NCBI GenBank assembly: GCA_020725385.1
Contig: DYFC01000055.1
Span: 1 to 43,806, forward strand
Reading direction: 5' to 3'
Length of the DNA stretch: 43,806 bases
Origin: Nitrospira japonica
Lineage (GTDB): Bacteria; Nitrospirota; Thermodesulfovibrionia; Thermodesulfovibrionales; SM23-35
Below are positions 1 through 43,806 of this stretch, piece by piece. Position numbers and translations under genes: made by a program. The notes under the pieces are model-generated. The model saw nothing but the letters and a program-made list of their open reading frames with translations. It searched no databases and was not told the origin of the DNA. How positions within the stretch are numbered: position 1 is the stretch's first letter; every line of letters starts with the position of its first letter.

Positions 1-140
1 AATATTACTAAGCTACAAAATAAACTTATGGGATTGGTTACATCAAAAAACAATATAAAAAAGAAAGGTAATTTCGTTTATAATTTTAATGAGGCAACAG
101 AGAAACTTTTCGTTTAGATTTTTATGTGAGGCAACAGGTA
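1..140 (+). mobile_element. Right end of IS-like DDE/rve integrase element (transposase C-terminus 1-117 plus two tandem terminal repeat units)
   Basis: Frame 1 reads NITKLQNKLMGLVTSKNNIKKKGNFVYNFNEATEKLFV* (TAG 115-117), homologous to the C-terminus of 17006..18268 (ITKLQNKL...NFVYNFNEAT). Two TTTCGTTTA...TGAGGCAAC units. Confidence 0.9.
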
Positions 141-240
141 GAATACCAGAATTCTATTATATTTAAAACACGGGGTGAAGGAAAACAACAAACCAAACAT
201 ATGTATAGCAATTCTGTTTTTTATGGAGTATTATAAAAAT

Positions 241-672
241 ATGTTAAACACTCAGAAAAACATTCCGAGTTCAATTGATCTCGAAAGAGCCGAGAGGCTC
301 AGGGAAGTTTTTGAAATACTCGGTGATTTAAATGACAGCGTGCCTGTTATTGTAGAAGGGAAAAAAGATGAGTCAGCTTTGAGGGAACTCGGGCTTAATG
401 GCGAAATTATTAAACTTCATGCAGGGAAAAATTTATACGATTTTTGTGATGATATTCTAAGAAAGTTCAACAGGGTTATCCTGCTACTCGACTGGGATAG
501 AAGAGGCGAAGAATTGTGCAAATCTCTTTCAAAATATTTAAAGGGCCATTATGAGGAATTTTCTTCTTTCAGGGAACTTTTAAAAATTTTATGTCAGAAG
601 GAAATCTATGCAATTGAAGGCATTCCAAAACTTCTTAAAAGGCTCGAAGGAAACGAAGGACCTTGGCAGTAA
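241..672 (+). CDS. Small Toprim-domain protein (UPF0292/RNase M5-like)
   Basis: Toprim motifs VIVEGKKD and LLDWDRRG. ORF track starts at 175; ATG 241 preferred (TATTAT 229-234 just upstream). Confidence 0.8.
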   Translation: MLNTQKNIPSSIDLERAERLREVFEILGDLNDSVPVIVEGKKDESALRELGLNGEIIKLHAGKNLYDFCDDILRKFNRVILLLDWDRRGEELCKSLSKYLKGHYEEFSSFRELLKILCQKEIYAIEGIPKLLKRLEGNEGPWQ

Positions 673-1003
673 AGGCGAGGATATTGCCACAAGTTATCTG
701 AAGAAAAAAGGCTATCGAATAATAGCAAGAAACTATAAAACAAGTTCGGGCGAGATTGATATTATTGCGGAAGATAGAGAGACTATAGTCTTCATTGAAG
801 TAAAAACAAGAGCGGATTATTCTTTTGGTTATCCATATGAAGCAGTTCATTACAAGAAACGTCAGAAATTAAAGAATCTTGCTTTGTTGTATATGAAGAA
901 AATAGGCAGGGAAGTTCCCGTAAGATTTGATGTTCTAAGCATAATGCAGAATCATAAAGGCAGGTTTGAGATAGAACACATCACAGATGCATTCGAAGTA
1001 TAG
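608..1003 (+). CDS. yraN: YraN/UPF0102 family putative endonuclease
   Basis: LGSKGEDIA..YL..KGY.I..RN, GEIDII, VFIEVKTR, RFDV, HITDAF. Start uncertain; overlaps upstream gene. Confidence 0.9.
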   Translation: MQLKAFQNFLKGSKETKDLGSKGEDIATSYLKKKGYRIIARNYKTSSGEIDIIAEDRETIVFIEVKTRADYSFGYPYEAVHYKKRQKLKNLALLYMKKIGREVPVRFDVLSIMQNHKGRFEIEHITDAFEV

Positions 1004-1013
1004 AAATCCTATA

Positions 1014-1670
1014 TCATGTAATCTCTGTGTGTCTTATCATTTTACCCTTGCACATGTAAATAATCATTTCACAGATATTTGTAGCGTGATCTGCTATTCT
1101 CTCAAGGTACTTCGCTATGTAGGTTCTTTTAACCGCCACAGGAATATTTTTAGGATCCTTTATCATAAAGGCAAGTAGTTCCTCAAAGTTTTTTACTGTA
1201 AGCTCATCAACCTCATCATCTCTTTTAATAACTTCATATGGAAGTCTTGAACAGCCGGTAACGAATGAGTCAAGTGAATCCCGGACCATTGATTGTGTAA
1301 TTTCTGCCATTTTTGGTATGTTCACAAAAGGTTTCAATTGTGGTTCCTGATTAAGCTCAATGGCTCTTTCAGCTATGTTTACTGCGAGGTCACCCATTCT
1401 TTCGAGATCTGTTGTTATTTTCATCGCAGTTGTAATTAATCTTAAATCCCTTGCCATTGGTTGTCTGAGAGCAATAAGCCTTACACATTCTTCATCGATT
1501 TTAACATCAAGAGCATTTACCAGATGGTCTCTTTTAATAACCTGCTTTGCAAGTTCGGTGTCCCTCTCAACAAGCGATTTAACAGAATCACGTATAGCAT
1601 TCTCGACCATATACCCGAGTTTGAGAATGTTTTCCCTTAATTCATTCAATTCATTTTCAAAAATAGACAT
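1014..1670 (-). CDS. phoU: Phosphate signalling protein PhoU
   Basis: QPMARDLR, DLERMGDLA, RDDEVD, YLERIADHATNI; directly downstream of pstB. Confidence 0.97.
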   Translation of the reverse strand: MSIFENELNELRENILKLGYMVENAIRDSVKSLVERDTELAKQVIKRDHLVNALDVKIDEECVRLIALRQPMARDLRLITTAMKITTDLERMGDLAVNIAERAIELNQEPQLKPFVNIPKMAEITQSMVRDSLDSFVTGCSRLPYEVIKRDDEVDELTVKNFEELLAFMIKDPKNIPVAVKRTYIAKYLERIADHATNICEMIIYMCKGKMIRHTEIT

Positions 1671-2434
1671 TATCCAAATCTCCCTGTAATATATTCTTCT
1701 GTTAACTTATTAGCAGGATTCACAAAAATAGTATCGGTATTTCCGAATTCAATCAATTCACCAAGATACATAAAGGCAGTATAATGTGATATTCTTGCTG
1801 CCTGCTGCATGTTATGGGTTACTATTACTATAGTAACAGTTTTCTGTAATTCCTGTAGAAGATTTTCAATATGTGCTGTAGATATCGGGTCAAGAGCAGA
1901 TGTAGGCTCATCGAAAAGTATCACTTCCGGTTGTTGTGCAAGCGAACGGGCAATGCAAAGTCTTTGCATCTGTCCGCCTGACAGGCTTAACCCTGAATCA
2001 TTCAATTTGTCTTTAACTTCTTTCCATAGATCAGCTTTTATCAAAGCTTGCTCGACTATCTCATCAAGAGCGCTTTTCTTTTTTATTCCACGAAGCTTTG
2101 GACCATATGCTACATTTTCATATACTGAACTCGGAAAAGGATTGGGTTTTTGGAAAACCATTCCTACCCTCCGCCTTAATTCAATTACATCTGTATTTTT
2201 ATCGTAAATGTCGATATTATGAAAAAGCATTTGACCTGATGTCCTCGAAGAAGTTATAAGATCATTCATTCTATTCATCGCTCTAAGCAATGTAGATTTT
2301 CCACAGCCTGAAGGACCTATAATGGCAGTTATTCTATTGCTGCTTATATTTAAATTAACATCTTTAACTGCCTGAAAATCTCCATACCATACATTGAAGT
2401 TTTTTATCTCAAAAATATTTTTTTCTTCTACCAT
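1670..2434 (-). CDS. pstB: Phosphate ABC transporter ATPase
   Basis: [36 protein letters not shown]-terminal YITGRFG. Confidence 0.97.
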
Positions 2435-3327
2435 GCTCTCTTTTTTCTCTGTTTTAATCTCAAGATTATTCCGAGAAGATTCATTGCAAGAACTATGACA
2501 ATTAATACAAGCGCTGTACCATACTGAATCGGCCTTGTTTCTTCAATATGCGTCCCGGCAGTGGCAAGCACATAAATGTGATAGGGCAATGCCATAACCG
2601 GTTCAAAAACAGAACGTGGAACTCCCGGGCTGAAAAAGGCTGCTGCTGTAAACATAATAGGCGCTGTTTCACCCGAAACTTTTGCCGTACCAAGTATTGC
2701 TCCTGTAAGAATTCCCGGCATAGCTGTTGGCAGCACAACTTTCCATATAGTCTGCCATTTTGTTGCTCCACATGCAAGAGATGCTTCCTTGAAACTATAT
2801 GGCACTGCTTTCAAAGCTTCCTCTGATGTAGAAATAATATAAGGCAATATCATTATGGCAAGAGTCATTGAACCGGCAAGAAGACTCGTACCGAAGTTTA
2901 GCATAACCACAAAAACTCCAAGACCAAATAAACCAAAAACAACAGATGGTACTCCCGCAAGGGTATAAATAGACATCATTACTGACTTAAGCATGACCCC
3001 GGGTTTTGAGTACTCTGCAAGAAAAATAGCTGTTATTACTCCAACAGGTATAACAAGAACCATACATAAAATTGTAAGCAAGATTGTGCCCATAATTACC
3101 GGGAAAATTCCTCCCTTTGTCATAGCATCTATTGGTGGTTCTGTTATAAATTCCCAGCTTAATACCTGAAATCCGTTATAAAAAACAAAGGATAGAATGA
3201 GAAATAATGTAATAGCTCCTGAAAAACCCAGTGTTCTTATTAAAGAAAGAAAAAAACCCTGTTTAATATTCAACTTTCTTTTACAGGCAAGCTCAAATGG
3301 TTTATTCATATTTTCGATCGTATGCAT
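2428..3327 (-). CDS. pstA: Phosphate ABC transporter permease
   Basis: [34 protein letters not shown]; operon position. Confidence 0.95.
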
Positions 3328-4313
3328 TAGACTTTCTCACCTATCCTGACACTCCGATATTTTCTTGAAATGAAATCCGAAATCATACTCAAAACAAAAG
3401 TAATTAGAAAAAGAATTGCACCAACACCAAACAAAGCGTGATAGTGGAGACTTTTATAAGGAGCTTCTGCCATTTCTGCGGCAATAGCAGCAGGCATCGG
3501 TCGGGCAGCATCAAAAATCCAGTGAGGCACTACCGCTGCACCTCCGGCAACCATGAGGACAATCATTGTTTCTCCAATAATTGTCCCAATCCCGAGAATT
3601 ACAGCAACACTCAAGCCTGAAACAGATGCCGGTATTACAACCTTCCAGATTGTATGCCACTTATCAGCACCTAATGAATATGACGCTTCTCTATAAGTAC
3701 GGGGAACTGCTGTCAATGCATCTTCAGCAATACTTGCGATAACAGGAATTGCCCTTACCGTGAGCATTAAAGATGCAGTGGTAATATTCAAGCCTGAAGC
3801 AATAAATAGTTTGTCATAACAAAAATCAGCAAGTGTTGTTGATATAAACGGCAGATTTGTATTTCTTAACATTTCAGGCAATTTTTCCGAAAGTATTGGA
3901 GAGAGCCAGTTTGAAAGAATTGGTGCTATTATAACCATTCCGAAAAAACCAAGCACAACAGACGGAAAACTCGCCAACATTTCAATCAATGGTTTCAAAA
4001 ATTCTTTAACTTTATGATTTGCGACTTCCGCAATATATATAGCAGTCCCCAGCCCGAGAGGTATAGCCATTATAGAAGTTAGTAAAGTCACAGCAATAGT
4101 GCCTGCAATTAAAGGAAACATTCCAAAATCCGGAGGCTCGTGGGTCGGGTACCATTGAGAACCGAAAATTACACGGATTACCCCTTCTTTATAAAAAATA
4201 TAAAAAGCCTCTTTGAAAAGAAAAAATCCTATCAATAGAAGAACTATAACCGACAATAATCCTATTGAGCTTACACTTATTTCAACTAATCTTTCTTTTG
4301 TCTGCCATTTCAT
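3327..4313 (-). CDS. pstC: Phosphate ABC transporter permease
   Basis: FGMFPLIAGT, EMLASFPSVVLG, EDALTAVP, GETMIV; operon position. Confidence 0.95.
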   Translation of the reverse strand: MKWQTKERLVEISVSSIGLLSVIVLLLIGFFLFKEAFYIFYKEGVIRVIFGSQWYPTHEPPDFGMFPLIAGTIAVTLLTSIMAIPLGLGTAIYIAEVANHKVKEFLKPLIEMLASFPSVVLGFFGMVIIAPILSNWLSPILSEKLPEMLRNTNLPFISTTLADFCYDKLFIASGLNITTASLMLTVRAIPVIASIAEDALTAVPRTYREASYSLGADKWHTIWKVVIPASVSGLSVAVILGIGTIIGETMIVLMVAGGAAVVPHWIFDAARPMPAAIAAEMAEAPYKSLHYHALFGVGAILFLITFVLSMISDFISRKYRSVRIGEKV

Positions 4314-4339
4314 AAATTGAATATATTTATATTAATGAA

Positions 4340-4386
4340 TATAGGGTACAGGGTATAATATTCATAGTTTATCCCTGTACCCTATA
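4340..4386. repeat. 14-bp perfect inverted repeat between pstS and pstC (mRNA-stabilising or attenuating hairpin)
   Basis: TATAGGGTACAGGG 4340-4353 / CCCTGTACCCTATA 4373-4386, 19-nt loop; function inferred from position. Confidence 0.75.
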
Positions 4387-4404
4387 GCGTTATTTGAAAA
4401 AATT

Positions 4405-5220
4405 TTAGTTTATACTCACATATTTTACTTCATTAACAACTTTTTGTCCTTCTTTTGAGAGCATGAAATCAATAAACTTTGCTATATTGCCAGCAGGTTT
4501 TCCATTGGTGTACATAAATAATGGTCTTGCAACAGGCCATGAACCATCTCTTACAGTTTTAGGAGATGCTGTTTTTCCATTAACCATAAGAGGTTTAACT
4601 GTCTTATCAAGATAACCTATTCCAATATATCCAATTGCATATTTATTTTTCGCAACAGTCTGAACAGCCTGACCGTTAGATGCAACAAGCAAAGCATCTG
4701 CTCTGACCTTATCACCTTTTAAAACTTTTTCTTCCCAGACTTCATATGTGCCCGAGCTTGTATCCCTTGAAACTACTGATATTGGTCTATTAGGTCCACC
4801 GAGCTCTTTCCAGCTCGTTATCTTACCATTGTAAATATCCCTTAATTGTTCCAGTGTCAAATCTTTTATATTCATTGAAGGATGAACAACCGGAACTATA
4901 CCATCAAGAGCTATTTTATGGCCTGTTAAAACTATGTTTTTATTTTTTGCAGAATCTATCTCTTTTTCCTTTGCCTCACGGGAACTTGTTGCAATATCTG
5001 TAGTGCCATCTATTAAAGCTTTAATACCGGTACCTGAGCCACTTCCTGAAACATAAACTTTAATATTTGGATTTTTCTTCATAAAAACTTCTGCACCTTT
5101 TTGGGCAATCGGTAAAACTGTAGTCGAACCATCAATCCTGATTTCCTCACCGAACGAGGCGCCAGCAAACAATGTCAATAACATAAAAGACATAACCAAA
5201 ATTACTAATTTCTTCATCAC
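4405..5220 (-). CDS. pstS: Phosphate ABC transporter substrate-binding protein
   Basis: Signal peptide, DGSTTVLP, GSGSGTG, SRDTSSGT, WPVARPLFMY; SD AGGAGG. Confidence 0.97.
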   Translation of the reverse strand: MMKKLVILVMSFMLLTLFAGASFGEEIRIDGSTTVLPIAQKGAEVFMKKNPNIKVYVSGSGSGTGIKALIDGTTDIATSSREAKEKEIDSAKNKNIVLTGHKIALDGIVPVVHPSMNIKDLTLEQLRDIYNGKITSWKELGGPNRPISVVSRDTSSGTYEVWEEKVLKGDKVRADALLVASNGQAVQTVAKNKYAIGYIGIGYLDKTVKPLMVNGKTASPKTVRDGSWPVARPLFMYTNGKPAGNIAKFIDFMLSKEGQKVVNEVKYVSIN

Positions 5221-5236
5221 TTCCTCCTTTTGTTTT

Positions 5237-5291
5237 ACAATACTATCTGTTTGTTACATTAATGTTACAACTTTGTTAAGTTTATGTTACA
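5237..5291 (-). promoter_or_regulatory. Pho-box array (4 units, 11-bp period) and -10 for pstS
   Basis: + strand TGTTACA 5252, TGTTACA 5263, TGTTAAG 5274, TGTTACA 5285; sense -10 TATTGT 5242-5237. Confidence 0.85.
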
Positions 5292-5416
5292 TTACCACCT
5301 CCCTTTTATTTAAAAATTAGATAAATACTTAGTTAAGACATCAAATACACTGAAAAAACTAAATTTCTTCCAATCATTTTTTAAAGATATTATTATTTTT
5401 TTCATTTCCAATAATT

Positions 5417-5521
5417 TTATAAATAAGATTGAAAATAAAAAATATTAGGTTCCATCTTAAAAACAAAGAAAATTGTTATTAATATAAAAACAAATGTCAG
5501 AATCGATAAAAAGAAAACCAT
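5417..5521 (-). CDS. Putative 34-aa single-TM peptide (below ORF-track cutoff)
   Basis: MVFFLSILTFVFILITIFFVFKMEPNIFYFQSYL*; ATG 8 nt after the -10 of a Pho-box promoter, no SD. Confidence 0.35.
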   Translation of the reverse strand: MVFFLSILTFVFILITIFFVFKMEPNIFYFQSYL

Positions 5522-5529
5522 TTAATTGT

Positions 5530-5573
5530 AATATAAGAAAACTTTGTTACAGTAATATTAAAAGGTTGTTAAA
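5530..5573 (-). promoter_or_regulatory. Pho-box array (3 units) and -10
   Basis: + strand TGTTACA 5545, TATTAAA 5556, TGTTAAA 5567; sense -10 TATATT 5535-5530. Confidence 0.7.
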
Positions 5574-5591
5574 TTAAGAAGAAAAATTATT

Positions 5592-5777
5592 TTAACATTG
5601 CGTTGTTAAAACCATTCTATCAATTTCGGTTTTATTAATCCTCAGATTATAAAAAGGGCATTTTTTATAACTGGCTTTTTTACAGTATTCTTTTAACTGA
5701 AATTTGCTTGGACAATACATCTTTTCCTGTGCTTTACACATAAAATTGATGAGTTTAATTAGATGCGGGCATTTCAT
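5592..5777 (-). CDS. Small Cys4 (putative Zn/Fe-binding) hypothetical protein A, 61 aa
   Basis: C3-x10-C14-x17-C32-x7-C40-P; GAGG SD; ATGA overlap with upstream gene; paralog at 7335..7535. Confidence 0.75.
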   Translation of the reverse strand: MKCPHLIKLINFMCKAQEKMYCPSKFQLKEYCKKASYKKCPFYNLRINKTEIDRMVLTTQC

Positions 5778-6064
5778 TGTTTTACCTCGAACAATAATTT
5801 CTGGAAACCTGTTTCTGATGATATTTCCTTAATATAATCTAAAATGTCTACATTATTAGGTTCATACCTTATTATTATATTTCCGTTAAAAGGATTAAGA
5901 TGTATATCTTTAATCCCGCAAGAAGACATAAAAGCTGAAGACTTTTTTAAATTTCTATATGAATAATCCCAGGAAAGTTTTTTAACTAAAGGGGCTTCTA
6001 ATCTGACATAACCTAAAATATCATCATGATATATAATTTTATTCTGAGTGGAAAAACTTTTCAT
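5774..6064 (-). CDS. HMA2-like (heavy-metal-associated fold) stand-alone protein
   Basis: H..LGYVRL...GIKDIHLNPFNGNIIIRYEP resembles the HMA2 pattern; SD GGAGG 6077-6073 favours ATG 6064 over 6079. Confidence 0.6.
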   Translation of the reverse strand: MKSFSTQNKIIYHDDILGYVRLEAPLVKKLSWDYSYRNLKKSSAFMSSCGIKDIHLNPFNGNIIIRYEPNNVDILDYIKEISSETGFQKLLFEVKQ

Positions 6065-6094
6065 ATAAATTTCCTCCATTTTTTAAATTATCTT

Positions 6095-6149
6095 ATTTAA
6101 CCACTCATACCTTACAGGAATATTACAACTATATTAAATATTGGTGAAA
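6095..6149 (-). promoter_or_regulatory. Pho-box-like array (3-4 degenerate units)
   Basis: + strand CCTTACA 6110, TATTACA 6121, TATTAAA 6132, GGTGAAA 6143; -10 position reads TTAAAT (imperfect). Confidence 0.6.
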
Positions 6150-6166
6150 CTTTGAATTAATACGGA

Positions 6167-6192
6167 AAAAGCAAAGAGCTAAGAGCATAGAG
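6167..6192 (+). repeat. 26-bp direct repeat, copy 1 (heptamer-based)
   Basis: AAAAGCAAAGAGCTAAGAGCATAGAG, identical at 6859-6884. Confidence 0.9.
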
Positions 6193-6263
6193 CGAACAAA
6201 ATACCAACATTATTCCGGTTGAATTTTTAATCCAGGGAGATCTGAAGAAAAACGATAGGCTTT

Positions 6264-6611
6264 CTATTTGGAAGAGGTAAGCACCATATCTGATAATTTA
6301 TTTCTGCATGATCTTTTAAGAACATTTTCTCTATTTTCTTTTAATAATTCTTCTATTTCTCTCTCGGCAAGATAACATTTTGCTTCCATTACATTTTTAA
6401 ACTCGGTTTGAACCCATTCCCCTGAAGCATTTAAAGGATTTTTCAAATACACAATCTTTCTGAACTTGTCATATAAAATCTCGGTATTGCTCATGGAAGA
6501 TTTTTCATAACGAAAGTACGGATATAAAAAAGCAAGTGCAACTAATAAAAAACACAATAAGAGTATGAATATCAACATTTTCGTTTTTCTATTTTCAAAG
6601 CTCAGGCTCAT
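6264..6611 (-). CDS. Hypothetical membrane-anchored protein
   Basis: Hydrophobic segment LIFILLLCFLLVALAFLYPYF; sigma54-type promoter upstream; no family recognised. Confidence 0.65.
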   Translation of the reverse strand: MSLSFENRKTKMLIFILLLCFLLVALAFLYPYFRYEKSSMSNTEILYDKFRKIVYLKNPLNASGEWVQTEFKNVMEAKCYLAEREIEELLKENRENVLKRSCRNKLSDMVLTSSK

Positions 6612-6622
6612 AACATCTCATA

Positions 6623-6638
6623 AGCATTTTTTATACCA
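6623..6638 (-). promoter_or_regulatory. Sigma54 -24/-12 promoter
   Basis: Sense TGGTAT-AAAAA-ATGCT with exact GG-N10-GC spacing. Confidence 0.65.
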
Positions 6639-6698
6639 GCATTCTATTTACATAACATACTGTTATTATTCGATTTTTATCCAGTAACCACTCGCTTA

Positions 6699-6715
6699 CT
6701 GACAATTTTTGTCAG
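6699..6715. promoter_or_regulatory. Palindromic candidate enhancer-binding-protein site
   Basis: CTGACAA-TTT-TTGTCAG, about 60-80 bp upstream of the sigma54 promoter. Confidence 0.55.
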
Positions 6716-6780
6716 GCAAAATATGGAAGTTATATGCTTTTATTTATACTGACGAATTTTATGATTAAGACGTTATGTAT

Positions 6781-6824
6781 AGTAGCAAAATTTTAATATT
6801 CCTGTAACATTCCTGTGTTATCTT
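6781..6824 (+). promoter_or_regulatory. Pho-box array (2-3 units) and -10 for arsC
   Basis: AGTAGCA 6781, TTTAATA 6792, TGTAACA 6803; TATCTT 6819-6824, 9 nt after the last unit. Confidence 0.6.
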
Positions 6825-6858
6825 TAAACTTATTACAAAAAAATAAATTTAAAGAGCT

Positions 6859-6884
6859 AAAAGCAAAGAGCTAAGAGCATAGAG
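6859..6884 (+). repeat. 26-bp direct repeat, copy 2
   Basis: Identical to 6167-6192, preceded by an extra AAGAGCT unit. Confidence 0.9.
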
Positions 6885-6925
6885 AAAAAAGTAAAAATTG
6901 ATAATATAAATTCAGGAGGTATTAG

Positions 6926-7333
6926 ATGAAAGTAATGTTTCTTTGTACAGGCAATTCCTGCCGTTCTCAAATGGCAGAAGGATTTGCAAGAGAGCTTGGT
7001 AAAGATAAAATTATTGCTTATAGCGCAGGACTAAATCCTCAGGGGGTCAATCCAAGAGCAGTTGCTGTGATGAAAGAAGCCGGCATTGACATATCTTCAC
7101 AGCAGTCTAAATCTATTGACCCAGAATTATTGAAACAGATGGATATCATAATTACTCTTTGTGATAACGCCGCAGAATCATGCCCTCTTACACCACCAGG
7201 AATAAAAAGAATTCACTGGTCATTGAAAGACCCGGCAAAAGCAGAAGGTACAGAAGAAGAAATCCTGAATGAATTCAGAAAAATTAGAGATGAGATAAAA
7301 TCAAGGATACTTGAGTTGCTTGAAACCGTATAA
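6926..7333 (+). CDS. arsC: Thioredoxin-dependent arsenate reductase (LMW-PTP fold)
   Basis: CTGNSCRSQMAEG P-loop, TLCDNAAESCP, HWSLKDPA; SD AGGAGG. Confidence 0.92.
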   Translation: MKVMFLCTGNSCRSQMAEGFARELGKDKIIAYSAGLNPQGVNPRAVAVMKEAGIDISSQQSKSIDPELLKQMDIIITLCDNAAESCPLTPPGIKRIHWSLKDPAKAEGTEEEILNEFRKIRDEIKSRILELLETV

Positions 7334-7334
7334 A

Positions 7335-7535
7335 TTAAAACTTTTTTCTTAATATCTTTGCAAGGAATATCGGACATTCATCATAGTTATCGGTATTGCA
7401 GCATATTTCTTCTTTTTGCGAATCAAGCACCATTGATGATAAGGATGCTATACAAACGCTGAATTCGTTGTAAGGGCAGGATATGCTATTCATTATGGTT
7501 TCTGGATTTTTCTGACTGATTGTTTCTATGTTCAT
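7335..7535 (-). CDS. Small Cys4 hypothetical protein B, 66 aa
   Basis: C20-x7-C28-x17-C46-x7-C54-P; SD GAGGTG favours ATG 7535 over 7610; paralog of 5592..5777. Confidence 0.75.
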   Translation of the reverse strand: MNIETISQKNPETIMNSISCPYNEFSVCIASLSSMVLDSQKEEICCNTDNYDECPIFLAKILRKKF

Positions 7536-7552
7536 AATCACCTCTTTATAGA

Positions 7553-7596
7553 AAGATAACAAATAAATATTACACGATGATGAAAACCATATTAAA
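7553..7596 (-). promoter_or_regulatory. Pho-box array (3 units) and -10
   Basis: + strand TATTACA 7568, GATGAAA 7579, TATTAAA 7590; sense -10 TATCTT 7558-7553. Confidence 0.65.
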
Positions 7597-7602
7597 TTTA
7601 TA

Positions 7603-8820
7603 TCAAGCAAACCTCGTTTTGATTGTATTTACAAATCTGTACGTATAGTAAAATATTCCTTTTTCAGGGCATGGTATTAGCTGTGAATCGTTCATTATGA
7701 TATATCTATTCCCTCTCCATAAAACTTTATTGCTTAATAAAGGGATAAACCAGGTTAAGCCAATAAGAACATCTTTAATAGGCGCAAGAAGAAAAAGAAA
7801 CATGTTCATATCTGTTTTTATTGTCCTTCCTATATGTATGTCACCAATTACTTTAAGCGTACATACAAATAATGCAAAGCTAATTGTAATTAAAGAAGGG
7901 CTAAAAATCACAGGGAATATTGATAAAAATACTGAATTGCTCAACAACTCTGACAAATATTTTATACCTCCAATATGCCATCTCAGCTTTCCCCATCTGG
8001 TATGCCTGTTAAGAAACTGTCTTAACCCCCAATAGTTGTTTACATTCTTTATAATATGATTTGACAAAACAACTTTTTTACCTAAATTGTAAATTTTCTT
8101 TCCTAATATATAATCTTCAGCAAGCATGTCTTTGACTGATTCAAGACCACCGATAGCTTCTATATCCTTCTTCTTCATTAACATTGATTTGCCCACAACA
8201 CAAGGCATTTTCAGGAATCTATCAAGAAAACACACACTTCCTATCACAAAAGAATTTAAATGCAGATTCTCAAAAATAGAACCTAATGTATATCCTCCCG
8301 TGCCTTTTATAAGATTAGTTACAAGACCGGTTCCGGGATCATCAAATGGTCTGATTATTTCCCTAAGATAATTTTTTGATACCATAACATTGCTGTCGCT
8401 TATAAGAATATAATCATATTTTGCAATTCTATATGCAGGTATCAGATTATTTACTTTGGGATTTAACCCGGCGCAGCACTTTTCTACAAGCAAAGTTATT
8501 TTCTTTTCCGGATATTTTTCTTTTATTTTTTCTGCAACTTTGAAAGCCGGGTCATTATAATCCTGCAATGAAAATATTATTTCATATTCCGGATAATCCT
8601 GGTTACACATACTCTCTAAATTATCAAATAGATTGTCATCAAGACCTTTTAATGGTTTTAATACTGATATTCCCGGCAACCTCTCAAAGTTTCCGTCCCG
8701 GCGATTTATTCTTTGTTCAGCGCTGGTTATTAATATCTTTCTTATTGACCAAACCTGTAAAAAATATCCGATAAGACCTAAAACAACTATGAAAAAAATC
8801 ATTATTGTCAATATTCCCAT
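7603..8820 (-). CDS. Ceramide-glucosyltransferase/HpnI-like membrane glycosyltransferase (GT21/GT2-type)
   Basis: N-terminal TM, SVLKPLKG, NPKVNNL, ISDSNV, LAEDY, RHTRW ((Q/R)xxRW), C-terminal VLWRGNRY; SD AGGAG favours ATG 8820. Confidence 0.88.
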   Translation of the reverse strand: MGILTIMIFFIVVLGLIGYFLQVWSIRKILITSAEQRINRRDGNFERLPGISVLKPLKGLDDNLFDNLESMCNQDYPEYEIIFSLQDYNDPAFKVAEKIKEKYPEKKITLLVEKCCAGLNPKVNNLIPAYRIAKYDYILISDSNVMVSKNYLREIIRPFDDPGTGLVTNLIKGTGGYTLGSIFENLHLNSFVIGSVCFLDRFLKMPCVVGKSMLMKKKDIEAIGGLESVKDMLAEDYILGKKIYNLGKKVVLSNHIIKNVNNYWGLRQFLNRHTRWGKLRWHIGGIKYLSELLSNSVFLSIFPVIFSPSLITISFALFVCTLKVIGDIHIGRTIKTDMNMFLFLLAPIKDVLIGLTWFIPLLSNKVLWRGNRYIIMNDSQLIPCPEKGIFYYTYRFVNTIKTRFA

Positions 8821-8831
8821 ATTCTCTCCTT

Positions 8832-9524
8832 TCAATTTCTAAAAAGCGTAATTGCAACGCCTCTGTTATTTCTTATGCACTGCTTTACAGATTCGGTGTT
8901 CTTTTCGCAATCAAGAAGTGTCTTCCATGAATAAATATGACGTGCTCTATGAAAATCACTGTTTGCAATATAGGGATATTTTTTGAGACTTATAACATTA
9001 AAGACATCGTCTCTATTAGCTATCTCCCATGCATCAATGTATCTCGCATATTTTTCTCTGTTGTTCCATAAAAAAAGTGTGTCTCTATTAGTCATATCCG
9101 ATGTATGATGGGGATGACATGCAATTATTAGCGCATCCTGTTCTTTGGCTTCAAGAAATATTTTCTCGTAATCCCAGCAAGCAGGGATAAACTCTTTTAT
9201 GTCAATAATAAGAATATGCGCTGATTTATCAGGTGAAAGATAATTTTTTGTTATTTCTACCCCGGGAATTATCAACATGCCGTATTTTTCCCATGCTCTT
9301 TCAGCTTCCCGGTTTATTTCTGAAATGTATTTATTAAAATTATCTTTCTTTACCGAAAATTTGAAACGATGAGCGAGTTTTCCGAAAGTATTATCACCAT
9401 TAACTACATGGTCAGTGATTGAGATTACATCAAATCCAGCCTGCCCGAAAAGGTCAACAGTTCTGCGAAGTTCAACAGAACCATCAGAATATTTGGTGTG
9501 AATATGAAAATCACACAATAACAT
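8832..9524 (-). CDS. PHP-domain phosphoesterase
   Basis: DFHIHTKYSDG, ITDH, PGVE, AHIL, CHPH, NSDFH. Confidence 0.9.
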   Translation of the reverse strand: MLLCDFHIHTKYSDGSVELRRTVDLFGQAGFDVISITDHVVNGDNTFGKLAHRFKFSVKKDNFNKYISEINREAERAWEKYGMLIIPGVEITKNYLSPDKSAHILIIDIKEFIPACWDYEKIFLEAKEQDALIIACHPHHTSDMTNRDTLFLWNNREKYARYIDAWEIANRDDVFNVISLKKYPYIANSDFHRARHIYSWKTLLDCEKNTESVKQCIRNNRGVAITLFRN

Positions 9525-9531
9525 TAATATG

Positions 9532-9586
9532 ATAATAAGATTTTTAAATTACAACTTGATTAAAGATTCATGAAATTTTTGTTAAA
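9532..9586 (-). promoter_or_regulatory. Pho-box array (4 units) and -10 for the PHP-GT operon
   Basis: + strand AATTACA 9547, GATTAAA 9558, CATGAAA 9569, TGTTAAA 9580; sense -10 TATTAT 9537-9532; ATG 7 nt further on, no SD. Confidence 0.7.
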
Positions 9587-10814
9587 AATTTCTACTTTTA
9601 ATCAGATGGGAATAATATATTGCAGCTTTTGTTGGTTTACGCTCCAATGTATCAAAATTCACTTTATAGAGGCCGAATCTTGCATCGAGACCCTGAAGCC
9701 ATTCATAATTGTCAATAAGTGACCAATAGAAATAACCTCTAAGATCAATACCCTCCCTGATACATTTTTCAACAACATCTATATGGCTTTTCATAAATCT
9801 TATCTTTTTCCTGTCATTTCTTGTAGCAATACCATTTTCAGTAATAATAAGGGGAATACCAAGTTTAGAAGCATATCTTAGCACTTTTTCAAGACCACGC
9901 GGGTGAATTTCCCAACCCATATCTGTAAGCCCGTAACCATCAAGATCTCTGTGCCTAAGTTCCACCCCCATCTTTTTAAGGGGATTGAATCTCAAATGAA
10001 CCCTCGTGTAATAGTTGACCCCGAAAAAATCGAGTTTATCTTTAATAGGCAAAGAAATTTTCATAACTCTCCTGAAAGGAAATTTAAGATGCAGGGTTCC
10101 TGTTAGAAAAGCATCAAGCAGTGAGTGATTGTAGAAATATTTAGCGATTTTTGAAAGCAACCGGTCGGTAGGATTCCATCTTCTCCATGGAGCGAATGCC
10201 GCCATATTGTGGGCAACCCCGACCTTTGCATGAGGGTTATAGACGTGGATTATATCATATACTCTTCCATGACAGGTTAATATGTTCTGCAAAGCTCTAA
10301 CAGCAAGGGAAACATCTTTTATACCCGGAGGCATGCATCCCTCTAAATAGCCACCGAGCAAGAGAACATACGGTTCATTGAAAGTTATCCAATAATTTAC
10401 TCCTTTTATTTTCTTTATAATTCTCCCGGCGAATTCAGTGAATTTATCGACTGATTCATCTTTATGCCATGGAAACTTTTTTATAAACCATAGCGGATGT
10501 GTAAAATGGTGAAGAGTTAAAAATGGCTCTATATTGCTATCCGTTAGAATGTCAATTATCTCTTGATAATGATTTACGACATTTTCATCCCAGATTTTTT
10601 CTTTAGGCTGAATCCTGCTCCATTCAATCGAAAAACGGTAGGCATTGACTCCTAACTCCTTTAATAATTTTAAATCCTTTTTGTAAAGATTATAATGGTC
10701 AGTAACATTAGGGTTGAAATTTAGTATCGAATCCCATTCTGCCCAGTCTGCATAAGGAGATCCTTCAAGTTGAAATGCAGAAGTTGCCACACCCCAAAAA
10801 AATTTATTTTTCAT
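9582..10814 (-). CDS. Glycoside hydrolase family 1 (beta-glycosidase)
   Basis: FFWGVATSAFQLEG, YRFSIEWSRI, TFNEP (acid/base), ITENG (nucleophile), WSLIDNYEW; no signal peptide. Confidence 0.95.
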   Translation of the reverse strand: MKNKFFWGVATSAFQLEGSPYADWAEWDSILNFNPNVTDHYNLYKKDLKLLKELGVNAYRFSIEWSRIQPKEKIWDENVVNHYQEIIDILTDSNIEPFLTLHHFTHPLWFIKKFPWHKDESVDKFTEFAGRIIKKIKGVNYWITFNEPYVLLLGGYLEGCMPPGIKDVSLAVRALQNILTCHGRVYDIIHVYNPHAKVGVAHNMAAFAPWRRWNPTDRLLSKIAKYFYNHSLLDAFLTGTLHLKFPFRRVMKISLPIKDKLDFFGVNYYTRVHLRFNPLKKMGVELRHRDLDGYGLTDMGWEIHPRGLEKVLRYASKLGIPLIITENGIATRNDRKKIRFMKSHIDVVEKCIREGIDLRGYFYWSLIDNYEWLQGLDARFGLYKVNFDTLERKPTKAAIYYSHLIKSRNF

Positions 10815-10875
10815 GTTAGATTATTTTACCCTCATTATATAAAGAATATTTTATTGAAAAATAACTAATAGTGAA

Positions 10876-10903
10876 AGAAAAGCCCTCCCGAATAGGGAGG
10901 GCT
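10876..10903 (-). terminator. Intrinsic terminator after the porin gene
   Basis: AGCCCTCCC/GGGAGGGCT 9-bp stem followed by TTTCTTTC on the minus strand. Confidence 0.8.
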
Positions 10904-10931
10904 GGGGTTAGCAGTGCTTTATATTAGGCGT

Positions 10932-12071
10932 TTATAAAGCAACCTGCAGTGTGAGCTGTATTCTTTTGTCATCCTTTTTGCTGGAATCTTCATATTTCAC
11001 AGTGTCGTAATCAAGGATGATCATATTCTTGTGAGGCTTGTCAAGATGATATGCTGCTCCTATGATATACCTTGTATTTTCATTATCATCAAGATCGGTA
11101 TTCGGGTCAAACTTATCGTATCTTCCAAATATCGAAAATTGTTTCATGGGTTTTACTTCTGCAAATAATGAATAACCATCTTTCTTAAATTCATCATCAC
11201 CATTCTGATTTCCTTTTCCTTTGTAGTACTGAGCTGTAGCAGTTATGTACTGATGCTCATAGCTCAGCATACCAAGATTGACATTCCAATCAGGGTCTGT
11301 ATCCTTGTTACCTTTTCCTGTTATTCCGAAGTAGGAAACCTGTAAACCGGGCACAATATCAGGAAGCGGTCTTATTGTAATTCTGCCTTCTAATGCCTTG
11401 TTGTCATTTTTCTCTGCTGCGTGATAACCACCACCGTTATATATACCGAAGGACACACTACCATATCTTCCGGGATAATAGCTATTTACACTTTTCTTAT
11501 AATCATCATTCATTTCCCCGCCGAGCAGAGATACAAAAGTAAGACCAAAATCAGCTGAATTAAATGTTTTATTTCTTTCGATGAACATCGTATCCTGTGC
11601 ACGATAGAAGTTCACATGCTCTTCAAAATCAAGCCATGGCATGTGAACAACACCTGCTTCTATAAAAGGTTTTGTTAAGAATGCGAAATCAGGAAGTTTG
11701 AATTTACCATAAGCATATTTAATTCTTACCTGAATTGAATCCGAAAGCTTGCTATCTTTGATCGATGCTTGTGTTGTATCAAAAGTAATATGAGCATCGA
11801 ACCACGGCATTAGTTCTTTTGTTATTCTTACATAACCTCTCTTGATTGCAAATTTGTTCCTATCAATTCCATCACCAGCCGAACCGCCTACATCCGAGCC
11901 CTCACCACTCATGTAGGAAAGATACCATAGCAAACCAAATTTCAGGTCCTTTAAAGATTTCACAACTTTCTCAATATCCTTTTGGGATATTTCCTCTTCA
12001 GCAGCTAATGCTGAACCTGTTACTGTGAGCATTAAACATAGACTCACTAACAAAATAACTACTTTCTTCAT
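10932..12071 (-). CDS. Outer-membrane porin, probably phosphate-selective (OprO/OprP-like)
   Basis: Signal peptide, FAIKRGYVRI, RIKYAY, amphipathic beta-strands, GRYDKFDP; Pho-box promoter. Confidence 0.75.
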   Translation of the reverse strand: MKKVVILLVSLCLMLTVTGSALAAEEEISQKDIEKVVKSLKDLKFGLLWYLSYMSGEGSDVGGSAGDGIDRNKFAIKRGYVRITKELMPWFDAHITFDTTQASIKDSKLSDSIQVRIKYAYGKFKLPDFAFLTKPFIEAGVVHMPWLDFEEHVNFYRAQDTMFIERNKTFNSADFGLTFVSLLGGEMNDDYKKSVNSYYPGRYGSVSFGIYNGGGYHAAEKNDNKALEGRITIRPLPDIVPGLQVSYFGITGKGNKDTDPDWNVNLGMLSYEHQYITATAQYYKGKGNQNGDDEFKKDGYSLFAEVKPMKQFSIFGRYDKFDPNTDLDDNENTRYIIGAAYHLDKPHKNMIILDYDTVKYEDSSKKDDKRIQLTLQVAL

Positions 12072-12172
12072 GCTAATTCCTCCTTTTTAAGATTTTTTTG
12101 TTGTACAAAAAGCTTTCTATATTTATTTTCTTGATACCCCAATTTTGAATTTCCGAAAATATTAATTTTGTT

Positions 12173-12227
12173 AATTTAATATTTGAATGTTACATGGATA
12201 TTACAATTCCGTTAACTTTCAATTAAT
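12173..12227 (-). promoter_or_regulatory. Pho-box array (3-4 units) and -10 for the porin
   Basis: + strand TGTTACA 12188, TATTACA 12199, CGTTAAC 12210, AATTAAT 12221; sense -10 TAAATT 12178-12173. Confidence 0.8.
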
Positions 12228-12460
12228 TTTAAATGGCAAAATACAGTTGTACGGGATAACAAATAAAAAGCAAAGAACAGAGAGCAAAATAAAGAGTGGA
12301 AAAGGAACTAAGTTGCCAAAATTCCAGGTAACAGAGGATGTAAGGGGTAAAGCGTGAGATGTGAAAACGTAAAATTATTCAATGTGTTACATTCAAATTT
12401 ATATGTCCTGTCTAATTGAGATATTAACAGGTTATTGAGGTCAATAAATCAATATAAATA

Positions 12461-14233
12461 TTACTCAGACGGAGCAATTATATGCACGGCTGTTCCAACA
12501 CCTTCTGTGCTTTCAATAAACATTTCCCAGCCATGCGCTCTAACAAGATGTTTTACTATTGCGAGGCCAAGACCTGTTCCACCAAGTTCCCTCGAGCGAG
12601 CTTTATCGACTCTGTAAAATCTTTCCCCTAAACGTGGCAAATACTTACCGGGTATTCCGGTTCCTGTATCTTCTACAACAATATCAATGCAATCTTTTTC
12701 TTCATCTTGAATTTTGAATCTTGAATTTTGAATCTTTATTTTAATCCCACCGTTGTTTGTAAATTTAATCCCGTTGTCAACGAGATTCATAAGTATCTGT
12801 ATGAGCCTGTCTCTATCTGCTTTGATATACTTAATACCGGATGGCAGTTCTTTATTTAAATAAAGCTTTTTGGAACCGGCTTTTTCAGAAAGAGTCTTAA
12901 TCACCAAATCTATTGCTTCTTCGAGATTAACATCTGTCTTTTTAATAGTGACATCTCCAAGTTCGATGCCGGATAGAGTCAAAAGATCATTAACAAGACA
13001 ATTCAATCTTTCACTATTTGCCTTGATTGTCTGAAGAAATTTTCTTGCATTTTCTCTATCATCAATTGCTCCATCAAGCAAGGTTTCGGCAAATCCTTTT
13101 ATGGCTGTAATAGGTGTTTTTATCTCATGTGATACATTAGCAACAAAATCTTTTCTAACTTCTTCGAGCTTTTTAAGTCTTGTAATATCGTGAAAAGTTA
13201 AAACAACTCCTGACAGTTTTCCGGAATTTTCAAATGAATGAAATGGAGAAGCTGTAACAACTATAAAAAGTTCTTTTGGGCTCGAAATTGTAAGCTCTTT
13301 TGATATTCTGTCATTTTTCTCCGCTACCATATCAATCATTTCCATTAGTTCAGGCTTACGAAGTGCTTCAAGAAGAGTTTTACCTTCAATACCGGAATTA
13401 ATTCCGAATATCTCTTTAACTGAATTATTATGCATTATTATTTTCCCTCTCAAATCTGCAAGCACAAGTCCATCGGATAAATTATAGATAATTGCCTCAA
13501 CCTTCTTTTTTTCGTCTTCGCTCTGTTTCAGCCTCTTTTGAAGTTCCTCAGCCATTTTACTTATATTCATTCCGAGTTGTCCGAGTTCATCTTTTTCGTT
13601 TAAAAAAAGCCTTCTTTTAAAATTACCTTCAGCCACATCTTTTGAAAAATCCGCAATTTCTTCTATGGTCCTTGTAACTTTTCTGGTCTGAATTATACCT
13701 ATCATGAGCGCTACAAAGGAAAATAGAATAGCCACAGAAATTATTCTAAATCTTATCTTATTGACAGATTTTGTTATCTCATTTAATGGCATAGAAAGCC
13801 TGAGAAATTTTTTATGTTCATCATTCATTGATATTGCAAGATAAAATTGATCGTGCTTTAAGGTACTGCTGAATCTTATCGAACTGCCGGCTCCACTTAT
13901 GAATGCATCTCTTATTTCAGGCCTGTTCAAATGATTTTCCATATGTTCGGATGGCTCATCAGAATCTCCTATTACTCTGCCATCATGATCAATTATTGTT
14001 ACTCTTGCACCTGTAATATTTTTGTAATGCTTGCAAAAATCATCGAGATTCCCTGAAAAAGACAACGGAATTTTTTCCTGTATAATTTTGGCATTCACAA
14101 GAAGATTTTCTCTAAGACTGTTGACATAGGTTTCTTTGATTTGCTTTGAAAGATACAATTCAAGTGAAATCAATAAAACAGGCGTGAGAATCAAATATAT
14201 AAAAAGAATTCTTCTAAAAAGTGAATGTTTCAT
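12461..14233 (-). CDS. phoR: Phosphate regulon sensor histidine kinase
   Basis: Two TMs, ENHLNRPE, HAMP, PAS, FVANVSHEIKTP, ERFYRVDKARSR..GGTGLGLAIVKH. Confidence 0.93.
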   Translation of the reverse strand: MKHSLFRRILFIYLILTPVLLISLELYLSKQIKETYVNSLRENLLVNAKIIQEKIPLSFSGNLDDFCKHYKNITGARVTIIDHDGRVIGDSDEPSEHMENHLNRPEIRDAFISGAGSSIRFSSTLKHDQFYLAISMNDEHKKFLRLSMPLNEITKSVNKIRFRIISVAILFSFVALMIGIIQTRKVTRTIEEIADFSKDVAEGNFKRRLFLNEKDELGQLGMNISKMAEELQKRLKQSEDEKKKVEAIIYNLSDGLVLADLRGKIIMHNNSVKEIFGINSGIEGKTLLEALRKPELMEMIDMVAEKNDRISKELTISSPKELFIVVTASPFHSFENSGKLSGVVLTFHDITRLKKLEEVRKDFVANVSHEIKTPITAIKGFAETLLDGAIDDRENARKFLQTIKANSERLNCLVNDLLTLSGIELGDVTIKKTDVNLEEAIDLVIKTLSEKAGSKKLYLNKELPSGIKYIKADRDRLIQILMNLVDNGIKFTNNGGIKIKIQNSRFKIQDEEKDCIDIVVEDTGTGIPGKYLPRLGERFYRVDKARSRELGGTGLGLAIVKHLVRAHGWEMFIESTEGVGTAVHIIAPSE

Positions 14234-14934
14234 TCCTGATTTGCTTCAAAAAAATAACCGATTCCGCGAAGGGTTTTTATATATTTAGGTTTAGCCGGAT
14301 TTTCTTCTATGCTTGAGCGAAGTCGTCTTATATGGACATCAACCGTTCTCGGTTCCACAAATGCTTCACCTCTCCATACTGCATCGAGAAGTTGATCTCT
14401 ACTGAAAACCCTCCCTTTTCTTTCAGCAAGATATAGAAGCAATTTAAACTCAGTAGCACTCAGTTTGACAGGCTTATCATTAACAGTAACAATGTATCTT
14501 TCCCTATCTATTACCAGATTTTCTATTCTTAATATTTTTTCGGGTTCAATTTCTTTAGCAGTTCTTCTAAGAATAGCTTTGATTCTTGCTATTAATTCGC
14601 GCGGGCTGAATGGTTTTGTTATATAATCATCAGCACCCATCTCAAGCCCTAATATCCTGTCCACCTCTTCACCTTTTGCAGTAAGCATAATTATAGGGAT
14701 TTTAGAAGTTTTTTGATCATTTCTTAAAATCTTGCAAAGTTCAATTCCTTGTATCCCCGGGAGCATTAAATCAAGAATAATTAAATCAAATGTATGTTTT
14801 CTGATAGTCGCAAGAGCTGTTTCTCCATCTGAAGCTGTATCAGTAATAAAACCTTCTTTTTTCAAATTATAAGTAATGAGTTCTCTTATATCGCTTTCAT
14901 CATCAACAACGAGTATGTGTTTTGTGTTTGCCAT
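14230..14934 (-). CDS. phoB: OmpR-family phosphate regulon response regulator (PhoB/PhoP)
   Basis: VVDDE, LDLMLP, GADDYITKPF, RTVDVHIRRLR; coupled to phoR. Confidence 0.92.
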   Translation of the reverse strand: MANTKHILVVDDESDIRELITYNLKKEGFITDTASDGETALATIRKHTFDLIILDLMLPGIQGIELCKILRNDQKTSKIPIIMLTAKGEEVDRILGLEMGADDYITKPFSPRELIARIKAILRRTAKEIEPEKILRIENLVIDRERYIVTVNDKPVKLSATEFKLLLYLAERKGRVFSRDQLLDAVWRGEAFVEPRTVDVHIRRLRSSIEENPAKPKYIKTLRGIGYFFEANQE

Positions 14935-14955
14935 GATTAATTATATCACTATAGA

Positions 14956-15933
<978 letters not shown>

Positions 15934-16047
15934 TTAATTAATATAACATTTCTAATCCAAATAGTGATGAGTTAACCATATAATGTATGATTCATTTCAG
16001 GGTCATTTATAATCTCTGACTATATACTTTTGGTAAGGTGCATAAAT

Positions 16048-16081
16048 CTGGAGCTGGTGGGAGGAGTTGAACCCCCGGCCA
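16048..16081 (-). repeat. att direct repeat (degenerate copy of the tRNA-Thr 3' end)
   Basis: 31/34 identical to 30290-30323. Confidence 0.92.
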
Positions 16082-16108
16082 TTTGGATAGACTTTCGTTT
16101 TTTCATGG

Positions 16109-16402
16109 TTAAGCCTTTTTGGATTCCAGCCTAACAACAACTTTTGCATCAAGGGCGTTCGCTATCTTTTTCAAAGTAGAAATTTTAGGGAGTCCATGGG
16201 TAAGTCCCTCGATCCGGGAAATCGTAGACTGAGGCATGCCGGCCTTCCTGGCTACTTCTTCCTGTGTCATTTTTTTCTTCAGCCTTTGCTCAATGATGCT
16301 CCGTGCAAGCTCGTACTCGGGAAGAAGCTTTTCATATTCCTCCCTGACCTTTTTATTCTTGAGCAACTCCCTTACATGTTCTTCATACGTTATCTTTTTC
16401 AT
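16109..16402 (-). CDS. XRE-family HTH antitoxin (HigA-like)
   Basis: MTQEEVARKAGMPQSTISRIE..PKISTLKKIANAL; downstream of toxin. Confidence 0.9.
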   Translation of the reverse strand: MKKITYEEHVRELLKNKKVREEYEKLLPEYELARSIIEQRLKKKMTQEEVARKAGMPQSTISRIEGLTHGLPKISTLKKIANALDAKVVVRLESKKA

Positions 16403-16403
16403 G

Positions 16404-16757
16404 TTACACCTCTCTTGAAAGATACTCTTTCATTCTCTGTTCTGCGATACCTATCTCCTTTGCAGGAGTCTTGTCCGTCTTCTTTATGAAACCGTGCAAT
16501 AGGACAAATTTCTTGCCTGTGTGGGCAAAGTATAATATTCTGCTGATACCTGATTTATCCTTAATCCTGATTTCATACAACTTCTTGTGTCCTGTAATCT
16601 GTCTCACATAGGGTTTTTTTACATGAATTCCATATTCCTGGAGCAACCGGGTGATAAAAATATACTTTGCCTGACCTTCAGCGGATAAGGAATCGATAAA
16701 CTCTTTTACAGGACTTTTTCCTTCGCAAGTCACATAGTATTCGATTGACCAATCCAT
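16404..16757 (-). CDS. RelE/ParE-superfamily toxin (HigB/Gp49-like)
   Basis: GKSPVKEFI, LYEIR, RILYF, LLHGFIKKTDKTP. Confidence 0.9.
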   Translation of the reverse strand: MDWSIEYYVTCEGKSPVKEFIDSLSAEGQAKYIFITRLLQEYGIHVKKPYVRQITGHKKLYEIRIKDKSGISRILYFAHTGKKFVLLHGFIKKTDKTPAKEIGIAEQRMKEYLSREV

Positions 16758-16762
16758 TGTTT

Positions 16763-16791
16763 AGTATATAGCATGCATGCTATAAAATCAA
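16763..16791 (-). promoter_or_regulatory. TA promoter with 18-bp perfect palindromic operator
   Basis: TTGATT-17-TATACT; TATAGCATGCATGCTATA at 16767-16784. Confidence 0.85.
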
Positions 16792-16795
16792 TCCC

Positions 16796-18291
16796 GCGAA
16801 TTGCCTCATCAAAAATCTTTACGAAAGCGAATCATTGCCTCATTTAAAAATCTTTATGAAAAGGGGATAGATTTAGTAGGAATGGGTTGGTCTGGAAAAA
16901 CAGCTCTAAGGCAATTATACGGAGACAGTTTTGCATCCATATACATAATTTTATTAACAATATACCTTCTGAGCAAAAAAGACAGGATTATTTCAGGGGG
17001 TATAGATGGGATTAACAATGAATGAAAAGAAGGCAGTAGCAAGGGAAGTAGCCAAGAGGTATCAAAAGGCAAGTAAGAAGCAAAAAGGGATAATTCTTAA
17101 GGAGTTTATAGCACTTACGGAATATCACCGCACCTATGCGAGCTGGCTTTTAAGGAATTTTGGCCGGAAGGTATTTCTAAGACTCAATGGTAAAGAAAAC
17201 ATTAAGGTTGTTGGCGGTATCAAAAAGACACAAAGGAAAAGGGCAAGATATTATGATGAAAAGACCTTAAGGATTTTAAGAAGCATATGGGAAATTTCGG
17301 ACTATTTATGCGGCAAAAGGCTTGTTTCGTTTATTAAGGAGACATTGCCTTCATTGGAGAAATTCGGTGAACTTAAACTCGATAGTGATACAAGGAAGAA
17401 ACTTTTAAAGATAAGTCCTGCAACAATAGACAGGGAGTTAAAACAAGACAAGAAGAAATATATTTTAAAGAGCAGGGTAAGGACAAAGCCAGGGACGCTT
17501 CTTAAGCATCAGATACCCATAAGGACATTTTCGGAATGGAATGATAAGAGACCGGGATTTGTTGAGATTGACCTTGTTGGGCATGATGGAGGAGATGCAA
17601 GCGGTGAATTTGCCTATACACTTGACCTTACAGATGTATACAGTGGGTGGACTGAGACAGAGGCGGTAAGAAACAGAGCACAGAAGTGGGTATTTGAAGC
17701 GTTGATAAATATAGAGAAAAGACTTCCCTTCAAACTCCTTGGGCTTGACTCAGACAATGACAGCGCATTCATAAACGACCATCTCTTAAGATATTGTAAT
17801 GAGAGGAATATAACCTTCACAAGGTCAAGGCCATATAAGAAAAATGATAACTGTTTTGTTGAGCAGAAGAACTATTCTGTTGTAAGGAGAAATGTGGGAT
17901 ACTTTAGGTATGACACTGAAGAAGAACTTAAGATGCTCAATGAGCTTTATAGACATCTGAGACTTTATACTAATTTTTTTCAGCCTGTGATGAAGCTCAA
18001 AGAAAAGACAAGGATCGGAAGCAGAATCACAAAACATTATGACATAGCAAAGACACCGTGCCGGAGACTGCTTGAGTCAGAACATATAGACAGAGTGATC
18101 AAAAGAAAACTTAAAAAACAATATGAGAGCTTCAATCCTGCAGAACTGAAAAGGACAATTACAAAACTACAGAACAAACTCTTAAGACTTACTGCATTAA
18201 AAATAAAGGTGAATAATGAAAAAAATTTCGTATATAATTTTAATGAGGCAACGAATATCATTTCATAAAGATTTTTACGTGAGGCAACGAG
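16796..18291 (+). mobile_element. Complete IS-like element with two-unit terminal inverted repeats
   Basis: Left units TTGCCTCA..AAAAATCTTTAYGAAA at 16801 and 16836; inverted units at 18226-18251 and 18261-18287; possible TCCC duplication 16792-16795/18292-18295; exact ends uncertain. Confidence 0.85.
17006..18268 (+). CDS. DDE/rve integrase-type transposase (unclassified ISNCY-like; resembles the mycobacterial Rv2807 family as recalled)
   Basis: EIDLVGH, LDSDND, TRSRPYKKNDNCFVEQKN, SPATIDR. Confidence 0.9.
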   Translation: MGLTMNEKKAVAREVAKRYQKASKKQKGIILKEFIALTEYHRTYASWLLRNFGRKVFLRLNGKENIKVVGGIKKTQRKRARYYDEKTLRILRSIWEISDYLCGKRLVSFIKETLPSLEKFGELKLDSDTRKKLLKISPATIDRELKQDKKKYILKSRVRTKPGTLLKHQIPIRTFSEWNDKRPGFVEIDLVGHDGGDASGEFAYTLDLTDVYSGWTETEAVRNRAQKWVFEALINIEKRLPFKLLGLDSDNDSAFINDHLLRYCNERNITFTRSRPYKKNDNCFVEQKNYSVVRRNVGYFRYDTEEELKMLNELYRHLRLYTNFFQPVMKLKEKTRIGSRITKHYDIAKTPCRRLLESEHIDRVIKRKLKKQYESFNPAELKRTITKLQNKLLRLTALKIKVNNEKNFVYNFNEATNIIS

Positions 18292-18330
18292 TCCCTTTAC
18301 AAAAGTAAATCCAAAAGCTAACATGTCATT

Positions 18331-18736
18331 ATGCCAAACAATAGTGATCTGAAAAAATATATCCACAAGAGAAAAAAGAGGGACAGGAGTTTTGCCGAAG
18401 GGTACGACGAGGGTTATGAGCGAATGAGCACTCAAACACTGAACCCTACCGATATAAGGAAATTAGGATTACAGGCCTTGGCAAAGGCCCTGGGTCCCTT
18501 AGGAATGGTCCGTTTTCTTCAGCAATATGAGGGTGGAATTGTGACTATACAAAAGAAAGACACAAGTGGTTAAAAGATTTCACAGTTAACAGTATCGTAA
18601 AAGAGATAAAGAACAGACGAAAGCTCTCCTGATTATCACAGTAAGGGATAGAACCACGCTGAAGACATCAAGCTGTCAACTCTTGAGAAGGTTGCCTTCT
18701 GCCCTTGGTAAGAAGCTTGAAATAAAAATCGCTTAG
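18331..18736 (+). pseudogene. Disrupted XRE-HTH antitoxin gene
   Basis: N-terminal SDLKKYIHKRKKRDRSFAEGYDEGYE; C-terminal NHAEDIKLSTLEKVA/frameshift/SALGKKLEIKIA* (TAG 18734-18736); middle replaced. Confidence 0.7.
18424..18632 (+). pseudogene. Frameshifted small antitoxin-like gene nested in the XRE remnant
   Basis: MSTQTLNPTDIRKLGLQALAKALGPLGMVRFLQQYEGG continues in another frame as DYTKERHKWL...RKLS*. Confidence 0.7.
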
Positions 18737-18752
18737 AGCTTTATATTTCAGT

Positions 18753-18926
18753 GTGCCTGTTACGCTAGCTTGCCACTCCGCAGGCACGAGTTTTTCCATA
18801 GCCCCCGTCGCTCAGGCACTATGCTTGCGTTATCCCGCAAAAGCTGCGCCAGTCACTAAACTTGCTATTTGACTGCAAACAAGTCCATGCCTGTTACAGC
18901 TTCTGCATGGATGCAAGCCCGTGCCT
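18753..18926. other. GC-rich structured non-coding element (hairpin plus four-way junction)
   Basis: Nested inverted repeats listed in findings; identity unknown. Confidence 0.5.
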
Positions 18927-19188
18927 TCGCTCCACCTGCCCTTTACTCTACAAATAAGACTAAAAGGCTGTAAGATTCTTTATTTATTAAAAATTTTGTC
19001 TTAAATTTAATACCGTTATTTTTTATTACCCATAATTTTATTACTGATATGATGAAGTTTATATTTTATTAATGTTATTCAGACCATCTACGTTTTTTAA
19101 TCAGGGTTTGTAGTAGAAGATGTTATAGAATTCTGATCTTTTCAAAAACGTCTTCCCTTGCGTCCGAAAAAAAAAGACTTCGAAAGTG

Positions 19189-19545
19189 TTACAGTAGCTG
19201 TATAAAATCATCAAGTCCCTTTACTCTATTTATTAGCAGTTCGACTCCCTGATTAATATGTGCAATAAAATATTTATATTCGTCTTCTTCTTTTATTTTG
19301 TTTTCATAACACCATTGCTTGAAAAGTGCTATAAGGATTTGATCATTCTCACCTAATAAAGTATACCTATTGATTTCTTGTCCAGATTCATCTGAATAAA
19401 GTTCCAATGGTGGTATTCGCTCTTGGCCAAGGGATAAGCCCAAAGCTATACGGCATGCTATATTTGGAGTCAGTCCTGTACGGCCTTTAAATTGTTGAAG
19501 TTTTTTAGTAGAAGATTGAGATAGCTTTATACGTTTAAAATTCAT
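19189..19545 (-). CDS. dndE: DNA sulfur modification protein DndE
   Basis: TGLTPNIACRIALGLSL, EINRYTLLGE, HINQG; follows dndD. Confidence 0.92.
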   Translation of the reverse strand: MNFKRIKLSQSSTKKLQQFKGRTGLTPNIACRIALGLSLGQERIPPLELYSDESGQEINRYTLLGENDQILIALFKQWCYENKIKEEDEYKYFIAHINQGVELLINRVKGLDDFIQLL

Positions 19546-19546
19546 T

Positions 19547-21565
19547 TCAGTTCCAATAATAACCTTCTTTTATTTCTGAACGATGTTCAGAATCTATATA
19601 TTCAAGCTTGTATGTTTTACTAATATATGGCTCAAGCATTTTAAAATATTTTTCGTCTACTTCTGTATCAGTTGAAAAAATAAGTATTTGGTGAGAGGCG
19701 TGAGGGAAAAACTTCTCGATTAGATGGTCACGGTGTTGTGAATCAAGACGGGCGAGGGGTGTATCTATTGCGAAAGGCAGTATGCGCCCTGATATTTTTG
19801 CAAGTGCCCAAACCATTGCAATAGCGTATAACTCTAATTCACCAGAAGAAAGGCTATTTTTGTTAAGTCGCAAGCCATACTTGTCATATATGAATACATC
19901 AAGAGTGTTAGTATCAATTTCTATTTTGCTGATTAAGTCATCCTTACGATGTAAATTTGAGAAAAGATTTGTAAATTCTTTTTGAAGCATTCCTATTTTT
20001 TGCTTGCTAAGTTCCTTGTAATATTTTGTAAGGACTTTATTTGCCTTATCTGCAACCTCAATTTTTTTGCTATTTACTTCGGAGGCATAAAGTTTTCTTT
20101 CTATGATTGTCTTCTTCCGTAGAAGTTCTGTTTGTTCATTTATCAAAATATTTTTCTTGTCTTCTAAGTTTTTCTTTTCTTCAAGCAGTTTACCAAGTTC
20201 CTCATGTAGAAGATTCAGTTTGTCATTTAATGGCTTTAAAATATCTTCTGTTGGAATTCTTTCGATATCTTCGTATATCTTTTGTATTTCACGATACTTA
20301 GCTTCGTAAAGTTTTGTGAGTTCGGTTAATTTTAATGGTACTTCTTTAAGAGCTTCATCAATAGCGCTAAATATAATATGCACTTGCTTATATGACATGG
20401 AATGCACTTCAGATATATCAGGTTTTTCTGGTTTAATAATCAAAACTTCTTTCATATTTTTTATTAGTGATTTTAAAAATTTATTTTTTTCACTAATAAC
20501 AACACCTTCCAGCCCATTAAAGAGTTGAACTGCCACTTTCTTTTCATTAAACATTTCAAGTTTTGAACCAATAACTTCAGATAATGCCTTCACTAATTGT
20601 ATAGATTCTTCTTCTCGTAGTTGTTTTTTTAATCTGATAGCCAAATTTTTTGAAAGTGAAATCGGGAAAAGACCTGCAACAAGCTCTTTAATTTTTTCTC
20701 CAATCATTTCGAGTTCTTTTTCTGCTTTAATTTTATCTTCAAGAATGGCTTGTTTTTTTTGTAGATACTCCCCTCCCTGAGCACCTATTCTAACTTTTAA
20801 GTCATTAATCGATGCTTTAATGTCCTCAATCTTTGAAGAGAGCGTCGAATCTATCTGATAGGTTATTTCTTGTATTTTGATTTTCTTTTGATTTATTTCT
20901 TTATCAAGAGTCTCTATTTCATATTTCAAGGTGGGGTCAGCATTTTGTTTTAGAAGATTTCTCTTATATATTTTCAAATCAGATTGTAATCTTTCTATTA
21001 GGTTTAGACCAAGTAATGATATAACAGACCTTTTAAGTTCAAAATTATCATTATCACTAATTATTTTTTGGATTTTTTCAGCATCGAAGAAAAAAAGTTC
21101 TGATAAACCAAGCGGAATCAATTCCTTAATAAACTCCTGCCAGTATTCCTTACCTATTTTATCAATAGGTTTCCCGTCTTTTTTTACCAATAGAGTTTCA
21201 GTTATACCCTTTCCGTGTTTCTCCCAATAGCGTTGAACGGTATAAAGATTTTTTTCCCCATGAAATGAATAATCAAATTCTAATTCAATTGACGAAAAGT
21301 ACGGCTTGAGAAATGTTCCATTTGAGTTATTGATTTTTTCTCTTAGATATTCTTTATATTTGGCGTCACTCTTATGACGTAAAGATTCTGCACCATATAA
21401 GCAAAGCTTGATTGCCTCAAAAATTGTTGTTTTTCCAGAGCCATTCATTCCACCGAATAAAATAATTGGTCTATTCTTTCCTTCATTAAATTTAGGTTTA
21501 AGGTCTATTTCGAACCTTCCTAAAAATACTCCGATGTTATTAATTATAAGTTTATTTAGCAGCAT
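19547..21565 (-). CDS. dndD: DNA sulfur modification protein DndD (SMC/Rad50-like ATPase)
   Basis: GGMNGSGKT, FFFDAEKI, coiled coil, LSSGE, IDTPLARLD, FPHASHQILIFSTDTEV. Confidence 0.95.
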   Translation of the reverse strand: MLLNKLIINNIGVFLGRFEIDLKPKFNEGKNRPIILFGGMNGSGKTTIFEAIKLCLYGAESLRHKSDAKYKEYLREKINNSNGTFLKPYFSSIELEFDYSFHGEKNLYTVQRYWEKHGKGITETLLVKKDGKPIDKIGKEYWQEFIKELIPLGLSELFFFDAEKIQKIISDNDNFELKRSVISLLGLNLIERLQSDLKIYKRNLLKQNADPTLKYEIETLDKEINQKKIKIQEITYQIDSTLSSKIEDIKASINDLKVRIGAQGGEYLQKKQAILEDKIKAEKELEMIGEKIKELVAGLFPISLSKNLAIRLKKQLREEESIQLVKALSEVIGSKLEMFNEKKVAVQLFNGLEGVVISEKNKFLKSLIKNMKEVLIIKPEKPDISEVHSMSYKQVHIIFSAIDEALKEVPLKLTELTKLYEAKYREIQKIYEDIERIPTEDILKPLNDKLNLLHEELGKLLEEKKNLEDKKNILINEQTELLRKKTIIERKLYASEVNSKKIEVADKANKVLTKYYKELSKQKIGMLQKEFTNLFSNLHRKDDLISKIEIDTNTLDVFIYDKYGLRLNKNSLSSGELELYAIAMVWALAKISGRILPFAIDTPLARLDSQHRDHLIEKFFPHASHQILIFSTDTEVDEKYFKMLEPYISKTYKLEYIDSEHRSEIKEGYYWN

Positions 21566-22931
21566 TGATATTAAGTGATGCTATAAATTCTTTTTCCGTT
21601 CTCCAGTCTTCACCTATTATCCTGTCAATTTTGTTCATAATACTTGCCCTTTGATTCATTGCAGATAATTTTTTTTCCAGGTCAATCAACTTGGCAATCA
21701 ACTCTACTGGCATATTTTCGGTAATACAGATTTTTCTAAGAAGATTAAAATCTTCTAAATTTAAGATTGAACGGTCTTCTTTTGTATTAAAAATATCCTC
21801 ACCTACAATTTCTCTATATATAATTGGTACTGTATCAGCCCAGTCGTGTTCTTCTTGTCTCCAAATATCTCTTATTATCTCTAATTCTTTTAGTGAAATA
21901 AGAGAATAGGCTGGATCAGGCCCGATATTTCTCACTATTTTTTGTGTTAATAGCAATCTCTTTAAAAATTCTTGACGCCATTCAAATTTATATGGTCCAT
22001 ATGAAATCTTTGAACCATCTCTAACAAGTGTTATTTTCCCGTTTCGTCGTTTATGACTTCTATATTTATGTTTAACAGAAGGGTCTTGTGTTGAGGCTAA
22101 TAAGTTTCTGAACTCGAGAAGAGGTGTCATCCATTTCTCGCCGGCTTCAATTAGATTTGTTATACTAATGTCTTTTGAGACCACTGTACAAACCCAACAT
22201 CCAAACCTGCTATTGCCGCATGAAGGAGTTGTTTTGTCAAGTACCATTGGACATTCACCACCACTTGCCTTTGCATAAAGAGCTTTTAATATGTTGTTAT
22301 CCATTCCCCACTTGTTTTCTTCTGCTATTAGATATGACCAGACATCATCTGTTGTTAGATGTTCTATTGGAGTAAAAACATAGGCAGCAGGAAGAGAAGG
22401 ATGTTTTGATAATCCTAAATTATCTCTAACCTTTTTACTGAGCACCTGACTTCGGGATGCACTTTCATTTCCTCTTGCACCTATCACAATAGTTGTTTCA
22501 CCCCATTTGTTTACTTGTTCTTTAATAAAACTATCAACAGGTGCGATTTTAAGTCGTTCAGTACACCACCTGAACATTCGTGAGGGAGCAGGATACCCCT
22601 TCCCTATAAGATTCACCCAAAAGCTGTCTTCATATCGTGGAGTCAATAAATATGCATGAATGGGTAATCCTTTTGCTTGAGAAGCAATATTTATTTTTTC
22701 AATATTATTTAGTATGTACTTTCTAATTATAGGTGTTTCTACAAGGGTATCCGTAGATATCACATAGATAGATTGCTTTACATGATCTCGCGATAATCCT
22801 TCGATAGCCTCCCAGACAAGCTGAAGTGTTAGAGTTGAGTCTTTTCCACCTGAATATCCTATAATAAAAGGACGATTATATGTGAGATAGACTTTCCTAA
22901 TGTGTTGAATTATTGCAGTAAATTTGTCCAT
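21552..22931 (-). CDS. dndC: DNA phosphorothioation sulfurtransferase DndC
   Basis: GYSGGKDS, DTLVE, LIGKGYPAP..FRWCTERLKI, ECP...SCGNSRFGCWVCTVV. Confidence 0.97.
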   Translation of the reverse strand: MDKFTAIIQHIRKVYLTYNRPFIIGYSGGKDSTLTLQLVWEAIEGLSRDHVKQSIYVISTDTLVETPIIRKYILNNIEKINIASQAKGLPIHAYLLTPRYEDSFWVNLIGKGYPAPSRMFRWCTERLKIAPVDSFIKEQVNKWGETTIVIGARGNESASRSQVLSKKVRDNLGLSKHPSLPAAYVFTPIEHLTTDDVWSYLIAEENKWGMDNNILKALYAKASGGECPMVLDKTTPSCGNSRFGCWVCTVVSKDISITNLIEAGEKWMTPLLEFRNLLASTQDPSVKHKYRSHKRRNGKITLVRDGSKISYGPYKFEWRQEFLKRLLLTQKIVRNIGPDPAYSLISLKELEIIRDIWRQEEHDWADTVPIIYREIVGEDIFNTKEDRSILNLEDFNLLRKICITENMPVELIAKLIDLEKKLSAMNQRASIMNKIDRIIGEDWRTEKEFIASLNINAAK

Positions 22932-22937
22932 GCAATT

Positions 22938-24032
22938 TTAGGAACTTCTAAAAAATGCTTCTTCTACTTCTTTTTCTTCTGGAGTCAATTCCAAACCAAA
23001 CTTTTTTTTCAAAAGGTTGGTTGTCAGTATTACACAGTTATAAGACTTGCTTATCTTGCCTGCAATCATAGCTCTGCCTTCCCATAAAGCTGCATTTTTT
23101 CTGGCCCAGTCGATGTTATTAAGCTTTTTAAGTTCTCTTTTATAATCCTTCCCAATTGTTGATAGAAGATTAGCACCTAATTTACCTATAACATGCAAAG
23201 CTAATGCATGAGCATGTATATAATCACGCCGTAGCTCAAAGGTGCTAATCTTTTTTTCTGCTGCAAGTTTCCAATCTCTCATATTGTCACATACAGTACG
23301 CCAGAAATCTATTGCAATTTCTTTTTCTTGTGGAGATATATGATTTGATTTTTCATTCTTTGTAAGAAGACATAATGTCCCTTGATATATACCACTGAGC
23401 GTAAATAATTTAGTTGAGCGATTCGAAATTGTTGTTTTTTCCATTTCTGTCAAGTTGCGAAAAACTGCTACTTTATCTACTATCTCTTTTACAAGATTAG
23501 AAAGTGAGTCTCGATGATCATATAAAATCCCGAGAGATTTACTTGGTCTAACAGCATGCTTATTAAGATCAGCAAACATTTGTTGTGATTTCTTTAATCC
23601 AACGTCTATAAAAAAAACAACAGAGATGGTCTCGTCTCCTAAGTCAGGTTGTTCTTTCAATGCTTCTTCAATTGCTGCACGTCTGTGTTGTCCGTCATTA
23701 ACAACAAATCGGGCATCCATTGGTATTCTAAGTCTGCCAATGTCATCAAGTATTTCTCCATTATGATTTAATTTTTCAAAAAAAACATCGCCATCAATTG
23801 AAGCAGTAATAGATGAAAATATATAACCTGTCCTGTTTGTTAAAATATAATTAGCAATTTCAGGAATTCTTGCTTTATTGAGGACTCGCTGTGCTCTCAA
23901 TTCAGGCGGCAACTCACCTTCTTGAAAAAGAAATATTTTAGGCACCAGCTTTAAGGGACACATAACTACATAGTATTCTCGACCAGCTTGGCGTCCTTTT
24001 AGTGCTGTAAATACATATTCATAAGTCTGCAA
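22938..24032 (-). CDS. dndB: DNA sulfur modification regulator DndB (DGQHR domain)
   Basis: RAQRVLNKARIP, YIFSSITAS, NDGQHRRAAI, QQMFADLN; TTG start with GAGG SD. Confidence 0.95.
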   Translation of the reverse strand: MQTYEYVFTALKGRQAGREYYVVMCPLKLVPKIFLFQEGELPPELRAQRVLNKARIPEIANYILTNRTGYIFSSITASIDGDVFFEKLNHNGEILDDIGRLRIPMDARFVVNDGQHRRAAIEEALKEQPDLGDETISVVFFIDVGLKKSQQMFADLNKHAVRPSKSLGILYDHRDSLSNLVKEIVDKVAVFRNLTEMEKTTISNRSTKLFTLSGIYQGTLCLLTKNEKSNHISPQEKEIAIDFWRTVCDNMRDWKLAAEKKISTFELRRDYIHAHALALHVIGKLGANLLSTIGKDYKRELKKLNNIDWARKNAALWEGRAMIAGKISKSYNCVILTTNLLKKKFGLELTPEEKEVEEAFFRSS

Positions 24033-24074
24033 ATTATTTCCTCAACATAATAATATTTAGGATTATTTTTTGAA

Positions 24075-24124
24075 GGAAGTATAACAAATTAAAATAGGAA
24101 GTGTCAATAAACGATTATGGAAGT
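24075..24124 (-). promoter_or_regulatory. dndB promoter overlapped by three GGAAGT repeats at 22-bp period
   Basis: TTGACA (24107-24102)-18-TATACT (24083-24078); GGAAGT at 24075, 24097, 24119. Confidence 0.75.
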
Positions 24125-24233
24125 TTATTATTTTACGCTTTTTTAAAATTTTAAAATAATACTTGAAATCATCAAAATAAATTATTTATTTTAAGACAAT
24201 TTTATTAGATTTTTTAACTTTAAGGATTTTTTT

Positions 24234-24404
24234 ATGGCTTTGGACGAAAAAAAGATTTCGAAGTTTCTTAGAGAAATAATGAATATTGAACGTAGATTTG
24301 ATCACGAAATGAAGAATGTAAAGAGTGGCCGTTTGGATAAGGTGAGAGAAATATTAGAGAAATTCTCTGCAGAGGAATTAGACAGTGAAGATTCAAACTG
24401 TTGA
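24234..24404 (+). CDS. Unannotated 56-aa protein heading the Pbe-like operon
   Basis: MALDEKKISKFLREIMNIERRFDHEMKNVKSGRLDKVREILEKFSAEELDSEDSNC*; AAGGA SD; overlaps the ATPase start by 20 nt. Confidence 0.75.
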   Translation: MALDEKKISKFLREIMNIERRFDHEMKNVKSGRLDKVREILEKFSAEELDSEDSNC

Positions 24405-26397
24405 ACTAACAAACTTTAGACAATTCTATGGAAGTCAAAAAATCGAATTTTCTACTGACCCCCAAAAAAATGTAACATTAATTCATGCTGAAAATGGCTT
24501 TGGCAAGACTACAATACTAAATTCAATCCTGTGGGCACTCTTTGACCAACTCACAGCAAAATTTGAGGATCCTCAAGTAAAAATAAATTTTGAAGCATTA
24601 GAAGAAGGAATCAGCGAAGCCAAAGTCGAAGTTGGTATGCTATTCAAGTCGTTAAACTATCTTGTTGTTCGTCGTGTCGATAAACTTAACAAATCTAAAT
24701 TAGAAGCTTTTAAAATTATTGCTGGTCGACATGAACCCCTTAATGCACCTGAAACATTTATTAATTCTGTTGTTCCCTCTGAAATGGCAAAATATTTCTT
24801 CTTCGATGGTGAAGCTGCTGAAGCTTACTCTTCTGCAACAAATTATGAGGCAATTGGTAAAGCAATCCGCAGTATTTTGGGATGCGAATTGGCAGAAACA
24901 GCAATCGAAGATTTAAAGGAGACTTGCAAAAGTATAGATAAGGAGCTCAGAAAGATTCCCGGAGAAGATGAGATTCATGATATCGAAGAAGAAATTAGCA
25001 AAATAGAGGATGAACTAGAAAACCATTTAAGACTAAAGGAAAAGCTTGAGGATGAAATTGCTAATTATACTAAAGAACGCTCAATTATTGACAAAAAATT
25101 GCACGAAATGGAAGCTGCAAAAGAAATTCATACTGCACGTACAGCTAAAGAGGAGCAATTAAGTAATGTTCGCCAAGATATTAAAGCAACTATACAAGAA
25201 ATTGTCAAATGGGTCGGCAACAGATCAATTCAAGTGGTCGGTCGCAGATTGGCTCAAGAAACATTCGAATTCATAAATGAAGCAAGCTTAAAAGGGAAAA
25301 TACCAAGCCCATATAATGAAGAATTTGTTAAAGGTTTACTGGATGATGAAATTTGCATTTGTCATCGTCCTCTTAAGCCAGGGTCTGAAGAATGGGTTGC
25401 TGTTGCTGAACTTCTTAAGAATGCATCCAATGCAGAAATAATGGGGCGGGTAGTTCGTGCCAGGGCACGCGCATCAGTATTCAGTGAAGAGTCTGGTGAT
25501 GCTTCAAAGACTATTTCAGATTCAAAGAAAAAGCTCGGATCACTCACAGCAAAATATGAAAAACTTGAACAGGAAGTTGCTGAGCTTAGCAAAAAACTTG
25601 AGAATGTTCAGATAGATGAGATCGCTGAAAGGGAACGAGCCAGACGAAATTTAGATAGTAAGATTCTGGATAATAGTCAAAAACTCGGAGGAGTGAAAGG
25701 AAAAATCAATCAATTGGAGACAAATAAAAGAATCAAGGAAGAGGAGCTCCAAAAAGCAGGACAAAAAAACAAGCAAGCAAGGAGGCTTCTGCTAAGGCGA
25801 GAACTTTTAGTAAGATCAGGGGAAGTACTTAAAAGACTTTTGGAAAGCTATGAGGATGAAGCCAGAAAGAATATTCAAGAAGAAATTAATAAAATTCTTG
25901 GTGTTGTTGCCCACAAAGATTACGAGTGTCGAATAAATCCCAACTTTTCAATAGAATTAGTACTTTCTAAAGGACGACGAAGTCCAAAAAGTGGTGGTGA
26001 AAATCAACTTTTGAGCCTTGTATTTATTGCGTCTCTTATCAAGTTTGCAGCATCAAGAATAAATGATGATAATCTTATCTTGAAACCAGGTACTGTTGCA
26101 CCTCTTGTTATTGATGCCCCCTTAGGTCAACTTGATACTACCTATAGAGCAAGTTTTGGAGAATATATTCCTAAGCTTGCGGAACAGATAATATTATTGT
26201 TATCAAGTGGGCAAGCTGACCCTGAAGTCTTGGAGGCATTGGAACCTTACATAGGTGCTGAATATCTTTTGTTTTCTGAGAATAAAGGACCTAGAGGACA
26301 AAGGCCAGAAGTTCACCGCTCAATTCGTGGAAAGGATTACATAGTAACTCTTTTCAATCAGTCTAGGAATATGACACGCATTGAAAGGATAAAATAG
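24385..26397 (+). CDS. pbeC: DndD-like SMC/Rad50 ATPase of the PT-associated effector module (PbeC-like)
   Basis: NFRQFYG, HAENGFGKT, YFFFDGE, central CIC zinc-hook-like motif, KSGGE, IDAPLGQLD. Confidence 0.78.
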   Translation: MKIQTVELTNFRQFYGSQKIEFSTDPQKNVTLIHAENGFGKTTILNSILWALFDQLTAKFEDPQVKINFEALEEGISEAKVEVGMLFKSLNYLVVRRVDKLNKSKLEAFKIIAGRHEPLNAPETFINSVVPSEMAKYFFFDGEAAEAYSSATNYEAIGKAIRSILGCELAETAIEDLKETCKSIDKELRKIPGEDEIHDIEEEISKIEDELENHLRLKEKLEDEIANYTKERSIIDKKLHEMEAAKEIHTARTAKEEQLSNVRQDIKATIQEIVKWVGNRSIQVVGRRLAQETFEFINEASLKGKIPSPYNEEFVKGLLDDEICICHRPLKPGSEEWVAVAELLKNASNAEIMGRVVRARARASVFSEESGDASKTISDSKKKLGSLTAKYEKLEQEVAELSKKLENVQIDEIAERERARRNLDSKILDNSQKLGGVKGKINQLETNKRIKEEELQKAGQKNKQARRLLLRRELLVRSGEVLKRLLESYEDEARKNIQEEINKILGVVAHKDYECRINPNFSIELVLSKGRRSPKSGGENQLLSLVFIASLIKFAASRINDDNLILKPGTVAPLVIDAPLGQLDTTYRASFGEYIPKLAEQIILLLSSGQADPEVLEALEPYIGAEYLLFSENKGPRGQRPEVHRSIRGKDYIVTLFNQSRNMTRIERIK

Positions 26398-26398
26398 A

Positions 26399-26863
26399 AT
26401 GAGAGGGTTTCGTAGAAGTAAGAAATATGAAGATATGGTGCGGCAGCTTGCCGAAAAACCACATTCAATAGCTGGCAGGTCGATATTTCCCACCATGAGA
26501 GAATTGATGTGTTTTGCGGCTGTACTTGGATTCGAATTTGATAAACGAAAACCTTTGGATTCTGATACAAATGAAATTGATAGCAGAATCTTTTTAAATA
26601 GTGAGGTCGCTCTTGACCTTTTATATCTTATAGGGCTTGCTACAGAGAAAAGTGTGGATATTCTTAGAGAAGAAAATGAAGAAGAAATGATTCGAATATT
26701 TGAAGAGTATGCAGAAGGAGGATTTGAAATTCTTGAGACATGGCTACTGGAAAAACCAGAAGACACTAATGGGGACAATGCTATACTAACAGCTCTATTC
26801 AAGAATGGTTTTTTAGACATCCCCAGACCTATTGAGACCGCTGCGCCAGAGATTAATTTTTAA
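26399..26863 (+). CDS. DNA phosphorothioation-associated protein 4-like (PbeD-like by position)
   Basis: IFPTMRELMCFAAVLGF, IFEEYAEGGFEIL; directly after the ATPase. Confidence 0.72.
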   Translation: MRGFRRSKKYEDMVRQLAEKPHSIAGRSIFPTMRELMCFAAVLGFEFDKRKPLDSDTNEIDSRIFLNSEVALDLLYLIGLATEKSVDILREENEEEMIRIFEEYAEGGFEILETWLLEKPEDTNGDNAILTALFKNGFLDIPRPIETAAPEINF

Positions 26864-26864
26864 C

Positions 26865-29000
26865 ATGCTGCGTGAACTTAGTTTGAAGGCTGTCTATAGG
26901 TCCGACCAAGATAATATCCTCAAAGATTTCTATATTCCGGCCCTAAGTGTTTCAGTCCAGTATGACAGGGCTGTAGGTTTTTTTTCTGCCAGTATGCTGT
27001 CATACGCCGCTCAAGGCATATCTGCTTTTTTACAAAATAATGGTCATATGCGCTTGATAATTGGCGGAGAAATAGAGCCTGAAGACGAGTATGCTATACG
27101 TCAAGGATATAATTTACGAGATGTAGTTAATCGGTTAGGCCAGAAAATAATTTCAATTATAGACCATATTGATGACACTTTATTTTACAGGCGTATTGAG
27201 GCATTATCTTGGCTTGTTGCTAGCGGACATTTAGATATTAAAATTGCATTAAGAAAAAAGGGAATGTATCACGAAAAAATTGGTATTTTAACAGACAGAA
27301 ATAGTGACAGAATAGTATTCCAAGGTGCAGCTAATGAAACTGTAAATGCTTTACTTCCTGATTTCAACTTTGAATCAATAAATGTGTTTCAATGTTGGCG
27401 ACAAGAATTTACTGAGCACTTTATGCCTTACATAGTTGGGTTTGAGAATCTTTGGCAAAATCGTGCTCCAAATACCCTTGTACTTGATTTCCCAGAAGCG
27501 GCAAAAGAAAAATTGGTAAAGATTGCTAAAAAAGCGCACACTCCGTTGACAAGTCAAGTAGAGCTTGAGTTGTGGAATAAACTTACAAATAAAGATGATG
27601 GAAAGAATGTCGAACTTCTGCCGAAAATACCATTTTTATTAAATGGATATGAGTTTGAGATTAAAGCCCATCAAATTACAGGTCTAAATGCTTGGAAATC
27701 AAATGGTTTCAGGGGCATTTTAGCTCATGCGACAGGTTCTGGTAAAACAATCACATCAATATACGGGGCAATCAAGGTGTTTGAAGCCACAAACAAACTT
27801 TTTTTGATTATTGCGGTACCTTACCAAACTTTAGCTGACCAATGGTGCAGTATTTTAAGGGAGTTTAACATTTTTCCCATCCAGTGCTATGAAAATACCG
27901 ATAGATGGTTGTTAAAGTTGTCAGAGTTTGTAAGTTTATATGCACAAGGAGCCCTTAGGTTTGTTTGTGTAGTTGTCGTTAATAGAACATTGCAGTCAAA
28001 AGATTTCCAGCGATTAATAAGACAAGTTCCAGGTGAACATATGTTATGGATAGGAGATGAATGTCATTATCATGGCTCTTTAGGGTTTTCGAATGCTCTG
28101 CCGTCCCAAGCAAAACTAAGACTCGGTCTCTCCGCTACACCAGAGCACTATCTTAATAAAAGCATGAATGACCGTTTGCAAGACTTCTATGGTTCAATAG
28201 TACATACTTACAGTCTTCAAGATGCAATCAAAGAAGGTATTTTATCACCATATTTTTATTATATTGAACCTGTAGATTTAACTGAATATGAGGCAGAAAA
28301 ATACTACGAGCTAAGCGGAAAGATTTCCCAATTGATGGCTCAAAATAATGAAGACTCTATATATATGTCTGATAATAGCCAACTAAATTTTTTACTGTTT
28401 CAGCGTGCTAGACTGCTGGGACATGCTACAAATAAAATTAATGCGTTAAGAAATCTTCTCAGAAATAAGAAGCCAACACCATTAACACTGTTCTACTGTG
28501 GTGATGGTAGCACCGAAGATGAAGATGGCACAGAAACAACCCAGCTTGATTTAGTGACTAAGACGTTATATGATTTGGGCTGGAAATGTTCACGTTTCAC
28601 TTCTCATGAGAAAAGAGAGGAGCGCGAAACATTACTAAATCATTTTAGAATAGGCACAATTGATGCGTTAGTTGCAATAAGATGTCTAGATGAGGGGATC
28701 GATATTCCTGCCTGTCGTACTGCTTATATATTGGCTAGCAGCAGAAACCCGAAACAATTTGTACAACGCCGTGGAAGGATCTTACGTCGCTCTCCTGGGA
28801 AGGAATCTGCTGAAATATATGACTTTTTTGTTAAGCTTCCTGAAAATATCGCTAATAACAATCAATATGAGCGTTCCCTTATTTCTGCAGAACTTAAACG
28901 AGTTTCAGAATTTGTTCAGCTTTCGGAAAACCCAACTGATTCGATAACATCTCTTAGTGAACTGTTGCAGAAATATGATTTAACGCATTTGCTCTTTTAG
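26865..29000 (+). CDS. pbeA: PLD-nuclease plus SF2 helicase, PT-system restriction-type effector (PbeA-like)
   Basis: YDRAVGFFS, YHEKIGILTD, GAANET, ATGSGKT, DECH, SAT, LDEGIDIP, QRRGRILR; ATG 26865 preferred over 26832. Confidence 0.82.
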   Translation: MLRELSLKAVYRSDQDNILKDFYIPALSVSVQYDRAVGFFSASMLSYAAQGISAFLQNNGHMRLIIGGEIEPEDEYAIRQGYNLRDVVNRLGQKIISIIDHIDDTLFYRRIEALSWLVASGHLDIKIALRKKGMYHEKIGILTDRNSDRIVFQGAANETVNALLPDFNFESINVFQCWRQEFTEHFMPYIVGFENLWQNRAPNTLVLDFPEAAKEKLVKIAKKAHTPLTSQVELELWNKLTNKDDGKNVELLPKIPFLLNGYEFEIKAHQITGLNAWKSNGFRGILAHATGSGKTITSIYGAIKVFEATNKLFLIIAVPYQTLADQWCSILREFNIFPIQCYENTDRWLLKLSEFVSLYAQGALRFVCVVVVNRTLQSKDFQRLIRQVPGEHMLWIGDECHYHGSLGFSNALPSQAKLRLGLSATPEHYLNKSMNDRLQDFYGSIVHTYSLQDAIKEGILSPYFYYIEPVDLTEYEAEKYYELSGKISQLMAQNNEDSIYMSDNSQLNFLLFQRARLLGHATNKINALRNLLRNKKPTPLTLFYCGDGSTEDEDGTETTQLDLVTKTLYDLGWKCSRFTSHEKREERETLLNHFRIGTIDALVAIRCLDEGIDIPACRTAYILASSRNPKQFVQRRGRILRRSPGKESAEIYDFFVKLPENIANNNQYERSLISAELKRVSEFVQLSENPTDSITSLSELLQKYDLTHLLF

Positions 29001-29018
29001 AAAAATCTTTACCTTCAC

Positions 29019-29375
29019 CTAATACCTCTTTTTCTTCTCCACAACCTTACATATTATACGGTATTGTTGTGTTTTTGTCAGTTCAATATCCGGATAGTTC
29101 GGGCTCAGGGGGTGGAGGATTCTGGCCTTACCGTATTTTTTCATTTGTTTGAAGACTGCTTCGTCCTCGGAGTTTTTGAGGACGACGTAATCACCGTGAT
29201 CTGGCTTTATATGCGGATTTCCGATGATGATGTCACCGTCCCTGAATTCGGGTTCCATGGAATCACCTCTCACTCTCAATGCAAATAAGTTCTTCCCTTT
29301 TGCATCGCTCTCGATCCACTCCTCTACTTCCTCTTCGTACGCTTTGCTCTGACGACCTCGTGAGATGACACATTT
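29019..29375 (-). pseudogene. LexA/CI-like S24 peptidase C-terminal remnant lacking the HTH
   Basis: EEWIESDAKGKNLFALRVRGDSMEP...AVFKQ; no proper start upstream. Confidence 0.75.
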
Positions 29376-29469
29376 GGCACGATTATGGCACGATTAAGAA
29401 ATGTCCCCTTTGGCCCCTTTGCGGCCCCTTTCATTCGCGTGGCCCCTTTGGCCCCTTTATGGCCCCTTT
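29376..29469. repeat. Short GC-rich tandem repeats
   Basis: TGGCACGATTA x2; several TGGCCCCTT-like units encoding KGAIKGPKGP. Confidence 0.7.
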
Positions 29470-29805
29470 AGTCAAACAATAATATACGCCCTTGCCCGTT
29501 GTCCCAACTTTCTTGATAATTCCTTTAGTAATCAACTCGTCGAGATCGCGAGATGCAGTCCTTTTTGCAACAGAATATTCGTCCTGATACTCTGAGTTTG
29601 TTATCTTTCCATGTATTTTTAAGTAGCTAATGGCTTTTATCTGCCGCTCATTCAGTTTGAACGCGGCCAGTACCTTGTCTGTCAGCCAGTCCCGCCAGAC
29701 TGTGATTGTAAATTCTCCGCCTCGCTGCATGAAATCAGGCTCCGGCAGAGCATGTGCAACGCACTCCCTAATCATCATGAGGGTGCTTGTTCTATATCTG
29801 TCCAA
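29431..29805 (-). pseudogene. C-terminal remnant of a RecG-C/HATPase plus wHTH regulator
   Basis: LPEPDF...LNERQ..GKITNSEYQ..TASRDLDEL..GTTGKGVYY; N-terminal domains absent. Confidence 0.65.
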
Positions 29806-29870
29806 GTAATCACATCCACTAAGAGAAATTCCATCTTACCTAATTCATTACCCATTTAAATAAATATTAC

Positions 29871-30187
29871 CTATTTCCTTTCCCATTGGGCATTCTGCCC
29901 CCTTCAAAGGCACACAACCTGCCCGCCTTCACGAAGTTTCTTTAAAACCTGCCGTATCATGTCCACGCTTACACCCGGACATTCTCTTTGAATGTCGGCG
30001 ATTCGGAAAGGCCAGATAGTCTTTTTTATTGCTGACGTAATCAACTCTGTCTTTGTGCCTTTCGGTGACCTTAATTACCCGACACGTTCTTCAAACTCGT
30101 GGTAAGTGGTCTTGAGAGTGTAAAGAACATAATTGATATAAGGCCAGGGGTCGTTTTTCCCTCACGCCTTGCCCTGATGAACTCTCC
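29871..30187 (-). pseudogene. Fic-family protein C-terminal remnant
   Basis: DPWPYINYVLYTLKTTYHEFEERVG*...CPGVSVDMIRQVLKKLREGGQVVCL*RGQNAQWERK*; in-frame stops at 30075-30077 and 29904-29906. Confidence 0.65.
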
Positions 30188-30290
30188 TACGGTTTTTATG
30201 ATATTAAATATAGTTCAATTAAAAGTGTTGTCAAAGGACAATTCTTTCACATTGACCGAAAATAATATCAATATAATTAGTTGATTTTAC

Positions 30291-30365
30291 TGGAGCCGGT
30301 GGGGGGAGTCGAACCCCCGGCCAGATGATTACGAATCAGCTGCTCTGCCTCTGAGCTACACCGGC
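30291..30365 (-). tRNA. tRNA-Thr (CGT)
   Basis: GCCGGTG/CACCGGC acceptor stem, GCTC/GAGC D arm, loop TTCGTAA, GGGGG-TTCGACT-CCCCC, encoded CCA. Confidence 0.96.
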
Positions 30366-30424
30366 ATTTAAAATATAAATATTATTTTGATTCTAATTTA
30401 TTTAAAGATAACCTTGCAAGTTTC

Positions 30425-30461
30425 AAAAAAAGAGGGAGAAAGCTTTATTTGCTTTCTCCCT
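30425..30461 (-). terminator. Intrinsic terminator after the second porin
   Basis: AGGGAGAAAGC/GCTTTCTCCCT 11-bp stem followed by a T-run on the minus strand. Confidence 0.85.
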
Positions 30462-30511
30462 TATCCTAAATTGGGGAGTCAGGATTGAAGCATGCTTAAT
30501 TCATTTGTTAC

Positions 30512-31972
30512 CTAAAACTGTGCATAAACACCTAAATACCAAACTAAAGTTGAGTCTTCCCATTTCTTAGTTTTGAAGTATGCCTTTAACGCATCATCAG
30601 CTTTTACATAATCAGCACCTATTCCAACCCTTGTGGCATCATTAAACCAGTAAGATAAACAAGTTCCATAACGCTGATAAACAATGTCTTTTTTGTTTAC
30701 TCCTTCTGCAGTTTTATATTCTCCATCAATATTTACATATTCATATCTTACACCTATACCGGGAAATCCCATCCATATCTTTTCACCATAAATAAGATGG
30801 GCGTCTGCATAACCGGTCCAGGCACCACCTTTTTCATAACCATCATTAGTTTGATAAAAGTGTGTATTATCGAAATTCATGTAACCAAGTTCTAATCCGG
30901 TGATATACTTCTTACCAAAAGTCTTCTCAAATGAAAAATCAGCAGCCCATGCATCCCTGCTCAGAGAAGAATCACCATATTTAGATTGGTCAGCTCCGTT
31001 TAAATGTTTTTCGTGGTGGTATCCGATACCAAATGTCATGGTATCCATCTTACCAAGGTAGGTCTGTCTTACCCTTAAAGATGGATCAGAAACAGTTCCT
31101 TCAGATTTAAAACCAAGCATTGTAGGAGTAAATTCTATTCTTGCGTCATATTCTAATCCTCTTTTATCTTTAACAGATTCTCCGGTTACTATACTTGCAT
31201 CGCCAAATCCTCCGCTTAAATTCCAGACCTTATTAGATTTCGACCTATCTTCATTAGCCAGAGCTACATAATATTTAAACATGCCATCTTTTATTGACCC
31301 TGCAACAACAGCCTCATAATCATTTCTTTTAAAAGGTTGTGAAGATCTATAACCTCCTGCATACGGGTCCACAGCTCTTAAAGCATCTTTAAATTGAGTA
31401 GGAAGAAAATAATTTCCATCACTTGACATAACAGGACTTTGATGTCGGGCTACAAATTGATGTCTGCTGAATGGAACTCTTGTTTGGCCTAACTTTACTA
31501 CAAGTTCAGGTAGAAAACTAAACTGGACAGCACCTTCCCATAATTTAACAGCATAATCTTCACTTTCATTGGCATCGATCATGCCGTAAAATTGAATAAA
31601 TTTGCCATACTCACCTTTTGCGGTAAGCCTTAACTTATAAATCTCGAAATAATTATTTCTGTAATCGTGTTCTTTATCCTCGTCTCTATTCAGATAAAAA
31701 GCTCTAATCTGAGCAGATAGCTCAGCTTTAGGTAACTTTTTTTCTACCTTGTCAGTTATTTTTTCAACCTCGATAACTTTTTTCTCAGTCTCAACAGCTT
31801 TTGTAGCTGTTTCTGTCTGCTTCTTTTCAAGATCTTCTATTCTCTTAAGAAGTTTCTGAACCTCAGATTTGAGTTGATCGACTTCCTTTGAAGAGTCAGC
31901 TGCTAATACAGGCATGACTGATAAAGAAAGCAAGAAAAGAAATGCAAACAAAAAACCCCATACCCGTTTCAT
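30512..31972 (-). CDS. Outer-membrane porin with N-terminal coiled coil (OprO/P-superfamily-like)
   Basis: Signal peptide, coiled coil, FEIYKLRL, LGQTRVPFSR, C-terminal GVYAQF; SD GGAGGT. Confidence 0.75.
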   Translation of the reverse strand: MKRVWGFLFAFLFLLSLSVMPVLAADSSKEVDQLKSEVQKLLKRIEDLEKKQTETATKAVETEKKVIEVEKITDKVEKKLPKAELSAQIRAFYLNRDEDKEHDYRNNYFEIYKLRLTAKGEYGKFIQFYGMIDANESEDYAVKLWEGAVQFSFLPELVVKLGQTRVPFSRHQFVARHQSPVMSSDGNYFLPTQFKDALRAVDPYAGGYRSSQPFKRNDYEAVVAGSIKDGMFKYYVALANEDRSKSNKVWNLSGGFGDASIVTGESVKDKRGLEYDARIEFTPTMLGFKSEGTVSDPSLRVRQTYLGKMDTMTFGIGYHHEKHLNGADQSKYGDSSLSRDAWAADFSFEKTFGKKYITGLELGYMNFDNTHFYQTNDGYEKGGAWTGYADAHLIYGEKIWMGFPGIGVRYEYVNIDGEYKTAEGVNKKDIVYQRYGTCLSYWFNDATRVGIGADYVKADDALKAYFKTKKWEDSTLVWYLGVYAQF

Positions 31973-32129
31973 AACTTAACCTCCTTTTTTGAATTATTTT
32001 TTATCTGCAACCCGCAGAGTTTCCAAACTTCAAGTAATCAATATACTGTTTTTCAAAACTATAGATTATACAATAATCTAAAACTTTATGTGCTTATTAT
32101 TTCATATCTTTATAATCTTTACAATTATA

Positions 32130-32145
32130 AGCAATAATTGTACCA
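32130..32145 (-). promoter_or_regulatory. Sigma54 -24/-12 promoter
   Basis: Sense TGGTAC-AATTA-TTGCT, near consensus TGGCAC-N5-TTGCW. Confidence 0.75.
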
Positions 32146-32291
32146 AATTAAAAACTCTTTATTAATACATGGTTTTCTTTGAAATTGTCTTCTAAGGTGA
32201 AACAATATGAGGCGGTTACATATTTTATTTAAGAAAATTAGAGATAATATATGGTGCAATAATAAGTTACTAAGAAATAATTTATTGCATA

Positions 32292-33605
32292 CTAATAGCC
32301 TGGCTTTGAAATAGATGCAGCATATTCATCAAGTCTTTCCCCGTGAAAAATAATGTCAGGAGTCATAACACTATTAGACCTTGCTATTGAAATAAAGATG
32401 CCTTCACTAAAAATAATCCCTATATCAGCAATATATTTCTTCCCTGGCAGGACATCAATATATATATCATCAATTCTTTGTGTTACTTTCTTTTCCATAA
32501 ACAATGGCAATTCGTCACATTCAGGGTCTTTATCAGTTATATCATATATTTTTAATGATAATTCTCCTTTGAAAATTTTGAGGGTATCCTCTTTCACTTC
32601 CCAAAAAGCAAAAATTTTATAAGGATCAACAATAATTAAAGTTATTCCGTTTTCACCATATTCTGAAGGCAAGGTCTCAATAGGAGATACAGGATGTTTG
32701 ATTATTTCTTCTTTTTTCTCCGGTTCTTTTCTTTCGGGCATCTTTTCTTCAATTTGTGTTGCGCTTATTTTGATTTCCTTGACCGGTTCTTTTAGAGTAG
32801 TCTTTTTACCTTTTTTGATAAGGGGTATTTCTTTAATTTTTTTCTTTTTTCCTATTTTTTGTTTTTCTTTGACCTTTTTTTCTTCTTTTATTTTTATAAT
32901 TTTTGGAGGTTGGGGCACTTCTATTTTACTACTTTTTACTTCTTTTTCTTCTATCTTTTTTACTCCTGTTTTCTCTATTTTTTTTGCTTTTTTTCCTGGC
33001 TCTTTGACAAGTTTTTTTGTTCCTGTCTTCTTTTCTTCTTTCAGAAGCTTTTCTTTTTTAACTTCTGTCCTTTGAGGAATTGATATTTTTCCTACTCCGG
33101 CTTTTTTCAGGTTTACTGAAGGTGCTTGTTTTTTAGAAGATATAACTTCTTTTTTTGCTTTTGGGATAGTCAAAACTTTTTTTTCAGTTTTTTTGACTTC
33201 CGGTTCTTTCTTTACTTCTTTCTTAACTGTAATGTATTTTTTGATTTGGCCAGTTTTATGTAGAGATTTTTTTTCTTTTTTCAATTTCTCCTGTTTTTTA
33301 ACCTTTGGGTTAGGAGATTTTTTTATAGTCTCTGTTTTAGCCTTTTTTACAGCAGTTTTTGGTTTAGATATACGCTTGATTTTTTTTGTAGAAATAGTTT
33401 TCTGTATTTTTGCAGGCTTACCCTTTTCTTTTTTTGCTTTAACAACAGCAGAAACATTTTTCTCAATTTTTCTGGAAGTCTTTTTAGAAGTCTGCTTTTT
33501 TGTTTCTACAAGAGATTTTTTAGAAGATGTTTTACTTTGTGCTTTTGTTTTACTTACAGACTTTTCTTTATTAGTAGATTTTTTAACAGGAGATTTTTTC
33601 TTCAT
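32292..33605 (-). CDS. DUF4912-domain protein with a long Lys-rich low-complexity N-terminus
   Basis: LPSEYGENGITLIIVDPYKIFAFWEV...IARSNSVMTP; SD GGAGGT favours ATG 33605. Confidence 0.8.
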   Translation of the reverse strand: MKKKSPVKKSTNKEKSVSKTKAQSKTSSKKSLVETKKQTSKKTSRKIEKNVSAVVKAKKEKGKPAKIQKTISTKKIKRISKPKTAVKKAKTETIKKSPNPKVKKQEKLKKEKKSLHKTGQIKKYITVKKEVKKEPEVKKTEKKVLTIPKAKKEVISSKKQAPSVNLKKAGVGKISIPQRTEVKKEKLLKEEKKTGTKKLVKEPGKKAKKIEKTGVKKIEEKEVKSSKIEVPQPPKIIKIKEEKKVKEKQKIGKKKKIKEIPLIKKGKKTTLKEPVKEIKISATQIEEKMPERKEPEKKEEIIKHPVSPIETLPSEYGENGITLIIVDPYKIFAFWEVKEDTLKIFKGELSLKIYDITDKDPECDELPLFMEKKVTQRIDDIYIDVLPGKKYIADIGIIFSEGIFISIARSNSVMTPDIIFHGERLDEYAASISKPGY

Positions 33606-33710
33606 CAATCACCTCCAGAATTAATTGCTATATTTTAACAAAATTCATGATTTTTACAAGCGTTATCTTTATATTTAAATATATATCTTCTTAAGTTATA
33701 ATCATTTGTT

Positions 33711-34544
33711 ATGGACAAGTTAGTTAGCATACGCATGAGGGCTTCAAGAGAAATAAGTCCAAAAAAGCTTAAAGGCAAAGAAAAACAATCTGATCTTCAT
33801 ATTTCAGGAGCTGAAGGCATATATAAACCCGATGATATACATAAAATAGTTAAAGGTTACATAGAAAGAGCATTAAGTCATTCAAAGGGCAAACCTGATA
33901 AAATTGTTATTACTATTGAAAAAATCAAAATCAAACCTTTATATATAAAATCATTGCCGGTTGCAACCTTAAAAATAGATACAGTTAGTGAGGCCAGGTC
34001 AATCGTTTCTAAGTTGCTTATTTCTTTTGGTGTCTCCCTTAAGGCAATAAACTCTGCTTTCAAAGTTCTCTATCAAGGAAATATGAGAGGAGCTGCCATA
34101 ATTTCTTCTACAAGTGGAAGAAGGTTTGATAATGACAAAGTTAGAGGAATAAGAGTCTCAAGAATAGGGATAACAAAAGAAGCTAAAAAAAAGCTTTCCC
34201 GTAAGCTTAATAAATTTAGCATTAATAATGAAACTGTAAAAGAGGCGATTATTCTTGCATCCAAAGTAGCTTCTTCTAAAGATATTATAGCCGAGTTATG
34301 TATTTCAGATGACCCTGATTATACAACCGGTTATGTTTCGTCATCAACATATGGTTATCTGAGGATTCCCCGTATCAAAAGAAAAAATGTCAAGAGTGGG
34401 GGGAGAGTTTTTTTTGTAAAAGAAGGAACAAATATTCAAAAAATAACAGATTATCTTGAAAGAGCACCTGTCATTATAAACAAGATTTCTTATTGCAGAG
34501 GAAAAATTGAATTAAATGAAATCATCCGTAATTCTAATAAATAA
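33711..34544 (+). CDS. bioW: 6-carboxyhexanoate--CoA ligase
   Basis: SIRMRAS, HISGAE, ELCISDDPDYTTGYV, GGRVFFV. Confidence 0.93.
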   Translation: MDKLVSIRMRASREISPKKLKGKEKQSDLHISGAEGIYKPDDIHKIVKGYIERALSHSKGKPDKIVITIEKIKIKPLYIKSLPVATLKIDTVSEARSIVSKLLISFGVSLKAINSAFKVLYQGNMRGAAIISSTSGRRFDNDKVRGIRVSRIGITKEAKKKLSRKLNKFSINNETVKEAIILASKVASSKDIIAELCISDDPDYTTGYVSSSTYGYLRIPRIKRKNVKSGGRVFFVKEGTNIQKITDYLERAPVIINKISYCRGKIELNEIIRNSNK

Positions 34545-35400
34545 TCCTGTTGCCAAAAAATCATCCCAAAATAAAATAAGGCAGGCTTGCGATATATTCA
34601 TGTCAGGAGGTTTTTCTGTAAAAGTTCTTATAACAAAACAGAAAGGTGATGCTGAAAATTTTGCACGTGATTCACTTAAAGAAAAGCCTACTATGATTGT
34701 TGCAGCAGGTGGTGATGGTACGGTTAATGAAATAGCAAATGGAATAGCTGGTTCAGAAATACCACTTGCAATTCTTCCACTTGGAACTACCAATGTCCTT
34801 GCAAAAGAAATTGGCATACCAGAGAACGTTAAAAACTCTGTTCACATTGCAATGCAGAAATCTTTTAGAAAAATTTCACTTGGCAAAATAACACTGACAG
34901 ATTCTCCTTTTATAAAAAGATATTTTATTCTTATGGCCGGGATAGGTTATGATGGAGAAACTGTCTACAACATCAATCAAAACATCAAGAAGATAACAGG
35001 AAAAGGTGCATATATATTTAGTGGTATTAAGACGTTGTTTAAGTGGAATCAAAAAGAGCTTAAGTTTTTAATTAATGACAAGAATTATCTTGCTTATTCT
35101 GCAATTATAGGCAAAGCATCAAAATATGCAGGAAATTTTCATGTAACACCTGATGTAAAACTTACAGAACCTTTTTTTCAGATAGCTTTATTTAAAGGCA
35201 ACAGCAAATTAGATATGTTTCGATACATAACAGGCATCATTACAGGAAATCTATTAAAAATGAAAGATGTTGAATTTATAAAAACTAAAGATATTACGAT
35301 TGATGGAAGTGCCCATATTCAAATTGATGGTGATTATTTTGGAAAGACTCCTGCAAAGATCGAAATTGAAAAAGATGCTCTTAGATTAATTTATCCTTGA
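34516..35400 (+). CDS. Diacylglycerol-kinase-family lipid kinase (YegS/DgkB-like)
   Basis: NPVA, GGDGTVNE, LPLGTTNVLA, MAGIGYD, QIDGD. Confidence 0.92.
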   Translation: MKSSVILINNPVAKKSSQNKIRQACDIFMSGGFSVKVLITKQKGDAENFARDSLKEKPTMIVAAGGDGTVNEIANGIAGSEIPLAILPLGTTNVLAKEIGIPENVKNSVHIAMQKSFRKISLGKITLTDSPFIKRYFILMAGIGYDGETVYNINQNIKKITGKGAYIFSGIKTLFKWNQKELKFLINDKNYLAYSAIIGKASKYAGNFHVTPDVKLTEPFFQIALFKGNSKLDMFRYITGIITGNLLKMKDVEFIKTKDITIDGSAHIQIDGDYFGKTPAKIEIEKDALRLIYP

Positions 35401-36221
35401 GGATAAAGTCTTCTGATTAAATCAATATTATTTTCAATTTTTTCGATAAAATTATTATTTGTTGAAAGACATAAATGAACGGAGCCCATATATTTAAATC
35501 TTTGTTTCACAACATTATCATAGAAAAAAGGAGTGTTTTTTATAAGTTCTTCCGCTGTTTTAAATATAACAACCCCGGCTTTTTTAAGTTTATCTTTTCC
35601 TTCAAAATTATATGCTTCATTGAACTCGTCAAAAAGCTGATGAAGCTTATTAATATAATCAGAAGCAGACATTTGTCCGAGAAGATCAGCGGTGCCAAGC
35701 ATATATCCTGTTATTCTCTCTTCTTCAGAATTGAATGAAATCTTATCAATATCTAATTTTACGCCTGTACACATAATAATATTATTAACGGAGTTAATGT
35801 ATTTTTCGTCAAAGCCTTTTTCAGGAAGATATATTTTTGCAAAATCAGCGCTTCTTTGGATATGTACAAATGTATATTTAGCGCCGGTTCCTTCCCTGTC
35901 ATTATCTGTCTTAATATAACCGGTGTCATGCAATAAAACAGCTATAATACCTTTTTGAAAATATTCAAATGTTATTTTCGGGGATCTTCCGAGATTATTC
36001 CAACCATCAATTATTGAAAGAAACGGAGGTATAACCTGAAAGGTGTGCGAGAGATCATGATATTTTGTGTCACACTTTTGAAAACCTTTTTTTTTGCCGG
36101 CAAAAAGGTCTATTACATCATTAAAAATATATTCTATTAAATTAATATCTTTTGCATCGTAATTTTTTTTACAAAAATTCCTGATTTCATTAAGCAAATT
36201 TTTTCCGTTATTATAATTCAT
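35391..36221 (-). CDS. HD-domain phosphohydrolase
   Basis: YHDLSHT, LLHDTGY, TADLLGQM. Confidence 0.85.
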   Translation of the reverse strand: MNYNNGKNLLNEIRNFCKKNYDAKDINLIEYIFNDVIDLFAGKKKGFQKCDTKYHDLSHTFQVIPPFLSIIDGWNNLGRSPKITFEYFQKGIIAVLLHDTGYIKTDNDREGTGAKYTFVHIQRSADFAKIYLPEKGFDEKYINSVNNIIMCTGVKLDIDKISFNSEEERITGYMLGTADLLGQMSASDYINKLHQLFDEFNEAYNFEGKDKLKKAGVVIFKTAEELIKNTPFFYDNVVKQRFKYMGSVHLCLSTNNNFIEKIENNIDLIRRLYPQG

Positions 36222-36233
36222 CGTTGATTAAAA

Positions 36234-37319
36234 TTATAAAATAATTCCTCCTCCTATTACTATATCTTTATCATAAAAAACCGCGCTCTGTCCCGGAGCA
36301 GGAGCCCATTGAGGCTCATCAAAAACAATGCGGAATATTTGATTTCCATCATCATTTTCATTATACAAATAAATTTTTGCTGGCCTTTCTTTCATTGTTG
36401 ATCTTATTTTTACAAAAGCTTTTATAAATGTTTCCGATGTCTGAAACCTCTCCTGAATCCAATTAATTTCAGTAACAAAAAATTCTTTTTTTTCTGCATA
36501 TTCACGTTGTCCAACAAAAATAGTGTTTGTAGTTGGATCAATTTTTATAATATATAATGGCTCATGAAAAGCCATACCCAACCCCTTTCTTTGTCCTACT
36601 GTATAATTATAAATCCCTTTATGTTCACCAAGCTTTTCTCCATTAATATGAACAATGGGTCCTGGTTTTGAAATATAAGATTGATGAGCTTTAACAAATT
36701 CTTTGTAATTGCTACCCTGTATAAAACAAATTTCCTGACTCTCCTGCCTCTTTGCTAATGGCAAACCTATCTTAAGCGCAATTTCTTTAATCTGTTCTTT
36801 CGTCATTGTACCAAGAGGTAGGATTAAATTTTTAAGAATATCCTGATTTAAAGCATATAAAAAGTACGATTGATCCTTTTTCGGATCAATACCTTTTCTA
36901 AGACTTACCCTGCTTTTGTTCGAGCCCATGTCAACAATTGCATAATGTCCTGTTGAAATATATGACGCATCTCTTTGTTTTGCTTTTTTAAGAAGCATTG
37001 GGAATTTTACAAAACGATTGCAGATAATACATGGATTAGGAGTTTCACCTTTCTGATACGCATTGACAAATGGTTCGATAACCATTTTAGAAAATTCTTT
37101 TCTTATATCTATAATTTCATGTTTGATGCCAAGATAATCCGCCACGTTAGCAACTTCTTTAACAGACTTTAATGATGTGCAGGTTGTTTGACCATTGCTG
37201 GATTCTTGTTCATACATATAATAAGTAACACCTTCTACTTCATACCCCTGTTCTTTTAGAAGATATGCTGCAACAGAAGAATCCACTCCTCCACTCATTG
37301 CAACTATTACTTTTTTCAT
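36234..37319 (-). CDS. mnmA: tRNA 2-thiouridylase
   Basis: AMSGGVDS, PNPCIICN, TGHYA, KDQSYF, ESQEICF, PGQSAVFY. Confidence 0.97.
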   Translation of the reverse strand: MKKVIVAMSGGVDSSVAAYLLKEQGYEVEGVTYYMYEQESSNGQTTCTSLKSVKEVANVADYLGIKHEIIDIRKEFSKMVIEPFVNAYQKGETPNPCIICNRFVKFPMLLKKAKQRDASYISTGHYAIVDMGSNKSRVSLRKGIDPKKDQSYFLYALNQDILKNLILPLGTMTKEQIKEIALKIGLPLAKRQESQEICFIQGSNYKEFVKAHQSYISKPGPIVHINGEKLGEHKGIYNYTVGQRKGLGMAFHEPLYIIKIDPTTNTIFVGQREYAEKKEFFVTEINWIQERFQTSETFIKAFVKIRSTMKERPAKIYLYNENDDGNQIFRIVFDEPQWAPAPGQSAVFYDKDIVIGGGIIL

Positions 37320-37373
37320 ATTTTAAATATAACAGATTGACCTTAAATATTATAATTACTAAAATAAAAGCCT

Positions 37374-37883
37374 ATGAAAAATATTGTTCTGACAGGTTTT
37401 ATGGGTACAGGCAAAACAGAAGTTGGTAAGGAACTCTCACGTTTATTGGGTTTAAAAATGATAGATATTGACAATGAGATAGAAAAATCAAAAGGTATTA
37501 CTATAAATGATATATTTGAACGGTATGGCGAATCAAAATTTAGAGATATAGAGACAGAAATGATAAAAAAGATTTCAACCGAAAAAAATCTTATCATATC
37601 AACTGGTGGTGGAGCAGTTTTAAGAGAAGAAAACTTCAGAATGCTTAAAGAAAACGGAATTATTGTCTGTCTTTTTGCAACTCCTGAAACAATATTTGAA
37701 AGGACGAAAAATAACTCGGATAGGCCTTTACTTAAAGTCGATGATCCTTTGAAGAAAATAAAGGAACTCCTTGAATACAGACTGCCTTTTTATAAAAAAG
37801 CAGATATAATCATAGATACAGAAGGTAAAACTCCTTTGCAAATAGCCGAGGAAATAATGAAAAAAATAAATAAGATGACATAG
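37374..37883 (+). CDS. aroK: Shikimate kinase
   Basis: GFMGTGKT, GESKFRDIE, STGGG, RPLL. Confidence 0.95.
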   Translation: MKNIVLTGFMGTGKTEVGKELSRLLGLKMIDIDNEIEKSKGITINDIFERYGESKFRDIETEMIKKISTEKNLIISTGGGAVLREENFRMLKENGIIVCLFATPETIFERTKNNSDRPLLKVDDPLKKIKELLEYRLPFYKKADIIIDTEGKTPLQIAEEIMKKINKMT

Positions 37884-37910
37884 TGATTTTTAAATGAAGA
37901 AAGGATATTG

Positions 37911-38990
37911 ATGGAAAATATTCGGGTAGAGCTTGGAGATAGAAGTTATGATATATTAATCGGGAATTCAATACTCGAGAATACCGGCACAAAATTAAAA
38001 ACATTCAATTTCAGTCCTAAAATTGCATTAGTAAGTAATGAACTTGTCTTCTCATTGTATGGAGAAATTGTTTCAGAATCTATCAGGAAAGCAGGATTTG
38101 ATCTTTTAACCGTAATTATTCCAGATGGGGAGCAATATAAAAATATAGAAACTCTCCAGTACATATACAACGAACTTCTAAAATATAAGCTTGACAGAAA
38201 ATCTGCTCTTATAGCTCTTGGTGGAGGTGTTGTAGGCGATATTACAGGGTTTGCTGCTTCAACCTATATGAGAGGTATTTCTTATATACAGATCCCCACA
38301 ACTCTTCTTGCACAGGTTGACAGTTCTGTTGGTGGAAAAACAGGTATAGATCACAAACTTGGTAAAAATATGATTGGAACATTCTGGCAGCCAAAACTTG
38401 TTTTAATAGATACAAATACACTTAGCACTCTTGAAAAAAGACAATTTCTTGCAGGTCTTGCTGAAGTAATAAAATATGGGATAATATGGGATCCGGAATT
38501 ATTTCAATTTATTGAAGAGAATAAAGAAAAAATCATCGGACTTGATTCTAACTCGCTGAATTATATTATCAAACGTTCATGTGAGATTAAAGCAGAAATA
38601 GTATCACAGGATGAAAGAGAATCAGGGGTAAGAGCAATCCTTAACTACGGACATACAATTGGGCACGCTATTGAAACTGTAACAAAATACACCCGTTATC
38701 TACATGGTGAGGCTATCTCAATAGGAATGTGTCTTGAAGCAGAACTCGCTCAATTATTGAATATAATTGAGCCATCTGAAGTCATAAAAATAAAAGATCT
38801 TATTAATCATTGCGGACTACCCTGCTATCTACCCGGAGATATAGATAAAATAGAAATTATTTCATCTATGTACTTTGATAAAAAAGCAGTTGCGGGTAAA
38901 CTTAAATTTATTTTGCCTGAAAGAATCGGCAAAGTGAGAATAGAAAAAAACATCCCTGAAGAAATCCTAAAAAAAACTTTAAAATTATAA
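37911..38990 (+). CDS. aroB: 3-dehydroquinate synthase
   Basis: LGGGVVGD, PTTLLAQVDSSVGGKT, LNYGHTIGHA, HGEA. Confidence 0.97.
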   Translation: MENIRVELGDRSYDILIGNSILENTGTKLKTFNFSPKIALVSNELVFSLYGEIVSESIRKAGFDLLTVIIPDGEQYKNIETLQYIYNELLKYKLDRKSALIALGGGVVGDITGFAASTYMRGISYIQIPTTLLAQVDSSVGGKTGIDHKLGKNMIGTFWQPKLVLIDTNTLSTLEKRQFLAGLAEVIKYGIIWDPELFQFIEENKEKIIGLDSNSLNYIIKRSCEIKAEIVSQDERESGVRAILNYGHTIGHAIETVTKYTRYLHGEAISIGMCLEAELAQLLNIIEPSEVIKIKDLINHCGLPCYLPGDIDKIEIISSMYFDKKAVAGKLKFILPERIGKVRIEKNIPEEILKKTLKL

Positions 38991-39015
38991 ATCATTTTAA
39001 TTAAACCAAATATTT

Positions 39016-40008
39016 TTAAAAAAACAGGTGAAGAATTTTACATATTATCCATGAAATAATCAGACACGCAGGAAGTGTAAGAACCCAAGCAAGCACTATA
39101 TTTTTACCAATACCCCATCTAACTGCTGAAAATCTTTTAGAAGCTCCGACTCCCATAATAGTTGAAGAAATTACATGTGTTGTTGATAGAGGCAAGCCAA
39201 TTCTGGATGCGACTTCTATTACTGTTGCTGCTGCGGTTTCTGCGGCAAAACCATGAATAGGTCTTAATTGTACAAGTTTTACCCCGAGTGTTTTAATAAT
39301 TCTCCAGCCGCCTGCTGCTGTACCTAATGCCATTGCAGTGGCACAAATAATTATTACCCAGAGTGGCACGTGAAAATCTTTGAGCTGATAATAACTCACC
39401 AAAGCCATTGTTATTATCCCCATTGTTTTTTGTGCATCATTGCTTCCGTGGCTGAAAGCCATATAGGCTGCAGACAAAACTTGCAGTCTACCAAATAAAT
39501 TACTTACAAGCATTGGAGTAGATTTACTGAAGATCCGCATAAGAAATGACATTAACAAAATACTTAAAACAAATCCTATCAATGGTGAAAGAACCAATCC
39601 GATGAGTATCTTGTAAACACCTTTCATTATTACTACTTTAAATCCAGATGTGGCTATAGCTGCTCCAACTACTCCCGATAGAATCGCATGGCTTGATGAT
39701 GTAGGAAGGCCAAAATACCAGGTTAATAAATCCCATATAATTGCAGCGCTTAGAGCAGAAATTATGGTTATTTGTGTGATGCTTATAGCTTCAACCAATC
39801 CTGCACCAACAGTTTTTGCAACTGCAGTTCCTGAAAGAGCGCCAATCATATTGAGAAAAGCAGCCATGAGTACAGCTACTTTAGGCGAGAGAACCCTGGT
39901 AGATACAGAGGTTGCTATTGCATTTGCTGTATCATGAAAACCATTAATAAAATCAAAGACAAGCGCAAGTATTATAACTATTAAAAGAAGAATAAAAGAC
40001 TCAGGCAT
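39016..40008 (-). CDS. pit: Inorganic phosphate transporter (PiT family)
   Basis: NGFHDTAN, GLPTSSSHA, HGSNDAQK, GLPLSTTH. Confidence 0.95.
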   Translation of the reverse strand: MPESFILLLIVIILALVFDFINGFHDTANAIATSVSTRVLSPKVAVLMAAFLNMIGALSGTAVAKTVGAGLVEAISITQITIISALSAAIIWDLLTWYFGLPTSSSHAILSGVVGAAIATSGFKVVIMKGVYKILIGLVLSPLIGFVLSILLMSFLMRIFSKSTPMLVSNLFGRLQVLSAAYMAFSHGSNDAQKTMGIITMALVSYYQLKDFHVPLWVIIICATAMALGTAAGGWRIIKTLGVKLVQLRPIHGFAAETAAATVIEVASRIGLPLSTTHVISSTIMGVGASKRFSAVRWGIGKNIVLAWVLTLPACLIISWIICKILHLFF

Positions 40009-40618
40009 TTTTAAGGACTATTGACTCAAGAATATTTGCGACATCCTCACATTTATCGGAAGCATCTTCAAGGTGTTCATAAATTTCTTTCCATTTTATA
40101 ACAAGAATGGGATCCTTGATTTCTTCAAAGAGATGTCCGAGTGCATCTCTAAATCCTCTGTCAATTCTGTTTTCAAGCCTATTTATTTCTATACAATATT
40201 CCTGAATATGATTATAATTTTTATCCTTTAGTTTTTTTATAGCTTTCTCTACAAGCTCAACGGTTGTCAATAAATCCTTTGCCATCGTAATAGCCCATTT
40301 TGTTGACTCTTTTAGTTTGAATACTGTCAGCCTGTCAGCCGCACCCCAGATTAGGTCTACTATATCATCAAGTGTTGATGCAAGCGCATGAATGTCTTCT
40401 CTATCAATTGGTGTTACAAAAGTTTTATTCAATTTTCTAATAATATCATGGGTCATTACATCGCCTTCCTGTTCAAGTTCATGTACTTCGCGAGCCCATG
40501 CCTCAAGATTGGTAAAATGTTCCATGATCCCAACAATTAATGTGGCTGCATGAGTTGCATTTGCAGCAGCCTTTTCAAAAATACTAAAGAAATCTGTTTC
40601 TTTCGGAAAAATTTTCAT
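40001..40618 (-). CDS. DUF47/PhoU-like Pit accessory protein
   Basis: LEQEGD, TFVTPIDREDI, WKEIYEHLEDASDKCEDVAN. Confidence 0.92.
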   Translation of the reverse strand: MKIFPKETDFFSIFEKAAANATHAATLIVGIMEHFTNLEAWAREVHELEQEGDVMTHDIIRKLNKTFVTPIDREDIHALASTLDDIVDLIWGAADRLTVFKLKESTKWAITMAKDLLTTVELVEKAIKKLKDKNYNHIQEYCIEINRLENRIDRGFRDALGHLFEEIKDPILVIKWKEIYEHLEDASDKCEDVANILESIVLKNA

Positions 40619-40802
40619 ATCTTTTACCTATCGAGTGTTAGAATATACAAAAATGATGACAAAGTCAATGAATGATTTGCAATTTTATAATAAAGATTAT
40701 AAAATTATTAATAATAAAATTTAATAATCTCGAAGCTTAATAATTAGATTAAAAAAAACGATAAATAATTTATAAAAAACACGGGTAAATACATCTAAAA
40801 TT

Positions 40803-43232
40803 ATGACAAGAGCAATAAAAATATTTCATGAATCATTACTGGATCATTTAGTTTATACCTTTGCCAAAGATAAATTCTCTGCAACACCAAGAGATAAATT
40901 TAATGCTGCTGTTTTGTCAGTTCGAGAGAATCTTATCGAGGCATGGATGAATACCCAGCAGCAATATTACTATAAAGATTTAAAGAGAGTTTATTATCTT
41001 TCGCTCGAATTTCTTCTTGGAAGACTTCTAAGAAATTATGTTCTAAACCTAAACTTACCGGACGACTATAGTAAAGCTGTAGATGTTCTTGGTTTGACTT
41101 ATGAAGAAATTATTGAACATGAATGGGATGCAGGGCTTGGCAACGGAGGACTCGGCAGGCTCGCAGCATGCTTTCTTGATTCCCTCGCAACGCTTGGTTA
41201 TCCTGCGTACGGGTACGGGATAAGATATGAATATGGTATATTCAACCAGAAAATCATCAACGGCTATCAAGTTGAATCTCCTGATAACTGGCTGAGATAT
41301 GGCAACCAATGGGAATTTCCAAGACCCGAAGTAATCTATCCCGTTCACTTTTACGGTAGAGTTAATACAATAACAGGTGGAAGTGGAAGATTTAGAATGG
41401 AATGGGTTGATACCGATGAAGTCATGGCAATGGCCTATGATTATCCTGTCCCCGGTTTTCACAATGATATTGTTAATACTCTAAGACTATGGTCGGCAAA
41501 ATCATCAAGGGAATTCAATTTTGAATATTTCAATAGCGGTGATTATATAAAAGCAGTGGAAGATAAAAGCAATAGTGAAACCATATCAAAAGTATTATAT
41601 CCTGATGACCAGACTCTCGCAGGAAAGGAATTGCGTCTAAAACAACAATATTTTTGTGTAAGCGCTACAATCAGGGATATATTAAGAAGGTTCAAGAAAG
41701 ATCATGAAAACTTCGAGGAATTTCCTGATAAGGTAGCCATACAATTAAATGATACCCATCCTGCCATAGGAATAGCAGAACTTATGAGAATACTTGTTGA
41801 CGAAGAGATGATAGGATGGGCTGAAGCATGGGAAATAACCCGAAAAACCTTTGCATATACAAATCATACTGTTTTACCCGAAGCTCTTGAGACATGGTCA
41901 GAAGGACTTATGAATTATTTACTTCCAAGACATCTTCAGATAATTAAGGAAATAGACAGAAGATTTATGATACAGGTTGAAAATACCTTTCCTGACGAAC
42001 CGGAAATGAAATGGCAAACAGCAATCATAACAGGCGATGGTGATAGAAGAGTTCATATGGCAAGACTGGCAATTGTTGGTAGTCATACTGTTAACGGTGT
42101 TTCACAATTGCATTCTAACATCTTAAAAAATTATGTTTTTAATAATTTCCATAGGTTGTACCCAGAGAAATTTTGCAATGTCACAAATGGAATTACACCG
42201 AGACGCTGGCTTCTTGAAGCAAACCCTGAACTTTCAACACTCATAACAGAAGCTATTGGTGATAAATGGATTAGAAATTTTGAATTATTAAGAGAACTTG
42301 AAAAATTCGTGGATGATTCTGAATTCTGTAATAGATTCAATCAAATTAAAGAACATAATAAAAATGCGTTATCTGAATATCTTGAAAAGACCTGCAAATT
42401 GTCTTTCCCTGTTTCTTTTATGCTTGATTGTCAGGTTAAAAGAATGCATGAATATAAAAGGCAATTATTAAACATACTCCATGTTTTAACTTTGTATAAT
42501 AGAATTCTTGATCAAAGGATTGATAATTCCTTCGTGCCAAGAACAGTACTTTTCAGTGGAAAAGCAGCACCGGGATATTACATTTGTAAACTTTTCATAA
42601 AACTGATCCACAACATTGCGCAAATTATTGATACCAATCCCGACGTTAGAAAGTACCTAAAAGTCATCTTTGTCCCAAATTATAGTGTATCTCTTGCTCA
42701 ACGTATTATTCCTGCCGCTGAACTTTCCGAACAGATATCAACAGCTGGATACGAAGCATCAGGTACAGGTAATATGAAATTTACATTGAACGGCGCATTA
42801 ACTATCGGTACACTTGATGGTGCAAATGTTGAAATCATGCAAGAAGTTGGAAAAGAAAATTTCTTTCTTTTTGGAATGAATGCCCGGGAAATCATGGAAA
42901 TCCAGAAGAACTATAACCCGCATAAATATTATGAGAATAATAAAGAACTCCGGAGAATTATAAAACAACTTTCTGACGGTTATTTTTCTCCCGGAGAACC
43001 ACATTTATTTCAACCGGTTGTAAGAGCTTTGCTTGAGCACGACAGATTCTTTGTTCTCGCAGATTATGAATCGTATATTCAGTGCCAGGAAAAAGTTTCA
43101 GAAACATTCCGGGACAGAGATAAATGGACAAAAATGGCAATACTTAATGTGGCAAGATCTGGTAATTTCTCAAGTGACAGGGCAATAAAAGAATATGCAG
43201 AAAACATATGGCATATCTCGCCTTTGACTTAA
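40803..43232 (+). CDS. glgP: Glycogen/alpha-glucan phosphorylase
   Basis: LGNGGLGRLAACF, QLNDTHP, YTNHT, KRMHEYKRQ, EASGTGNMKF. Confidence 0.97.
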   Translation: MTRAIKIFHESLLDHLVYTFAKDKFSATPRDKFNAAVLSVRENLIEAWMNTQQQYYYKDLKRVYYLSLEFLLGRLLRNYVLNLNLPDDYSKAVDVLGLTYEEIIEHEWDAGLGNGGLGRLAACFLDSLATLGYPAYGYGIRYEYGIFNQKIINGYQVESPDNWLRYGNQWEFPRPEVIYPVHFYGRVNTITGGSGRFRMEWVDTDEVMAMAYDYPVPGFHNDIVNTLRLWSAKSSREFNFEYFNSGDYIKAVEDKSNSETISKVLYPDDQTLAGKELRLKQQYFCVSATIRDILRRFKKDHENFEEFPDKVAIQLNDTHPAIGIAELMRILVDEEMIGWAEAWEITRKTFAYTNHTVLPEALETWSEGLMNYLLPRHLQIIKEIDRRFMIQVENTFPDEPEMKWQTAIITGDGDRRVHMARLAIVGSHTVNGVSQLHSNILKNYVFNNFHRLYPEKFCNVTNGITPRRWLLEANPELSTLITEAIGDKWIRNFELLRELEKFVDDSEFCNRFNQIKEHNKNALSEYLEKTCKLSFPVSFMLDCQVKRMHEYKRQLLNILHVLTLYNRILDQRIDNSFVPRTVLFSGKAAPGYYICKLFIKLIHNIAQIIDTNPDVRKYLKVIFVPNYSVSLAQRIIPAAELSEQISTAGYEASGTGNMKFTLNGALTIGTLDGANVEIMQEVGKENFFLFGMNAREIMEIQKNYNPHKYYENNKELRRIIKQLSDGYFSPGEPHLFQPVVRALLEHDRFFVLADYESYIQCQEKVSETFRDRDKWTKMAILNVARSGNFSSDRAIKEYAENIWHISPLT

Positions 43233-43273
43233 GCAAAAGCAATTTTGAGAAATGTCTGAATTATACGGGGTGA

Positions 43274-43711
43274 TCAATATTTCAATCTATAAGCAGGAGA
43301 CCAGATTTTATCCTTGTCTATTATATGTAAAACTTCCCAGCCTATCCTCTGTAATTCCAATGCAATCCATTTTCTGTGACATTTCCACGGAAATTTCTCT
43401 GCACATACAATAACAGAAATTTTACTAATAGCTATGGACTCAAGAATTTCTACACCTTCTTTGAATTTCTCAGTCAGGGTATAAGCTTTATAACCGCCTT
43501 TTCTAAATCCACCGAGTTCCTTGCCGAGAAAATAATAGTCAATATTTTGTTTCTTCAGAAGTTCTTCAAGTTCTTTTTTACAATAAATATTTATTTTACT
43601 TCTCGGATAACTCCTTACATCAATTAGCGCCTGAATATTGTATGACGCAAGAATCTCAATAAAATCTTCTTCACTCCTTAAATCAGTTCCAAGTGTAAAA
43701 ATTTTTTTCAT
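43274..43711 (-). CDS. DUF488-family protein
   Basis: IFTLG, LIDVRSYP, ELGGFR, CAEKFPWKCHR. Confidence 0.88.
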   Translation of the reverse strand: MKKIFTLGTDLRSEEDFIEILASYNIQALIDVRSYPRSKINIYCKKELEELLKKQNIDYYFLGKELGGFRKGGYKAYTLTEKFKEGVEILESIAISKISVIVCAEKFPWKCHRKWIALELQRIGWEVLHIIDKDKIWSPAYRLKY

Positions 43712-43741
43712 CTTAATCTATGGTAACTATAATTTATCAGG

Positions 43742-43806
43742 TACCTGTTGCCTCACATAAAAATCTAAACAAAAAGTTTCTCTGTTGCCTCATTAAAATT
43801 ATAAAA
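43742..43806 (-). mobile_element. Right end of the same IS-like element as at the window start, inverted
   Basis: Reverse complement of 43742-43805 matches 77-140 at 63/64 positions. Confidence 0.92.

Follow-up and report, generated by a model that had tools for sequence, protein, structure and literature searches.

Few bacterial stress responses have been studied as thoroughly as the Pho regulon, yet its make-up beyond model organisms is poorly charted. Several described systems come close to the locus reported here. One is YjdM/PhnA, a small Escherichia coli protein that has a four-Cys zinc ribbon with paired CxxC knuckles at its N-terminus and is encoded among the Pho-controlled phosphonate genes. 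Another is the lipid remodelling under phosphorus deficiency by PlcP and a glycosyltransferase, as described in the part of PMC4796936 available to us. A third is the CoBaHMA domain, a branch of the HMA superfamily with conserved basic residues and an unassigned function, which the accessible part of bioRxiv 10.1101/2024.07.07.602159 treats in connection with genes of carbonate biomineralisation in cyanobacteria.

The window (the whole stretch of DNA analysed, 43,806 nt) contains a Pho island with the gene order phoB-phoR, porin, GH1, PHP, GT21, B, arsC, orf115, orf101-A, and pstSCAB-phoU (Table 1), in which A and B are genes for two Cys-rich mini-proteins. No homologue of orf115 was found in any of 80 related loci (see below). 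An Rfam scan of positions 4000-12600 gave one sub-threshold Phe_leader match and nothing further; in the 5100-7750 region, a terminator scan gave no match and a sigma-70 scan gave no excess over the shuffle level.

Table 1. Features of the island, with positions in the window
Feature	Position	Strand	Remark
ORF A	5592-5777 with stop (5595-5777 coding)	minus	A-type Cys4 mini-protein, 61 aa; family HMM E 5.8e-18, A itself being in the model
ORF B	7335-7535 with stop (7338-7535 coding)	minus	B-type Cys4 mini-protein, 66 aa; ATG at 7535
orf101	5777-6079	minus	divergent CoBaHMA/HMA_2-like small protein, 101 aa; first gene of the orf101-A operon
Proximal pstS Pho box	5253-5281	minus	TGTAAC-N5-TGTAAC with two more half-sites before it, 11-nt period; the pstS start lies 49 nt downstream
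Distal Pho-box-like element	5546-5574	minus	between the A stop and pstS
Pho-box-like element before orf101	6112-6138	minus	TTTAAT-N5-TGTAAT-N5-TGTAAG; the orf101 ATG lies 48 nt downstream; copy of repeat D1
Degenerate Pho-box-like element before B	7569-7597	minus	TTTCAT-N5-TGTAAT; 53 nt upstream of B; fourth D1 copy
Pho-box-like dyad before arsC	6792-6822	plus	124 nt upstream of arsC
pstS-pstC-pstA-pstB-phoU operon	1014-5220	minus	directly 3′ of A
phoB-like regulator	14230-14934	minus	
phoR-like kinase	12461-14233	minus	
Porin	10932-12071	minus	Pho box 134 nt upstream
GH1	9582-10814	minus	first gene of GH1-PHP-GT21, a conserved operon preceding B-type genes
PHP	8832-9524	minus	same GH1-PHP-GT21 operon
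GT21	7603-8835	minus	same GH1-PHP-GT21 operon
arsC	6926-7333	plus	thioredoxin-type arsenate reductase; TIGR02691, 186.3 bits vs cutoff 174.3
orf115	6264-6611	minus	predicted membrane-anchored; between two exact 26-nt direct repeats

The two micro-ORFs with a shared Cys motif that had been pointed out in an earlier note on this DNA are present at the listed positions. Common to both is CP-x(6-9)-C-x-A-x15-C-x4-Y-x2-C-P, and the last three Cys have the identical spacing C-x17-C-x7-C. As read from the sequence, a GAGG-type ribosome site lies 5-8 nt 5′ of each of them. The start codon of A overlaps the stop codon of orf101 (ATGA), and the same overlap joins two tandem genes that this genome has on contig C37 (the C37 pair); B starts 67 nt 3′ of the GT21 gene, and a longer 91-aa TTG frame (7335-7610) is also open at its locus. 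When the 2.46-Mb genome was translated in all six frames, the core C-x-A-x15-C-x4-[YF]-x2-C was matched five times, and the core with CP 6-10 residues upstream was matched four times, as compared with means of 0.1 and 0.0, respectively, in the chance control of twenty residue shuffles. The four full-motif matches are A, B, and the C37 pair, while the fifth core match is off-frame, on contig C31. The HMM of the family described below likewise matched exactly four ORFs of this genome.

The paralogy of A and B, also claimed in the earlier note, was borne out by one comparison and not by the other: hhalign of the A-type against the B-type alignment gave a probability of 92.7 % (E 4.3e-7) and brought the four Cys of both into register, whereas BLASTP of A against B did not recover the correct register (E 0.010 over 22 residues, out of register). 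Judged from these comparisons, the paralogy holds at the profile level only.

A profile search of 1.84 billion representatives yielded 828 family clusters at E ≤ 1e-3, of which 141 are at E ≤ 1e-10; among the best 150 of the 828, the length is 55-163 aa. C3, C14, A16, C32, and C40 are invariant in an alignment of 49 sequences, and the four Cys are invariant in one of 150. Their spacing, C-x7-11-C-x17-C-x7-C, is kept in 138 of the 147 members that could be parsed, with a mean of 4.2-4.6 Cys per domain. Three subtypes (A, B, and C) were found, mostly encoded side by side; by eye, some of the matches listed, for example P0083, P0104, and P0118, have mixed A-type and B-type features. The carriers are Nitrospirota, mainly of Thermodesulfovibrionales-type lineages, and 117 of the 301 sampled Nitrospirota genomes contain the family. 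A word-index homologue search returned, for A, only itself and one 49-aa fragment and, for B, only itself and one protein with 48 % identity; this near-blank was not read as orphan status, because such an index is not suited to proteins as short and divergent as these.

It had been noted that A and B belong to no recognised family, and the searches agree with this. In a Pfam-A scan reporting at E ≤ 1, B had no match and A had only CAMSAP_CH (14.7 bits vs a cutoff of 27), and neither was matched in an NCBIfam scan. When the 150 members were scanned singly against Pfam (E ≤ 0.1), the best model was DUF7838 (3 of 150, E 1.1e-3). A profile search of the PDB sequences gave no match at E ≤ 10, and the ESM Atlas gave solely 'hypothetical protein' clusters, with Nitrospirota as the commonest taxon. 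A limited literature search found no published description of the family, although such a paper may exist. By their sequences, A and B are members of a large, undescribed, and unnamed Nitrospirota family.

The gene neighbourhood was examined in 80 related loci. Because the B-type alignment alone was the query, these loci sample the B-type genes, and the related genomes are non-independent samples. Within 6 kb, pst/phoU or GH1/PHP/GT21 genes were found in 59 of the 80 loci (pst/phoU in 27 and GH1/PHP/GT21 in 39), on the same strand in nearly all; among the loci with full 6-kb flanks, 35 of 41 have them. An A-type gene occurs in 26 of the 80 loci, mostly just 5′ of the pst genes, and at least two family members occur in 36. 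The typical arrangement is that the family genes lie co-directionally between the GH1-PHP-GT21 operon and pstSCAB-phoU, often adjoining a gene for a CoBaHMA (HMA_2) protein. The remaining 21 loci, several of which are short contigs, have neither pst nor GH1/PHP/GT21 in their flanks; eight of these 21 carry a strict Pho dyad. The tandem pair on C37 of this genome lies among unrelated housekeeping genes, outside any Pho neighbourhood, and its upstream half-sites are 14 nt apart instead of 11. This pair speaks against a universal phosphate link of the family.

The Pho-box-like elements were then compared with the claim that each mini-protein gene stands behind a Pho-box promoter. This is true of the orf101-A operon, which has TGTAAT-N5-TGTAAG at -48, in form and distance as for pstS (-49). 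However, A is the second gene of this operon, opened by the CoBaHMA-like orf101, and has no promoter of its own. B has only a degenerate candidate PhoB site, at -53, which is caught by a relaxed pattern set once the site was known. The boxes of pstS (two copies), orf101, and B belong to a 28-nt repeat, D1, with four copies in all. A dyad with 13-nt spacing upstream of B was dropped, because D1 gives a better register with 11-nt spacing. Of the 14 TGTAA-N6-TGTAA dyads in the genome, this 43.8-kb contig carries four; pstS, orf101-A, and the porin gene are each preceded by one of these, at a distance of 48-134 nt. In the related loci, a strict dyad within 250 nt upstream was found for 10 of 16 pstS genes and 12 of 77 B-type genes (expected, 0.021 per 250 nt), and for none of 24 A-type genes, 7 orf101 homologues, and 32 GH1 genes. 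Together, the co-directional synteny with pstSCAB-phoU and GH1-PHP-GT21 and the Pho-box-like dyads uphold the proposed tie to phosphate starvation; at the level of sequence, the family's phosphate link is well supported.

The gene translationally linked to A also deserves attention. The true start of orf101 is likely the second ATG, at 6064, with GGAGGA 8 nt upstream. PF19991 was matched by 8 of 10 aligned orf101-type sequences (best E 3.2e-9), while the window copy, which is 27-47 % identical to its nine homologues, gave no match at E ≤ 0.01. A CoBaHMA-like ORF was found in 19 of the 80 loci, as compared with one in the whole 2.46-Mb genome.

The AF2 models have moderate confidence (pLDDT 68.9 for A and 63.6 for B), and the predicted fold is a hairpin with three helices, each CP being placed at a turn or a helix start. 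Foldseek found no match of the models in the PDB at E ≤ 1e-3. A wide VIA-align comparison reached Z values of 2.5 (A model) and 2.1 (B model) at best; because these are too weak, no fold is named here, and a missing match is no proof of a new fold. Among the top weak matches of both models were 6qx9_A2 (SF3A2) and 9j8p_A (the TUT1 N-terminus), aligned over a hairpin and then a helix (38-44 residues, Z 2.1-2.5, sequence identity 9-12 %). The aligned ranges are presumably U1-like/matrin-type zinc fingers; these are eukaryotic RNA-binding C2H2 fingers, and the resemblance at such Z values counts as no evidence. The conserved Cys form no CxxC pairs, so that the two CxxC (or CPxC) knuckles of zinc ribbons and rubredoxin-like proteins are missing. 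The 4Fe-4S ferredoxin motif CxxCxxCxxxCP does not occur in the alignments either, the Cys-Pro feature alone being in common. The Pfam zinc-ribbon models gave single weak matches only, in 1 of the 150 members each. Zinc-ribbon proteins are encoded next to family genes in some clusters. It is solely from the invariance of the four Cys that we infer metal binding (Zn or Fe-S); the mini-proteins are probably small, putatively metal-binding helper proteins.

The reading that we somewhat favour is that A and B are paralogous cytoplasmic mini-proteins of about 60 residues, from an undescribed family, which belong to the PhoB regulon and act in phosphate starvation through protein contacts of a metal-centred module. 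At low phosphate, PhoB~P would turn on orf101-A and likewise B, the latter through the weak box before it or through transcription running on from GT21. The four Cys of each mini-protein would hold a single metal centre, either Zn2+ or an Fe-S cluster, round which the chain folds; the fold is predicted to comprise a beta-hairpin and helices, with each CP at a turn or helix start. The folded module would work by protein-protein contacts, in which B might pair with a paralogue, A or C, and A with the CoBaHMA protein to which its translation is coupled. Its target may be the phosphate-starvation machinery, that is, Pst/PhoU/PhoR signalling or phospholipid-to-glycolipid remodelling. A bolder version, which we regard as speculative and rather improbable, is that the A/B/C mini-proteins and the CoBaHMA protein constitute a new phosphate-starvation module of anaerobic Nitrospirota, a heteromeric metal or Fe-S switch coupling metal or redox state to Pst/PhoR or to glycolipid replacement. 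If true, this would be a regulatory layer without a counterpart in the Pho systems of Escherichia coli or Bacillus.

Other explanations were weighed against a role in phosphate-starvation control. The mini-proteins might instead be accessory subunits or metallochaperones of the island enzymes, supplying or holding metal for PHP or docking GT21 in phospholipid-to-glycolipid remodelling, and not act in signalling. In 31 of the 80 loci, GT21 is directly followed by a co-directional B-type gene, and in loci lacking GT21, genes for a PAF-AH-like lipase, Metallophos, CDP-diacylglycerol pyrophosphatase, or phosphatidylserine decarboxylase adjoin the B-type genes. Nevertheless, we consider this unlikely: the A-type genes follow the pst operon and not GT21, numerous B-type genes occur singly after a Pho box of their own, no enzyme of this sort being detected, and no enzyme fusion was found among the best 150 matches, all but three of which are shorter than 100 aa (the three, of 97, 114, and 163 aa, lay outside the domain scan). 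Distinctly less probable is that they bind As(III) or soft metals through thiols, as a sink or chaperone for the product of ArsC when arsenate enters by Pst. The convergence of B on arsC noted earlier is real, with the stops 1 nt apart; this arsC has a Pho-box-like dyad upstream, A has 6 Cys in its 61 residues, and in 8 of the 80 loci a B-type gene is followed by a co-directional arsC. However, arsC is absent within 6 kb in the other 72, and a Pfam scan of 181 neighbouring ORFs found no arsB, acr3, or arsA. Moreover, exactly four widely spaced Cys are conserved and not vicinal triads; of the vicinal Cys that bind As(III) in proteins of the ArsD/ArsR type, a CC doublet occurs in some B-type members only. 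With arsC so rarely nearby and a mean of 4.2-4.6 Cys kept, the arsenite sink put forward in the earlier note is weakly supported.

Precursor peptides of the RiPP type, which are ribosomally made and post-translationally modified, would agree with the frequent tandem occurrence of small paralogous genes (the 36 loci with at least two members) and with a B12-radical-SAM gene adjoining one locus, L132. We give this very little weight, since the scan of 181 neighbouring ORFs showed no recurring maturase, protease, or exporter, the domain is conserved from end to end without a leader/core split, and the proteins are predicted by AF2 to fold. As for chance open frames with a coincidental motif, the lack of a significant BLASTP match in the right register and the near-blank word-index searches fit such an origin. 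The probability of this is negligible, because the motif was matched four to five times against 0.0-0.1 in the shuffles, hundreds of homologues have invariant Cys at fixed spacing, the genes keep their position and strand, and both ORFs have ribosome sites; the homologues, the alignment, hhalign, and the shuffles refute it for practical purposes.

A phosphate-starvation role of these mini-proteins would matter in several respects. The family comprises several hundred clusters without a name, domain model, or structure, yet it is a regular part of the phosphate-starvation cluster of a whole phylum, Nitrospirota, whose members are for the most part uncultured anaerobes of environmental importance. 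Three leads also come from the cluster: it gives TGTAAY-N5-TGTAAY as a lineage-specific consensus of the Pho box, PHP-GT21 as a candidate operon for lipid remodelling, and phosphate starvation as a first physiological context for CoBaHMA domains. As regulators, the mini-proteins would give phosphate signalling an input that is sensitive to metal or redox state; as enzyme accessories, they would hint at how the carriers economise on phosphorus.

Finally, the locus can be set against the known systems. Like YjdM/PhnA, the family consists of small cytoplasmic Cys4 proteins of obscure role with genes among phosphate-starvation genes; unlike YjdM, it has four single Cys, spaced by 7-11, 17, and 7 residues. 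The only Pfam hit of A and B at E ≤ 1 was weak and unrelated; Zn_Ribbon_YjdM was matched neither by A or B at this threshold nor by any of the 150 members at E ≤ 0.1. The mini-proteins may be likened to Zn_ribbon_8, Zn_ribbon_InsA, and HVO_2753-like proteins by their size, their four Cys, and the single metal site that they probably have; they differ from classical zinc ribbons and mu-proteins in having no CxxC/CPxC knuckles and a predicted fold of a hairpin and three helices. The PHP-GT21 pair may be akin to PlcP lipid remodelling, in that a phosphoesterase and a glycosyltransferase are encoded together in a phosphate-starvation context; in contrast to the PlcP system as given in the available part of PMC4796936, the phosphoesterase here is of the PHP-domain type, the transferase is GT21, and a GH1 hydrolase is added. 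As for CoBaHMA/HMA_2 (PF19991), the orf101 homologues match the domain, while the window copy has lost part of its signature. The context of the domain here is phosphate starvation, as opposed to the cyanobacterial carbonate biomineralisation treated in the accessible part of bioRxiv 10.1101/2024.07.07.602159.

The two short Cys4 ORFs of the earlier note, A and B, were found on the minus strand exactly where it had placed them, and a GAGG-type ribosome site can be read off the sequence a few nucleotides 5′ of each. A carries CP-x9-C-x-A-x15-C-x4-Y-x2-C-P and B carries CP-x6-C-x-A-x15-C-x4-Y-x2-C-P. In the six-frame translation of the source genome (2.46 Mb, 71 contigs, 34.7% G+C), the core Cys motif is matched five times and the core motif with the upstream CP four times, as compared with means of 0.1 and 0.0, respectively, in 20 residue shuffles; the motif in A and B is not due to chance. 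Besides A and B, the full matches comprise an overlapping tandem pair (68 and 83 aa) on another contig, C37.

The paralogy of A and B claimed earlier proved right, but it is invisible in the two sequences alone and rests on the profiles of their relatives. Pairwise BLASTP gave a sole alignment of 22 residues, out of register (E 0.010); with B as the query in its own genome, the C37 copy was matched at 45% identity (E 2e-13) and A was not recovered. Of 201 genomes sampled from the same order, 99 were hit by a five-sequence profile, many of them two to eight times and many with the hits in tandem. Reading those loci told three subtypes apart: the B-type, with a strongly conserved C-terminal C-P-I-F-L-[SA]-K-V-L-R-R; the A-type, with an M-K-C-P-H-L start and an internal P-S-x-F-Q-L-x-E-Y-C; and the C-type, with a D-I-D-L segment. 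With a mean pI of 8.6 and a net charge of +3.4, the A-type domains are basic; those of the B-type are close to neutral and have a basic, amphipathic helix at the C-terminus. Some of the matches listed (e.g., P0083, P0104, and P0118) mix A and B features by eye. Across all three subtypes, a 49-sequence alignment shows no variation at the four Cys or the Ala; over 150 aligned sequences the four Cys still do not vary, and both Pro and the Ala exceed 90%. When 26 B-type and 53 A-type sequences were compared profile to profile, they aligned over 51 columns (92.7% probability, E 4.3e-7) with all four Cys in register.

We used the 49-sequence profile for an exhaustive HMMER search of 1.84 billion cluster representatives, in which 828 proteins reached E ≤ 1e-3, 141 of them E ≤ 1e-10. 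The best 150 of the 828 are 55–163 aa long, and 138 of 147 parsed members have the Cys spacing x7-11, x17, x7. Using a pattern search with the B-type C-terminus (one genome per GTDB species), we confirmed 85 loci and kept 80 for comparison. Seventy-nine of these bear Nitrospirota-type titles (Nitrospirota, Nitrospirae, Nitrospiria, Nitrospiraceae, Nitrospira sp., Thermodesulfovibrionales, Thermodesulfovibrionia, or Candidatus Sulfobium), and one is titled 'Bacterium'. The family was matched in 117 of 301 genomes sampled from the phylum, very unevenly among taxonomic families (e.g., 51/64 in one versus 0/28 in another). The Cys4 family is real, ancient, and lineage-restricted, with four invariant cysteines and paralogues encoded in pairs.

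It is also, as had been supposed, an uncharacterised family, and it belongs to none of the curated families searched. A and B have no Pfam or NCBIfam assignment, and when 150 members were scanned singly, no family appeared in more than three (top, DUF7838; best E 1.1e-3). A profile search of all PDB sequences gave no match at E ≤ 10, and the ESM Atlas matches are unnamed Nitrospirota clusters. The AlphaFold2 models, computed from our family alignments, are moderate: A (mean pLDDT 68.9) is predicted to have strands at 6–8 and 12–14 and helices at 25–32, 35–39, and 41–52, and B (mean pLDDT 63.6) helices at 39–46 and 55–64. Foldseek gave no match at E ≤ 1e-3, and VIA-align over 48,161 chains gave a top Z of only 2.5 for A and 2.1 for B; no structural relative is detectable in these comparisons. 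SF3A2 (6qx9_A2) and TUT1 (9j8p_A) are among the top VIA-align rows of both models, aligned over ranges that we take to be matrin-type zinc fingers; the likeness may serve as a lead only.

Genes of the Pho island, in the order obtained from Pfam and NCBIfam scans of the window
Feature	Position	Strand	Remarks
phoB-like regulator	14230-14934	minus	Pfam/NCBIfam
phoR-like kinase	12461-14233	minus	Pfam/NCBIfam
porin	10932-12071	minus	Porin_4, E 2.9e-7
GH1	9582-10814	minus	Pfam/NCBIfam
PHP phosphoesterase	8832-9524	minus	Pfam/NCBIfam
GT21 glycosyltransferase	7603-8835	minus	Pfam/NCBIfam; followed by B
B	7335-7535	minus	66 aa, counted from ATG at 7535
arsC	6926-7333	plus	thioredoxin type, 186.3 bits (cutoff 174.3); between B and orf115
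orf115		minus	between arsC and orf101-A
A	5592-5777	minus	61 aa
pstS, pstC, pstA, pstB, phoU	5220 down to 1014	minus	after orf101-A

The ATG of A overlaps the stop codon of orf101, the 101-aa ORF ahead of it (ATGA), which places A second in a two-gene operon. PF19991 was matched by eight of ten aligned orf101-type sequences (the window copy and nine homologues), and the window copy itself falls short of E 0.01; by sequence, orf101 is probably a divergent CoBaHMA/HMA_2 protein. CoBaHMA was reportedly first described by Gaschignard et al. in 2024. In a preprint (bioRxiv 10.1101/2024.07.07.602159), it is described as a branch of the HMA superfamily with conserved basic residues and a function given as unknown. 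The GT21 protein scores 251 bits against the HpnI model, under its cutoff of 310. Two exact 26-nt direct repeats (6167-6192 and 6859-6884), which have no further exact copy in the genome, lie on either side of orf115 and the arsC-side Pho-box-like dyad; these repeats, the lack of any orf115 homologue in the 80 loci, and the inversion of arsC relative to related loci suggest that DNA was inserted or rearranged locally between B and orf101. Beyond the island, 16109-21565 holds an HTH/Gp49-like toxin-antitoxin-type pair, an integrase-core (rve) gene, and DndE and SMC-like ATPase genes of the DNA phosphorothioation type, which suggests an adjoining mobile or defence region.

The Cys4 genes are part of a phosphate-starvation cluster and share the cis-element found at pstS. 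Upstream of pstS are four half-sites with an 11-nt period, the last pair (TGTAAC-N5-TGTAAC) lying 49 nt ahead of the start. The strict dyad TGTAA-N6-TGTAA occurs 14 times on both strands of the genome, four times on the window contig (0.25 expected). Three of the four are correctly oriented and precede pstS by 49 nt, orf101-A by 48 nt, and the porin, a candidate phosphate-starvation porin, by 134 nt; the fourth is within phoR on the opposite strand. Nine of the ten elsewhere precede no ORF or just a 40–52-aa frame, and one (on C60) lies 42 nt ahead of a 156-aa ORF. Independently, a repeat finder returned a 28-nt element at 5254, 5547, 6112, and 7570: two copies precede pstS, and orf101 and B are preceded by one each. 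The last copy begins 53 nt before the ATG of B. A relaxed pattern matches 20 genome sites, including ones ahead of PHP and arsC, with eight in the first 15 kb of the window (0.12 expected), an enrichment that is partly circular for B because the pattern was picked after its site had been seen. The proposal of a Pho-box promoter for each mini-protein gene thus needs amendment: boxes do precede orf101-A and B, but A is second in its operon and the box of B (TTTCAT-N5-TGTAAT) fits the relaxed pattern only. No intrinsic terminator was found within 5100-7750, so transcription could run on from GT21 into B and from A into pstS. TGTAAY-N5-TGTAAY (5253-5281, 12189-12205, 6112-6138), about 50–60 nt upstream of start codons, constitutes a lineage-specific Pho-box consensus.

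For the 80 related loci, we searched the 250 nt upstream of genes (expectation, 0.021 per 250 nt); the strict dyad precedes pstS in 10 of 16 loci and B-type genes in 12 of 77, the latter all about 53–76 nt before the start, distances that are approximate because gene starts were extrapolated from tblastn alignments. These 12 are in loci without GT21 ahead of the B-type gene. No dyad was found there for A-type genes (0/24), orf101 homologues (0/7), GH1 (0/32), or GT21 (0/31).

In sixteen loci of 14–20 kb from other genomes (141 neighbours scanned by Pfam), the recurrent order is GH1, PHP, GT21, B-type, sometimes a small ORF, A-type, and pstS-C-A-B-phoU, with PhoB-like regulators, PIN-PhoH, arsC-like phosphatases, HMA_2 proteins, and c-di-GMP enzymes nearby. 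By tblastn of the window proteins against the 80 B-type loci, pst or phoU genes occur in 27, GH1/PHP/GT21 in 39, and either set in 59 (35 of 41 among loci with full 6-kb flanks), so the tie to phosphate starvation drawn from the window holds. An A-type gene occurs in 26, orf101 homologues and arsC in eight each, and orf115 in none; the markers are nearly all co-stranded with the B-type gene. By HMM, at least two family members occur in 36 loci, and a CoBaHMA-like ORF in 19, versus the single one (orf101) in the whole source genome. The link is not universal, however: markers are absent from 21 loci, and the C37 pair neighbours BamD, MscL, DNA-alkylation repair, SAM-cycle, and molybdopterin genes. 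This pair (C37:66484-66938; loci L004/L006) is a translationally coupled B-type (68 aa) and C-type (83 aa) away from any Pho neighbourhood; its promoter region has TTTCTATAAAGA in common with the upstream region of B, and its upstream half-sites are 14 nt apart. Scanned neighbours in seven loci without pst or GT21 include a PAF-AH-like lipase, Metallophos phosphoesterases, CDP-diacylglycerol pyrophosphatase, phosphatidylserine decarboxylase, HMA_2 proteins, multi-zinc-ribbon proteins, and DUF3562. Multi-zinc-ribbon proteins (Zn_ribbon_InsA/Zn_ribbon_8-like, 92–113 aa) adjoin B-type genes in L036, L098, and L100, and DUF3562 proteins in L098 and L132; small proteins that probably bind metal seem to abound in the Pho clusters of these bacteria.

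We infer that in A and B the four Cys would grip one metal centre, round which the ~45-residue domain would fold. Zn and Fe-S are equally possible, given both Cys-Pro motifs, the anaerobic lifestyle of the hosts, and the lack of CxxC knuckles. The mini-proteins would most likely work by binding other proteins, in view of their very small size, their frequent pairs, the coupling of A to CoBaHMA, and the lack of evident enzyme fusion among the best 150 of 828 matches, of which three are longer (97–163 aa) and might carry extra domains. Partners may be each other, CoBaHMA, or a component of Pst/PhoU/PhoR signalling or of the PHP-GT21 system. That these are Cys4 proteins of the Pho regulon we hold with high confidence; the whole reading, with metal centre and protein binding, we regard as narrowly probable.

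A role as accessory or metallochaperone for the PHP/GT21 enzymes appears unlikely. Binding of arsenite or another soft metal is improbable, since arsC neighbours just 8 of the 80 B-type loci; of the earlier interpretation, the family and the phosphate link stand, and the arsenite sink is its weak part. A RiPP precursor, for which no recurrent maturase was found among the neighbours scanned, is more doubtful still, and the probability of chance ORFs is negligible.

Small Cys4 proteins within a stress regulon, as proposed here, are of a kind with precedents. In L046 (4791-9949), a series of HMA_2, B-type, A-type, and pstS genes has immediately upstream of it genes for a P-type cation ATPase that bears an HMA_2 domain at its N-terminus, for a free HMA_2 protein, and for a DUF5132 protein; HMA_2/CoBaHMA and DUF5132 proteins are described as neighbours of a marker gene in the preprint on cyanobacterial carbonate biomineralisation (bioRxiv 10.1101/2024.07.07.602159). 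The GH1-PHP-GT21 operon is conserved (window 7603-10814, minus strand; L036, L038, L044, L047, L050, and many of L054–L133) and, by analogy, could encode a PHP-type phospholipase and a glycosyltransferase that substitute glycolipids for phospholipids at low phosphate. It would resemble PlcP-Agt, the PlcP-glycosyltransferase system of lipid remodelling (PMC4796936), in logic only.

Follow-up and report, generated by a model that had tools for sequence, protein, structure and literature searches.

A predicted Pho-regulon unit of Nitrospira japonica, supported by comparative genomics, joins a PHP-domain phosphoesterase of the TM0559 family to a membrane glycosyltransferase of family GT21, and a short GH1 beta-glycosidase is inherited along with the pair. 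We lean slightly towards the view that PHP, though not homologous to PlcP, takes its place and frees a lipid acceptor, that GT21, a Pgt-like enzyme, adds a beta-linked sugar to it, and that GH1 turns the resulting lipid over. An earlier note on the same DNA (hereafter the window, the whole 43,806-nt stretch analysed) had read the locus as a possible PlcP-independent switch from phospholipid to glycolipid, and that interpretation as a whole is partly supported.

The features of the locus are collected in Table 1. As had been noted, GH1, PHP and GT21 are three co-oriented genes within the pho locus, with correct Pfam assignments, and galE adjoins phoBR. The terminator reported between the porin gene and GH1 is present (10903-10881, minus strand), with a loop of 5 and the T-rich tail TTTCTTTC, and thus GH1 is cut off from the porin. 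The PHP and GT21 genes are indeed close together, but the 4-bp overlap gives way to a gap. The transferase frame as listed (7603-8835, minus strand) begins at TTG 8835, and ATG 8820, which is preceded by the Shine-Dalgarno sequence AAGGAGAG, is the likely start, leaving 11 nt to PHP. The small Cys-rich frame was initially called as a 91-aa ORF starting at 7610; judging from AAAGAGGTG, its start is probably ATG 7535. A Pfam search with it gave no match up to E 1 and hence no known family, and relatives of it occur near PHP-GT21 in 7 of 29 other loci.

Table 1. Features of the pho locus in the window
Feature	Position	Strand	Basis
pstS-pstC-pstA-pstB-phoU	5220-1014	-	Pfam matches
Pho array 5' of pstS, strongest in genome	5250-5289	-	26.5 bits
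Small Cys-rich ORF, 66 aa from ATG at 7535	7335..7535	-	AAAGAGGTG before start
Second Pho array, overlaps GT21 end, precedes small Cys-rich ORF	7566..7605	-	18.4 bits
GT21 membrane glycosyltransferase, 405 aa from likely ATG at 8820	7603..8820	-	PF13506, 155.1 bits
PHP-domain metal phosphoesterase, TM0559 family, 230 aa, soluble	8832..9524	-	PF02811, 31.2 bits
Spacer, -10-like TATTAT/TATCAT, without Shine-Dalgarno sequence	9525..9544	-	sequence reading
Four-unit Pho array, 11-bp period (TTAACA / TTCATG / TTAATC / TGTAAT)	9545..9584	-	18.3 bits
GH1 beta-glycosidase, 410 aa, short type	9582..10814	-	PF00232, 291.1 bits
Intrinsic terminator 3' of porin gene	10881..10903	-	9-pair stem, 7 G-C
Porin with signal peptide	10932..12071	-	PF13609, 31 bits
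Pho array 5' of porin	12186-12225	-	17.5 bits
phoR	12461-14233	-	HisKA + HATPase_c + PAS + HAMP
phoB	14230-14934	-	Response_reg + Trans_reg_C
galE, UDP-glucose 4-epimerase	14956-15933	-	TIGR01179, 472.6 bits

The four-unit Pho array claimed directly 5' of the PHP-GT pair lies far beyond chance. A matrix of 40 columns, trained solely on PHP-upstream DNA from 29 other genomes, found 11 matches above 12 bits on both strands of the 2.46-Mb genome; the best stood 5' of pstS and the PHP site ranked fifth. Seven of the 11 fall inside the window, before pstS, arsC, the small ORF, PHP, the porin gene and orf101, and at 5543-5582, and with this same matrix direct repeats of 11-bp period proved common to the PHP, pst and porin promoters. 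The array on the PHP side overlaps the GH1 stop codon. It is kept upstream of PHP in all 29 other loci, ending 20-21 nt from the PHP ATG in 20 of them. In a relative outside the training set (L219), arrays precede the porin gene, PHP, pstS and pstC, and that of PHP scores 34 bits at 20 nt from the ATG; arrays like the second one of the window also follow GT21 in L011 and L015. Because PHP has no Shine-Dalgarno sequence and a -10-like element stands directly before its ATG, the geometry of array, -10 element and start codon implies that its mRNA is probably leaderless. GH1 has its own promoter region and, as described earlier, no Pho array (no matrix match above 8 bits upstream). One relative (L016) does carry an array before its GH1, which weakens the idea that GH1 is a differently regulated reversal.

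In a sample of 301 Nitrospirota genomes, with orthologues tallied by hand, PHP occurs in 82, and 81 of these carry the GT21 orthologue; the proposed neighbourhood search for the pair near pst and pho genes found GT21 directly 3' of PHP in all 30 loci inspected. That GH1 belongs to the module is borne out by its orthologue being present in 70 of the 82 genomes that have PHP and in 5 of the 219 that lack it. The 12 PHP-bearing genomes that lack it include all five of family f19. Since genomes of the same phylum are not independent, these counts exaggerate how many separate events there were.

The PHP frame (8832-9524) exceeds the PF02811 cut-off of 26.4 bits, and the protein, which has no membrane segment, resembles TM0559 of Thermotoga maritima (PDB 2ANU) over its full length (E 1.4e-66, residues 2-229 against 20-244). 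Across 26 sequences there is no variation at the metal ligands H7, H9, D14, H39, E90, H103, H137, D190 and H192, which belong to the motifs HxH, D/H, E, H, H and DxH, and their columns are likewise invariant in a wider set of 22. TM0559, a member of the same family, was deposited as a 'hypothetical protein', and the titles and abstracts of the papers found to name it revealed no work on its function. A library clustered at 50% identity yields 968 representatives of this family at E<=0.001, and to our knowledge no enzyme of the family has a known substrate. A PHP-domain enzyme that acts as a dialkyl phosphate diesterase is described in the available part of one report (PMC5460133).

PlcP works with Agt/Pgt transferases in Sinorhizobium, Agrobacterium, SAR11 and Pseudomonas. 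According to the accessible portions of the literature (PMC3972451; PMC8231724), our locus shares with these systems the predicted control by PhoB, a gene for an intracellular phosphoesterase beside a glycolipid glycosyltransferase gene, and the supposed flow from phospholipid through DAG to glycolipid. PlcP, however, is a calcineurin-like metallophosphoesterase (PF00149), whereas the fold of the window esterase, PHP, is unrelated and its metal centre differs; its Pfam search gave no match to PF00149, so it is no member of the PlcP family. Unlike the PlcP systems, the module has GH1 as a third co-inherited member, and in one phylum esterase and transferase form a single fusion protein. The claim of PlcP-independence agrees with names and context in the genome, where none of the seven calcineurin-like proteins (UshA-like, ApaH-like, anti-phage-like, LpxG/YaeI-like, TIGR00282, SbcD-like and YfcE) is named or placed like PlcP, and no transferase or Pho array lies beside any of their genes.

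The transferase is far above the PF13506 (Glyco_transf_21) cut-off of 21.7 bits, and its hydrophobic segments (8-26, 298-324 and 346-364) are consistent with membrane anchoring. Its best NCBIfam model is HpnI (TIGR03472, E 1.5e-74), as would be expected if it were a housekeeping HpnI, or else an envelope-polysaccharide or LPS glycosyltransferase, whose position in the pho locus is incidental. We find this hardly credible, because the gene is accessory (81 of the 301 genomes, missing from the same-genus relative G286) and, in company with PHP, always follows a Pho array. The role of HpnI itself was set aside because the score of 251.1 bits does not reach the cut-off of 310 and no match to squalene-hopene cyclase (TIGR01507) was found in the 96.6%-complete genome; none of 14 control genomes had one above the cut-off either. 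Nor is this type of transferase limited to ceramides and hopanoids, as had been supposed: Pgt, which glycosylates DAG in phosphate-starved Agrobacterium and Mesorhizobium, belongs to GT21 as well, while Agt is a GT4 (PMC8231724; PMC3972451, as far as available). In our module, therefore, the transferase is the ordinary part and PHP the new one. The accessible description of Pgt (PMC3972451) gives it beta-linked products from DAG or ceramide, made with UDP-Gal or UDP-Glc and preferably the former, and a predicted Pho box. The likeness to our GT21 is drawn from the shared family and such descriptions; the window has galE beside phoBR. The same portion of that report mentions no PHP or GH1 partner of Pgt, whereas the window GT21 has both.

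The best solved relative of GT21 in the PDB is a ceramide glucosyltransferase (E 7e-45), and the module might be built on a ceramide backbone, with PHP as a sphingophospholipid phosphodiesterase, GT21 as glucosylceramide synthase and GH1 as glucosylceramidase. This would be a variant of our preferred reading, not its opposite, and we think it rather unlikely. The window holds no hpn or ceramide genes, as the earlier note stated, and a serine-palmitoyltransferase-like (Spt-like) gene (NF047600, 586 bits), which overlaps a gene for an NAD-epimerase-family reductase, lies on another contig. Its orthologue occurs in 67 of the 82 PHP-bearing genomes; Pgt also accepts ceramide (PMC3972451, available part), and one field study, seen in part, correlated monoglycosyl ceramides with amplicon sequence variants of Thermodesulfovibrionia (PMC10667739). 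However, relatives that lack PHP have the Spt-like gene just as often; it stays below the model's 640-bit cut-off in all 301 genomes and is missing at E<=1e-160 from 15 of the 82 PHP-bearing genomes, among them G069 (a single contig, 98% complete) and G131 (7 contigs, 98%). Moreover, where PHP is fused elsewhere, its partners come from the UgtP/MGDG-synthase family, which is specific for DAG.

These fusions make up most of the 776 longer PHP homologues at E<=1e-20, and among the matches listed, 115 of 120 longer homologues carry MGDG_synth, GT28_C or GT1-group domains. The N-terminal half of one of them (P0318) is closest to diglucosyl-DAG synthase; a GT2-PHP (P0369) and a PHP-GT21 (P0166) fusion occur once each. 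In Verrucomicrobiota, PHP is fused to glycosyltransferases of the UgtP/MGDG-synthase type (GT28). Their N-terminal half matches PF06925, PF04101 and NF010135, the last at 166 bits, below the equivalog cut-off of 500, and whereas the known synthases stand alone, the fusions add a C-terminal PHP domain. An array of the Nitrospirota type (above 8 bits) lies within 160 nt upstream of 14 of 41 fused genes, against 3 such matches in 672,709 other positions. The fused gene is adjoined by phoB or pst genes in six loci (L163, L165, L189, L200, L212 and L216) and by a short GH1 in four (L169, L171, L208 and L210). In Acidobacteriota, a GT2 is directly upstream of PHP in 78 of 80 loci, and this constant partner is a small generic GT2 without lipid signature. 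A lipid-type GT4 follows downstream in 9 of the 80 loci, a lipid kinase is adjacent in 3 and pst genes are present in 16; PhoX is also among the neighbours, and Pho-like arrays precede the PHP pairs here too. Thus Pho arrays precede PHP genes in three phyla, Nitrospirota, Verrucomicrobiota and Acidobacteriota.

The varied partners bear on how PHP may act. Pairs of a synthase and a phosphatase that work in two steps are known for sucrose-phosphate, trehalose-phosphate and glucosyl-3-phosphoglycerate, and such pairing or fusion is frequent. PHP could accordingly act after the transferase, removing phosphate from the product of a phosphorylated acceptor. The GT2 of Acidobacteriota weakly matches glucosyl-3-phosphoglycerate synthase (30-33 bits), and the GT4 is nearest the model of GlcNAc-phosphatidylglycerol synthase (130-142 bits), a transferase acting on a phospholipid. 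All these scores, however, are far below the cut-offs, and GT21 and UgtP-type enzymes use free hydroxyls of DAG or ceramide, as the accessible text of PMC3972451 has it. A phosphorylated intermediate alone would spare no phosphorus, yet the genes stand behind Pho arrays in all three phyla, and we hold this order of events to be distinctly unlikely. It is very unlikely, in our view, that PHP is instead a soluble phosphoesterase for nucleotides or other small molecules, which would attack the UDP that the transferase leaves behind, or else pAp or oligonucleotides, and so scavenge phosphate or relieve product inhibition without cleaving lipids. Such a role would fit the one feature that the GT21, GT28, GT4 and GT2 partners share for certain, a nucleotide-sugar donor and not a lipid acceptor. 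It also agrees with the nucleotide phosphatases and nucleases among characterised PHP enzymes, with the source annotations of the homologues ('3',5'-nucleoside bisphosphate phosphatase' or 'TrpH') and with matches to the NCBIfam models of pAp phosphatase, RNase RNM and PolX. However, these matches reach 19-21 bits against cut-offs of 375-426 and are confined to residues 2-40, which hold the N-terminal HxH motif. A dedicated partnership is favoured by the covalent fusion of PHP to lipid glycosyltransferases, seen in hundreds of proteins, and by its loss together with GT21 (81 of 82). In Acidobacteriota, the lipid kinase and PhoX genes nearby indicate turnover of lipid and phosphate.

GH1 scores 299 bits against the canonical BGL equivalog (TIGR03356), below its cut-off of 478.5, and thus represents a divergent short subfamily. 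It has neither a signal peptide nor a hydrophobic or membrane segment. Its nearest solved structure is 1VFF (E 1.3e-86; 410 against 423 aa), which we take to be BGPh, a membrane-bound GH1 of Pyrococcus horikoshii. Both catalytic glutamate motifs, TFNEP and ITENG, are present and align to 1VFF, and the two enzymes share the short length and the catalytic NEP and TENG; the window GH1, in contrast, comes from a bacterium and is associated with a lipid glycosyltransferase and a predicted Pho-regulated operon. GT21 and GT28 are inverting families and GT4 is a retaining one. GH1 occurs beside the GT21 and GT28 forms and in none of the 80 loci with GT4/GT2 forms, a pattern consistent with a beta-specific enzyme whose substrate comes from an inverting transferase. 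BGPh is described, in the part of the source at hand, as membrane-associated and favouring long-alkyl beta-glucosides, with relatives that cleave steryl glucosides (PMC4687101).

From this evidence we infer every biochemical step of the preferred reading, including the substrate of PHP and the part of GH1 in reversal. When phosphate is scarce, PhoB would bind the four-unit array at 9545-9584 and fire the promoter, and the transcript would probably begin at the PHP start codon as a leaderless mRNA. The soluble PHP, with its complete metal site, would attack a phospholipid of the inner leaflet at a phosphoester bond; it would be a phospholipase C if it opened the diester, or a phosphatase if its substrate were phosphatidate. 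This would give the cell phosphorus and leave a lipid alcohol, most likely diacyl- or dialkylglycerol, although this lineage might use ceramide. Translated together with PHP, the membrane enzyme GT21, which is related to Pgt, would then move glucose or galactose from a UDP-sugar onto the alcohol to form a phosphorus-free beta-glycolipid, with galE at hand beside phoBR. Once phosphate returns, the cytoplasmic GH1, expressed from its own promoter without a Pho array, may hydrolyse the beta-glycolipid to the lipid alcohol; alternatively, it may trim or transglycosylate it. We found no description of a phosphate-starvation module of PHP, GT21 and GH1 in the literature.

More broadly, there is in our judgement an even chance that TM0559-type PHP proteins are a new and widespread class of intracellular lipid phosphoesterases. 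They would do the job of PlcP in three phyla, joined physically or genetically to the glycolipid synthase of each lineage (GT21, fused GT28 or GT4/GT2), with a dedicated GH1 of the membrane type recycling or remodelling the beta-linked products. This proposes a concrete, checkable function for a large orphan family with one solved, function-less structure. Two lesser points of interest are that a lipid-renovation module would count GH1 among its fixed members, and that a leaderless mRNA is predicted from the conserved geometry of a Pho-activated promoter. If the proposal is true, phosphate-driven replacement of phospholipids by glycolipids extends to three abundant environmental phyla, by an enzyme that is invisible to PlcP-based gene surveys, and phosphorus-sparing lipid renovation would be far commoner in soils, sediments and hot springs than such surveys show. 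It would also point to genes behind the glycosyl diether and glycosyl ceramide lipids that have been linked in the field to Thermodesulfovibrionia (PMC10667739, available part).

The window is an entire contig of 43.8 kb, in a genome of 2.46 Mb with a completeness of 96.6%; going by the names of the closest homologues of its phosphoesterase, it belongs to Nitrospirota, near Thermodesulfovibrionales. All relevant genes are on the minus strand. The phosphoesterase gene PHP and the membrane glycosyltransferase gene GT21 are separated by 11 nt, with AAGGAGAG upstream of the GT21 start at 8820. In GT21, a single hydrophobic segment lies near the N-terminus and two or three more near the C-terminus. 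Because no hydrophobic segment was found in PHP or in the beta-glycosidase GH1, and GH1 starts straight away with the conserved N-terminus of its family, both are taken to be cytoplasmic.

Coordinates of the genes and sequence elements in the contig
Feature	Coordinates	Strand	Remark
galE	15933-14956	-	first in transcription order, then phoB, phoR
TGCTCTTAGCTCTTTGCTTTT copy	12266-12286	-	before porin
porin	12071-10932	-	downstream of phoB/phoR in transcription order
strong terminator	10903-10881	-	directly after porin, before GH1
GH1	10814-9582	-	ahead of PHP in transcription order
PHP	9524-8832	-	between GH1 and GT21
GT21	8820-7603	-	after PHP
small Cys-rich ORF, then divergent arsC, then two small ORFs			between GT21 and pstSCAB-phoU
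Cys-rich ORF, 66 aa	7335-7535	-	behind a Pho array
arsC	6926-7333	+	thioredoxin-type arsenate reductase
TGCTCTTAGCTCTTTGCTTTT copy	6859-6879	-	arsC/orf115 divergent region
Pho array of arsC	6783-6822	+	21.7 bits
TGCTCTTAGCTCTTTGCTTTT copy	6167-6187	-	before orf101
Cys-rich ORF, 61 aa	5592-5777	-	behind a Pho array
matrix match	5543-5582		
pstSCAB-phoU	5220-1014	-	last in transcription order

Four 11-bp units were present in the 160 nt upstream of the PHP start in all 29 other Nitrospirota loci, the whole array reading roughly TAACA-AAAC-TTAAC-TCC-TTAAT-TCC-TGTAAC. A 40-column matrix was made from these loci, the window's genome being excluded, and a scan of the whole genome on both strands returned only 11 matches above 12 bits. 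Because the matrix ranks the site upstream of pstS first (26.5 bits) and finds few others in the genome, the motif is the Pho box of this organism. The array before PHP was borne out as the earlier note had described it and is not an AT-rich accident, since it scored 18.3 bits and was the fifth best of the 11. The remaining matches in the window precede arsC, the small Cys-rich ORF of 66 aa, the porin and orf101, in addition to one at 5543-5582. The same note held that GH1 lacks a Pho array and is cut off from the porin by a terminator; both points stand, as no matrix match above 8 bits was found upstream of GH1 and a strong terminator lies between the two genes.

For 20 of the 29 loci behind the matrix, the spacing between the end of the array and the PHP ATG was 20-21 nt. 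A -10-like hexamer stands roughly 7 nt away from this ATG, which lacks a Shine-Dalgarno sequence, and we infer from this geometry that the mRNA is probably leaderless. Some relatives (L012-L017, L020 and L021) had 49-100 nt extra between the array and the PHP start, and several of these inserts contained repeated ATGTT(A/G)-type words, e.g. atcatgttaataacatgttggcaaatatgttggtaaatggttaat; such loci depart from the leaderless geometry seen elsewhere, and the insert might act as a leader or contain a second operator. Within the window, the 21-base element TGCTCTTAGCTCTTTGCTTTT occurs as two exact copies and one with 3 mismatches, where shuffled sequence would give 0. Every copy is found a few tens of bases 5' of a Pho array, which makes the element a possible second site of regulation.

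Other genes appear to share this response. The gene arsC is behind a Pho array, and arsC-like genes turned up in the vicinity of PHP in other phyla as well (L028, L059, L066, L115, L216 and L228); therefore, arsenate defence seems to be tied to the Pho response. The third-best Pho array in the genome (20.1 bits) lies upstream of a 553-aa protein (C37:64483-66338), the sole family match of which is a CehA/McbA metallohydrolase domain of the PHP superfamily; the Pho regulon is thus predicted to include another PHP-type protein besides PHP itself. Of the two Cys-rich ORFs, the shorter overlaps the orf101 stop (ATGA), and relatives of the longer were detected close to PHP-GT21 in 7 of the 29 further Nitrospirota loci. 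Kinship between the two was not demonstrable (BLASTP E 0.01 over 22 residues). Pfam assigned no family to the 66-aa ORF and gave one chance-level match for the 61-aa ORF, under the cut-off at E 0.029.

The three genes tend to be inherited together in Nitrospirota. GT21 directly followed PHP in 30 of 30 loci, with its reading frame broken in two (L022 and L026) and truncated by the contig end in a third (L034), and GH1 was within 1.5 kb in 12 of 30. When one set of 301 Nitrospirota genomes was searched with each protein and tallied by hand, 82 carried a PHP orthologue (identity 70-82%) and 81 of these 82 also a GT21 orthologue (51-66%). A GH1 orthologue was present in 70 of the 82 (63-78%), but in just 5 of the 219 that lack PHP; these co-occurrence figures are counts rather than tests, as related genomes are non-independent. 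One of the five, G214, has a truncated GH1 (query residues 4-333) abutting a GT21 fragment (residues 228-405), with PHP missing between them (C11:77325-78882), and this locus looks like a deletion remnant of the module. A same-genus relative, G286, lacks PHP, GT21 and GH1.

PHP aligned end to end with TM0559 (PDB 2ANU, E 1.4e-66), deposited under the title of hypothetical protein, and its metal ligands were all invariant in the alignments of homologues. A search of 1.84 billion representatives gave 968 relatives, and several of them were 550-680 aa long, with an MGDG-synthase/GT28-type transferase followed by the PHP domain. When the search was limited to longer proteins, 776 homologues were found at E<=1e-20; among the 120 listed, 115 had such transferase domains, one joined a GT2 to PHP, and the other four included two truncated GT28-PHP forms. 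Source names assign the GT28-PHP fusions to Verrucomicrobiota, and the N-terminal half of one of them (P0318) was closest to diglucosyl-DAG synthase. Of the metagenome loci, 41 had sufficient DNA 5' of the fused gene for a scan, and in 14 of these a Nitrospirota-type array (>8 bits) occurred within 160 nt upstream of that gene, compared with only 3 matches in 672,709 other positions. The fused gene was flanked by phoB or pst genes in six loci and by a short GH1 in four, possibly all of one lineage. Because the three partner types fall in three separate clades of a quick PHP tree with SH-aLRT support, each pairing is probably old within its own lineage.

The third partner type came from a related-loci search with a seven-sequence PHP alignment, in which all 80 loci returned were from Acidobacteriota. 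A 245-aa GT2 was immediately upstream of PHP in 78 of the 80, a lipid-type GT4 followed PHP in 9 and a YegS-type lipid kinase adjoined in 3; pst genes were within 6 kb in 16, GH1 was found in none of the 80, and PhoX, polyphosphate kinase and CHAD genes were present in sampled loci. Pho-like arrays were seen upstream of the GT2, with weak scores under the Nitrospirota matrix (>5 bits in 11 and >8 bits in 2 of 77 upstream regions). A nearly invariant 22-base element with a near-palindrome, ATGCACGTGGGTATACCACGGC (e.g. L040:1841-1862 and L043:5237-5258), was located in 22 of the 80 loci after the Pho-like array and -10, 60-150 nt before the GT2-PHP genes, and might encode a tiny ORF, form a conserved leader or serve as an operator. 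Because the GT2 is generic, PHP could instead dephosphorylate the product of the transferase, or its substrate could be UDP or another soluble ester. The best explanation, towards which we lean slightly, is that PHP would supply the lipid acceptor for the transferase, because PHP is found fused to DAG-type transferases, has lipid kinases among its neighbours and is under predicted Pho control in three phyla.

As an alternative, the lipid backbone is possibly ceramide. The genome has a serine-palmitoyltransferase-like (Spt-like) gene (586 bits against a cut-off of 640), which overlaps the gene of an NAD-epimerase-family reductase (C14:7909-10965), a pair that suggests sphingoid-base synthesis. 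An Spt-like orthologue was present in 67 of the 82 PHP-bearing genomes; however, 15 had none, and the gene is equally common in genomes without PHP. The divergent neighbour of the pair encodes a protoglobin with a fused phosphate-starvation-inducible (PsiE) domain. That GT21 is the hopanoid transferase HpnI was rejected, as its score was too low for that model and a search of the genome for squalene-hopene cyclase gave no match.

In the proposed pathway, the PHP esterase would free a lipid acceptor, GT21 would glycosylate it and GH1 would work on the beta-glycolipid. GH1 was seen only with GT21 and GT28 partners. Both are inverting families with beta-linked products (CAZy), which fits an action of GH1 on the beta-glycolipid by reversal, trimming or transglycosylation. 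The nearest solved structure to GH1 is 1VFF, presumably the membrane-bound GH1 enzyme of P. horikoshii. A preference of that membrane-bound enzyme for long-alkyl glucosides is described in an excerpt of PMC4687101. PHP enzymes cleave mono- and diesters, one being a dialkyl phosphate diesterase (PMC5460133, in part).

In the excerpts of PMC3972451 and PMC8231724, PlcP, a PhoB-induced intracellular phospholipase C, is coupled with Agt (GT4) or Pgt (GT21), and Pgt, which has a predicted Pho box and prefers UDP-Gal, uses DAG or ceramide as the acceptor for beta-linked glycolipids. The earlier note had confined this transferase type to ceramides or hopanoids, which these excerpts show to be too narrow. 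Because Pgt is a GT21, the GT21 of the window is the expected partner transferase. Seven proteins of the genome carry PF00149, and by name and gene context none of them resembles PlcP. Searches of open-access PMC and bioRxiv literature found no PHP enzyme in lipid renovation. Thus the transferase matches the type known from the PlcP system, whereas the esterase has the PHP fold instead of the calcineurin-like one, and the new element is this esterase, a PHP-fold enzyme where PlcP would stand.
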